A stretch of DNA of 64,000 bases. It comes from Eledone cirrhosa (taxonomy: Eukaryota). Position numbers and translations under genes: made by a program. Shown one piece after another: positions 1 through 64,000 of this stretch. Where the stretch lies: positions 89,032,001-89,096,000 of the forward strand of contig OZ024742.1 in assembly GCA_964016885.1 (NCBI GenBank), written 5' to 3'. Within the stretch, counting starts at the first letter, position 1; every line of letters starts with the position of its first letter. The notes beneath the pieces are model-generated. The model had not been told where the DNA came from and did no database searches. It saw nothing but the letters and a program-made list of their open reading frames with translations.

Positions 1-148
1 GTGATGTTTGCTCTAATCTGATCAGTTTTGGAAATTCTACCTCTTTTATGTGAAAAAAGTGGCTCCAGAGGTATTAAAGTAAGTTTATATATATACATAT
101 ATTAAAATGAAGTTCTGATAATGAATCCTTATTAACCGATATATATAA

Positions 149-2615
149 TTTCTTCCTGTTTTATGTGAAAAAAGTGGCTCAAGAGGTATTAAGATTTGGT
201 TGGTTGTTGAATGTCAGGTGAATGAGTACTATAAATTTCGCGCCAATTCGTGTTGCAGAAATTCTTGTAGTCCAAACAATTTTGATTGGCCGGTAGAGAT
301 CACGTGAATGTTAAAAATTGATTTTGCTCTAAATGTAGGTTTGTCGAAGAGTGTCCTTTTTCGCCTGATTGAGAAGTCACTGAAAAATAAGTCTTTTAAG
401 ACAAATATGTGTGTGTGTGTGTGTGTGTGTGTAGTAAAGAGGTTCATTGTTGTGATAATGGTCAGTAGGGATGTGTGTGTGAATTGCAGTAAATCCAGGC
501 TTTTCTACGGTATCCCTAAAGTACATAAAAGCGAATTTATAAGTAAGGAATGCAAGGAAGCCACAGACATAGTCATCAATGTCCCCTCACCCAATTATCT
601 CAAATTAAGACCTATAATAGCAGGCTCCGCTTGCGAAACCCACCGCCTTAGCAACTTCATTGATACCCTTCTCAAGCCTTTTCTCAAACACATCAAAACC
701 TATATAAGGGACGACCTAGATATGCTCAATCACCTCCCTAATATGCCCCTTACTGAACAAACCCTACTAGTGACGTTCGAGGTAGTCAACCTATACTCCA
801 ACATACTCCACATCCTAGGAATAGAAGCTATCCAATTCTGGCTGGATAATTACCACAATGAACTCCCACAAGGCATCAAAAAAAAATCGTGATAGAAGGA
901 CTCAAATTTATCTTTGAGAACAATTACTTCGTTTTCAATAACAAATCCTACAGGCAGAAATATGGGACCGCTATGGGAACGTAAACAGCCCCCACTTATG
1001 CCAACCTAGTCATGGGATACCTGGAAATCACCCTCTACACTAAAATACGAAACAAATTTGGAAACACTCTCCACTTACACATAGAAAAGAACTGGAAGCG
1101 ATATCTAGATGACTGCTTCATCCTTTGGCACGGAAACATCGAGAAACTTAAAGAATTGCACACCCATATAAATGTGCTCAATACGAATATTAACTTTACG
1201 ATGGAATACACCCATCAACAACTCCCCTTCCTCGACATCCTCATTAAGATTCATAACAAAAAAATAGAAACAGACATATACTACAATCCCACAGACTCCA
1301 AGCAATATCTTCCTTTCAACTGTTGCCACCCTAGACATGTTAAAATTAATATTCCCTACAACTTAGCCAAGAGAATCTGTACTATAGTCTCCAATACAAG
1401 CACCTGTCACTTACGGCTACAATAACTAAAGGACACACTCATAGGCAGGGACTACCCTGCATCACTAATTGACAATGGAATCCAACGTGCCCTAAAACTA
1501 GTACCCAGTACCTTAGACACCCTAAATTAAATCAACCGAAACTAAAAGCTCTTCCATACATCTCCACACACAACCCCTCAACAATGAGGCCTTTGACACC
1601 ATCCTCCAGAACATCCATGTGTTAAAAAAGGACCATAGAATGAACCAAATCCTTCGAACACACGATATCATAAAGAGCAAAAGACAATCTAAGTCAATGA
1701 AAAACATCCTAACACATGCCAAAATACTGACAACCACAACAACTAAACCCACAGTAAGAGAATGCGATAGACCCAACTGTGGCATATGCATCAACCTAAT
1801 AGAGGGTTCGCAATTCTATTTCAAAGAAGGACAACGTTTTATAGTAAAACACAATTTCACATGCGCATCAGAAAATCTAATATATGTATTAACTTGCTCA
1901 GGTTGTCGAGAACAATACATAGGCCAGACTAAAAACAGCCTCCGCCAACGCATGACTGCCCATAGATCCCAAATTAAAATACGGGAATACAGAAAAATAC
2001 CACTGAGTGAACACATTGATACCTGTGCCGCCCAAAATCATCCCAATTTTAGAATCTTTCCCCTCTACAAATTTAAAGATAATACCATCTACACCCAGCG
2101 CATCAGCAAGGAATCTCACTTTATTAACAAATACGGACACCGTCTAAACACTTCTCCCTAAGACGAACCCACAACATACACACGTCAATCTACATACCTA
2201 CATCAGCATACATCCTACATACATTTCCTATCCACATATAAACACAATGACATACGTAAACACACATGTTCTATGGTGCAACACAAATATACACAAAATT
2301 GCATACCTTTTGATGTTTATAGATATAAACGTGCCGACACACACACATACGCACACATGCATTGCACATTGATGGGCACATACTTATTTGTACACAAGTA
2401 TTCCCATACCGCAGGGCCTAATGGATTCCCCTTGCAGTACGTACAATCTAGACACTCACACACACCTTGGTGTTATGACAATACTATACATCATTTCACC
2501 CCTTATATTATTAATGTTTTTGATGTTCTTTTGACAGAATCGTTTTTTGCAAATTACTGAAAGTATCGAATAATGTACACCATTTTTACCAGTATCACAA
2601 AAATACTGGTCCATC

Positions 2616-2649
<34 letters not shown>

Positions 2650-2850
2650 CACACACACACACACATACACACGCGTACACTAACATACAAACAGACATAC
2701 ACACACACACACACACATACACACACACACACACTTCTCCGTATAAGACAAGAGCTGAAAAATATCTTTCAACATGTTAAAATATCCTCCACACACGTAC
2801 ACACACATTCCTACTGACCGAATTGATTCCCTCTTCCACGAACCACTCTG

Positions 2851-2908
<58 letters not shown>

Positions 2909-3324
2909 TTGTCTTAATAGACACCTGAACTGTTGACCTTTCAACATGACTGCAATTCACACACACACATCCACACTGACCATTATCACAATAATGAACC
3001 TCTTTACTACACACACACACACACACCACACATATTTGTCTTAAAAGACTTATTTTTCAGTGACTTCTCAATCAGGCGAAAAAGGACACTCTTCGACCTA
3101 CCTACATTTGGCGCAAAATCAATTTTTAACATTCACGTGAACTCTACCGGCCAATCAAAATTGTTTTGACTACAAGAAATTCTGCAACACGAATTGGCGC
3201 GAAATGTATAGTACTCATTCACCTGACATTCAACAACCAACCAAATCTTAATACCTCTTGAGCCACTTTTTTCACATAAAACAGGAAGAATTTCCAAAAT
3301 TGATCAGATTAGAGCAAACATCAC
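149..3324 (+). mobile_element. Penelope-like retroelement, 5'-truncated, with inverted pseudo-LTR
   Basis: 149-490 is the reverse complement of 2949-3292; encloses a disrupted RT plus GIY-YIG reading frame; bases 1-78 are a further diverged inverted copy of the right end. Confidence 0.92.
491..2161 (+). pseudogene. PLE reverse transcriptase + GIY-YIG endonuclease, frameshifted and with stops
   Basis: FYGIPKVHK, LRPII, GTAMGT*TAPTYANL, RYLDD, LPFLDI, CGIC, NLIYVLTCSGCREQYIGQT; split over ORFs 308-892, 1012-1425 and 1619-2161. Confidence 0.93.
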
Positions 3325-3494
3325 GAGCGCTCTATCTCAAAATTATTTTTGAAAAGCATTACAAATGCGCAACCGGTATAAACTTAAAACTAAAACTGCA
3401 TACTAACCAATACTTATTACTAATTTATACTTATTCCTAATTAAACTATTTTTCACTGGGAAAAATGTGTCAGCATTTTCTTTTCCTTTTACTA

Positions 3495-3552
<58 letters not shown>

Positions 3553-4305
3553 TCAAATATCAATAATGTAGTGATAATATATCGTCACGTTAGAGATGAA
3601 CAGCGTACGTGTAGGTTTGCTCAACGAGTATAAATTATATTCCGGAGAATGACACCTGTCTCCATCTCCGTTTGATTGTCAAAATACATATTAACATTCT
3701 CTATTACTCTTAATTCTTTCAACCCTTCTATTCTTTACCATTTAATATAAACTGCTATAGATAGAATGAGATTTCTTAATTCAATTCCCTAATGCATATA
3801 CCAGCAGGCTACCAGCATTGTTTTTATACAGTAGCAGAGAAAATCTCTCTCTGCCTTGCTTGACACTTTATATCTGTATTAATACTACTACACCAAACGA
3901 CCAGCCCTGTCCATTGTTCAACTGGTCAAATATAGATTAAAATAGGCACCCTCAAAAATTCTTATTTAGATAAAATAAGTCATATACTCATTGTATTCTC
4001 ATTAAAAACCTTCTATATACTTGTTTACCAGCAAATTGAATTGCCATCTGACATATACTATCCCTTCTCTTCTTCCTTTCTTACAACTAATATAAATACT
4101 TTGATTTTTCTGATTTTTTCCAATTTATCCAATATCTCTGAAGAAGTGACAACTGATTATACATTTGCTATCGAATACTTGCTAACATTATATGATTACG
4201 CAAGCAGCAATACATAGGTATTCCGTCTGTTACAGAAACATATGTCAATACCTAATAAATTCCTTTATAAAAGCACTTTCATTTTATATTCATCTTTTAT
4301 ATATA

Positions 4306-4376
<71 letters not shown>

Positions 4377-4382
<6 letters not shown>

Positions 4383-4795
4383 ACAAGAGTATTGTTTATC
4401 TTAATAGTTACATACTAACTTCCTGGTGATAAGCAGATCTTAGCGAACCAAAGCACTACGCGTCAGTAGTTTATCCCATGTATGTCATAATGAGTGACGG
4501 AGTATTTATTTATCAAATAATGGTAATTAAGACGGGATTAAATCACCATAATTGTTTATTGCATTATATATATTTATGTTACATGTTATTCATGTGACTT
4601 CGTCACATTCTTACGCAATCATTGGTGCAGTTATGCAATCATTGTGATATGCCGGTGGTACGTTCGTTCAGTAGTGAAGTGTTTCATTTTAGGACAGGCG
4701 TTGTTATGTATGGTGATATAGCCAATTTAAAGTTTTTGTTTTATGATCTCTGTTTATCCTATACTAAGGTCAACTAGTGCAACGCTCCCTTGACA
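4377..4795. mobile_element. possible solo LTR
   Basis: about 420 bp block starting TGT right after (TA)n and ending ACA; no TSD or second copy seen. Confidence 0.25.
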
Positions 4796-5258
4796 AAAAC
4801 AAATTTAACAACAATAACAACAATGACAGCGTCGTTTTTAAGGCGATGATAGTGGTGCTACAATATATGTAAATATAGTCGTTCACCCGCACACATTTAT
4901 ATATATACACAGATACATAACCCACATAGACACATATACGCACCTACATATTTCTATGCATACACACATTCACATATACATTCATAGTTATATATACTTG
5001 TATATTTACACATACTTCCATATACACAGACAGGTACATATATTTTTCGACACAATCGAAAATGACAACACCATTGGCTCCAGCATTCGTGATGTTGAGC
5101 CCATACTACCTAATATTGAAACATTATGCATAAAACAACGCGCGCGCACAGATACGTCCATATATAGTTCTGTAAACACAGACATATATGCCTAAATATA
5201 AATTAAAATAAAATAATATATAGGATGAACAGTGATAGGCAAGAGTATAAGGGGATAA

Positions 5259-5440
5259 AATTGTTTCTACTTTTGGCACAAGACCAGCAATTACCCAGTG
5301 CATTACTGGTACTTTATTTTATTGACCCAGTAAGGATGAAAGGCAAAGTTAACTTCGGCGGGATTTGAACTCAGATTGGCGTGGGCCACAACTCTATGCA
5401 TCAAAGCATGGCATCCGACCCTCTACCGATACTGCCAATC
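5259..5440 (-). mobile_element. tRNA-derived SINE, family A
   Basis: reverse strand has A-box-like tggcagtatcgg, B-box-like gagttcaaatcc and central ctttcatccttac..ggtc.ataaaataaagtaccag (resembles Deu/Nin domain); about 10 copies in window. Confidence 0.85.
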
Positions 5441-5625
5441 CTCGTAAAGAAAGTATAGGGATTATGAATGTAAGAACAATAAAAAATATAAACATATAGG
5501 GAATATGTAAGAAATATATATAAAAAATATATGAAAGTATACAAAAAATTTTATATTTAGAGATTTTTTTAAATATTAAAAAAATATTTTTGAAATATTA
5601 ATTTTTTTAAATATATAAAGAAAAT

Positions 5626-5758
5626 AATTGTTTCTACTTTAGGCACAAGGCCAGCAATTAACCAGTGCATTACTGGTACTTTATTTTATCGACCCCGTAA
5701 GGATGAAAGGCAAAGTCAACCTCGGCGGGATTTGAACTCAGATCGTAAAGGGACGTAA
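5626..5758 (-). mobile_element. SINE family A, partial
   Basis: near-identical to 5259-5440 and 5981-6167. Confidence 0.85.
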
Positions 5759-5980
5759 AGAAAATAATGTAAGAAAACATGGAATATAAAAATGATATAA
5801 AAAATATAAAAATATAAAAGAAAAGAAAATATAATGGATATAAGAAAGTATATAGAGAAAATATATATAGAAATATTAGCTATATGTATAGACCGTTATA
5901 ATAGCCATGTGTAGTTCGGGATAATGATAATGATGGTTACCTGACTAATAAAAGTAATGATAATTATAAGTTATATTAAT

Positions 5981-6167
5981 AATTGTTTCTACTTTTGGCA
6001 CAAGGCCAGCAATTAACCAGTGTATTACTAGTACTTTATTTTATCGACCCCATAAGGATGAAAGGCAAAGTTAACCTCGGCGGGATTTGAACTCAGAATG
6101 GCAAGGGCCGTAACTCTATGCGTCAAAGCATGGCGTCCGACCCTCTACCGATACTGCCAATCCACCA
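5981..6167 (-). mobile_element. SINE family A
   Basis: full-length copy of the same family. Confidence 0.85.
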
Positions 6168-6220
6168 GTTATATTAATAATAATGATACTAAACATCCTG
6201 GTATTGATGAAAATATCTAA

Positions 6221-6320
6221 CAACTGTTTCTACTTTAGGCACAAGGCCAGCAATAACCCAGTACATTACTGGTACTTTATTTTATCGACCCCGTAAGGAT
6301 GAAAGGTAAATTTAACCTCG
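6221..6320 (-). mobile_element. SINE family A, 3' part
   Basis: matches family 3' half. Confidence 0.8.
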
Positions 6321-6459
6321 TAACATAAGAATATATGTATTATTGGATAATAATCCATACCCATACAGGGCAACTTACATTACAAAGTGGGAAGCATTGG
6401 TGAATAAGATAGTCAGTAACAGGTATGCAGATACTATTGCATTCAAATTCTGAGAACAC

Positions 6460-8313
6460 TTGAGAACTCTTGAGCAAACTGAGGATGGTGAGACAGAGTG
6501 GAGATTGTTCAGCACAGCAATTTCTGTTGCGGGCAAAAGTGGCTTGGCGTCGAATGGCAGGAGGACCCCTTGGTTCAATCAAGAGGGCAAAGATGCTATC
6601 TTAGCAAAGGAGGCATACAAAAGCAAAGGTTGGCTTGGAAATAATTTCTACTTCTTACACTTTCGGTACAAGTAGGCACGAAAAACCACAGCAGTGACGG
6701 TGAGGGTGTCAAAAGTTAAGACATGGGAGGACTTTGGGGCTAAGCAGGAATCCGACTTCAGAGCAGCAAATAAAGTGTTCTGGCAGACCATCCGCCGACC
6801 ACGTGGTAGGACGCTCTCCTTCACCCCTGGTATCAAGAACGCGTCTGGGGCTTTCCTCTCTTCAGAGCGGTACATCCTCGCGAGATGGAGAGATTACATT
6901 GCTGATCTCCTAAACCCGAGCACAACAGCATCTTCTGGTGTACAGGAGGTGCATCTGGGTGCGGTGACTAATCTCTTAGATGCTGAGGTCACAAGAGCAG
7001 TTAAAAAGCTCAAATGTAGCAATGCCAGTGGCGAAGTTGATATTCGGCCTGGATCTCTGGAAAGGCACATAAGGGAGAGATTGTCCCAATTAAAGAGGAA
7101 TTTCCCTGTGAAGCCTCCTCGGTAAAGTATATGCTAAGTGACTAGCAAAGAGATGCAGGGAGATTGTCGAATCCAAGTCAGCTGGTGAACAGTGCGATTT
7201 TAGCCCTGGACGCATCACAGCTGACCAAATGTTCACACTGTAACAGGTCTTCGATAATTTGTGGGAATATTGACAAGAGGAATATTCTTGTTTTCTAGAC
7301 CTCGAAAAGGCATATGCCCACCTTCTTCGGGACCTGCTGTGAAAGGTTCTGCGGGAGTATGGGAGTGATGATCAGCTTCTGGTTTCACTGATGTCTCTAT
7401 ACGAATGCCTGGCTATTTCAGCTTGAATACATGGTGTTAAACTGAATCTATTCAATGTGGGAGGCGGACTCTACCAATGATACATATTGTCAACTCTCAT
7501 CTTCATTATTTTGATCAACAGTTTTGACACGCACAGCCAGGTTGGAAGTGGTGTCAAGACTGGCGGGTGTAATATCGGTAGGCGCCAGGGTGATACTTAA
7601 CTCTACAGAAAGTTATCTCCGACTTGAAATGTGATGCCTAGTGCTGCATGGCTGGCATGAAAATCAGTGCTACAAAAACTGAGACACTCGACATCTCAAG
7701 GAAGCCTGCGCAGTGCACTGTAAATGGAGTTCCACTGAAGCAGACGGGGAAGTTCATGTAACTCGGGGCCGTGTTCACAAGGGATGGAAAGCAAGAGGCC
7801 GAAGAATTGTTAGAGCTGGTGCAGTAATGCGCTAGTTTCACCTTTCAGTAATCAGAAAAAGGGAGGATCGTGTAAAATCAAACTCACTACCTTCAATTCG
7901 TGACAACCCTTACCTATGGTCGTCAATCTTGGGTAATTACCGAAAGTGTACGATCACGAATACAAGCAGGACTTTTGGAGTAATGTTTCTGCACAGAGGG
8001 CGTAGCACGGAGATAAGCATGTCATCCCAGCTGGAGTCGCTACTTCTCCGAATTGAGATATCACAGTTCGATACTATGGGCATGTGGAAAGAATCATTGG
8101 ATAGATTGTATAGGCAAAACCTACCGGCAAAGAACCCAGGAGTAGACAACCATGACAAGAAGAAGAAGAAGAAGAAGAAGAAGAAGAAGAAGAAGAAAAA
8201 GAAAAAGAAGAAAAAGAAAAAGAAAAAGCAAAAGAAGAAAAAGAAGAAGAAGAAGAAGAAGAAGAAGAAGAAGAAGAAGAAGAAGAAGAAGAAGAAGAAG
8301 AAGAAGAAGAAGA
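6460..8313 (+). mobile_element. degenerate RTE-type LINE (RT pseudogene) with (AAG)n tail
   Basis: TPWFNQE, KTWEDFG, EQCDFSPGR, FLDLEKAY (about 7292); many stops; ends in AAG microsatellite 8157-8313. Confidence 0.8.
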
Positions 8314-8392
8314 GAGCGAAGAAAACTGATATTGATGCAAATTATTAAAATAATATCAAAATCTATCATAACAAAAATTAAGAATTACTTAC

Positions 8393-8458
8393 CATATAGG
8401 TAATTTTTAAACCGCTAAGGTCAGCAATAGCCTCGCCCATTTTTGTGGAACTGTTGAA
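8393..8458 (-). CDS. M13 peptidase exon with ExxxD third zinc ligand
   Basis: tttgatag|TTC...TATATG|gtaagt; 66 nt; FNSSTKMGEAIADLSGLKITYM (family GENIADxGG). Confidence 0.93.
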
Positions 8459-8790
8459 CTATCAAAGTAGTAAATAAGGATTGTAATGTGATATTCATTT
8501 GCATTAAAAATAATTTGATATCGGATTCGAAAGATTTCCGTGTGATAAAGTGTTTAAAAACTAGGTCAAAGATCATGAATACCGGATCTCCATGCCCTGA
8601 TTTGAAGAACATAAGCCTCATCGTACATTCATGTATTCATGTAAACTATTCAAACATGACTTTTTTTAGCTGAGTTTAACATACCCGATGTAACGAGGAT
8701 AATTTATCGCATGACATTTTGGTACCAAACATATATTAGTAATGATGAAAGGACTTTTAATATTAAGTAGAATAAGAAAACTATACTTAC

Positions 8791-8921
8791 GGTTTCATTA
8801 ATGCTTTTTATTTTGAAATTAGATAAATCCTCTTCAAGTCCAGTTTTTCGTTCGTCAAACTTTTCTCGTGAACTAGAAGTTAATAGTTGCTGAAGTACTC
8901 CAAATTCGTCATAGTTAATGC
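8791..8921 (-). CDS. M13 peptidase internal exon
   Basis: taatttag|GCATT...GAAACC|gtaagt; 131 nt, phase 1 to 0; INYDEFGVLQQLLTSSSREKFDERKTGLEEDLSNFKIKSINET. Confidence 0.9.
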
Positions 8922-9309
8922 CTAAATTAAATCAACAGGAATTAAACTCTCTTTGACTCCTCAAATACACTTAAGGAGAATTTATATTTAAGTGTAATTC
9001 TAAGTTTAAACAAGATAGATGTTCGCCCTTAAATATATTTGGAGTAAACGCACAGATTAAGCTGGAAACAGTAGTGTGACGATATATATAAATCCAAACG
9101 AGAATCAACTTAAAGAGAACACAGTTGTTGATCGAGTTTAATATAGATTTCAGACATTGATACAATGCCCCAAATATGAATGACTGACATATTCATACAT
9201 TTTATGGGACGATAAGAGCAAAAGGGCGTTTTTATATTAAATAGAGTCCAAGACTGGATTAAGTATTTATTTTATCAAGCCTTGTAAGTTTAAAAGTCAA
9301 AGTCAACGT

Positions 9310-10410
9310 AAGCGCTCCGTGCTACACCCAGACGTGTTTCCTCGCTGAACTTGATACTTGTATCCGAGCAGCAGCCGAGGAGATATGCAACGTCAAGCTT
9401 GACGACATAGGGTGGCAACAGGCCACTTTACCTGTCCGGTATGGCGACCTTGGCCTCTGGTCCCCGATCTCACTAGCTTTGCCGTCGTATCTTTCGTCGG
9501 TAACCTCGTGCCGCGTCCTCGTCAGCAGGGTTCTTCAAAGCACAACAGACCCTCTGTGTTCAGAGAACGTGAGGCCGCCTGTGATACGTGGGACCGGCTG
9601 GGACTTAGCCCAGTAGACGTCCCTGCTCCTTCTCCCCCTGTTTACGTGAAGTCCCCTCGTGCGCTCTTGGGATGCCATCCAGTGCAGCCTGGCCTCAGAC
9701 AGTCTCACGTGCCAGCTCGACCAACACCGCCTTGCTTGTTTTCGTGCGGCCTCCAAACCCCACAGTGGTGCCTGGCTCCATGCCCTGCCCCCCTTCTCCA
9801 CTGGCATACAGCCTGCCAGCCATACGAATGGCGCTGCGGTTCCACCGTGGACTCTTTCGGCCTCCACCCACTTTCCTGTCGCCACAGTACCGGCCGCATT
9901 TCACGCCATGCTACTCTCAACGAGGTCATTAAGCATGGCTTGGACGCTGCAGGTCTCCCTTCCCAGATCGTGCCGGTGGGACTGAATCGAGGGGACGGCA
10001 AAAGGCCAGATGGCATGCCCATCTTTCCGTTCCGCGGTGGAAACGCCTCGTCTGGGATGCCACTTGCACCGACACTTTCTGCAGCCGCAACCTGGTGCAG
10101 TCTGCAAATGACCCAGGTTCTGCTGCACCTCAGGCTGAGGAGGCCAAACTTCTCAAATACCGGTCGCTCTCCGACAGGTTTGCGGTCGTAACCCTGGTAG
10201 TGGAAACTTCTGGTGCCCTCGGCCCCAGGGCTACCGCCTTACTCACCACCATAGGCGCTGAGCTGGCCAGCCGCAGGTGTGAGCCCCGCGAGTTGGACTG
10301 GCTTTTCCAGCGCGTCTCCCTTGCCATTCTCCGGGGAAACACCTTCTCTATTCTGTCCGCCGGGGCTGTGGGTGGGCCCCATCGCGTATCATTTTTGTAA
10401 ATATGATAAC
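9310..10410 (+). mobile_element. CRE/R2-like non-LTR retrotransposon 3' fragment (restriction-like endonuclease)
   Basis: GC-rich island; SGAWL, RHATLN, DGKRPDG, VETSGALG, LFQRVSLAILRGN; frameshifted. Confidence 0.8.
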
Positions 10411-11534
10411 AATCTATCCAACTAACGACGTATTATCTTCGCTTTTTTTACGTAAGCGTTACTTGATCTCGCAAAGTAAAGGAATGTTACTAAATGTCAC
10501 GAAGGTTCTCTAATGATTATGCCAATCTACTATCCCGTTTGAGATTAATTTTCTAACCGAACGTCCAAACACTGTTGAGTGGACTCATAACAAACTTATA
10601 ACAATATATCTTACAATGTAAAAATAATAGGAGACATAAATTTAAATGCGTTATGAAGATTGAAAAAATTGCCTTAACACATTGTTTTGGTCTTCAAAAT
10701 TTAAATTTGTGTGTCCTATTAAGCAATGCTTCAAGCAAGCTACAGAGCTCTGTTATAAAAATAACAACTTAAGCTAAATATGATTGTAAAACGCTGGCGT
10801 TCATCTCAATCTAATATCATAGACATATTACATACATTAATTCAGAATGTTTGATCTGTTGTTTGCTGCGATGAAGAACATCAGCTATAGGTCAGCTAAC
10901 CATGACAACTCACACTAGAGCTGGATAGTTTTATCCTTAAGTTCCTTTACCTAATATTTCGCACGATTGCACGCATCAAAGGAAGGCAGAGAAAGACCAA
11001 GGCATTGTTGGTCAGATTGAATCTTTCGCCTCACCTCATTGAAGAGCAAGAGCCCGAGACGTTAAACAACTGGTATCAGTATATTAATTATTGTCAGTAT
11101 AGAATCTCACCATCTTGTTGGATTCTAGACGTTAGCTAGGATGGCTCAAACCACAATATGACAGATCGAGACTGACCACGGCAAGTGCCCATACCAGGCT
11201 CAAATCAGCAACAATTACCGAAAAAAAGGCGGAAATGTTTTATTTAAGAACTGTTTAAATATTTACAGTAATTATTGCGTATAAACACTATAATATACTG
11301 TGTGTAGTAATTACACAGAAAAGATTTAAATAAATTGAAGTACGAATACGTCTCTGTCCACATTTTTACATCTCCACGTATAATATACCCGTTGTTTTCA
11401 ACAATCATTTATAGTGATCATCTACCGTTATAGTATCAACATTATGAGTGTGTAGTCAACTAGCACTTCACGTTGAAATATTCCTCACTACAGATTACTC
11501 GTAACCTTAGAGATAACCTTAGAGGCTAAGGTTA

Positions 11535-11580
<46 letters not shown>

Positions 11581-11769
11581 CAAAGTAAACGAGATATTGT
11601 CTAAGGATTAGACAATATTTCGTTTACTTTGATATATATACATATATATACATATATATAGTAATAATAATAAAATTGAAGACTAAAATCCAAAGGGGGC
11701 TCGATAAGGAAAACTTATATCAAATATATAAGAACCGTAGAGCAAATATTTATTAAAATAACAGATTAA

Positions 11770-11820
11770 AGTTTAAGCAAAGAATCGCTGCTTTCACCCT
11801 TAACGGGATCTTCTGAAACT
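11770..11820 (-). ncRNA. type I hammerhead-like motif (CAGAAGA core variant)
   Basis: inverted copy of 13207-13257. Confidence 0.6.
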
Positions 11821-11911
11821 AACAAAGTCAATCTGTAAACGCAGAACTGGATATTTCAAAAAACGTTGCAGCCGGAGGAAGACAGGAAGACGATACTTTG
11901 GTTCGTGGTAA

Positions 11912-12278
11912 GGTTGTAACACCCACGTCCCGTAGGGCCTACATAGGGTTAACCGCCAATAGTTTCAAGCAGCGTCTTTACATGCATACCCATTCTTTTC
12001 GTTACCCTCTAAGAAGGAATATGACGTCACTTTCAGCTTATATCTGGAGTCTAAAAGACAACCACACCCAATATAAGTTACACTGGGAGATCCTAGCTAG
12101 GGCTAGATCGTATAACGGAAATAAAAGACCATGTGACCTCTGCGCCGCTGAGGCCCTGGAAATACTCTACGCCACAGACCACATCTTAAACAAAAAATCT
12201 GAGACAATTTCGGCTTGTAAACATAAATTGCACAAAACTCTCCTGTATTACAGCCCCACGTTATACCCTAACGGATAG
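11912..12278 (+). pseudogene. PLE GIY-YIG endonuclease C-terminal part (probably Naiad-type), open but 5'-truncated
   Basis: YIGLTANSFKQR..HTHSF, TSLSAYIWSLK, CDLC..E, LNKKSE...CKH; no RT. Confidence 0.85.
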
Positions 12279-13206
12279 CACGATCTATACGTGGATATTT
12301 TACGTCTTGATGTGGCAGCTAAGTATATGTTTTGTTTATTCCTTTACTTATTTGCATAGGTAAGTATATATTACCCATATGTTTTGTGAAGGTATGTATA
12401 CCTTCTCGTACGTATATTTGACTGTTATGGCGTATCATTTTTACATATTCTGGTATTTAGGGTTTGGCTATGTGTATACGGGAGTTTTGCGTCCGAGTGA
12501 GTATGCAGGTTCGTACGTATGGTGGGTGTGTGTATATGTGTACTTCTTGTATTAGTTGACTTACGACTCCGAACATTCGTGTATTTATATGTAGGTATGT
12601 GTGTGCGCTTGTTATATACGTATTTATTTACTTATATACGTTTATATAATTATTTATTTATTTGTACACAAGCATACACACACACACATATTTATATGTG
12701 CGTGGTTTTGTATACCTATGGTAAGGTTTTGCGTATGCTTGTGTATGTACGTATCTGTTTGCGCATATGTATTTATTTGTTTCTATTACTTCTGTATCGT
12801 ATTTATTTACTTTGTTCTTAACTCTGTAGCGGAGATTCATTTGGTCTCCTAGTTCAAATTTTAGTCTACGACTTCTGCTATACCATTTACGTGGTTTTGT
12901 CTTTGCGTGCTTTTGTTCTCCACGCTCCACATATGACTTATTATCTTCGTTTTTTCGTTCATTGCCAGAGAACGTCTATATGCACCACCTAAGAGAACAT
13001 TAGTCTACGACCTCTTTTATACCATAAACGTGGTTTTGTCTTTGCGCGTAATTGTTTTTCACCGCTCCTATTAATGACGTATTATTCGTTTTTTCCCGTT
13101 CTTTGCCAGCGAACGTTACCACGAACCAAAGTATCGTCTTCCTGTCTTCCTCCGGCTGCAACGTTTTTTGAAATATCCAGTTCTGCGTTTACAGATTGAC
13201 TTTGTT

Positions 13207-13257
13207 AGTTTCAGAAGATCCCGTTAAGGGTGAAAGCAGCGATTCTTTGCTTAAACT
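13207..13257 (+). ncRNA. type I hammerhead-like motif (CAGAAGA core variant)
   Basis: agttt CAGAAGA t ccc gttaa ggg t GAAA gca gcgattctt tgc TT aaact. Confidence 0.6.
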
Positions 13258-13434
13258 TTAATCTGTTATTTTAATAAATATACATATATATATATATAAA
13301 TGTAATCTGAGTTTTTCGAATATTAATAATAATATTCCATTCGTTTGCAATTATGCAAATAAGCCTTATTTTTAAAGTAGAATGAGCCCTTCATTCTTGC
13401 TCTTTTGGTTGCATGTAATATATATATATATATA

Positions 13435-13567
13435 TGGTCGGTGACTAAACCGGGAACCCCACCAAGGCTGCTTGGTGAGGTGCGTCAATATTTGGACACC
13501 CTGCGCGATGAAAAATAGAACACGTCTAATGGGGAGAAGCTCAGGAGAATCAACGGCCAACCAATAA
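13435..13567 (+). mobile_element. RTE-related 5' fragment
   Basis: similar to 41889-42025 (gactaaac..g.aaccccaccaagg...cttggtgagg). Confidence 0.5.
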
Positions 13568-13805
13568 AGTTTTTTTTTCTTTTTTATGTGGAGTGAGACA
13601 CTTCTAGTCTTCATTAAGACATCTATCTAGGAGAAGGTCACTCTGATATGAAATCTGTGACTTCGTTGCATCTAATGATGTCAATCAGTTCTTCTTTTAG
13701 GGCAAATGCATTCGATGTTCAGTGTGTGGGATTGGCTCCGTGACAAGCCTTTCTTCACCTAAAAAAGCTTCAAACACAGTCATCGTTTGTTTCGTGACAT
13801 TTAAA

Positions 13806-13982
13806 TTGGTATATCGGTAGAGGGTTGGACGCCATGCTTTCTAGCACAGTTACGTCCCTTTACAGTCTGAGTTCAAATCCCGCCGAGGTTAACTTTGCCG
13901 TTCATCCTTACGGGGTCGATAAAATAAAGTACCAGTAATGTACTGGGTAATTGCTGTCCGTGTGCCTAAAGTAGAAACAATT
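13806..13982 (+). mobile_element. SINE family A
   Basis: full-length copy. Confidence 0.85.
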
Positions 13983-14339
13983 ATATGCAGGACTAAAATG
14001 CCACGTCCAGGATGTTCATGCTTAAGTATCAAGCGATAGGATAACTCTAAATAGAATTGCAGCCATCATATATATAAATAAATATATATATTCATATATA
14101 TATATATAAATATATATAGTGAAAGATTGAAGAATAACATGGTCGGCTGTACAGCCGACCATCTTACTCATCAATCTTTCGCTATTACTTCAATATTTCG
14201 CTATATACTACAAGAATAACCTGCATAGGAATTCTCGCGAACTCGCTACCTAACTAAGGAAACCTACGTTAAAACTATCCACAATACAAAGTACTCACAA
14301 CCTCTAACTGGATTACCTATAACGATAACTTGTTATCCC

Positions 14340-14370
<31 letters not shown>

Positions 14371-14374
14371 TTTA

Positions 14375-14606
<232 letters not shown>

Positions 14607-15212
14607 ACTTGTTTTGAACGGTAAATAAATATTTTGCAAGATTAAATGATTCAACAATTGAAAATGTCATGAGTTTAATGTTTCCCATCAGATTCGGTGG
14701 ACCATTTAAATCTTTTCTGATGTTTTCCTTTCAGAAACCCTTCATGAATATTCACTTTGCTACAAGTAAATTATAATATGTGCAATGTTTACATTACAAT
14801 GCTATAAAATGTTCCTTTATTATATGAAAATGAAACTATATAAAATGTTTTTATATATATATATACATGTTTTCATATATGAAATTGTGTTTCTATAAAG
14901 AAGCAGGCATGTAACTTGGAGTAAACTCCACTCAAAATAAAGCACGACGGAATTCTTGAATATTCAACATGTGTTTGGGAATTGATTAAAGTGCTTATAA
15001 GATATTACTTATTGTAAATGATCTTCAGATAATTTTGAAAGGCTACTCATATCATTTCATTTGTCTATGTTTTGTCGTATACACACAGATGCCTATGTTT
15101 ATGTACACAAACACACAGAATATATTGATATGCATGTAATGTAAACAGATTTTATAATATGATAAATGGTAAATATTAGAGATTAATTAATTAAGGAATA
15201 AAAAATATATAC

Positions 15213-15280
15213 CATTATTATCGAACGCATGCATGATCTCATGACCAATTATTTGTCCTACACCGCCAAAATTGATATAA
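15213..15280 (-). CDS. M13 peptidase exon with HExxH zinc-binding motif
   Basis: cgttgcag|TTAT...AATG|gtatat; 68 nt, phase 2 to 1; YINFGGVGQIIGHEIMHAFDNN(G). Confidence 0.95.
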
Positions 15281-16132
15281 CTGCAACGAAAAAAAATTAA
15301 CAATATTATACGAATTGATTTTGTTAATGTTTTTCTTGTTTTCTGAAATACTGTTAATATCTAGTTCCTGTTGGGCATTCGATAGGAAGACTAGTTAAAC
15401 TGACAATATTTTGCTTCATCGTTGTAGGTTATGATTTCAAATCTCATCGTGGCCGAGGTCGATAAAATCGTTAGCATTGATGTATAGGGTCGATCTAATG
15501 AATTCTGCGATTGCGATATTTTGGACAGCACAAGGCAATACAATGTGAGTTTAGAGAAAACATACAAAATGGGAATATAACGAAGATTATCCGAGATCCA
15601 TGCCTGTGGTATTATCTGAATATCTATTGACGTCATTCTCGTGAATAGCGAAATAACCATAAAAAACTCTTGAAAACGATTTAGAAAAACTTTAAATCGA
15701 AATTTAATCCCAAAGAGAGGAAATTGGAACATTATCAACTGAAAGTTCCTTAAACCCTGAAGAAGAACAACAACAAAAATCCCGAAGATTACCAGGTAAT
15801 TTACTTTTCGTTACCTCATCTTACAGTCCATTTTGTATTGTTTAGCCTTGCTCATTATCAAACCTCCCGGACACACCCAAATCTCTTATATATATATAGT
15901 CACACATCACAACGCAAACCTTAAATCAGTTTGACAATGGCCACCGACGAATCCGAGAAAGTTCTTCAGTAAAGTTAACCAGGAATCCTATAAACAAAAC
16001 TCCCCAACGAAGTTAACACAGAACTTACTAGGTCCACAAAACAAAATTGTAGAATTATCATATAAAATTAAATTATTTAGAACTACAAGTAAAGTAATTA
16101 TTTTCCTTTTTTCAAATATATATATATATATA

Positions 16133-16222
<90 letters not shown>

Positions 16223-16269
16223 TGTGTGAAAAGGGAATAAGGTTCTATACAAAACAGGGGCTATATAGA

Positions 16270-16998
16270 AAAGCTGGAATTGGAAATAGCACGGAAAATA
16301 TATTTAATGAGCTGTTTTTTTCTTTTTTTCTTCTTAGATTCGTCAAAGTGACATTGAAAAGATGAGATGAACAATTCTTTTAAAAAAAGGAGTTTTATAA
16401 TATATATAAAATATAACCGGTTTCGATGTATCAGTGTAAACCATCTTATAAAATGTTGAATATTACAATTAGAAATAATTAAAAAGAATTAAAAAGTAAG
16501 CGTTGAAGAGGTCTCTTCATCTTTCTTGTTGCAAAGACTCGGTCTAAAATGGAAGCTTATATCTAGAGAGAGAGGTCGTCATAGTAGAAGTAGTGGTGGT
16601 AGTTATGTCTTTTCACAGAGCACAATTATTTTTAGGAATAGTCTCAATTGTGTTAAAGGATTTAAACCAAAATTAATTATGTAATCACCCCATTAGATTA
16701 TTCATAAGGACCTATTGACTAAGCACATATACATATACAGACAAATCGATACATTTGCACACATACACACCGTGCGTTTGTATGTGTATATATATATATA
16801 TGTATGTATGTGTGTGTGTGTGTATGCACACATATACACACACACACACCCTATCCTCCCACCCACACACACACCACCACCACCAAATAAAAAAGAAATT
16901 GTTCATACATATTTTTCCAAAAATTCCTGATTGAAAGCCATCACCGATGCTTTGCTCCGTATTTTAATTTCCCACCACAAAAAGGCTTGTGACAAAGT

Positions 16999-17047
<49 letters not shown>

Positions 17048-17705
17048 AAAACAAACAAATATATATATAAATGTGTCCCCAAAAATATTTCTCTAAGTTT
17101 TGATGCCATCACACTTACAATAAGACACACACACACATATATTTATATACACACTCACACATACACACTCATATTCTCTAAAACAATATTGCTAAAGTAG
17201 AATTTATTTTGACAATCCCATTTGCCACTATTATTTACCTCTCTCCTCTATAGCAATTGTCTCTAGCTTACAATTCCCCCCTTCGCCACCCCCATTTAAA
17301 CTCTTCACGAATCCTTTAACACAATTGTGACTATTCCTACAAATAATTTTGTACTGTTAAAAGACACAATTAACACCACTACTTCTACTAATACTACTAT
17401 GACTACCCCTCTCTCTATAATTATAAGGTTCCATTTTAGACACAGTCTTCGAAGCAAAAATAGATGAACAGACCTCTTCAACACTTAATTTTTTTATTTT
17501 TTATTGTAATATTCAATATTTGATAAGATGGTTTACACTGATACATCGAAACATTTTATACATTTTATATATTTTATATACATTATAAAACACCATTTTA
17601 AAAATAATTGTTTCTCTCATTTTTTCAATAATATCTCTTTGACGAATCATAGAAGAAAAGTAGAGAAACAGATCCTTAAATATATTTTCATTGCTATTTC
17701 CAGTT
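16270..17705 (+). mobile_element. older diverged palindromic pLTR-like element
   Basis: about 16270-16665 inverted to 17308-17705; left arm retains catcGAAACCGGT (hammerhead remnant) on the reverse strand. Confidence 0.7.
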
Positions 17706-17718
17706 CCCCCCCCCCCCA

Positions 17719-17758
<40 letters not shown>

Positions 17759-18037
17759 ATATATATAAGTGGAATGGATACAAAGGAGAATATAGCGTTA
17801 AAACATGTTTATATGAAGGAGATTATAGCGTTAAAACATTTGTTATAGAGATGTTTTAACGCTATTTTCTCCTTTGTATTCATTCCACTTGTAACCGCTC
17901 TGCTTATATTCTCGCCCGCTAGATATTAACGCTTCTCATATTTAACCCTGTAGGTACAAGTATTGAGCACATTTGAACAAGCTATTGGCAACTAAATATA
18001 TGTATCGCTTATTTCTTCTCCTCTCTCTCGATACTTA

Positions 18038-18082
<45 letters not shown>

Positions 18083-18223
18083 AGAGAGTTAAACAAGATT
18101 CAATGAGTACATCAAAGAATGAGTTTTATAGTAGATTGAAAGCACTCTACAGATAGATATTGTCCAGAGTTATTAATATTAAATTCAAATATTAACAAAA
18201 TAAATGTTCTTGTGATCAATTAA

Positions 18224-18289
18224 ATTTTATTATACATATTCCAGAGGTACTTGAATCAAGTTCAATAGTACATCCTCATCAGATAGAAT
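18224..18289 (-). ncRNA. degenerate type I hammerhead
   Basis: attctat CTGATGA gga.gtac...gtac.tct GGAA tatgta TA ataaaat; GAAA changed to GGAA. Confidence 0.5.
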
Positions 18290-19122
18290 AAAATAAAATG
18301 ATACATGACATATTCTGACATGTTAGATGCTTAAGATTTAATCAAGGTAGTGATTAACTTATGAGAAAACTCAATATTTATACCCTACAAATGGGAACAT
18401 GCGAAAACGTGATAGAATCAATAGAGAGGGTGTGAGCAAGTAGAACATTGCTTTAATGTAACAGTTATATAGTTTTTAAAGTTTGAAATACTACTGTAGG
18501 ACTATAGAGCAAGACTATAGATATCTGGAGTTATAATTGTTTTAGTTTTTAGTTTGAGAATGCAAGTGATAGAGAATTAAAGAGAGAGATAAAGGGGAGT
18601 GATTATGCACAAATATTCTTCAGACACATATAAACATGTATAGCTTTGGCAGTTAAATTTCAAAATATTTAATGTATGTTATTTTAGGGTAACGAATCAA
18701 AATTTTAGGTTTTAAAAGTTGATGGTTATTTATGTTATACATTTTATAAATTTTATAAATGTGTTAACTTTCTAAAATTCAAAGTTTTATTAAAACAAAT
18801 TTAAAGGATTTACGAGGCCCGCGAAAGAAAAAAATATACTGTTCAGTATTCACGCAAAGGTAATCTTTAACAATATTACTTGTAACAGTGTCAACATTTT
18901 CCGTATGTATAGTTTATGAAGTATTTACAGTTATAATTATCAAGGAATTTATTGTTAAATAGTTATAGTGTCTAAAGTATAACAATTAAACCATAGTTTT
19001 CAGCCGTAAATATATATATATATATGCGTGCATTGATAAGAGGACTATAAATTATTATTTTTTATTATCTGTTCATATATTATATTAGAACATTACATTA
19101 GTTCAACCTTCTAGGGAAGAAT

Positions 19123-19335
19123 CGAACTCTAATTATGATTATGTTGATATACAATATAAATATATATATATTTGCACAAGCTATATATAGAGTTATACCG
19201 AACTAAAATTATGATTGTGTTATTATACATTATAAACATATTTGCACAAAACTATATACAGAGATATACCGAACTATAATTATGATTATGTTATTATACA
19301 ATATAAACATATTTGCACCAACTACATATAGAGAA
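19123..19335. repeat. minisatellite, about 70 bp x3
   Basis: gaactataattatgattatgttattatacaatataaacatatttgcac... repeated three times. Confidence 0.85.
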
Positions 19336-21084
19336 ATATACTAAGTATTAATGAGACGGTATACATTTAGTAAAGGATAACGATTATAATCTTAGATAAT
19401 AGATTCATACATGCTAACTATAAAATGATCCACATTTCAAAATAAGGTCCGTAAAAATGTACAGGTTAGTTATCAAAACTATATTTAAAACAGAGATAGA
19501 AAAATAAAGGTCTGGATCAAAGTTAATAATATCAAAAAAGTCATAGGTTATGTATATCAACCTGCCAACATGTTCTTAAATTAGTGTCATTCATTCAAAC
19601 CTTGTTTTCATTATAAATGATTAGAAGATAAAGCATTATTAAAGTTTTATAAGCCATTATGATGTATATTTTCAACAATTGATCATGTACGTCTAAAAGC
19701 CAGGCTTGGTTGGTTATTGTTTTTTCCTGACCTTATGCGAGGCTTAGAATGTAGACAAAGCATGATGAAGGCAGTTTGAGAATAATTCACTTTTTTTGTT
19801 AATTAAGTTTTCATAATTATTAATTATCAATAGGGTTTCCATTGTACAGAGAGCGCAGTTACTTGATATACTTGAGTTGCGATAAACTCCACTATTATAA
19901 AGTTTCGTCCAAAAGATAGAGTATTTTAAATTTTTGTCTTTTAATGACCATATAAGCTGTGATAAAGAAGTCGATGATTTCCTATTAGAATTCGAAAATG
20001 AGCATTTATGATTCGCAAATCTAGCCTTAAATGTAGAAGAAGTCGATCCTATGTAGTTGTATGTGTGGTAATCAGTTTTTACGGTGCATTTATACACCAA
20101 ATTCCTACCAGATGGTTGAACGTCTGAAAGTATATACTTTCCTTATGCATATTAACGGCTGAGCAGCCTAATTTGCATATCGAGTGAGTTCAGTCGGCCG
20201 GGCACACCGAAAACGATAAATGGAATAGAATGAAACGAAGTTTCATTTCTCACTCTTAGTACGGCACTTACGTAAATGTAAGTATGTATGTATGTATACG
20301 TACATACATATATGTATACAGACGTACAGTAGTATGTATATATATACATACATGCATAGTTTGAATGGCGATAAAAACAATTACTATTTATCTTTCTAGT
20401 TTTGGGATGGGCATAGTGTGCATCATGTATACCACCTTATCTTTAAAGCCACTTTTCGATAGTGCTTCCTTGTAATTGTAATATATATTTCAGCCTTGTC
20501 AAAGATATCTCTAGTGGATAATAATTTCCGACTTTTCCTCTAATTATATTTACATATTTACTAGGTTTCTAACTATAGCTAGGCGTGTTTTCAGTTTGTA
20601 TGTAGGTACACTTCTTATTCGTTAGGCTTTCTGTTGGGATAGAAGTTTTCGTTCTGTATGTGAGCATTTCGAATGTTTAAACTTTTTAAAATGTGCCTTC
20701 ATTCACTAATGAAGATTCAAATGATAGATTATATGATCCTTTACCCTCATCAAACACATTGGAACAAATTGTTCTCTACATCATTGTCTTCATCCATTTT
20801 AAGACATGTGTCTGCATAGAACATCAAAATGAAATAAAAGATGGACTTCTTCATAGCGTGATTACATGTCTATCATAAAACAAAGCTGCTAGTTTCTCTG
20901 TTTTAATCGGGTATGTTAGCATGAAACATTTATTTTAATTTGCAAATATCTTTTGCATGAATAACCTGAATATTGATATTACACTACAATAAAATGATAT
21001 ATCATCTTCAGTTATGTCTATGCAAGACATTTAATTAAATATCGTAAATGTGAAATTTGTAATAGAATAAAACCAAATACTTAC

Positions 21085-21136
21085 GCGGGGACATTAACAT
21101 CAAAGAAAGGTGGTTGAAATATACCTGCTGAAATAC
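21085..21136 (-). CDS. M13 peptidase internal exon
   Basis: cgttttag|GTATT...CCCGC|gtaagt; 52 nt, phase 1 to 2; (G)ISAGIFQPPFFDVNVP matches family AGILQPPFF. Confidence 0.93.
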
Positions 21137-22807
21137 CTAAAACGAGAAACATATATTCTATGATAAGCTGTAGAATATGAGGAATTCTGATTATATGTCA
21201 GCGTGTGGGAGAGACAAGTTAGAATGTGTGTTCAGAATTTGATAAAGGGTGAGAGGGATTATATAGATCATTGCATAGCTATGTCAGTAGCCGGTACGAA
21301 TGCATGTGTTTCTGGATTGTTATTCATCATTGATGAATTCTCTCTGGAGGCCTGCAAATATTATGGACACAGCTCATTTATCCAGACAGTAAAAGAAATG
21401 ATTTTGATTGTTGTTCAGCTACCCCCACGTGCAATATTAGAAATAAATATTTAAATGAATATTTAGAAAGAAAATGCGGTATAAGACTTAAAAGGATAGA
21501 CAACTGAAAACGTTACAAAGCAATTCAGCTATATCTAACCTACATTCAATCCTTATGTTAGAAGCTACATTGACAAATACTTTGGTCATTGCCTTGCCCC
21601 ACATGCTTCCTTATCCCCTTTTCTTTGTTTTTATAATACACCAATAATATATACTTGTTATTCCCTTTTGTATTTTAACTTCCCCACTTCTTGAGAGTGT
21701 TTGAGTAATTGCTAGAATTAGTCAACTTAATCCCTTACTTTACTGTGGCAGCAGCTTTAATCAATGTGTTTTCCATATTTTTTATCTTTTGCTTCTTACT
21801 TCTTACTTTAATCAATGTGTTTTCCATATTTTTTATCTTTTGCTTCTTACTTTTATAATTTTCCATATATTTATACCAGTAGTTGCTTTTGAGTCCCCTA
21901 CTCCTAAAATATTTTCTTTATTGTTAAAAATAGACGACCCAAACTACATCCTTACTCTCACCCAAGAGTTTCTATCAGTAAACCTGTTTGCGCCAGTCAA
22001 GCCGTCTTTTAGATATATAACGCTAATTCAAATTTGACATGGTAATATTGGTGGGATATAGCTGTAACAGGGGCGCTTATATTTCCTACTTTCACTCCTG
22101 ATAGCAGTTTACCATTCCATTTACCATTCCCCTTTCACTGAGTAAACTTTCAAACCTAATTTTTTTCCCCTCTTCATGTCACAGAAACAATATAAGTGCC
22201 CGAGATAAGATAAGTAAATAACTAATGAGCGTCGTCCAGAAAAACTGAACGAAAAATATTTACTAGTGAAAATACAACGTCTATAGGAGTTGAACACTCA
22301 GTAACATGAAATAATATTTATTAAATATTATACATTATATTTTGAGAGATTTCTTCTTTTTTTTTATTACGTTGAATTGCCAGTTACAGTAATGATCTCG
22401 AGTACACCCATTGTCTGATCTATTTCAAATCAATAAGAAATGAAGAAATGTCTTGAAACACATTTCATTCATTCTTGATTTGGAATATTTTATTCAAACT
22501 GACAAATTTCCGTCTGAAAAATTAAGAATTAATTAAATTGAATGCCATTCATTATATGTCTGATCGATTAGAGATAATCGGAGACTAAACTATAACCCAT
22601 GAGGCAGCTTCTACATGGAACGGTAGTCTGCTAAAAATAGTCTCAAAGGGTCCCACAAATTTCCCTAGTGTTTCTAAAAGAAAGGACAAGTCGGAAAATT
22701 TAGTCCGTGATATACAAGTGGAGGGTTTTAAATAACCAGTTAGACTACCGTATATGACACATACAAAAGTCAACTCTTTATGCGGTACATTTTTTATAGC
22801 TTTCAAG

Positions 22808-22874
<67 letters not shown>

Positions 22875-22878
<4 letters not shown>

Positions 22879-22879
22879 T

Positions 22880-22950
<71 letters not shown>
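22875..22950. repeat. (GATA)n microsatellite
   Basis: visible directly. Confidence 0.95.
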
Positions 22951-22953
<3 letters not shown>

Positions 22954-24109
22954 CTGTATCAGATTCTAGGCTTTATAATTGACAGTGTTCTTTTTCGGTG
23001 ACCACGTGTGCACCGTATTTCTAAAAGCAATTAAATATAAAAGGTTAAAACTTTGTAGTAAACAATTCATCTCTAGCTAGCTACCTAGCTTGTGCAAAGT
23101 TGAAATTTGACACCGATTGGTGAACTGTTCGGATATATAGATATTACAACTGCTAAAAATACTGACACTTTAGATTGCATGTAATAGTAAAACATTCTGC
23201 TGTTTGGTAAATATTCACTCTCTAATATTTTACAACCATCGGTTAGGTTTTATTTCTCATAATTCTCTTGTATTACTACAACAGATCTCCTCCTCTGCAT
23301 TTACAGCCTGTATACATCTATCAAAGCCCTTATAAATCACAGAATTTCAATTCTATTTCTTTACACAAGGAATCTGTCCCATCCATTATTGTGCACAGTT
23401 TGCCCAATCACTTGCTGTAACTTCTCTCTAATCGAATCGAAATCTAGTACGATTTTTCCCTATCTAAAGTGTCTAATTCGATGAAAAGTGAACCTAAAAA
23501 AAGGAACATAGAGATATATCATGATATATACACAATTCCCACAGCCAATAAACAGATATGTATTTAGTCGGGGAAAAAGAGGAGTGTTCAACTGCAGAAA
23601 TTCCTAAATCCATGAGACCGATTCGCTTAAATCACAGCTTAGCTGGAGTTGAATGAATATCCCTAGCTTTTATGGAGGGTATAGGAAATTAAAGGAAGGA
23701 AAATATCTAGGGAAAGATTTTGAAGTAAGACACAGCAAGTATGAAGAAAAAGAGTGTTTCGAGTACATTGTGCAGCAGTTGTGTACATCCTGGTATTTAG
23801 CGCTAGCAGAGTCCATTATCATAAGGTAAACGGGGAGGGTGTCACTGGCCATGGTCCGCGGCATTGCTTTCCCCGTCTTGTCTGCGGGGCACAGCACTTC
23901 TGCCCTCTTGCCCTAGATCCAAAACCAATCACCCCCCCCCCCCTTCACCCATCCCCTGTCTTCTGCAACACCAGAGCTCTTGCCATCCCCTACCCTTTCC
24001 TTTTCTTCTTTCTTTCTCTCTTTTTTTCTCTATATTTCCCTATTCTTTCTTTCCTTCGGTTTCCCTTTTTTATCATTGCCGTCATTATAGTTGTCTTGTT
24101 AATTTCCTA

Positions 24110-24413
24110 CCGAGGTTAACTTTGTCTTTCATCCTTACGGGGTCGATGAAATAAAGTACCAGTAATGCGCTGGGTAATTGCTGGCCTTGTGCCAAATGTA
24201 GAAACAATTATTATTATAGTTAAAGCAATGGTTTGGCAGTATCGGTAGAGCGTCAGACACCATGCTTTGCAGCATAGAGTTATGGACCTTTCTGTTCTGA
24301 GTTCAAATCTGCCGAGGTTAACTTTGCATTTCATCCTTACGGGGTCGATAAAATAAAGTACCAGTGATGCACTGAGGTAATCGCTTGCCTTGTACCAAAA
24401 GTAGAAACAATTA
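24110..24413 (+). mobile_element. two tandem SINE family A copies (partial 24110-24212, full 24232-24413)
   Basis: match to family consensus. Confidence 0.85.
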
Positions 24414-24561
24414 TAATATTTAAATAGAACATTATGAGAGCAGTGTTTGTAACTTGTTAACAAATAGACCAGAGATTCATTCTCTCTTTCTTTTTTTTCC
24501 TTTCTTATATACACGTATAAATTACAGAAAAGAGTTAAATTATATACATAATTATACATAC

Positions 24562-24620
24562 CTATTTTATTAGCTTTAAAATTATACATGGCATTCACGT
24601 CATATGAAGGAGCTAGATCT
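24562..24620 (-). CDS. M13 peptidase exon with VNAxY substrate-binding motif
   Basis: tattccag|AGAT...AATAG|gtatgt; 59 nt, phase 2 to 1; DLAPSYDVNAMYNFKANKI. Confidence 0.92.
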
Positions 24621-24867
24621 CTGGAATATATAAAACGTATATAACATTACTAAATGTTTATTACAAAATTACAACGAATATTTGATCGAATCGACTCATA
24701 TTATTGGTATTTGCTTGAACTCGCAGGAGAAAGGATAGGCAACGTTAAATACTATAGGATTGAAATTAGATTGTATAACGGTGCATAGGAATGAAATTAA
24801 ATATGAATGTAGTAGGGTTTTTTCTTTATATTTTCAAACTCAGGCATATGATTAACATTCATATAAT

Positions 24868-25000
24868 GATTGTTTCAACGTTAGGCACAACGCCAGCAAT
24901 TAAACAGTGCATTACTGGTACTTTACTTTATCGACCCTGTAAAGATGAAAGGCAAAGTTAACCTTGGCGGGATTTGAACTCGGAATGGCAAGGGCCGTAA
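24868..25000 (-). mobile_element. SINE family A, partial
   Basis: match to family consensus. Confidence 0.8.
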
Positions 25001-25245
25001 CATTCATATAATGATATGAACAGAGAAGGTAACGTAATATAACTAAATCTTACAAGTCATTCCTCTGCTGTTTTACCAGCCCTACAAACCGGTGTTTCTT
25101 CACATTAGTATTGGTTTATAATATAGGCTCAATGGAAGATAAGTTGCAAGGCTTAACAGATAATTATTTTATTGATCTAGGAAATATGAAGAAAAATGCA
25201 GCACTTTAATCTAGTACACGAAAGTAGTTATGTAAATGGTACTCT

Positions 25246-25603
25246 AATAAAAACAAACCTATATTGGCAATAGCCGTGATACCTGGACAAATTTTTAATT
25301 TGTTTCGCAATAATTAAGTGAAAGTTCCTATTCCTGTGCTCTTCTGCAGGTATCCAGAAATTGGTATGTTTCACTTCAAAATACTTAAGAAGACTGAGAG
25401 AAATGTGTTGTTGAACGCACATGTGTCACAGCGCCTTGCTCGTCCCATACTCGTGCCGCTAAAATTAGCAGCCGGTTTTATGGGACTAAAAATTAGCACA
25501 GGAATAGGAACTTTCACTTAATTGTTGCGAAACAAATTTAAAGTTTAAAATTTAAAATGTGTCCAAGTATCACGGCTATTGCCAATATAGGTTTGTTTTT
25601 ATT
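25246..25603. mobile_element. fold-back / MITE-like element
   Basis: 25246-25340 inverted to 25495-25603; non-coding spacer. Confidence 0.65.
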
Positions 25604-25793
25604 GATTTATTATTTTAAATCGAGACAGGCAAACCGTATTATTTTAATTAGTATTTTTCAATCTAGCTAATATGGTCATTTGCAATGCAAACACATGTAT
25701 ACTTGTATCAGTGTTTATCCCTATCATATATTCATTTGTATAATAAAGTATATATTTTGATTATGCGAATTTCTTTCATTTGTTAACATTTTG

Positions 25794-25860
<67 letters not shown>

Positions 25861-26462
25861 AGTATGTGTGTATTAATAGGTGTTGAGGTGCAAGTTAATT
25901 GCGTCCATCGGTGGTATGCCGAATGAGCACTCGATGTCCTTGGGGAGCAGAGTATCAATAGTTTTAATATATAAGGGAACGGGAGAATAAGTGTTGCATC
26001 ATATACATATTTAATTACATATTACATATGTTTCCCTGTCGATCAGCTCGAGGAACGATCCATTAATGATCGAACCTGACTCTGGAAGCTCCTCAGATAT
26101 GTTTTAACATGTAGTCTCGCGTCTAAGAGTAGTTGAATATTATCCCGATTCCTTCTCATATGCTACCACAAATTCTGTCATAGTGGTATTTCACCGTAAT
26201 CAGTTGTTGGTTTGTTTTCGCTCAGCTGGGGGTTTCTTATAATTTAGCAGCTATTATCTCCATCTCGGTCAAACTGTCGCACGTATCCATGCGTGTCGAT
26301 CCGTCTGTGTGACGTCCGCTGGCACATTGTTTGAAGTAAGCATTAAGGAGATAAGGCAATACAACAAGAATGCAGGGTGATGACAGTAAAGGGGTAAAGG
26401 ATTTTTTTAAATACAAAACCACACACACAGATATATGTATAATATATATATATATATATATA

Positions 26463-26689
26463 CTAGCTGAGGTACACAGCTTCGCCAGGGTTAACAAATG
26501 ATAAGAGAAGACCGGCAGAAGAGAAAACGTCTGTATTGAATGCATTGTCTGTTTACAGTGTGTGTGTGTATTGTGAGTGTGTATGTTTCTGTGTGTTTGT
26601 GTATATATATATGTGTGTGTGTGATTGTTCGTGTGTGGGTGTATATATATATGTGTGTATGTGAGAGTGTGTGTGTATATATATGTGTG

Positions 26690-26734
<45 letters not shown>

Positions 26735-27053
26735 CTGTGTGAGTGTTCGTGCGTGTGCGTGTGTGTGTGTATGTAAACCACCGTTGGAATCGGAGACATA
26801 GGCCGCAAAACACGATCATCACTGACAACGAATTCGCAGAGAGAATCCCTTATGATTGATTCCCAACCTGCTAGAAATAGCAGTCTGGTTGGTTAGCATA
26901 CGTGGTATGTCTTTCTTCTTCTTTGGTGTTATAAAATTAGTATCAATAAACTTTCCTGGATATACTCTTATCCCAATCCTGTACATACATTCCGATCGTT
27001 TTTTCGTGTGATACGCGAAGGAACCAACCAACAAACATCTCTCTTTTATATAT
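26463..27053 (-). mobile_element. non-autonomous Helitron-like element
   Basis: reverse strand ends accctggcgaagctgtgta..cagCTAG|t; 5' tatataaaag followed by ttgg repeats; organised like 46653-47557. Confidence 0.6.
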
Positions 27054-27932
27054 CTTTTATTTGTTCATTCAAAATATTTTTCAGGTAATTCTGTCGTACA
27101 GTATACATCAGCAATCGTTATCTAATGTTTAAAACATATGAATAGCTGCGATATATGCACCATATCAATCAAAAACGATATGAGAAATGAGTACCATACT
27201 AAAGCTCCAGTTAGATAGAAATGTTAATAAATACATTTGGTTTGGGTAAACTTTAAGATGTTCTTTCATTGTAGGTTTCTCTTCTTAGCCAGTGCGTTAA
27301 AGAAAATTGATAGTTACAACAATAAAGGTTGAACAGGGAACACATTTTTTAACAAACTTTACAATAATTTGTACAACCATAATGGAAATTCCAAGTAACA
27401 GAAAATACATAAATTACATTGTTAGAGCCTCAGAGTATACAATATGTTTTGTTCGGCCTTCGGCAGCAAAAATGTAGAGATTGTTTGGCGAGCTCACCCT
27501 AGAGCATCCTACATACAATTGACTATGGTTTTCCCAGATGAAGGCCAGCTACTTTTAGGGTTTGAGCGTGAGCTTTGTTGATGGTAATCTCGAAGCTTAG
27601 TCTCTCTGTAGCTCTAGTAGCATTTTTTTCTTCTGGAGAGTTTGATCTTGCGGCCAGGCTAGGACATTTTGGGTGGCATATCGGCAGTAACAATGACGAT
27701 AAGCCGTCTGTTTATATTGTGTTTATATATGTATTTGGCAACCATTCACGATGTGGCTCAATGACGAATTAATTAATAAATAATCAACAATCAGAGCAAT
27801 ATACAATAAAGTACGTCCATAGAATCATTTGATAAAATATATACACCATTTGTTTGACGATAAGCCGTTAGTTTATATTTTGATTTTGTGTATGCAAAAA
27901 ATATATGTATACGAATATATAATTATATATAT

Positions 27933-28078
27933 CAGATTAAAGTTTAAGCAAAGAATCGCTGCTTTCACCCTTAACGGGATCTTCTGAAACTAAAAAAATC
28001 AATCTGTTAACGCAGAAGTAAATATTTCGAAAAACGTTGCAACCGAAAGAAAACAGGAAGATGATACTTTGGTTCGTG
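27933..28078 (-). mobile_element. solo copy of the 11746/13281 pLTR arm (hammerhead-like motif 27941-27991)
   Basis: close match to 11762-11908, including the CAGAAGA core. Confidence 0.85.
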
Positions 28079-28287
28079 AAGACGTTAGGAATGTCGTATA
28101 ACCGGAAGTGTTGACATTTGAAAATGTTAAAGAAGTGAATATTTAAATAATGTCTTTAATCTTTTAACAAAATTCAGTAGACGAAAATGCCTTCACTTTT
28201 TTACTTGGAAAAAGTTACATCTATGGTGCAAATTTGTTGCTCTTTGTCCAGCCGTTTGGCGGAAAGTTTGTTACCGTCAGCTTTATA

Positions 28288-28362
<75 letters not shown>

Positions 28363-28794
28363 GGTGTCTTTTAATCTTATAGCCTCGTTTAATTGGTTTT
28401 TTGTGTGGTTGATTATGCTGATTGAGAGAGGAGATGGTGTGTATATTTTATCAAATGATTCTATGGACATACTTTATTGTATATTGCTCTGATTGTTGAT
28501 TATTTAATTAATTAATCGTCATTGAGCCACATGGTGAATAGTTGCCAAAAACACATATATATATATATGACTGTCTAGTTTGTGTATATGTAAATCTTTA
28601 TATTTGATAATCTCCCATAGGTTTGAGATGCAATTTAGGCAATATTAGGCTGCGCTTTCTAGCAACCAGCCCACTCACCGTAAGGTACCAATCACATTCT
28701 TTCTGACTTGACAACTGCCACGTCACAGTTCTTAGACAATTTGAATTCGTTTCTGGCGGGGATCATTTAAGAAAATCTTCGTCCAAGTGAGTTT

Positions 28795-28875
28795 GTTTCC
28801 TGATGATTTCGAAGCTCGTGAATTTATCCTTGATCGGATATTTCCAAAAGCGAATGAAATCCCATGGGTAGAAAC
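28795..28875 (+). ncRNA. type I hammerhead ribozyme with long stem II loop
   Basis: gtttc CTGATGA t ttcg [long loop] cgaa t GAAA tcccatggg TA gaaac. Confidence 0.7.
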
Positions 28876-29163
28876 GTAATCTTGGTATGTTTATATACAA
28901 TTTTCCTTCTAACTTTGATTTTATACCTAATTGTATGGTTTACGATATATTTAATCGATTTCCACGTGCTATTGAAATGGTGGGTAAATATTCTATAGCT
29001 GTTGATCGCGAATAGATGGCTGTCGTTTATTTATCTATTATTACTTCATAGGTGCCTTTTAATCTTATAGCGTGGTTTAATTGGTTTTTTGTGTGGTTGA
29101 TTATGCTGATTAGGAGAGGAGATGGTGTATATATTTTATCAAATGATTCTATGGACATACTTT

Positions 29164-29226
<63 letters not shown>

Positions 29227-29434
29227 ATACTAGGGGAGGGTCATATTGTTGTAATGATATTGCCAGAAATAATAACAGAACACACTCACTGTTTAGTTGG
29301 TTTTCACTTCTGTATCTTTTATATCTCCATAGTTAATTTATTTGGCAATCAATTGTTATCATTGACTAACCAACGGTTAAAAATACGGATATAAATATAT
29401 ATAAATAGTCTATCAAAGTTCTTTCGTTGAACAT

Positions 29435-29581
29435 TTGCAACGTGGTACTTGTATCATGTTCCCTCCTGTTTATGCCATTTGCAACATCATCAGTGGTACT
29501 AGTATCATGTTCCCTCCTGTTTATGCCATTTGCAACATCATCAGTGGTACTAGTATCATGTTCTCTCCTGTTTACGCCATT
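29435..29581. repeat. 51-bp tandem repeat, about 2.8 copies
   Basis: tttgcaacatcatcagtggtactagtatcatgttccctcctgtttatgcca. Confidence 0.9.
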
Positions 29582-30250
29582 TTTATTTCATTTACTTATT
29601 TATTCTTGTCCCCGTCTCTGCGCATGGGTTTGTCTGTGTGCATAGTGTTTGGCGTGTGTGTTCGCGTTTGAGTGTATGTATTTTGGTTTGTGTATTCTAT
29701 CTTTGTTTACTAGTGTTTTAGACAGGACAAGATTAAATTAAGCTACTGACATTGCCAGTGCTATCATTAATGCCACTTCAAAAATTATATCAATTTGCTT
29801 TGATTTACATGAACAACAATTGTTATACACATTTCAGTCGTTACTCATAGTAATAAATTTACCTTCGATGACAATCGAGACAGACTGAAATCATTTTCCT
29901 CTGAAACTCAACATAAATATATTAAAAGTCATATATTAAATAATATAGTATAAGTGTGATGGCTATAGCCATCTTGGATAAAAATGATTGCTCTCGTCGT
30001 TTAAGATTCCAGGAAGATTTCGAGAGAGATTTTGCTTAATTTATAAGTTGATTTGCTAACAGGAACGTGTGAAATTGGAAGATTAGAAAATGTTCAAATT
30101 CGGATAATATTGACGTCGCCATCATTATCATTATCAAGGTCATAAGTGATCGTTATTTTCATCGCCGTCATCATCGTTTCAATGAATTTAAAATTGGAAA
30201 TTTTGTTCATTAAATTACATCTGAATATCGAAAACGAAAAGCCAACTTAC

Positions 30251-30351
30251 TTGTCTACCGGAACACCACCAGCAATCGACTTGAACTCCCACATTAGCAT
30301 AGGTCTCGAGAACTCGAATACATTGAAATATGTGTTATGTCTAACAGTTAC
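30251..30351 (-). CDS. M13 peptidase internal exon
   Basis: gtatttag|GTA...GACAA|gtaagt; 101 nt, phase 0 to 2; VTVRHNTYFNVFEFSRPMLMWEFKSIAGGVPVD. Confidence 0.82.
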
Positions 30352-30725
30352 CTAAATACATAATGAAAGATATAAGTACAATTATTTGGTGGTATAAAAA
30401 TAATAAATGTGGTTACAATTTATCTAAATTGTTTAGTATTTCAATTTACTGCTTAAATGCAATTTAGACTACTGATTTTCCGAATGCAGACAATCGTTTC
30501 CAGTTTGATTAAAACCAGTCGGCTACACATCCGTAGTAGTAGCCTAAAATGTTCATATCTTTAAATAAATTAACTAATCTTTCTAAGCAAACGCTAATGG
30601 CCTAACATCGTCCTAAATGTTTTGGGAGATATCTGAATAAACTACACGACGAATAGTCTATGTGTAGGTGGTATGTGTGTGTTTAATATACGGGTTTGTA
30701 TGAATGAATATGTATTTATTCATGT

Positions 30726-30765
<40 letters not shown>

Positions 30766-31314
30766 ATGTATATGTATATGTATGTATGTGTGGATGAAGG
30801 TATCTGTGTATATATAGGTGTAAGTGCACTAAATCCCTTTCTATCAATCTCCCCTCTCCTACCGACCACAGGGAGATATATGTATGTATATTGCTTCCAC
30901 CCCTCACTGACCAGCAGCTGGCCATCTGGCCATTGCTAAATCTGACCTTTATAAAATAACCCACACCCCCAAATAACTTCTCATTCACTACCAGAAAGGC
31001 ACACAGCAGTCAACTTGCGGCTACCAAGATGAAAACTACTATGAAATCCCACAATAAATTTTATACTTGAATTTTCAAATCTCAAATTTTAACTCTTCTT
31101 ACTATTAATTTTTCTTAATATTAATCAACATTTGAAAAGATGGCTTTTGCAGACCCATCGAAACCGGTCATTTTTTATACCCTTTATTATTTCCTTACCT
31201 TATAAAATTATATGTTTTTTCACAAAAAAGTATTCTGCCTCTTATATATTCCATGTGCCATTATCAACCTCAATTTTCTCTATAACCTTCGTTTTGTGTA
31301 GTAAATTACACTTT

Positions 31315-31370
<56 letters not shown>

Positions 31371-31452
31371 GTTATTCCGGGTTGAATCGGAGGTAACCAC
31401 AGTAAGTAAGGTACTCAATACATAGCAGAGTATAAAAGTTTTAATATAGATG

Positions 31453-31503
31453 AGATTCTACAGGACTAGAACTGTTTCATTCTTTAGAAATCATCAGGAA
31501 TCT
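31453..31503 (-). ncRNA. type I hammerhead ribozyme
   Basis: inverted copy of 35746-35796. Confidence 0.8.
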
Positions 31504-32116
31504 GGGTATCAAAAAATAAAAATGGTATTTATAGGTCTCTACAAGTGGTAGGAGAGGGTGGGGAGTAGGATGGGTGTAGGTCATTGGTTGATAGAAAAGG
31601 GAATTCATTAAAAGCTAATTCTACAAAGCTATAGTTCATTTTTATTTTTATTTATTTATGTTTTTTAGAGTAACAAAGGCAGACAGAATTCTATAAACAG
31701 GTTCCGGATGGCATACCATTCTTTGTCATTAAGTTTCTCTTAAGCTAACAGATGTCTATAAAATCAGTGGGGGGTCAGTCATGGTAGAGAGAATTAAAGA
31801 AAGGGAGATTCTTTAAAAGCTAAAATCATTAAGGTTCTACCAAGTGACAAAGGTTTAGAGAATTCTGTAGACAGATTCAAAATACTGAGTGCATATCTTA
31901 CAATTATCTTCGAACTTCTCTTAAACTAATCAACTATATGTCAAAAATCAACAGACACATTCACAAAAAAACACACACTCACTCACACACTCACGCGCAA
32001 CCATAAACACACATACACATACACATATACACACATAAAAACACACACACATATACATAAATATATTCATACACATACATATACATACACATATATATAT
32101 ATATATATATATAAAA

Positions 32117-32147
<31 letters not shown>

Positions 32148-32276
32148 TATATATACACACACACATACATATATATATACACACACACGCACATATATAC
32201 ACATATAAAAATACACTCACACACTTACATACAAACACAAATATACATGTGTATACATATACACATAAAGACTCAT

Positions 32277-32319
<43 letters not shown>

Positions 32320-32445
32320 CATATATATATATACACAATGCATATACACACACATATATACATATACACACACATACACACAAACACACATATATATATA
32401 TATACATATACATATATACATAAACAAATATATACATATACATAC

Positions 32446-32480
<35 letters not shown>

Positions 32481-32534
32481 CGCACACACACACACATATA
32501 CACATATACAAGGAAAAAGCACCATACATACACA

Positions 32535-32566
<32 letters not shown>

Positions 32567-32575
32567 CATATACAC

Positions 32576-32612
<37 letters not shown>

Positions 32613-32696
32613 TACACCATTCATACATATATTCATATATATATACACACACATATACATATATATATTTATATATATATATATATATACATATAT

Positions 32697-32737
<41 letters not shown>

Positions 32738-32851
32738 AATATATATATATATATATAAATAAACATACACACACATACATACATATACACATATACATAC
32801 ACACATATATATATATATGTACATATATATATACAAACATATGGGGCTCTT

Positions 32852-33298
32852 TGTAATTGCCTAAATAAGGAAGCATGCCCACTTGAAAACAAATGCCTCA
32901 CTAATGATATCGTATACAAATGCGATGTCATCTCAGGCACCGAGGATTGCAAAAGAACTTACATCGGCATGACCTCCACCAACTTCAAGATCCGTTGGTA
33001 TGCCCATACCCACTCCTTCAGAAGACCGGACAAATCAAATCAGACAACACTCGCCTCCTACGTTTGGGACCTCAAAAGGAACTCCACCCCCTTCACGCTT
33101 AAATGGAAAATACTCCAGGAAGCGCGCTCTTACAACGGAGGACACAAGGGCTGCGACCTTTGTATTTCAGAGAGCTACGAAATTTTATTCGCCAAGGGCC
33201 CGCTACTGAACAAACTCTCTGAACACTGCCCGAACTGCATGCACAAGAACTTTGCAACTTTCAAACACTTTAAGCCAGTGTTAATGCCCGATGGCTAA
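32852..33298 (+). pseudogene. PLE GIY-YIG endonuclease domain (probably Naiad-type), open frame, 5'-truncated
   Basis: [24 protein letters not shown]...[20 protein letters not shown]...CDLCISE...LLNKLSE.CPNCMH; frame extends upstream of the listed ATG at 32969. Confidence 0.9.
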
Positions 33299-33528
33299 AA
33301 ATGACCTCCCCCTATTGGCCTCTATACCTCCTCCCCACCCTACCTCCACCTCTCCTCAACCTGAAATACGGCCACTATGGTTATGTGAGTACCTCCTTCC
33401 TATATACATTTTCTGCCTGTAGAGGTGTTTTTATGTGTCTGCGTATATGCGTATATTTATTGAGTACTTATTTATTTGTATGTGTATATATTTGTTTGTA
33501 TGTGTGTATATGTATGTGTATGTGTATG

Positions 33529-33563
<35 letters not shown>

Positions 33564-33635
33564 ATATGGTTTTTATGTGTGTATATTTATGTATGTATAT
33601 GTATGTATATATGTATGTGTATGTATATGTATATG

Positions 33636-33672
<37 letters not shown>

Positions 33673-33789
33673 GTGTGTATATATGTGTATGTATGTGTAT
33701 GTGTATGTATGTGTGTATGTATGTGTGTGTGTATGTGTATATATGTATGTGTGTATATATATGTGTGTGTATATATGTATATATATACA

Positions 33790-33837
<48 letters not shown>

Positions 33838-33913
33838 TACATGTGTGTGTGTGTATGTGTGTGTGTGTATATATATTTGTGTATGTGTGTGTGTATGTAT
33901 GTGTGTATGCGTG

Positions 33914-33951
<38 letters not shown>

Positions 33952-34296
33952 CATATATACACACACATATATATACACACATACATATATACACATACAC
34001 ACATATATATATGTGTATTTGTGTGTGTATATATGCGTTATGTGTCTGTATATATGTGTATATTTATGTATTGGTCTGTGTATGTATGTGTATATATGTA
34101 TGTATATGGATATATATATATATTTATACATATGCATGTGTATATGTGTGTATATATGTGTGTGTGTATATATATGTGTGTGTATATGTATGTATATATG
34201 GGTATGTGTGTGTGTGTATGTATGTGTATATATGTGTATATGTGTGTATATATATATATGTATATCTATGTGTATGTGTATGTTTGTATATATATT

Positions 34297-34345
<49 letters not shown>

Positions 34346-34426
34346 ATGTGTATATGTATGTATGTGTGTGTATGTTTATTTATATATATATATATATTTA
34401 TGTGTATATATATATATATATATGTG

Positions 34427-34509
<83 letters not shown>

Positions 34510-34551
34510 TTGTGTGTATATATATATGAATATATGTATGAATGGTGTATA

Positions 34552-34590
<39 letters not shown>

Positions 34591-34615
34591 GTGTATATAT
34601 ATATATGTATATATA

Positions 34616-34687
<72 letters not shown>

Positions 34688-34713
34688 GTGCTTTTTCCTT
34701 ATATATGTGTATA

Positions 34714-34764
<51 letters not shown>

Positions 34765-34905
34765 GTGTGTGTGTATGTATATGTATATACTTGTTTATGT
34801 ATATATGTATATATATATGTATATATATATATATATGTGTGTGTTTGTGTGTATGTGTGTGTATATGTATATATGTGGGTGTATATGCATTGTGTATATA
34901 TATAT

Positions 34906-34973
<68 letters not shown>

Positions 34974-35104
34974 CTATGAGTCTTTATGTGTATATGTATA
35001 CACATGTATATTTGTGTTTGTATGTAAGTGTGTGAGTGTATTTTTATATGTGTATATATGTGCGTGTGTGTGTATATATATATGTATGTGTGTGTGTATA
35101 TATA

Positions 35105-35135
<31 letters not shown>

Positions 35136-35745
35136 TTTTATATATATATATATATATGTGTGTATGTATATGTATGTGTATGAATATATTTATATATATG
35201 TGTGTGTGTTTTTATGTGTGTATATGTGTATGTGTATGTGTGTTTATGGTTGAGCGTGAGTGTGTGAGTGAGTGTGTGTTTTTTTGTGAATGTGTCTGTT
35301 GATTTTTGACATATAGTTGATTAGTTTAAGAGAACTTCGAAGATAATTGTAAGATATGCACTCAGTATTTTGAATCTGTCTACAGAATTCTCTAAACCTT
35401 TGTCACTTGGTAGAACCTTAATGATTTTAGCTTTTAAAGAATCTCCCTTTCTTTAATTCTCTCTACCATGACTGACCCCCCACTGATTTTATAGACATCT
35501 GTTAGCTTAAGAGAAACTTAATGACAAAGAATGGTATGCCATCCGGAACCTGTTTATAGAATTCTGTCTGCCTTTGTTACTCTAAAAACATAAATAAATA
35601 AAAATAAAAATAAACTATAGCTTTGTAGAATTAGCTTTTAATGAATTCCCTTTTCTATCAACCAATGACCTACACCCATCCTACTCCCCACCCTCTCCTA
35701 CCACTTGTAGAGACCTATAAATACCATTTTCATTTTTTGATACCC

Positions 35746-35796
35746 AGATTCCTGATGATTTCTAAAGAATGAAACAGTTCTAGTCCTGTAGAATCT
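35746..35796 (+). ncRNA. type I hammerhead ribozyme
   Basis: agattc CTGATGA t ttc taaa gaa t GAAA cag ttctagtc ctg TA gaatct; predicted GUA cleavage after 35790. Confidence 0.82.
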
Positions 35797-35833
35797 CATC
35801 TATATTAAAACTATATATATATATATATTTATA

Positions 35834-35882
<49 letters not shown>

Positions 35883-35913
35883 TTATATATATATATATAT
35901 ATTTATATATATT

Positions 35914-36020
<107 letters not shown>

Positions 36021-36021
36021 T

Positions 36022-36092
<71 letters not shown>

Positions 36093-36212
36093 TGATGTCT
36101 TACTAAACCCACTTTGACAATTAGCCTAACGTTCTGAGAAACCTTCATCATATAGACCTAAGCATTGGCAAAGAAGACGGTGAGTGGTGCAATATTTTGC
36201 AATAATAGAGAC

Positions 36213-36259
<47 letters not shown>

Positions 36260-36460
36260 TTTGTTATACTTGGGGAGGGTCGTATTTGTGTAATAATATT
36301 GCCAGAATTGGTTGGTTTTCGCTTCTGTGTCTTTTATATCGGTTAATTTAATTTATTCGGTCCTCAATGTTACCATTGACTGACCAACGGTCAAAAATAC
36401 AGATACAATATAGACACAAACACATATATATATATGAGTGGGTGTCTGTGTACATATAAC

Positions 36461-36628
36461 TATTTCTACTTTTGGCACAAGGTCAGCAATTATCCCAGTG
36501 TATTACTGGTATTTTATTTTATCGACCCCGTAAGGATGAAAGGCAAAGTTAACTCCGGCGGAATTTGAACTCAGACCACAAAAGACCGTAACTTTTTGCT
36601 AGAAGGCATGGCGCCCGACCCTCCACCG
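36461..36628 (-). mobile_element. SINE family A
   Basis: match to family consensus. Confidence 0.8.
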
Positions 36629-38427
36629 CCCTGTGTACATATAACGATAGGGTGTTCGGCTCACAATCTTACAATCTGAAGGGTGGTATTTTGATTTCCG
36701 GCAACACGAATGTTTTATCCGGTTGGATAGAAATGTTTGTTGTGTTTGTCTATGTATGTCTCTTTATGAGTTTCCATGGTTGTTAGAGTGCACACACAAA
36801 GCTTGTCTGGGTGATGGCCTGCATATGTAAAAGTATGTGAGGGCATTTATTGTATGTGAATGAGAATGTGTGACATTGTGTTGTGTAATTTTTGTCCATG
36901 AATGTATATGTTTGTGACAGTTGAATGTATGTATATGTGTTAATGTAAGTGTGTGTATATTTATTTGAAGTTGTTTTTGTGTGCATAGGTATCGTTCGTT
37001 GTTTTGTGCACATATAGCGGCATGTTTGCAAAGAATGTGTGGAGTTGAGTGTTTTTCATGTAGACTTAATGTGTTGTATTGCGTACATTTTTTGCAGTTG
37101 TGTTGTTTAGAGATATGTTTCACCTTTTGTGAGACACGGGCGTTTGTGTGTTTACTCCATTGTTTTGATTGTGATGTATTTCAGGTTTGTAGATTATTTA
37201 GGGGTGGGAGTAAAAGTTGAATGAAAGTAGTTTTGAGCTTGATGGCAATTTTTGGTGTTTGTATATTCGTCTGTCGTTTTATGTGAGTGTGCTTGCAAGT
37301 TTTATGTGTTTGTATATTTGTGTATGTTGTGATGTCTTGATGTATGAGTGTGTGTTGTTGTGAAATGTCACAGTATCAGTACTTGTGGGTGTATCTTTGC
37401 ACGGAGTACGTGTATTGAAATTGAATGTGCATATGTGAGTGTATTTATTAATGTATGCGTGGTTTTATCTAATTGTGTGCAGTTTTCATTTTGGTCGTAT
37501 GCAATAGTAGCGATTTGAAAAGTTATGGTTACATATGTGTGTAAGTCCATGCTGTCAATATGCCTTTAGTTTGAGTGGTTTGCATGTTGTCTCTAGGGAT
37601 GTGCCTGGAAGAATATTTAGGCACGGTGTTGAGGTAAATAACGTTGGGAAAGACGAGAAGAGTTGCTGGAGAAACATACATTGTAGTAGATGATATTGGT
37701 AGATGTACGCATAAAGGTGATAGTTGTGTGAAAAAATTGGTTGTTATATCCGGCGACGATGTTTTATTGGTACGGAACGAAATTGTATGGCAGGGGCCGG
37801 TTAGACAACAAAGTTATTATAAAGTTGACTGTTGGGTGAGGTAGTGGAAATATGGACCAGTAAATCATACCATCGAGTGAAAAAAAGAATAAATTTAGAA
37901 ATCGGGTTAAGATTGAAGAAGGATATGCAAATGTAGTAAGGTATTTTGCGGCAGAAAAAAAGTTTGTAAAAGACAGAAATTGTTGGTGGTTGGGGCTCAA
38001 GTTCATCGGCCCGGGTGAGCGTGGTGTCGATAAGGATGAACGATATACTCGTCGACTAAAATATTAGGCCACGAGTTAAAACTGAGTTTCAAAGTCACAG
38101 TGGCGTCTGCAAAACTACAATGATGGTGATATCGAAAAGAGAAAATGGTGTTTTATTGAAGTTGAGATGGAAAGAGGCAAAGTCGAGGTAAAAGTTAGAA
38201 GTGGTAGGTTTATAAATAGTGCAGGTTGTGATAGTTTACTTTTTATGTTATTAGAATGTATGCTTGTAAAAGATTTAGCTGCTATTTCTAGTTGGTCTAG
38301 TTCATTAAAAATTCTCATTTACTAACATATGCTGGTATAAATAGGTTGATTAAGAAAAAACATATTATAATTTAAAATATTTAAGGATTATGTCAGAAAA
38401 GCAATTGAATAGAGCGTCAATACTTAC

Positions 38428-38505
38428 GTTTTCGTAAAGCTTGTTCAAAAATTCGTCACTTATATAAGCGGGTCTATAACCAATGGTGATTCTATTTAAT
38501 AAACT
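38428..38505 (-). CDS. M13 peptidase internal exon
   Basis: atttgtag|AGT...GAAAAC|gtaagt; 78 nt; SLLNRITIGYRPAYISDEFLNKLYEN (IGY motif). Confidence 0.88.
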
Positions 38506-38653
38506 CTACAAATAAATTTACTATGTTATATTTACGTTATATCTAAAAGATGACATTTTTATGAATACACCATACCCTCAAACACACAGAGAAAAATATT
38601 ATCCAGCTCAATTTTTTTACGATGGGTATGGGTTCTAGGTAAACCTGTTTTGT

Positions 38654-38751
38654 AATTCTGTGGAAGTTATCTGATGAGAACATCCTGTCTTATATCATAT
38701 TTGCATGATGGAGTTGGACCATTGAAATATGTATTGTGATTTCACAGAATT
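38654..38751 (+). ncRNA. candidate hammerhead with long stem I
   Basis: aattctgtggaagttat CTGATGA ... GAAA tatgta TT gtgatttcacagaatt; base of stem II poorly paired. Confidence 0.5.
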
Positions 38752-38850
38752 AAAGTTTACAACATATCTTCCAGTACGGCCTTCTGCTGCCGTTTTAAAT
38801 ATATATATATATGAGTGCGCGCGTGCGTGTGTTTACGTGTGTGGGTGTGC

Positions 38851-38926
<76 letters not shown>

Positions 38927-39699
38927 TAAATGGATAGTTTTTCACAAGAGATGATATCGGAAGTAACATCACTAGTGACATATACACAATCCACCGGCTG
39001 AACAACGATGGAATAATATTATCAGCTTGAATCGGGAAAGTCCAAGTACCTATGAATTCATAAGCTAGCTCGCCATGTGTAGTCGATAATATATTACATC
39101 TATGATTACATTTGGGCGGCTCATTCTTTCGTGATTTCAATCTCACACACGGGCAACGATACATACACGTGTGTGTGCGTGTGAGTTTGTGTGCATGCGT
39201 ATGTGTGTGTTGTCCTGGCTTGTATGTGGAAGCAATATATTTACATAGATACATACAAGTAATATACGAGAATACCATTTGCATTAGTCTTCCACGACAA
39301 AGAAATATCGTGCATTTAGTCGATATTTAGGCAACAAAATTCAGTAAGAAATATTAGTTGCATTGGTACAAGGGCAAAATTCTGTAAGCAAAAATTTGGA
39401 AAGTAACTTCTACATATTATAGGTATTCGGTCTATCGAAACCGTTTTTATAAAAATGTTAACCTCCCACAATGCAATTTGGAGCCAGAAAATATAGGCAC
39501 TAAATAGTTTTAGATATTTAGTTCATTGCTCCATTGCTTCTGGTAATATACATACCAACCATCCTTTTAACTTGACCAGCATCTAACAAAAATAAAACAT
39601 TATTAAAAGGAACAAAATAAGAAAAAAAGAATAAAAGGATCAAGCAGAGAAAGAAAGTTAGAGGGGGTGGGACAGAATCCCCAGTCTAGGCGGTGACAG

Positions 39700-40470
39700 A
39701 AACGCGACCTACGGACTAAATGGCAAAGGCGTTACCGTGGAGAATGTCAACAGACACACATTGCAACAGCAAGCCCAACTCATGGAGCTCCCTCCACAAG
39801 AGGGATACCCTCGTTCCGACTCTACGGAGGAAACCAGCAGTGCGGGAACCAAGGGCACTAGAGATCATACGGAGACCGGTAGAAAGTGAAAGAGATCCGT
39901 CAGGACACGATGTTTTACTATCTTCCTCTCCATCGTGTGGTGGGCAGCGGAGCCCGGGATTGTGGTGGCCGAAGTGACAAGTTCTGAGGCAGAAAACGAG
40001 TCGCTGCTCGTTGCGTCCCATATCTAAAAATGTGCACTCCTCTAAAGGGACGAGGTTAAATCCGTCGGGGCGCTTGTCATAGTCACGATCGTGACAAGTC
40101 GGCTTCAATTGTGACGAGAAACCGGGTGCCTCCTGCTTCTTCGTATGTCGTTCAGAGTCACGTAATGGAGGAGCTTGCATGAATTAAGGTGACAAGATAA
40201 CGGATACAGACTGAATTATTTGACCACTCCTCCACAACGGCATCTGTGTGGCTTAAACACGCGGAGGCCGAAGCGCTGTACCACGCCAATGCAGCTGTAT
40301 TCATCACCAAGAAGGGTACCGGTTGATGAGGACGACTGAAATGAGCCAAGTGCTACTGTTTGGCTGTGAGGGGGAGCGTAGGCAGGCGAGACGGTGATGA
40401 TCCGAGGAAGACTCGATTTGTCTGAAGGTGGGCATGACTTGACGCCGTCCCAATTACGTTGGTCAAATAC
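39700..40470 (-). mobile_element. degenerate CRE/R2-like non-LTR 3' fragment
   Basis: DKRPDG, SSALGS, LLQCVSVDILHGNAFAI; homologous to 9310-10410. Confidence 0.7.
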
Positions 40471-40718
40471 TCTACGGTACTTCAATGATATTAACTAAAG
40501 GGGATTGAGAGGAAAAATCGACTTTAGAATATAAGAAGGAAATTCCTTTGCATTCTGCTCCGACAATGTCCTTTAAAGTAAGGTTTACCAAAAAAGGAGA
40601 AATAGCGTAACAAGATTTGTCTATTTGTCTATGAACGTAATTTTGAATTTTAGACAAATTGTACGAACTGAATTTTAGAATAATTATACAAACCGTAACC
40701 AACGTATTACATTATTAC

Positions 40719-40823
40719 CTTCATTTTTTTTAGAACCGCTTCTTTACTCTGTTTATCCAACCAAGTGTTCTCAGTGAATAAGGTAATCGCAGCTTTAGTT
40801 ATATATTCTGACATTTCTTTGGC
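40719..40823 (-). CDS. M13 peptidase internal exon
   Basis: aattttag|GCC...ATGAAG|gtaata; 105 nt; AKEMSEYITKAAITLFTENTWLDKQSKEAVLKKMK (matches the family W(M/L)DxxxK motif). Confidence 0.88.
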
Positions 40824-41116
40824 CTAAAATTGAAAAATACAATTAATTATTATGGGCAACATGAATTTCCCCATATATATGTGTGTGTTTGTGTATGTGT
40901 GTGTGTACATTGGATTAAGCCCACCGACAAATGCAATCCTTTGTGGCATATATTTATGTACTCCCATTTATATATATTTTATCGACAGGGTAAGGATGGA
41001 AGGCAAAGCTAATTTCGGCGGCTTTCCTGATGATTTCGAATGAAACATTTCTTGTCATCTAGAAGACATTTCCATATTAAATTTTATACAAGTATATATA
41101 TATATAGATATATATG

Positions 41117-41454
<338 letters not shown>

Positions 41455-41834
41455 AGAGTATTGAAGTTTGCTTGAAGCATTGTGGAATAATAAGGTAAAT
41501 TTCTTTAAGTCGTTTGGAAGCCTCGACAATGCAAATGGGTAAATCTCCGGCTAACAAGATCCGGTGGTGGAGAGAGAGATGTAAGTGGGTGTACGTTGAG
41601 ATGCGTGGCGTGTATAAGACGTGTAGAGGAATGAAGGAAAGAGCATAAAGGATAAAATAAAAATAACACGAGAGAGAGTTACCTTGGGAGAAATTTAATT
41701 GTCCCTATATATTTCGGATTCACATCCATCAACTGGGTTTTTTTTTCCGGTGTGGGGGAAATGTTGTCTGTCGGAAAGTTGCAAAACGCGTCCTCCGCTG
41801 TTCGTTGTTTTGAATATGACATATATATATATGA

Positions 41835-42839
<1,005 letters not shown>

Positions 42840-43053
42840 ATGAATATTATACTCCAGAAAATCTATCTAGTGCTCTGAATCAGTTATAAACATTTATATT
42901 TGTTGAAATACCAACAAATTGAATATCCCTTTGCTTATATATATATATATATATGTATGCGTGTGTGTGTATGTGTGTGTGTGTGTGTGTGCGTGTGTGT
43001 ATTATATATATATATTTATATATATATATGTGTATATATATATATATGTATAA

Positions 43054-43086
<33 letters not shown>

Positions 43087-43165
43087 TAAATATATATATA
43101 TATAATTGTATATATATATGTATATATATACATATATGTATATACTGTATATATGTATATATATG

Positions 43166-43979
43166 TATTGTTATACTTTGGGAGGGTCATGTTGCCAATA
43201 AGAAACACACGCACCATAAGTCTTTCACTCCAATTTATTATAAGTTAAATTAAATTATAAATTTAAGAAATTTATAACTTTCGGTTGTTCATATATTGTA
43301 AAAGTTCTTTCGTCACACATTCTCTGACCTCATCAGTGACCGGGGATTCTATTTTTCTTTTTTTTGTGTGTTTTTTGAAAACACACACATAGAACAAACA
43401 ACCAACTAGTAACATGTAAATAAACAAATAAATAAACAAATAAAAACACACACAGACACCCGGATGTAACACATGCCCAAACTAAGCACACAACACACAC
43501 AAAAACAAGATGGCGTAGAACAGAACAAAGGAGAGGCACAAAACAAAGAGAAAAAAAGAATCCCCGGTCAATGATGCTTAGTTTGCGCATATGTTACATC
43601 CGGGTGTCTGTATGTGTTTTTATTTTTTAATTTATTTGTTTATTTACATGTTACTAGTTGGTTGTTTGTTCTATGTGTGTGATTTCAAAAAACACAGAAA
43701 AAAAAGAAAAAAAGAATCCCGGTCACTGATGAGGTCACAGCATGTGTGACGAAAGAACTTTGACAATATATGAACAACCGTCCGGTTGTGGAACCAACCA
43801 ACCAACCGAAAGTTATAAATTTCTTAAATTTATAATTTAATTTAACTTATAATAAATTGGAGTGACAACTATGGTTCGTGTGTTTCTTATTGGCAACATG
43901 ACCTTCCCAAAGTATAACAATATCGGTTTCAACACACGTTTTCAGATAAAGAATTTTGCTAAACAAATTCAAAAACGAA

Positions 43980-43980
<1 letters not shown>
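43166..43980. mobile_element. palindromic pLTR element with hammerheads and right-hand tail
   Basis: 43166-43488 inverted to 43575-43922; tail 43923-43980; terminus ttgttatact..ggg.agggtc shared with 29222 and 36261. Confidence 0.85.
43722..43764 (+). ncRNA. minimal type I hammerhead
   Basis: gtca CTGATGA g gtcaca gcatg tgtgac GAAA gaac TT tgac; inverted copy at about 43298-43340. Confidence 0.65.
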
Positions 43981-44010
<30 letters not shown>

Positions 44011-44070
44011 TATTTATACACATATATATATATACACATTTATATATAAATATATATATATATATATATA

Positions 44071-44142
<72 letters not shown>

Positions 44143-44266
44143 TTATTTGTATTCCTTGTATTCATCCTGCCTTTCAGATTGTTCACTGCTAACGTTATGT
44201 TTATCAGAAAGAACTTATATAAATAGCAATTTGAGAGAGAAAGCTCGCCAGTTCACGAAGCAATTG

Positions 44267-45990
44267 CACCGTGTAACATATGTTTTGTTCCTCGGTTCTA
44301 AGCCTAATTTACTGGTTTGTTATATCCCATTACTATAAAAAGATATTATTATTTAATCAGAAGTTTGGGTTTGTGGTTAGGAATTTGATATTTCGAAATT
44401 TTCATATTTTTCAAGAAATAACACATTTGTTAAAAATTTATCAGTTCATATAATTAAATCAACAGAGTATATATTTATTTTATTACACAAGCTTATCAAA
44501 AGCAAACAAGTAAAAACAAATAACACTTATAAAGCAATTTATGCACGTCAGAAATGACTGGTTCTCCTCGATTTGCGGTTGTAGTCCAGGTCGCATTCCC
44601 GCACTAGTCCCCAGATATAGTCCCCCATAATTTTTTCATTGTAGTGGCCCTGGTACCTCCGCTCCATCTCTTTCACATCTTGGTGGAATCGTTCGCTTTG
44701 TTCTTCTGAGTAGGCGCCCATATTGTCCTTGAATTTTTCCAGGTGAACGTCCAGCATATGGAGTTTAAGCGGCAGCCTGCATCCCATTGCTCCAAGAGCC
44801 TTTATCAGATCGTGCACCAGTTGCTCGTAGTTTTCAGCACTGTAGTTACCCAGGAAGCCCTTAACAACTACTTTAAAACATTTCCATGCTGTTCTCTCAA
44901 ACCTATTGAGCTTATTGGGGAACTCGGTAGACTCAAACACCTTCTTTATCTGAGGTCCAACAAAAATTCCACCTTTGATTTTGGCCTCAGATAACTTGGG
45001 GAAGAACTCAAGAAGGTATTTAAAAGCGGCTGATTCTTGGTTGAGAGCCTACAAAAACTGCTTCATCAACCCCAACTTAATGTGCAGTGGCGGCATGAGC
45101 ACAATCCTGGGATCAACCAGTGGCTCCCACATGACGTTCCGGGTCCCAACTACAAATTCTGTTCGCTGCTCCCAGTTCTTTCTTTTTAGTGGTCAGATGT
45201 GGCTCTGCTGTCCCAAAGGCAGAGGAAGCATTGGAATTTGATAAAGCCTCCTTGGAGTCCAAGCAGGAAAGCCACCACCTTGACGTCTCCAATGATTTCC
45301 CAATTGTACTGGTTGTATTGCAGAGCTTCCAAGAGGACTTTCACACTGTAGTAATCTTCCTTCAGGCAGACTGAATGAGCTAGGGGCAGTGTCGAGAACT
45401 TGTTTCCATTGTGGAGGAGGACAGCCTTCAAACTTGTGGTGGAGCTGTCTATAAATAGCCGGGCACAAACGGCAACACAATAACGTCAAACAGTCCAGGC
45501 ACGTCATGACAGAAGCAGAGGCCGTCCCTAAGAGTGTAAAAGCCTGAGAAAGGTTCGTGTCGACTTCTCTGACTTGTCACCTGCACTTCCTCCTTGACCA
45601 AGTTCCACTGATTCATCCTGGTGACGAATGCTTAAAACACAACTTACCCTTTATTCAGGGTGCGAAAATCCAGTATCAATAAATCTCTTTAATCCACTTT
45701 TTAACAAACTTATTGCACTTTTATAATTTTCTTTAGGTATTACTCTTTATTTCATAATTTTAATTTAACCTGAAACATATATTAAAAAATCATTTAACAT
45801 AAGCAAATTAAACTTACATACAACGTAAAATCCAGCATACAAATAATTCTAGTGAATAGCTTAGAATGTTTACAAACCCAAACTTTTGACTGTTTAATAG
45901 CACTTTTTTTTATTTATTTGGGACCTAAGAAACACAAAATAAGTGATTACAAGCCAGGAACAGAGAAACATTTTTTTTTGTTACACGGTC
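44267..45990 (-). mobile_element. Chapaev3-like (CMC) DNA transposon, defective
   Basis: TIRs caccgtgtaaca ... tgttacacggtc, flanks ttg/tta; transposase fragments KAVLLHNGN, GDVKVVAFLLGLQGG..K..CFLCLWDSRA, PPLHIKLGLMKQF, SEEQSERFHQD..MERRYQG; frameshifted; family name assigned from memory. Confidence 0.8.
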
Positions 45991-46234
45991 TTATTAATGA
46001 TTCAAACATATTTTAGGTCATATTAACTGGTTGTATTCGTTTATGGCACATATTAAAAGTTAGCACGATAGAATCCACTGTCAAAGATATGCGTCACAGC
46101 CATGTTATGAGGTGAAACAAGGTATATATGTGATAGTTAGTTTGACCGTCTTACGACCCAGTTTATTCACAGTGAAAAAGTGAACGATAATTTAGTGTTT
46201 CTTTTTTTACCAACAATTATAGTTTATTCTTTAC

Positions 46235-46363
46235 CTTGTTTTTAATTTCGTCGGAAAAATATTTTCCCACATACAATTTTTCAAGTACATTTTTGGCTAA
46301 CCCTTTGCATAATGACAAACAATTTCGGGAAGGTGTTCGGGCCAATTCTAAATTTTCGTTGTG
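46235..46363 (-). CDS. M13 peptidase internal exon
   Basis: tcttttag|CAC...AACAAG|gtaaag; 129 nt; HNENLELARTPSRNCLSLCKGLAKNVLEKLYVGKYFSDEIKNK. Confidence 0.85.
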
Positions 46364-46652
46364 CTAAAAGAAAGGATAGAAAATTACTAAACAAATGAAT
46401 ATAAAAGTCCTGTTTTTTCATCGTCATTATTAACAGAAAAGGTTCCATGAATAAACATATTTACGTTTCCTTATATATTAGTACAAGCTTTTGATTACGA
46501 CAATCTCATTCATACTAGCAAAGATGCACAAAAAGGGGTGTCTTATAGATTCTACATGCTGGTAAAACGTCTAATACATATAAGAAAACGAATATAGAAG
46601 TTACCTTATTAGAGTAAATGTAATAAAAGCAATTTAATGTACAGGCTTTAAA

Positions 46653-47557
46653 TCTCTCTATATATAAAATTATTTGTCTCTCTCTCTGTCTGTCTGTCTG
46701 TTCCTATGCATTCTCAAACGGCTCGACAAAATCAAGGTAATAGTATTAGACCCCGAGAGTGTCAGTATGCAATTTTTATTTTCATTTGGATTAAAGGAAT
46801 ATACCCCCCAGCCACCCCCACCATGACGTCACATTTTGTATGAGTGTGTATGTGTATGTGGGTGTATGTGTGTTTGCAAGTTCATTACGTACGTTAGACT
46901 TCAGAGAATTAAACACACACACAGATCTACACATACATATGTACTGGCTGACAAGTAATAGGTGTGCGTGAATGCATGTCTGTCTGTGTATGTCTTAGTA
47001 TATGTATGTGAGTGTATGTGAGAATGTATGTGTGCTAATTTTTATTTTAACGTTAGGACTCAGAGATTTAATCACACACACATCTACACATACATATAGC
47101 CTTAGTAATTTGCATATACATTATCTTCACACACAGACAATTCAACACGCACACACACATCTACACATACAGATACATATGCGATGACTAACAATTAATA
47201 GGTGTGCGTGAATGTGTGTCTGTATGTGAGTGAGTGTATCTATGCGTGAGTGTATGTGTGATAATTTTTATTTTTATTTGCATTAAAACAACACAACATT
47301 TTGTATATGAATGTGCATGTGTCTGTGAGTGTATGTGTGTGAGTGTGTAGCAATGAATATTGCTTACACTAAGGTGCTTAAAGATTGACAGATTTTCATT
47401 TCTAAATTCTATTATGATTATAATTTTGATATTTTTTAAAATACAATATAGATATTTTGAAATAATTATGAGAAAAAAGAACATTTCTTCATATTTATTG
47501 CTTACTAATCTGAATAAGAACAGTAGTAACCCGGGCAACGCCGGGTAATTCAGCTAG
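46653..47557 (+). mobile_element. non-autonomous Helitron
   Basis: a|TCtctctatatataaa start, (tctg)n, 3' hairpin acccgggcaacgccgggt followed by CTAG|t. Confidence 0.85.
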
Positions 47558-47779
47558 TATATAATAATAATAAAGAATATAGCGAATATCTAAAAAAAAA
47601 CAACATATAAATACTCGTTGGATAGCAGTACCTAGTGTGGGAACTTCTATAACAAAGAAGTCAGATCGGAAAATCTTGAAACGCTTAATATATAATTTGA
47701 CATCATTTTGTAGGATTTTAGTTACGCAGGACAGCTCTTTTCAAATATATATATATATATCTGTGAGTGTGGGAGGTGG

Positions 47780-49330
47780 GGGTGTAATTGAGTACATGTG
47801 TACGTTTGGGTGAAAGTTGGTATATATCATGTCTTACCCTTAGACACCTTAACTATGCCTACTGTGACCTTTTTGCGCCTGCCTGTAGCCTGGGGTCAAC
47901 AGATCCATTCAATCACTCAAATTTGGCCTCTGGCTAAAATGAAATTCAGTCATCAAGATGTTAAAAGCCTTAAAGATGATATGCTCTGGCTGACCCGTGT
48001 ATGACAGATGGCCTAAATCTCTGGAAAGGTACAAAAGCAATGGTAATCGGGAGTGATAATCGCAATTTTCAAAAATGTAGACAAGATTGCTCTAATTCCT
48101 TGATACGCCTGGCCAGTGAAGACATTGGTAAGTTTCCGGCAAAGAGATGTCGAGTCCAGTGTAGCTGAAGGTCAGTGTGGTTTTATTCCCAGATGTAGCA
48201 GACCCAGCAAATATTCACTCTGGGAAATATCTCCCTGAAATCCTAGAAGTATTACCAAGAGATAGACATGTTTCGTGAACCTGTAAACGACCGTGTTCAA
48301 TGGAATGTTTTTAAAAGGTTTTGCAAGTGTAAAAAACAGAAGGAAAGTTTCTTATTGCCTTAAAGTCCTTATATAATTTCTCGAGTATTGATGTTCAAGA
48401 AATAGTGCTAATTCAAAACCAGTCTATGTGGGCGTCATACTCCCCCAATCCCACGTATTTCTTTGTACAAAATCTTCCTGAAAAGGATGAACATGCGCAG
48501 CCGGTTCGGAATTGTTATCAAATCCGGGAGTGTAAGATAGGTCGCCAGGAATTTGTAGTTGACGTGCTACTACTTAACTCGTCGCATGTGATCTCTATCA
48601 TGCACTGAATAGGTTTGCTGCTGAGTGTTGCATGACAGGAATGAAAATCAGTGCTGAGACACTCTTCCTCTAAAGAAAACCGCCGTAGGGTACTAAACAT
48701 GTTCATGGAGGTCCACCGAAGCAGTTAGAGATATAAAAGCAATTCGGCGTTGCTGCACGAATAATGGAAGTCAGGAGGGTAAATTAACTACGCCAGTTTG
48801 TGAAGCAGGTGCAGTACCAGTTTCAAGACGTCATCAGAAGGGAGATAGGTGTATAAGCCAAACTCGTCAATTTGATATCCGTGGTTACTCAATGTTAGGA
48901 TCAAGAATCTTGAATGATGACCAAAATATGATCGCCAAAAACAAGCGGCTGAAATGGAGCTTTCCCCGAAGGATATTTGAAGTAACGTTACTTGATAGGT
49001 GTTGAAACTCGGAGATCTGTGTGAGTCCAAATAGAGCCACTACTTTTCCAGATCGAAAAATGACAGATCCGGTAATATGCTTATGTGGTTAGAATGCCTA
49101 ATGAAAGAGGTGTTAGACAGTTACAATGGGCACAGATAACAAGAAGCAGGCACAGAAGCAGACACAGAGTTAGGCCAAGACCCAAGATCTTGCTTTGTTC
49201 CTAATAGGACCCAGTCGGATAATTAGAAAGGGTTGCTCTTGGTGGGATCTTCAGGAAGGAGCAATTGATGTCTTGGCCCACATGCCGTGGGAGGGAGGGA
49301 ATAGAAGGCAGAAAGCGACAGTCTATTATA
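47780..49330 (+). mobile_element. highly degenerate RTE-type LINE
   Basis: EGQCGF at about 48168; collinear similarity with 7100-8150. Confidence 0.65.
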
Positions 49331-49624
49331 TGAGATAATGTGAATACATATATGATACGGTTGAGAAGGCGCACTACTTATTAGATATCTCCTGGGTTTG
49401 TTTTCCAATTCACTTAACTATTAGAAATAAGCTGTACTTTTATTTCAAATAGTTAGTCTGCATTACGTTAAAGGTACACGTGTCTTTGAAATTATCAGCT
49501 ACTCACACGTTAATTTTACGAGCCGGCGGGACACACATCGTCGAAACCGATATAGGTCCTTTCCACTGGTAATAATAGTACATACAAACACACAAACACA
49601 CACTTACGCGCAAGCACATACACA

Positions 49625-49698
<74 letters not shown>

Positions 49699-51172
49699 TA
49701 CACACGTAAACACATATATATATATACAGATGTGAGAAAAACCATACTTTTGAAAAGCAGAAGAACTGCGAAACTGGTAAAGGAACCAAATAAATATATA
49801 TATATTTTTTAAAATAAGACTCCAGTTGCATTTTCGATTTCATCTTTTTTCTTTATATATACATATATACGAAGAAATTAAAAGGTGGTTTAAAAACTTC
49901 CATGTGTGCGCATTTCAAAAACAAATATCATCCTAGGACGATATTTGCGTTCTCATCAGATAAAAGAGGGAGACATGATATGAAGCTTAAAAAAACACTT
50001 GTGAGCAAGGTAGTGTCTAATCAACATATGATAAATAAATGTAAAAGGATATAGGAGATTGGAAAAAAGGGAAGGAAGGGGAAAAAGGAAGGAAGAGGAA
50101 GAAAGGAAAAAAGGGAAAAGGAAGGAACGGATAACGAAGGAAGAGTATAAGAAGGAGGAAGGAGAGAGGAAGAAAAAGGAGAGAAAGAGAGATAGATAAA
50201 CATTTAAACTGAAAAACACTGTCAAAGAGAAATAACTGAAAAAAAAACGGTTGTAAATTTATAAATAAATTAAAAAATTAAAAAATTAAAAATTAATGAG
50301 GTTTATGAATGATGATGTTTATGATAACAGATATAGAAATTAAGTATACTATTTATTTAGGGTTTATATATTTAGGGTTTATATAGTGAAGGATTTATTA
50401 AGATGTGCGAAAATGTTTATTAAAATGTATTATTAAGATAAAATAAAGTAAAATAAGATAAGGTGAATGAAAATAAAATTAAATGATTTATAAGCTTAGA
50501 TGACGATATAGGGTCCTAGCTTGTTACAATAGATTGTAATAGAAAAGGTAATTATTTAAGTTAAGACGGGCACGGAAAGAGAGAAAAAAGAAAAATACGA
50601 GGAAGAAAAAATTACGTCAAATTTTGTTTACAAAATTCACCTTATGCTAATATTAAAAGATTTGAAGTAAAAAATTGGGAAATATAGCGGCTTAAAAAAG
50701 TAATGGTGAGAAGAAATGATATGAAGATGAACTATTTAAATGAAATTTGTATCCCCAAGAAGATAAAGGAATTCGATATAGTGAATCAAAAAGTTAAAAA
50801 ATTGAAAAATTAGGGGACAAAAACGTCATAGTATGAATAAACTTTGTAGAATGTACTGAAATATGCGAGAAAAAGGGGGTATATGTGTAAAAAGAGATAT
50901 ATATGTGTGCGAAAAAGTTTTTAAACTTAATTATGGAGTAAGATATTAGCTGTATACCCTAGAAATGACCTAAGCGATTTATGGATGCAAAGCAAAAATA
51001 AATTTGTGCGTCTATTTATTATGTTGAGTGCTACTTATCCGATATTTGCATTGCTTTATTGTGCTACAATAAAACTCACCTCCTACATATATATATATTT
51101 ATATATATACATACATGCATATATATGTGTATGTGTGTGTGTAATATATATATATGTATATATATATATATA

Positions 51173-51522
51173 TGGAGGAAGTAATAGTTCACTTGAAGCA
51201 TTGTGTAATGAGGTATAAACGTTTGAATTTGTGAAGCCAAACAATGCAGGTATGGACATAGAATAAAAATGCAAATGCAAAATATATTGTTGACAATTAG
51301 TATTTTACCTTAGATTTATTTAAATGCCTTTAATTTTCGAGATAATATCTCTTCTTCGGAGGGAAGTAAAGCGGCTAAACCAGTGTTCTAAATAGCTTGC
51401 CAAGTCATGCACGACTTGGCAAGCTATTTAGAACAGTAGTTTAACACTGTCAACAATATCTTTTGCACTTGCATTTTTATTTTATGTCCATACCTGCATT
51501 GTTTGGCTTTACAAATTCAAAC

Positions 51523-51529
<7 letters not shown>
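51173..51529. mobile_element. palindromic insertion in (TA)n with left tail
   Basis: 51214-51295 inverted to 51448-51529; central hairpin 51384-51435; tail related to 41455-41535. Confidence 0.75.
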
Positions 51530-51568
<39 letters not shown>

Positions 51569-51573
<5 letters not shown>

Positions 51574-54500
51574 AAAATTGAACGGGAACACAACAGAGAG
51601 GCAGTACGAACAAAGGTTTATTAGTTTCACGCTCTTGAGAGTGGGGTGGTGGTGGGGAACGACGTTTCGGGCATAAGCCCTTCTTCAGGTGAAAAGTGTG
51701 TGGGAAGAGAGTTCAAAGGGTGTGTAGGGGAGTGGTGGAAAGACATATAGCAAAAAGGGGGTGAGAGGAAACGATGCAAATGAAATTAAAAATAAAGGCA
51801 TGATCAAAATAAAATTAAAATGGGGTAAAACAGGTGGTGGAAGGGTGTGGGGAGTGTAGGGGTGGTGGAGGGTGGAGTGGGGAGAGGGAGACGGGGTGTC
51901 CGAGCGGGGAGGGCTGAAGGTGATGTGTGTATGTAAGTGTACGTGTGTGTATGTGTGTGTGTATGTGAAAGTAAGGGTTGGGGGAAGAACGGGGTTGCAT
52001 GTTCAGGAAGAGGTGTGTGTGGGTGGGGTGTAGGTAGGAGTGTGTGTGCGTATGTAGATAGAGGGGTAGGGGGAGAGGATTACGGAGGCTGAATGTGTAA
52101 ATATGTGGTGGTACGCACGTGTGTGTGTGGTGTTTATGCGTGTTGTGGATGTAGGTGGCGTGTGGGGAAAAAAATGTTTTTGGGTGTATGTCTGGGGTTG
52201 AGTCGTAAAGGTAATTCCGTAAAAGGGTGTGGTTGAATGCTGAGTAAAATCCTTGGGATGCGGTAGATTCTCGGGATCAAGATTCACATATGTGTAATCC
52301 GTGAAGAGATTGGTCGGAAGAGAGGAGATGTGGGGTGCGCGTGCAACAGGAAGTGGTCAGAGGGTCAAGGCAGGAGGAGCTATGTGTCTGTGTGTGCGGG
52401 GAGGTGGTCAGAGAGGCATGGCAGCAGTAGGGTAGAATGGTAAGTGAAGAAAGTCGGTGTGTCAGTGTGTGCGGAGGTGCGGTGGACAGGGGAGAGTATG
52501 GGTAGGTGTGAAAGTTGGAGTGAGGAGAGGGGGGTGTATTAGTAGAGGTGTTAGTGGGATGTGTGTGTGTTTGAGAAAGGGTGTGGGTGGAACGGGGAGA
52601 GAAGGATGTGGGGGCCGATGGAGGGAGTGAGTGTAATGTTAGTGGGTGTTAGTATACTGGAGGTGGAGAAAGGGTTGAATACGGGTGTGAGTGGGGGTCA
52701 GTGGTGGTAGGGTGTGTAGAGTGGGTGGTGTAAGAGGGTGTGTGTGTTCGTGTGCGTAGGGTTGGGGGGTGTTAGTGATGTTAGTTGCGTGTAGAGTGGG
52801 TGGTGTAAGTGGGTGTGTGTGTTCGTGTGCTTGGGGTCAGGGGATGTTAGTGATGTTAGTTGCGGGGTGGTAGGGTGGATGTGTGGGGGTGAGTGTTAGT
52901 GGTGGTAGTAGGGTGTGTGTTTAGTGTGAGCGCGTGTATATATGTACCGGTGGGTGTGGGCGTGTGATAAGGAGGGGCAGGAGAAGAATGGAGGGTGTTA
53001 GTATGTTAGTTGGGGAAGGGTGGTCGGATGTGGAGTGGAGGTGTTAGTATTGTTAATTGTGGGGTGGGCGGTGAAAAGGAGGGGTGTGTTAGTGGTGTTA
53101 GTGGGGGATATGTGTGGGGGGAGGGGGGCGGTCGAAGGCTAAAGGAATAAGGGTGGGGAGTTCAGGCCGGTGGGAGTGTGGGTCTGTAGGGTGAAGATGG
53201 TTCGTTGTTCGACCCTTAGGAGAGTGGCGGGTTTTCCGTGGCATTGGAGTAGGCCACAACAGACTGTGAGGTGGTGTGCGGAATGTCCAGGGGTTACCAA
53301 AGTGGCGGGCAATGGGGGAACTACCACCGACACGAATATCCCGGAGGTGCTCAGTAAATCTGTCAGCCAGGCGACGTCCAGTCTGTTCGACGTAATTCCG
53401 CGAATTCCGTAGACTAGGTTGGAGGAGGTGCAGCGGAAGGCATGCCGGACAGAGAGAGAGGGTGGCCGTTGGGACCCTGGAAGGTGGTGATTTTGGTGAT
53501 GTGGGGACAGGTGTTTCAGCGGGGGCTAGAACAGGGAAAGGAACCGGGGGGGTGGAAGAGAGCGTGGGTTGGGGGGTAGGGAGCTGTGGACGAGGAGGGT
53601 GCGGAGATTGCGTGCGCGTTTGAAGGAGAGGAGTGGTGGGGCTGGGAAGATATGGGAGGTTGAGGGGTCTGACTGGAGGCGTCGGAAGAGGCGGAGGATG
53701 GTGCGGTGGAGGGGTATGGTGGAGGGGTGGTAGATGATGGGGAAGGGGAGACGGTGGGTGGGTGCGCGGTGGCGTGGACAGTACGGGCGCGGGTGAGAGC
53801 GGTGTGGATGAGAGAGGGGGGGTAACCTCTGCGGATGAAATGGCTGACTAGGGAAAGGGCCTGGGACTCAAAGTCAGCATCTCGGCTACAGAGGCGGCGG
53901 ATCCTGAGGAATTGGGAGTAGGGAATAGACTGTTTAGTGTGTGTGGGGTGGGAAGAGATGAATTCGAGGTAGGAGTGGGAGTCGGTGGGTTTGAAGAAGC
54001 CGGAGGTGACGAGGGAGTGGTGGGAGGGGTCGAAGGCGACGGAGATGTCTAAGAAGTGGACGTGGAGATAGAGGTGGTGAAGTGGAGGGAGGGGTGGAAG
54101 GAGCAGAAGAAGGAGAGAAAGGAGTCGAGCTGTTCTCGGGTGAGGGTCGTGGCTCCGATACAGTCGTCGATGTAACGACCGTACAGTTCGGGCGTGGGGC
54201 CGGTGTACTGGGCAAAGATTTGGGCCTCAACATGGCCAACAAAAAGGTTGGCATAGTTTGGGCCCATTCTTGTACCCATGGCTACCCCCGTTACCTGTTT
54301 GTAAAACTCACCCGAGAAGAAGAAACAGTTGAGGGTGAGGACCAGTCGGCGAGGCGAAGGTGGTGGGGGTGGAGGGGAGGGGGGAGGGGCGAAGGTCGAG
54401 GTAGTTTTTGAGGGTGCGTAGGCCGACGGCGTGGGGTATGACAGTATAGAGGTACTTAATGTCTAGGGTGAAGAGGAATGGCTGTGGGCCGGGTGGGTAG

Positions 54501-54892
54501 GTGAAGAAGTCGAAAAGGCGCAGGGTGTGGTTGGTGTAGGAGATGTGGGAGGGGAGGGTGGTGACAAGGGGGGCGAGGATGGAGTCGAGAAAGGCGGAGA
54601 TGAGTTCGGTGGGACAGTTGCAAGCGGAGACGATGGGGCGGCCGGGGTTATCGGGTTTGTGGAGTTTGGGGAGGAAGTAGATGGTTGGGGTGCGGGGGTG
54701 TAGACGATGAGGTGGGAAGCGGTGGGTGGAGGAAGGAGGAGGAGACAATGTGTTAGATGGTGGAGGAAACTTGTTGTTGGTAGAGGGGTGTGGGATCGGA
54801 GGGTAGAGGGCGGTAGAAGAGGGGGTTACGGAGCTGCCTGAGGGCTTCGGCCGTGTAGAGGTCCCACCCTTGTCCGCCGGTTTTATGACGAT
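51569..54892 (-). mobile_element. Penelope-like retroelement, 5'-truncated, disrupted RT + GIY-YIG
   Basis: IVIKPADKGG, YFLPKLHKPDNPGRPIVS, LDIKYLYT, MGTRMGPNYANLF, RYIDD, GRRLADRFTEH; coding about 53139-54892, long low-complexity 3' region, hammerhead near the end, terminates at (TA)n. Confidence 0.92.
51655..51695 (-). ncRNA. minimal PLE-type hammerhead
   Basis: cac CTGAAGA a gggc ttat gccc GAAA cg TC gtt. Confidence 0.75.
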
Positions 54893-54954
54893 ATAAACAC
54901 AAAATTGTTTTCGCACCTAATGTATTCATGAGTGAATAATAAAAATATTACAAT

Positions 54955-55130
54955 ATCATCATCATCATCATTATCATCATCATTTTACGTCCGCTTTTCC
55001 CTGCTTGCAAGGGTTGGACGGGTCCTATTCAGCACAACATCTCTCCACTTGTCACGCTCCTCTGTAATCTCCTCCATGAGTTTCAGCGATATGAGGTCTG
55101 CTCTCACCACCTCCGCCCATGTTTTTCGCG
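54955..55130 (-). mobile_element. LINE 3' end with (GAT)n tail
   Basis: reverse strand KTWAEVVRADL...DKWR resembles an RTE C-terminus; (TCA)n on the + strand. Confidence 0.6.
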
Positions 55131-55951
55131 ATTAATATTCAGTTTGTTTGCAAGCAAACAGCCTCATAAAACGCCGTGGTAGCTGAGAGAAAACGACCGA
55201 CATTGATTTCGGAGTTATTGCTCCTTACCGTCTCTGCTACCTGCTGAAACTCCTGAGAATACATAGTATTCTCAAATGTATACATCGGCTTATTAGCCGC
55301 GTTTGCATATCAAGATATTTTAACTGCTACTTCTTTACAGAAGACAGCCATCATTTAATCATTTCAACGAATTCCCTGATATTATAAACCATCACTGCAG
55401 GCCAGTTTGATGGCTTAACAAACTCTATTTAGATAACCCTTCTAGAAACTTCCAACGTTGCCACTCCTCCACCGCTGTGGGACATGTGAAGAAATATCTG
55501 CACAAAAAGAAGACAATGTTACGTGCTTGTAATACACACATAGCACTCATTCCATCGCCGCTGCCATGCGTTCAGTGAAAAGCTCAGGAAAGATAAACAA
55601 GTTACGATGATTGCATATGGCCTTGTCGTGAACTTCTCCAGGGGGTGTAGCCGTACTCAACAGGCTTGGCCAATAGAAAATTGTTGAGACGCTTTAACCC
55701 ATAGCTGATGTGGATGGCCGTTGACCTTATCAATTTCATCCTACCTTTGACATGACTTGTTTGCTGATCTGGCAAGGAGGGTTTCCACTTATCCTCCTTG
55801 CCAGATCAGAGTCTGGTGGGGAAGACGATTTAGTCACCGATCAGCTGACCATGAAATAGGTTGTACTGGACTGCATGGTACCAGTAACAAGCAGAGACCT
55901 GATACACACGTACACACACACACACACACACGCACAAACACTCACACACAC

Positions 55952-56019
<68 letters not shown>

Positions 56020-56771
56020 CGCTAAATTAGTTTCTATCCCCTAATTATTCGCTAAAGTATATATTTTGTTTCGGCGGGAAAAATATATTGGTAAATTCAC
56101 TAATCTACTGAATTTGTCATGTTATCAATTTTGATAATTTATGCACAAAGGCCTGAATACATGCACATACATATTTTGATTCAGATGGCCCTATATGTGA
56201 GCCTGGTCCGTATATATGGGAAGTGTGCAATTGTGTGGGAGTGTGCATGCATGGTTGCATCAGTACATTTTTTGTGTTTTTTTTTGGGGGGGGGGGGGGC
56301 GGGCGCATTTATAAAGATATTATATAGAAAAAGTGGCGTTTCCTATGGTTACAACACTATTTTGATGTATGACATTCGTTTGAGTGCCAGTATGAATTAA
56401 CGTCATGCTGCACGTGATAACCAATATCTCTTGTGATGACTGCAATTTTGTAAAATGTAAACAAAACTCCACAGGTCTTTTGGGCGTTCGAAAGATAAAC
56501 TTGATGAGGCATTTATTTATAAAATGATTGATTCGGAAGAGTCCCACGACGATGAAACAATTGTAAATCAAACTATGAAGTAAATAAGTGTTTGGTAACA
56601 CATTTTAATAAATAATTGCTCTACGTGTAAATAATCTAACACAGTAGGAGTACAAATGATTTTTTTTTAATTATATGTAGTCGTGTCTACGGTTTATTAT
56701 AATAAATAATAGTATTTTGAGCTGGTATAACTTTTTCACCTACACCTTTCCAGGCTTTATATTTGAAAACG

Positions 56772-56802
<31 letters not shown>

Positions 56803-57044
56803 CCGAAGGCCGAACTCAATACACATTTCTATGGCCTAGAATATTTCGAGTCGGGCCTCGGTTCCTGCACCTGTTACAGGATACTAGATACTACATCGAC
56901 GATGAATGATTCACATAATGTCGTGTGATTTACCTTATTACATCATGGCTTAACCACTGGAATGACCGGATCTACCTATTGGTAAACCAGGCAACATATA
57001 TGGTATATATACATGTAAGTTTACATAAGCATGTTGATACCTAC

Positions 57045-57126
57045 CACTGTAGTGATTTTCTCATTTGGTAGCAATTGCTGTGCCACTTGATATATTAAAT
57101 TTGCAAACAGGATATCAACCAGGGTG
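57045..57126 (-). CDS. M13 peptidase internal exon
   Basis: tattctag|CACC...ACAGTG|gtaggt; 82 nt, phase 2 to 0, exactly the phases the neighbours need; (D)TLVDILFANLIYQVAQQLLPNEKITTV; family similarity is weak. Confidence 0.65.
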
Positions 57127-57453
57127 CTAGAATACAAAATATAATAAATGCATGAGTAATATCGCCATTTTTCCTATCTTAATAGTAGATATTTACTATA
57201 AAAGGAGACATTGCTTATCGTTTTACCCAGATATTTATTATTAAAATGTGATATTTGATAAAGGATAAAGATACAGTGAAATATTTAAATATTATAACTA
57301 ATATTGTTGGGATAAAATTCAGCAGTGTTATTGTATAGGTCGTCCAATAATATTTCTTGAAAAATACAAAAAACTACCGGGTCAAAATTATGATTCCAAA
57401 GGATAATATACATAACATACAAAACAAATAGTAAATGTAATTACACACACGCG

Positions 57454-57532
<79 letters not shown>

Positions 57533-58043
57533 ACACACACACACAGACACACACACACACACATATATATATGTGCGTTAGAAATAGTCGGGACCCGACG
57601 GCAGAGCTGTTGCCGTTTCGACAGCTAGTTCCAGCTCCACTGGTTTTCAGCCAGTGTTTAATGGCACAAAGTTTAATACCCACCACTTCCGTCGCAGTGT
57701 AATTCTTGGTTGTGATTATTAACGAATGGCTTTCCTTTCACCACCTAGCGACCCACACCATCTACCACGCCTACCAGCCTACAATGCTTAGCATTGATGA
57801 TTATGTAGCGTTTGTGGATGCTGTTACAATAAAACTGAATTGGCAGACCATCCCCGAAGCAAATCGGTCCTCTATTTTCTATTCTCTGTCTGTGCTCGCC
57901 GTAATCCTGTTACTTATGGATCAAATTATGAAATAAAGACCTGATGAAATTGGCTACGTCTTGCACGACGGTGTATAATGTCTCCCTGGAATTAAAATAC
58001 AAAAGAAAATTTCCAGTCCTCCGGCCTTCTGTTGTTTTTCGTG

Positions 58044-58085
<42 letters not shown>

Positions 58086-58221
58086 TTTTTAGTATATGTT
58101 GGTTGTATACCAACACCTAGGTATGCAGATTGGAGCACTCGACGGAGTGCGCAGGTTGGTTTGTAATGTAAAATGAAATGTAATAAATAAGTCAAATGTT
58201 TAAAATTTGGCTTCGTTTATT

Positions 58222-58276
58222 ACTGCTATATATATTTCGGTGACAGCCATTTTTGGCTGTGACCTCTTCAGGCAGT
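58222..58276 (-). ncRNA. type I hammerhead ribozyme, intact core
   Basis: actgc CTGAAGA ggt c acagcca aaaa tggctgt c acc GAAA tatata TA gcagt. Confidence 0.88.
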
Positions 58277-58714
58277 CCGAATTAGTGTCGTAGAGACGAG
58301 TACACATGTTGTTGAGGTGTATAACTTTGTCAATACTCTGATATGCCCAGTTCCTGGTTGGGTATGTATTTCTCTGAGGAACTGGAATCATGAATTTATA
58401 TCAAACGAACTTCAGCATCAAAGGGCCTCTTCTCCTCTCATTGGTCAATTGTTAGAACATTCCTCAGTCAAAAGTCTATAGAAATTCATTATGAGGCAAG
58501 CCAATCTGTAATTGTTGTTCTTGTTATTGTTAGGTACATCTGACCTCTATTATTATGTTGGTAGTGGTGTTGTTGTTGGAGTCAGCTCAAAAAAAGGGTG
58601 GTAAAATGGTAGAAGGAATAAGATGGTAAAGGAACAAAATAAAATAAAATAATCGAATAAAATGTGTGTGTGTGTTATACCCATTTCAATGTTATAAAGA
58701 TTATATATACATAT

Positions 58715-58822
<108 letters not shown>

Positions 58823-58989
58823 AAGAGATGTCAACATGAATGGACCTGTTATTTTTATCTAAAGACATCTATTCCAATTCCATACCCTCTCTTTGGTATA
58901 TCAAGCGTTAACCTAATATATCCCTTCCATATACTGTACCGATTGTGTTGTTTTGTTATTTCTGTTTACCTTTTACATACATATATATA

Positions 58990-59500
58990 TATATCAAGTA
59001 GAAATTGATTGACATATATATATATTTAAAATAACCACATGAAACAATCCCAGGGGAGAATTTGTAAAGTGTGTAATCACACATAGCTAGGTAGGTAACT
59101 AATTAAAGTTTAACTAGAGCTTCAAATATTACCTTTTAAAAATTGATTAAACTTCCTTGTATATATTTCATTAAAGAAATATATTTCATGATTAATCCGT
59201 AAAGTCACAGTAGTCACAGTAGTCACAAGATTCATCATTTTTTTAAAAGGTAATATTGAATCTCTAATTAAACTTTAATTAGTTACCTACCTAGCTATGT
59301 GTGATTACACACTTTACAAATTATCCCCTGTTTTAAATATATATATTGTTTCATGTGTTTATTTTAAATATACATATATGTCAATCAATTTCTAGTTGAT
59401 ATAAAATGGTCGGATCTATTCATTGAAATCTTTGAGCTTATTCTACGGTGGATACGGCGCAGGTCTCGGACATGATTCCCTTAATTTAATTTAATTAATT
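58990..59500. mobile_element. palindromic insertion in (TA)n with right tail
   Basis: 58990-59150 inverted to about 59232-59403; tail to about 59500; no intact hammerhead. Confidence 0.75.
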
Positions 59501-59501
59501 T

Positions 59502-59552
<51 letters not shown>

Positions 59553-59801
59553 CGTATTAGCAGGGAATCACACTTTATCTACTTCAGACGAAGCTGCAAC
59601 TGGCACACAACTTTAAAATTAAGACCTTGGACAAAATAAGGAAGATTTCTTAGAAACATCCACACTGCAGGTCAATTTAAGAATACCAGCATTACAGAAA
59701 GAAATACCAAGATAGATATTTTTAGAAACAATTTACTTCCTCAATCAACTTTAAGATCACTCAATCATTTACGCCAATCTCACGGACAGCTCCATTTACC
59801 A

Positions 59802-59990
59802 TGGTGAATTGGCAGTATCGGTAGAGGGTCAGACGCCATGCTTTCCAGCATAGTTACGTCCCTTTACGGTCTGAGTTCAAATTGCGTCGAGATTAACAAT
59901 ACCTTTCATCCTTACGGGGTCGATAAAATAAAGTACCAGTAATGCACTGGGTAATTGCTGTCCTTGTGCCAAAAGTAGAAACAATTATTA
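59802..59990 (+). mobile_element. SINE family A
   Basis: full-length copy. Confidence 0.85.
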
Positions 59991-60665
59991 ACAGTGATAC
60001 TATGATTACTACACCTCCCTGTCGTCGTCTTCTGCTACACCCACCCCTTCTCCATCTTCCCCTTCCTTACGATATCCCTGGTATTACTACCACACCCATC
60101 CCCTGTCCCTCCCTCTTCTTCGTCGTCTTCTTCTCCTTCGTCATCCTCATCTCCTCCTCCCCCACTCCTTCTCCTTCTTCTTCTCCTTCCCCATACCCCC
60201 CCCCCCCACTATAACCACTACAGTCGGAGGCAACAGCTTAACTGCTACCACCACTATTGGTAAGGCTAAGGTTAACATTAAGAGAGAAAGAAAGAAACCT
60301 ACAGACAAAAATGTGATCTTTTCTCCCTAAATATGTATGTAAAAACAAATGTTTTCCCCATATTCTTATTATTCTTATTGATGCAATGTAATTGCATTAT
60401 ACACTTCCGTCGTTGAAAAAGCATAGAAGCTGAAACCGGTACAATTAAATGCGGAAATCTCTATTTTGTAAATAAGTGTTTTGATGTTATTCTAACATTT
60501 CCTACAGTTTTTTTTTCTTTTTTACTCTCTATATATAGGAAAAGAGTCAGGGCCCCGACGGCTGAGCTCCGACCGTTTCCACAGCTAGATACGAATATAT
60601 ATATATATATATATATTCGTATCTAGCTGTGGAAAAAAAGATATATATATATATATATATATATA

Positions 60666-60712
<47 letters not shown>

Positions 60713-60832
60713 TGATGTGAAAAGCGGGACAGTTTTGTGTGAATGTAAGAATATGTAATTGCAAGATTGATGGCTCATATATTTTACAGAGAGAAGACCT
60801 TTGAGAAACCCAAAGAATGAAGTTATACTTAC

Positions 60833-60966
60833 TCTAAACTTGTTTCATTAATAAGACGTGTTATGTTCTCCACTTGCGCCATGTTAACAATCTTAATGAG
60901 ACTATCATTGCTTAATTTCACATCAGCTATACTTAAAATATTATTGATGTATCTTTCCATGTCGAA
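60833..60966 (-). CDS. M13 (neprilysin/ECE-like) metallopeptidase, internal exon (most 5' exon found in window)
   Basis: ttttgcag|TTCGAC...TTTAGA|gtaagt; 134 nt, phase 0 to 2; FDMERYINNILSIADVKLSNDSLIKIVNMAQVENITRLINETSL resembles the M13 N-domain; in phase with downstream exons. Confidence 0.85.
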
Positions 60967-61002
60967 CTGCAAAATAGAAGGTAGCTTGCATTCATGTATC
61001 CT

Positions 61003-61118
<116 letters not shown>

Positions 61119-61238
61119 TGAAGGCATGTAGCTGAGTGGTTAGAGAATTGGATTCGCAATCGTAAGGTTGTGAGTTCGATTCGTGGACCAGGCGATGCGT
61201 TATGTCCTTGAGCAAGACACTTTATTTCACGTTGCTCC
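61119..61238 (+). mobile_element. tRNA-derived SINE family B, 5' part
   Basis: A box tagctgagtgg, B box gagttcgattc, then tgtccttgagcaagacacttt. Confidence 0.8.
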
Positions 61239-61335
61239 TTCTACCTGGAGTTGCGACCGATAGATAGTATTAGCAATTGGAAAGACCAACGGAAACATTG
61301 TTTCCGCGGTCCGATTTGACGAAAGTCGATCGTTC

Positions 61336-61979
<644 letters not shown>

Positions 61980-62077
61980 CTTCTACAGGACTATATTATA
62001 TATATATATATATATATGAATGTATATATATATAAATACGTATATATATAAATACATATATATATATAAAACTGATC

Positions 62078-62185
62078 TATATTTTATCTGATGAAAGCAC
62101 ACCATAATTTAACTTGGTGTCCTTAAAATATGTATAATGAAATAAATATGGTTTTATAAATATAGTTTCCATTTGTTAACATATC

Positions 62186-62186
<1 letters not shown>
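62078..62186 (+). mobile_element. solo diverged copy of the 42535-42839 arm
   Basis: attttat CTGATGA...ctt AAAA tatgta TA atgaaat followed by aaatatggttttataaatatagtttccattt. Confidence 0.7.
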
Positions 62187-62255
<69 letters not shown>

Positions 62256-62505
62256 ATATATAAAATATATATATATATATAAATATAAAATTCAGCGAGA
62301 ATCGTATTTAGGCTGGTAAAAAAAGCGAAACGAAACTCAAAATCGTAGAAATGCTGGCAAGCGCTCCAATAGTTAAGAAAACTAGAGCTAAACAATATGT
62401 TAAAACGCCATACAAACTGAAAAGTGGTCAAGAAGACATTAACCACCTAAGCCAAAAAAACAAATCAAGCTAAACAGGTCAAACATAATAAATGATACAA
62501 ATAAA

Positions 62506-62563
<58 letters not shown>

Positions 62564-62988
62564 ATGATATATATATATATATCATTGATATATATATCAA
62601 CGGTATATATTGAGTTAGAAACTCAAAATAGTCTCTTACAATAAAATAGCTCTAAGAAAGAGATTTTTCCGAGCCGTATATTATAATTGAATATAAAAGA
62701 AAAACGAACACAGACATATAAATATATATGTTCAAACCGTAAGGGACCATATTCGCTAAGCTAAAAGAATACTAACTATAGACAATAGGGTTTGCCAGAC
62801 TCAATTTAAGAATAAATCAAGAAAATAAATACAAACCGGAATTGTGGTAACTACCAATCACCCAGACAGATATGGTAATGCTGTTTCGCAAAATTAATTG
62901 TGAAGAGGAATACCAATTCTTGCTCATCTGTGGGTGAAGAATTAGTATCCTGGACACTTCTAAGTATATTAAAAAACGTTCCATTTTT

Positions 62989-63050
<62 letters not shown>

Positions 63051-63079
63051 TCTCCTTCGCCACTTATTCCTGAGATGGT

Positions 63080-63490
63080 CGTGAGGGCAGATTACTCAAA
63101 CACTCCCCCCAGCATGCACTGTCAGAAGCAACTATCTCCAACTGATCCGGCTGAATTCTCAATCAAAACCATTGAAGCTCAAGGATATTATTTAACCATC
63201 TTGCTCTTGGTCTACCCCGGGGTTTCCTGCCGGATGGAATTGCCCGTAAAATCTGTCCACCGATTCTTTTCTGAGACGTTCTAACCACATGTCCACAATA
63301 TCGGATCTGTGATCTCTCAATTAGGATATGTAGTGGCTCTACTTGGAGCGGCTCTCTGATCTCTGAGCTAGGGTCTCTATCGAGTAACGTTACTCCAAAG
63401 CCTCATTGGTAGGACTGCATTTTGGCCGCTTTTATTTGCGATTGTTTTCATTCGGTTTTTACCCTAAATACATGACCATAGCTAAGGTTT
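63080..63490 (-). mobile_element. RTE-type LINE C-terminal fragment
   Basis: GHVVRTSQKRIGGQILRAIPSGRKPRGRPRARW. Confidence 0.7.
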
Positions 63491-63539
63491 GTCACGAATA
63501 CTGAATTGAAATAATGAATTTAGCTTTTTCACCTACCTC

Positions 63540-63712
63540 TCTACACCACCGATGTTGTCCAAGGGAAATCAAAGGTCGATACATCTTGGTATCAGTGGCG
63601 TCGCAACTCATTTCTGCAGCCGAATGAACTGGAGCGACGTAACGCAAATTCCTGTTCTCGAATCTAACGCACAATCTCACGATTACAAGCCCGACGTTCA
63701 AACCGTGAGGCG
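63540..63712 (-). mobile_element. degenerate SINE family B
   Basis: reverse strand resembles 61119-61238 (aatcgtgagattgtg...cgtcgctccagttcattc). Confidence 0.5.
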
Positions 63713-64000
63713 AAAGATGTAATTAATGCTAATTCTAGTTATATAAGTATGTATTGGTTTTCTTTATTTTGTCCTGACTTAGTGGCAGATCGATTGTTTT
63801 TTATTAAGCCTCTGCCCTTCTCTTTTTAGGGCTGTTCCATAGCATGTTATTTAATGAAAAACAAATATCAGTCAATGTATTGTCATTGCCTCTCCACACT
63901 AATGTAATCTACGATCAGCGAATGAAGGAGTATGTATGCAGACCCATAACTCGCAAAAATATAAGCTTAATCTCCTTGAAACAACGTTATAGCATTTTTA

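Follow-up and report, generated by a model that had tools for sequence, protein, structure and literature searches.

Organization of the locus

Positions 11661-13281 of the window (the whole 64,000-nt stretch of DNA analyzed) are occupied by a palindromic element with two inverted pLTR arms, a nuclease coding remnant and a long 3' region. No exact inverted match exceeds 166 nt, the length shared by 11746-11911 and 13116-13281 (166/166 identical), in agreement with the identical 166-bp arms reported in an earlier note on this DNA; BLAST lengthens this match by 4 nt with one mismatch (E 4e-82). The left arm (11746-11911, minus strand) is an inverted, 5'-truncated pLTR copy and the exact reverse complement of the right arm (13116-13281, plus strand), which is the direct pLTR end. 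Each arm contains a 51-nt type I hammerhead layout with the core CAGAAGA (A at position 4), located at 11770-11820 on the minus strand and, as the sense copy with stem II closed by a U.U pair, at 13207-13257 on the plus strand. Between the arms lie the 5'-truncated coding remnant of a Hydra-type GIY-YIG endonuclease (11912-12278, plus strand, 121 codons of its own from 11913) and a low-complexity, TA/TG-rich 3' untranslated region (12279-13115, plus strand). The 3' region is closed by a tandem duplication with a period of about 139 bp (12861-12988 and 13000-13128, 81% identical), which stops at the inner boundary of the right arm.

The left arm is continued outward by a tail of 85 nt (11661-11745, minus strand), the right arm by none. 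This overhang is read as element sequence located after the pLTR, where the 5' UTR of the next unit begins; the distal start site of reverse transcription would lie at the outer end of the overhang, and the proximal one at the outer end of the right arm, just before a would-be GCTCT motif. A tail of about 85 bp had been described earlier as common to this element and a second one at 31370-35812; the length holds for the present element, whereas the tail of the second measures 67 nt. Arms of which the left is inverted and 5'-truncated, together with a one-sided tail, constitute the published layout of EN+ insertions of Penelope-like elements (PLEs).

The element is flanked by an imperfect (TA)n target tract on the left (11632-11660) and a short imperfect (TA)n tract on the right (13282-13298). 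The (TA)n flanks noted earlier are present on both sides, but the left one is split by a 51-bp near-perfect hairpin (11581-11631) and the tracts adjoining the element are short and imperfect; they fit (TA)n insertion as in the Hydra clade. The hairpin, which has no second copy within the 64-kb window, is possibly a tiny independent insertion. The last 15 nt of the left tract are repeated at 13278-13292, and the resulting direct repeat of 11-15 nt around the element, tail included, is a possible, weak candidate for a target-site duplication of 11-15 bp. Because the 15-mer is common in the window (25 occurrences, 10+15 on the two strands), chance may also account for this repeat, and the flanks are of low complexity.

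Classification of the endonuclease remnant

The open frame at 11823-12278 ends in YPNG and a stop codon, and the frame at 32759-33298 of the 31370-35812 element ends in MPDG and a stop codon. The two share 45.8% identity over 131 aa (E 6e-42), which bears out the homology proposed in the earlier note from the common P[N/D]G ending. Pfam gave no family for the frame, and a word-index search with the 121-aa remnant gave one candidate and no match; a HMMER search with the remnant gave 3964 relatives at E<=0.001. Among the best 150 of these 3964, CxxC..E was present in 146 and CxH in 143. The corresponding CDLC..E and N...CKH of the remnant are nearly invariant across the alignment of the relatives, and its stop lies 41-46 residues past CxxC..E, as in the relatives.

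Regarding the long relatives (498-750 aa, 120 listed of 191 matches), the nuclease domain (CxxC..E plus CxH) was C-terminal in all 120 listed; the RT motif YRDD and the CxCX5C linker were each found in 119, DK[TS] in 108 and RW[KR] in 87 of them. The two Cys of CCHH were found in none of the 118 listed long relatives that have both the VY and YIG motifs. According to PMC8557442, the Hydra clade is marked by a C-terminal GIY-YIG domain without CCHH, CxxC and CxH flanking E and N, CxCX5C, RWK and DKT. Because the motifs of the long relatives equal these features, the frame is classified, on sequence grounds, as the C-terminal GIY-YIG domain of a Hydra-clade PLE. The nine residues of its own that precede YIG (VVTPTSRRA) span the CCHH Cys positions and include no Cys. 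One match (P0012, E 2e-22) equals, by eye and almost letter for letter, the published nuclease row of Hydra-2_Amil.

A profile built from the 150 best database matches alone scored the frame at 168 bits, that of the 31370-35812 element at 178 bits, a third remnant (19747-20142) at 134 bits and the Neptune-like nuclease of the window at 23.5 bits. In a tree of 27 chosen rows (4 from the window and 23 from the database, exclusive of the published Naiad, Neptune and Poseidon sequences and with a long branch as outgroup), the three Hydra-type remnants of the window clustered with seven database proteins (support 95/98). The profile score, the RT-EN motifs of the relatives and this cluster agree with the grouping with PLE endonucleases put forward earlier; the clade is Hydra, which was absent from the clades then named (Naiad, Neptune and Poseidon). 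Naiad, with an N-terminal nuclease that contains CCHH and is followed by the RT, was rejected: here the stop comes after the nuclease and CCHH is absent. Neptune and Poseidon were rejected on the missing Cys before YIG and on the 23.5 versus 168 bits.

The break at 11911/11912 falls inside the nuclease domain, just after the site of the first motif. YIG, R, E, N, CxxC and CxH are kept; the first catalytic Tyr and the CxCX5C linker are lost. In the column of the first Tyr, 82 of the 95 database rows without a gap have Y, as do the other two remnants of the window; in the present frame this column is occupied by Val, which is encoded by arm DNA. The linker belongs upstream of the break, and is present at 32852 in the 31370-35812 element. 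No RT match near the locus was obtained with 120 full-length proteins. The remnant is thus a 5' truncation product of an RT-EN polyprotein, broken inside a domain, and not the EN-only element it was first taken for.

Three further PLE-related loci were observed in the window. The remnant at 19747-20142 (minus strand) is a third endonuclease of Hydra type, more divergent and with the VY motif kept; arms or a hammerhead were not detected there. A near-complete, frameshifted Neptune-like PLE with inverted arms (94% identical) occupies 147-3293, with RT pieces at 308-1425 and a nuclease with a Pfam GIY-YIG match at 1526-2161; this nuclease has both Cys between VY and YIG and is far from that of the 11661-13281 element. 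A broken RT-EN of another PLE lies in GC-rich sequence at 53100-54916 (minus strand).

Hammerhead layouts

The 64-kb window was scanned for the type I layout with a relaxed core (position 4 free), which gave 10 motifs, two of them in the arms of the 11661-13281 element, versus a mean of 0.08 (maximum 1) in 60 shuffles. The 51-nt hammerhead fold claimed earlier stands as a layout in both arms, but its core is CAGAAGA and not CUGANGA, Rfam gave no family at gathering score within the window, and the fold is not the minimum-energy one (-4.8 versus -8.8 kcal/mol). Neither the ribozyme nor the tails nor the junction had a folding energy better than shuffled sequence (z -0.95 to 0.62), and a junction hairpin for self-priming is not supported on the same measure. 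In line with the earlier statement, no likeness between the arms and those of the 31370-35812 family was detectable beyond the hammerhead (z 0.5-1.2).

A third copy of the same pLTR, without a tail, lies at 27914-28086 (minus strand, about 88% identical). It shows 20 differences over the 166-nt arm, all of them outside the 51-nt hammerhead (for a fixed block, P is about 4e-4); an exchange by recombination among subfamilies could be an alternative cause of this sameness. All three copies (both arms and 27914-28086) have A at position 4 of the core, and the core of a distant relative at 56528-56571 is CGGAAGA, with G at this position. In the published Hydra table all 26 rows read CUGANGA, but these were found with a canonical descriptor; stem II is closed by U.U in 14 of the 26 listed rows (PMC8557442). 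Regarding position 4, PMC3088659 describes U4C in a viroid, with reduced activity, and its passage on this variant mentions neither U4A nor U4G; tolerance at this position is suggested in PMC4075628, and PLE ribozymes of low activity and much variation are described in PMC4209133. No report of U4A was found in the literature searched. Such cases may already be listed in a study of small hammerhead variants associated with PLEs that dates from 2017.

The third pLTR copy is surrounded by pairs of repeats in inverted and direct orientation (27724-27849/28434-28559 and 28362-28484/29050-29172), as if one insertion in a TA tract had been nested within another. A single hammerhead layout lies near a TA tract at 58222-58276 (minus strand), and a decayed ribozyme remnant of the 31370-35812 family at 41024-41089 (plus strand).

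Tail and arm/tail junction

The sequence across the arm/tail junction recurs with 23 of 24 nt at 56602-56625, behind the hammerhead layout at 56528-56571. Out of 1276 windows compared with the junction, this one scored highest (44 against 35 for the next locus; blastn E 1.8e-4). The locus as a whole (56528-56660) is a distant relative of the 11661-13281 family. The tail starts with GCTCTAC, of which GCTC pairs with GAGC; the pattern, chosen after viewing the data, occurs nine times in the window and has a chance of about 0.2% in a fixed 30-nt zone. By eye, several of the Hydra consensi in PMC8557442 show GCTCT and then a GAGC-like sequence, either after the ribozyme or at the 5' start. In the 31370-35812 family a second copy of the 67-nt tail, ending at the same point, lies at 41342-41408 (z 17.8).

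As judged from the recurrence of the junction at another hammerhead locus, the tail is element DNA, in agreement with the earlier claim. The rest of the 85 nt has no significant second copy within the window. A global alignment with the tail at 61.4 kb is weak (z 2.5); direct homology to the sister-family tail was left out of the main evidence because unrelated AT-rich windows score higher. Tails in the window measure 44-97 nt and are longer than the published 30-40 nt.

Insertions of the same layout in the window

Ten inverted pairs were hand-picked from a self-BLAST of the window. Seven lie between TA tracts with an overhang on one side only, which measures 85, 67, 67, 96, about 92, 44 and about 60 nt and is on the left in four pairs and on the right in three; for the other three pairs the ends could not be defined. 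A nuclease remnant is present in only two of the seven pairs with an overhang and absent from five. In the 31370-35812 family the arms range from 58 nt to over 1.4 kb, with the tail on either side. Two nuclease-free head-to-head copies of this family lie between (TA)n tracts, at 41225-41408 (184 bp, tail of 67 nt on the right) and at 61379-61885 (tail of about 96 nt on the left). Because nuclease-free copies share the layout, 'EN-only' describes how far one cDNA ran and not, as had been proposed, a class of elements.

A separate head-to-head family with a long stem II and a tail on one side only (about 92 nt) was observed at 42532-42935, with hammerheads at 42576-42635 and 42738-42798 whose stem III is a palindromic TATATA; a degenerate copy lies near 62.1 kb (62060-62185). 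Head-to-head insertions in TA tracts are also found at 51170-51529 (overhang 44 nt, inner palindrome 51376-51443) and 43170-43978 (overhang about 60 nt); the relaxed-core scan found no hammerhead in either.

Proposed origin of the insertion

The 11661-13281 element is very probably a dead-on-arrival, 5'-truncated insertion of a Hydra-clade PLE, in which two truncated cDNAs, primed from both strands of the target, became linked in head-to-head orientation. A tandem-type RNA would be supplied by an autonomous RT-EN copy at another site of the genome (...ORF-3'UTR-pLTR-5'UTR...), and the GIY-YIG endonuclease of that copy would, in trans, nick both strands of a (TA)n tract. By analogy with an anole PLE, each nick would prime reverse transcription at one of two internal RNA start sites about 85 nt apart. 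The cDNA from the distal site would carry the tail and halt after 251 nt (tail plus arm), and that from the proximal site would extend for 1370 nt through the pLTR and the 3' UTR and halt inside the endonuclease gene. The two may then have been joined with the help of short near-homology; at the junction three nucleotides agree again past one mismatch.

The components of this scheme have published counterparts. An inverted 5'-truncated copy beside the 5' end and a tail of 30-40 bp at one end only are described in PMC8557442 and PMC3846280, and the Hydra consensus Penelope-13_HM bears an inverted 5'-truncated copy (PMC8557442). According to the experiments reported in PMC11167929, purified PLE protein cuts and extends both strands and prefers AT-rich DNA; two internal RNA start sites are used, their spacing equals the tail, and cleavage by the ribozyme is unneeded.

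A broader reading is offered only tentatively: that a Hydra hammerhead with a purine at position 4 is kept under selection and that, jointly, head-to-head insertions with strictly one tail are the trace of a dimeric RT-EN, which would use each of two start sites on the RNA to prime on one strand of the target. A hammerhead selected in this form would be either a putative protein-assisted or dimer-dependent ribozyme, or a fold kept as a binding signal for the RT and not as a catalyst. The variant at position 4 is of interest for the role of hammerheads in PLEs.

With 0 differences in 166 arm positions, the divergence is at most 1.8% (95%), and the insertion is likely young, as the earlier note had concluded from the identity of the arms. 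Gene conversion can occur between inverted repeats. The arms might accordingly owe their identity to such conversion or to assembly polishing, the insertion being older than it looks, or the tail might be host DNA; the loose bound and the ambiguous target-site duplication leave room for such readings, which are nevertheless unlikely. All 121 codons of the remnant are free of stops and frameshifts, whereas only 21% of simulated copies remain stop-free at 10% divergence. Other inverted pairs in the window retain arm differences of 1-21%, so arms have not been collapsed in general, and the junction motif is shared with another hammerhead locus.

It is quite improbable that the locus is instead a non-autonomous, palindromic MITE-like unit, born by truncation, that moves as a whole with fixed boundaries by means of RT-EN supplied in trans, the nuclease being passive cargo. 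The cis-signals are intact at both ends, PLE pLTRs can mobilize unrelated cargo in trans (as described in part of PMC3846280), and the similarity of the third pLTR copy also fades near the inner end of the arm (13093-13112). Against fixed boundaries, the 11911/11912 junction has no second copy in the 64 kb, and the variable arm length and tail side of the sister family are what random truncation predicts.

Coding capacity

Head-to-head joining of truncated cDNAs would leave the frame without a start codon of its own. As reported earlier, a TTG at 11898 within the arm is in frame (126 stop-free codons) and no ATG start exists: the plus strand has no ATG at 11661-11915, and the only in-frame ATGs (11982 and 12021) lie downstream of the YIG and Arg motifs. 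Neither an ATG-led frame across arm and tail in the sense orientation nor a splice-acceptor pattern ahead of the remnant was found. Since 87-95% of simulated copies remain stop-free at 0.3-0.9% divergence, the open frame in a young copy needs no selection.

The AlphaFold model started from the TTG has a mean pLDDT of 91, and arm-derived residues fill its first strand. VIA-align superposes residues 1-101 of the model on residues 5-93 of the I-TevI chain (Z 10.2, rmsd 2.3, 86 residues), a predicted fold match that supports the earlier description of an open GIY-YIG C-terminal frame; by our reading the Val lies at I-TevI residue 6. Foldseek gave no match at E<=0.001, with I-TevI at rank 15, and a PDB sequence search with the profile gave nothing at E<=1. 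Because the model folds well from the TTG, a folded, probably inactive peptide is structurally possible. An expressed mini-endonuclease gene translated from this TTG, for which the stop-free codons, the retained YIG, R, E and N and the confident GIY-YIG model would speak, is very improbable, since the TTG is arm sequence read backwards, the CxCX5C linker is gone and the catalytic core is incomplete (the Y6A exchange abolishes I-TevI activity according to PMC1952068).

Comparison with known elements

The element resembles the Hydra clade (Craig et al. 2021, PMC8557442; for example Hydra-1_Obim, Hydra-2_Amil and Penelope-13_HM) in its CCHH-free, C-terminal GIY-YIG domain with CxxC and CxH around E and N, the (TA)n target, the type I hammerhead layout close to the 3' end, whose stem II is closed by U.U, and the inverted 5'-truncated copy at the 5' end. 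A GCTCT...GAGC-like motif, visible by eye behind the ribozyme of several Hydra consensi, is shared as well. It differs from the published members in the absence of the RT from this copy, the core CAGAAGA versus CUGANGA (26 rows, canonical descriptor), a longer stem III, a 3' region of about 1 kb and the tail of 85 nt. Because ribozyme and nuclease differ by eye from those of Hydra-1_Obim, the family is another one, apparently an unlisted family of Hydra-type PLEs. Both layout and clade have been published, and the element is ordinary for its group apart from the letter at hammerhead position 4 and the long tails.

Canonical PLE insertions (Penelope/Poseidon, Adineta Pen2 and anole PAc, as described in PMC3846280 and PMC11167929) likewise show head-to-head inverted pLTRs with an optional one-sided tail, an AT-rich target and a short possible target-site duplication. 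In Poseidon the nuclease contains CCHH and the tails, 30-40 nt long, overlap with the beginning of the ORF, whereas the present tail is longer and without ATG. The preference for (TA)n is shared with Naiad and the inverted or tandem layouts with Naiad and Neptune; in contrast, the Naiad nuclease is N-terminal with CCHH and Naiad lacks canonical hammerheads, and Neptune carries CX2-5CxxC together with CCHH. The non-LTR retrozymes of animals, which have a type I hammerhead (10.64898/2026.07.22.740005), are also described as PLE-derived, hammerhead-bearing and non-coding, but they form head-to-tail tandem arrays, unlike the head-to-head pair with a nuclease remnant found here.

In its microsatellite load and its SINE the window may resemble octopus genomes. 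PLEs with recent copies have been reported in such genomes (PMC13282606). The two-start-site model has so far been demonstrated in vitro for one Poseidon element (PMC11167929), and one-tailed palindromic copies are natural products on which such reverse transcription can be tested in the little-studied Hydra clade. Remnants of this kind matter for annotation because Pfam (no GIY-YIG match) and Rfam miss them, and they can pass for small nuclease genes. A SINE-like repeat of about 180 bp also occurs in many copies, 80-94% alike, across the window (5255-6320, 13804-13987, 24107-25001, 36453-36628 and 59802-59991).

Follow-up and report, generated by a model that had tools for sequence, protein, structure and literature searches.

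Within the 64-kb window (the whole stretch of DNA analysed here, 64,000 nt), a palindrome with a hammerhead motif towards either end encloses one open frame for a GIY-YIG endonuclease (EN), which raises the question whether this insert is an element in its own right or the remains of a larger one. The first-pass annotation had offered two options, a reproducible product of truncation and fold-back at integration or a non-autonomous endonuclease and ribozyme element mobilised in trans. The EN-only reading, if true, would establish a new type of non-autonomous retroelement equipped with its own nuclease. We consider it very likely that the insert is a dead, 5'-truncated copy of a Hydra-clade Penelope-like element (PLE), lying head-to-head with a shorter truncated copy of the element's 3' end, and that both probably arrived in a single integration into (TA)n. 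Its parts, in window coordinates, are the following:

31319-31369, no strand: left (TA)n target, read from the sequence.
31370-31436, minus strand: 67-nt tail, spanning +23 to +89 past the hammerhead's predicted cut and confined to the inverted arm; its end point is matched, at ~95% identity, at 41284-41408.
31437-32841, minus strand: the element's 3' end in an inverted copy, 5'-truncated and consisting of 3' UTR alone.
31453-31503, minus strand: the inverted arm's minimal type I hammerhead, with cleavage predicted after 31459.
32841-32842, no strand: head-to-head junction, with an apparent overlap of 0-1 nt, judged without upstream bases of the family itself.
32842-35812, plus strand: direct 5'-truncated copy, 2971 nt.
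32843-33298, plus strand: end of the linker (G-A-L), CxCx5C and GIY-YIG endonuclease with CxxC and CxH, lacking a start codon before YIG.
33299-35745, plus strand: 3' UTR; the hammerhead core lies 2454 nt past the stop codon, and 94% of 33480-35285 is simple repeat.
35746-35796, plus strand: the direct copy's minimal type I hammerhead, with cleavage predicted after 35790.
35797-35812, plus strand: short 3' end, terminating at +22; the same end (+22/23) is found at 41224.
35813-36090, no strand: right (TA)n/(TTTA) target, read from the sequence, without a readable target-site duplication.

The annotated outline, a 4.4-kb palindromic insertion in (TA)n with arms of 1.4-1.5 kb, proved correct in its coordinates, the left arm (31370-32841) measuring 1472 nt and the right arm (34279-35812) 1534 nt, and so did the asymmetry of the arm ends, of which the right lies 22 nt past the predicted cut (+22) and the left 67 nt further out (+89). 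(TA)n flanks the insert on both sides, as it does the copies at 41.2 kb and 61.4 kb described below. The outer, complex part of the arms, compared over 524 nt, shows 99.2% identity, with 3 substitutions and 1 indel; alignment of the whole arms without the tail gave 1372 matches, 30 mismatches and 10 gaps. Simple repeat makes up ~60% of each arm. Of 217 non-simple 14-mers taken from the microsatellite part on the left, 142 are found again in the right arm and 7 in the non-arm middle, so the repeat-rich UTR was already present in the template.

A type I hammerhead near the outer end of each arm, as annotated, was recovered on both strands by a descriptor search, with self-cleavage as a prediction. 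The core (CUGAUGA...GAAA...GUA) occupies 35752-35790 on the plus strand and 31497-31459 on the minus strand; both motifs are minimal, with a stem I of 6 bp, a stem II of 3 bp carrying a U.U at its base and a stem III of 4 bp. The window holds nine such motifs, compared with none in each of 20 shuffles. Rfam reported no hammerhead, its 115 hits all falling below the gathering score and consisting mostly of microsatellite miRNA models. Across five distinct window copies, which are few and related sequences, 89% of cells are paired and three pairs show two-sided change, lending the hammerhead fold weak support. The minimum-energy fold of the motif at 35746 differs from the hammerhead fold, which the copy at 61530 does adopt. 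Minimal hammerheads situated close together on opposite strands, with low activity in vitro, have been described (PMC4209133, cited from the part available). Those of the insert are most likely passengers of the pseudo-LTR (pLTR), and their cleavage is a prediction from sequence.

The uninterrupted nuclease frame was borne out as well: it is open from stop to stop (32759-33298), and a search inside the element (31370-35812) found no reverse transcriptase (RT). Pfam gave no GIY-YIG match for this EN and also missed most of its long relatives. An AlphaFold2 model (pLDDT 93.8), compared by VIA-align, ranked GIY-YIG structures first (I-TevI, Z 9.1, rmsd 2.4, 89 aligned residues), with further matches to T4 EndoII (Z 7.4) and UvrC (Z 6.1); Foldseek returned nothing at E<=0.001, though GIY-YIG enzymes ranked top. 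The catalytic residues (Y, Y-G, R, H, E, N) are all present. On the strength of the modelled fold, the frame is assigned as a GIY-YIG endonuclease domain. Ahead of it lies a CxCx5C linker (CNCLNKEAC at 32852), a motif common to 106 of the 150 best matches, and the domain itself carries CDLC..E and N..E..C-x-H, while CCHH is absent. The GIY and YIG strands have no CxxC between them, and a second His is missing, in contrast to the PLE at 1526-2161. The combination of a Cx2-5CxxC linker with CCHH (Neptune/Nematis/Naiad type) is thus missing from this EN, and it was found in 1 of the 150 matches.

Translation of the nuclease from this copy is not predicted. The first in-frame ATG, which the first-pass annotation had missed, lies at 32969, just past YIG, and there is no AG that could serve as a splice acceptor in 32612-32860. 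In 19 whole relatives, the ORF starts with an ATG 84-390 nt past the hammerhead cut (mostly 146-187); this usual distance exceeds the insert's +89 end, and both pLTR ends face outward here. As a separate observation, a donor-like GTAAGT occurs on the plus strand of the tail (~31410), with no acceptor near the EN.

Homologues of the EN amount to 5292 representatives at E<=0.001. A word-indexed search detected none of the longer ones, which were recovered by an index-free search. YRDD is present in 19 of 19 homologues of at least 450 aa (six of them cluster mates), and in these long proteins the EN is C-terminal. The long relatives (~700 aa) carry RW[RKQ], DKT, YRDD, the linker and CxCx5C, with the nuclease last; RWK and DKT occur in all complete long homologues (e.g. 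P0041, P0057, P0059, P0071, P0129 and P0132), in a region that is absent from the insert. We also gathered 78 related metagenome loci with a full-length alignment, a query that favours RT-bearing loci and cannot count EN-only copies: 75 match the EN, 44 have one RT-EN ORF of at least 620 aa, and 51 of the 78 contain a hammerhead (vs. 1 after shuffling). The relatives with RT and EN in one ORF are at ~40% identity. In two of these loci with the same junction, counted as one event (L027 and L034), an inverted 3' end is joined at about residue 68, with the RT kept nearly whole. An RT-bearing parent of the insert's own family was not recovered, the best protein match being 49% identical.

The annotated assignment to Penelope-like elements is supported by the GIY-YIG domain, the hammerheads, the RT-EN relatives and the palindromic layout. 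Within these, the insert is best read as belonging to the Hydra clade, on the basis of its EN and linker motifs, hammerhead and target, with its relatives supplying the RT marks. As described in the available part of PMC8557442 (Craig et al. 2021), that clade (e.g. Penelope-13_HM) shares with the insert CxCx5C, a CxxC and CxH by the conserved E/N and the lack of CCHH, as well as a type I hammerhead and a (TA)n target, and its RW[RKQ], DKT and YRDD marks are present in the insert's relatives. Stem III (ACAG/CUGU) matches that of Hydra-1_aMil, and stem II has a U on either side, like that of Hydra-1_aJap, again as far as this source goes. The short unit of the clade (<3 kb), a trend in that part of PMC8557442 and not a diagnostic motif, is not seen here, the truncated direct copy alone measuring 2971 nt.

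Why should the EN alone have survived? We attribute this to the 2.45-kb, mostly microsatellite 3' UTR that precedes the hammerhead. In 25 whole relatives the hammerhead follows the stop codon by 67-515 nt, in the insert by 2454 nt; a 2.97-kb cDNA, though it exceeds most whole Hydra elements in length, would therefore reach only the nuclease.

Other copies in the window bear on which features of the insert are fixed:

41224-41408, no strand: 185-nt palindrome belonging to the insert's family; its junction falls within the hammerhead core, its arms end at +22/23 and +89, and it has no ORF.
61379-61882, no strand: ~0.5-kb palindrome from a related subfamily, 76% identical and without an ORF; here it is the longer arm that bears the tail.
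11661-13281, plus strand: second Hydra-type family with an inverted 255-nt arm, junction at ~11915 inside the EN.

The first of these is ~95% identical to the insert and forms an almost perfect hairpin. Between it and the insert, the 3' ends at +22/23 and +89 are constant and the inversion junctions vary; palindromes of the insert's family and subfamily within the window measure 4.4 kb, ~0.5 kb and 185 nt, and the junction at 32841/32842 is not common to the other copies in these 64 kb. The design had been annotated as recurring at 11661-13281, which holds for the layout but not for an intact nuclease: that EN lacks CxCx5C and the first GIY strand, and the hammerhead-like core there reads CAGAAGA. 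The three Hydra-type EN remnants in the window begin at profile positions 560, 578 and 585. The window also contains, at 147-3293, a PLE from another clade that has inverted arms and still carries part of its RT.

How might two such copies come to be joined head-to-head? The RT-EN protein of a full-length parent would nick both strands of the TA repeat, and two cDNAs would then be primed, at +22 and +89 past the hammerhead. Since both cDNAs span the same 1.4 kb, priming would require either two RNA molecules or a single RNA with two pLTRs in tandem. The two cDNAs would stop after 2.97 and 1.47 kb, truncated independently, and repair would join them with an overlap of 0-1 nt. For a PLE protein, cutting and extension of both strands of AT-rich DNA, with the hammerhead dispensable, and initiation at two internal RNA sites bounding the tail have been reported (PMC11167929). 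In the open-access literature, a search on twin priming and pLTR returned nothing on the PLE mechanism.

A different route to the same identity, in which one cDNA folded back, primed its own copy and had one end trimmed later, seems to us unlikely, yet deserves serious consideration. Self-priming has been proposed (PMC3846280, in the part available) and the tail ascribed to EN-mediated resolution (PMC8557442, likewise in part); the hairpin at 41224-41408 and the tail on the longer arm at 61379-61882 would suit it. In the insert, and apparently at 11661-13281, the tail is on the shorter arm and absent from the longer one, so that the shorter arm is no plain copy of the longer; the junction overlap is just 0-2 nt, and the PLE protein both extends the two strands and uses two start sites in vitro (PMC11167929). 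The longer arm may have been trimmed later, but a tail carried by the shorter arm would speak for two separate priming events rather than fold-back. Hence, of the reproducible truncation and fold-back put forward in the first-pass annotation, truncation and inversion at integration stand and the two 3' ends are indeed reproducible (they recur at 41224-41408), while the junction is not, and fold-back is a poor fit given the 67 nt that the shorter arm carries and the longer one lacks.

In public sequencing runs, 920 contigs of varied identity from one run (X1) match the family, from which it follows that the family has many copies. The read comparison masked 32800-32841, where copies sharing the insert's junction are not visible. 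Past that junction, loose contig ends continue with in-frame linker residues, by ~10 nt in three X1 contigs (before 32858) and by ~7 nt in one X4 contig (before 32864); in record 17 of X5, the 92 letters preceding 32842 are not visible. Depth in X1 rises towards the 3' end of the EN, an observation that was not used as evidence, summed depth being no copy number. About 2500 reads of run X16 with mixed loose ends at 33179-33181 were considered as a truncation hotspot and set aside as a library effect, as they start at GCATGC sites and end at AATT (33181-33184). Their end sites resemble those of what we take to be a double-digest RAD library.

Among the 26 displayed ORF sites of the variant test (40 of 224 sites were displayed, chosen as best supported), those variable among other copies divide into 15 synonymous and 4 non-synonymous, those private to the insert into 2 and 5 (Fisher p=0.028; neutral expectation 73% non-synonymous). 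The insert's private changes thus appear to be at a neutral ratio, which is indicative only in this small, selected set. A translatable EN under purifying selection is not what these data depict, with no Met before YIG and the private changes so divided. After seven substitutions, the probability of no stop in the frame is 0.78, and an open frame is therefore expected by chance. The seven private changes in 444 nt compare with ~1.7 expected from arm divergence (Poisson ~0.002, hand arithmetic); this excess could reflect a host species other than that of the runs, homogenisation of the arms or an already decayed template.

Some observations sit awkwardly with a truncated copy: its own RT parent was not recovered and the in-frame extension is only ~10 nt; each of the three Hydra-type coding remnants in the window breaks off inside the EN or shortly before it; the tail is longer than published; and private changes exceed arm divergence.

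The excess also belongs to the case for a fixed-junction, non-autonomous family of EN and hammerhead, copied in trans by a Hydra RT, as do the open frame with its full set of catalytic residues, the position of the junction just ahead of the Zn-finger, the masking, which would hide shared junctions, and the existence of non-autonomous PLE derivatives (PMC8557442; bioRxiv 10.64898/2026.07.22.740005; both in the parts available). We nonetheless judge such a family very improbable. Neither a start codon nor a splice acceptor precedes the domain, both hammerhead/pLTR ends face away from the 5' end of the ORF, sister copies have other junctions and no ORF, and the 11.7-kb EN is without the first motifs; the open frame, moreover, is what chance would leave, and five of the seven private changes are non-synonymous. 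We found no EN-only PLE family in the open-access literature. The second option of the first-pass annotation accordingly finds no support, given the missing start codon, the differing junctions, the in-frame run-on and the neutral private changes.

We attach equally little credence to the palindromic unit of EN and hammerheads being itself transcribed and recopied in trans, with a nuclease that would be made through an unseen splice or a non-AUG start and would help to open (TA)n. That the palindrome is an assembly artefact is scarcely credible: microsatellite-rich inverted repeats do assemble poorly and this one is known from an assembly alone, but its arms are distinguished by 3 substitutions, 1 indel and numerous changes in repeat length, and the asymmetric ends recur exactly in a separate copy ~5% diverged.

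As a dead Hydra-clade copy, the insert is what one would ordinarily expect from a retroelement clade that is known but little studied, and its inverted layout has already been published for PLEs, including one Hydra family. What it adds lies elsewhere. Fixed ends at +22 and +89, with the tail on the long or the short arm, make it possible to test, from genomic copies, whether integration uses two primers or fold-back, a question on PLE transposition that the papers cited have not settled. The 2.45-kb microsatellite 3' UTR, ~5x the longest among 25 whole relatives, indicates that such elements can spread simple repeats, and this swollen UTR shows how nuclease-only stumps arise that mimic a separate element.

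Inverted truncated copies with a one-sided tail are typical of PLEs (PMC8557442 and PMC3846280, as far as available), and the insert combines 5' truncation, an inverted truncated copy at the 5' end and a one-sided tail, the latter of 67 nt against 30-40 nt published. In the Hydra clade itself, an inverted truncated copy is recorded at the 5' end of Penelope-13_HM (File S1 of PMC8557442, seen in part). Against that clade, the family unit of the insert would be ~4.7 kb, compared with 1.4-3.0 kb in the Hydra rows of that file; its 3' UTR is 2.45 kb and mostly microsatellite, it has no RT and its tail is 67 nt long.

Penelope insertions of Adineta vaga (PMC3846280, in the part available) share with ours the head-to-head inverted repeat, the one-sided tail and frequent 5' truncation, yet they belong to another clade, with arms of ~200 bp and readable target-site duplications, and their pLTR takes in the ORF start, which is not reached in the insert. 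Non-LTR retrozymes, described as derivatives of PLEs (bioRxiv 10.64898/2026.07.22.740005, in the part available), likewise have a type I hammerhead of the PLE-pLTR type and no functional protein, but they are short, non-coding head-to-tail tandems; the head-to-head arms and the coding remnant rule out that identity for the insert. In PAc, a Poseidon element of Anolis (Frangieh et al. 2024, PMC11167929), two 3' ends bound a tail downstream of the hammerhead and the target is AT-rich, as here, whereas its ORF begins within the hammerhead, with the starts lying 111-118 nt into it, and its clade is a different one; PAc has been assayed in vitro, and the insert is known from its sequence.

In the tail that only the inverted arm of the focal Hydra-type Penelope-like element (PLE) carries, about 38 nt are identical between subfamilies whose overall identity is 76% (31390-31428 versus about 61404-61442), which makes this stretch a candidate protein-binding or RT start element. 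Among the related metagenome loci, five whole-element contigs (L001, L003, L051, L053 and L054) end in the same 55 nt with which they begin, and these identical termini suggest tandem or circular units, 2.4-2.6 kb in length, that have been collapsed.

A second PLE, at 1-3324, has the layout of the focal element but retains part of the RT. By its motifs, it would be classed as Neptune-like. Its parts, and two further loci, are as follows:

147-490 / 2949-3293, inverted arms, 96% identity
494-1425, RT and thumb frames, broken
1526-2161, Cx4CxxC linker and GIY-YIG domain (Pfam E 8e-6)
19747-20106, minus strand, third Hydra-type EN remnant, start at the first GIY strand
53810-54061, minus strand, weak profile hit (E 2e-5) to the thumb of a PLE RT

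Arm and descriptor searches of the window found neither an inverted arm nor a hammerhead for the remnant at 19747-20106. Besides, both copies of the second Hydra-type family (11661-13281 and 27914-28078) share an altered core, CAGAAGA (U4 to A), in their hammerhead-like motif.

Hammerhead motifs and inverted arms also occur elsewhere in the window, the single motifs being type I descriptor hits:

42522-42851, 330-nt palindrome of a different family, a whole hammerhead per arm (plus strand, 42746; minus strand, 42627)
26023-26096, minus strand, single motif
38671-38735, plus strand, single motif
58227-58271, minus strand, single motif
41024-41089, plus strand, single motif, decayed relative of the focal family
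16276-17707, 25246-25603, 42937-44142, 51214-51529 and 58990-59403, inverted-arm elements, no hammerhead by descriptor

A dispersed repeat of ~185 nt (5255-6320, 13804-13987, 24107-24426, 24861-25001, 36453-36628 and 59802-59991; copies 82-94% alike) is SINE-like in size, and ARAGORN returned zero tRNAs across the whole window.

Finally, a non-coding hammerhead element spans 27724-29172, with a longest open frame of 68 codons and a descriptor-detected motif at 28800-28870. It shows a 688-nt period, 28362-28484 recurring at 29050-29172, and its inverted piece (27724-27849) extends 75 nt beyond the direct end. This element would be retrozyme-like or a non-autonomous PLE.
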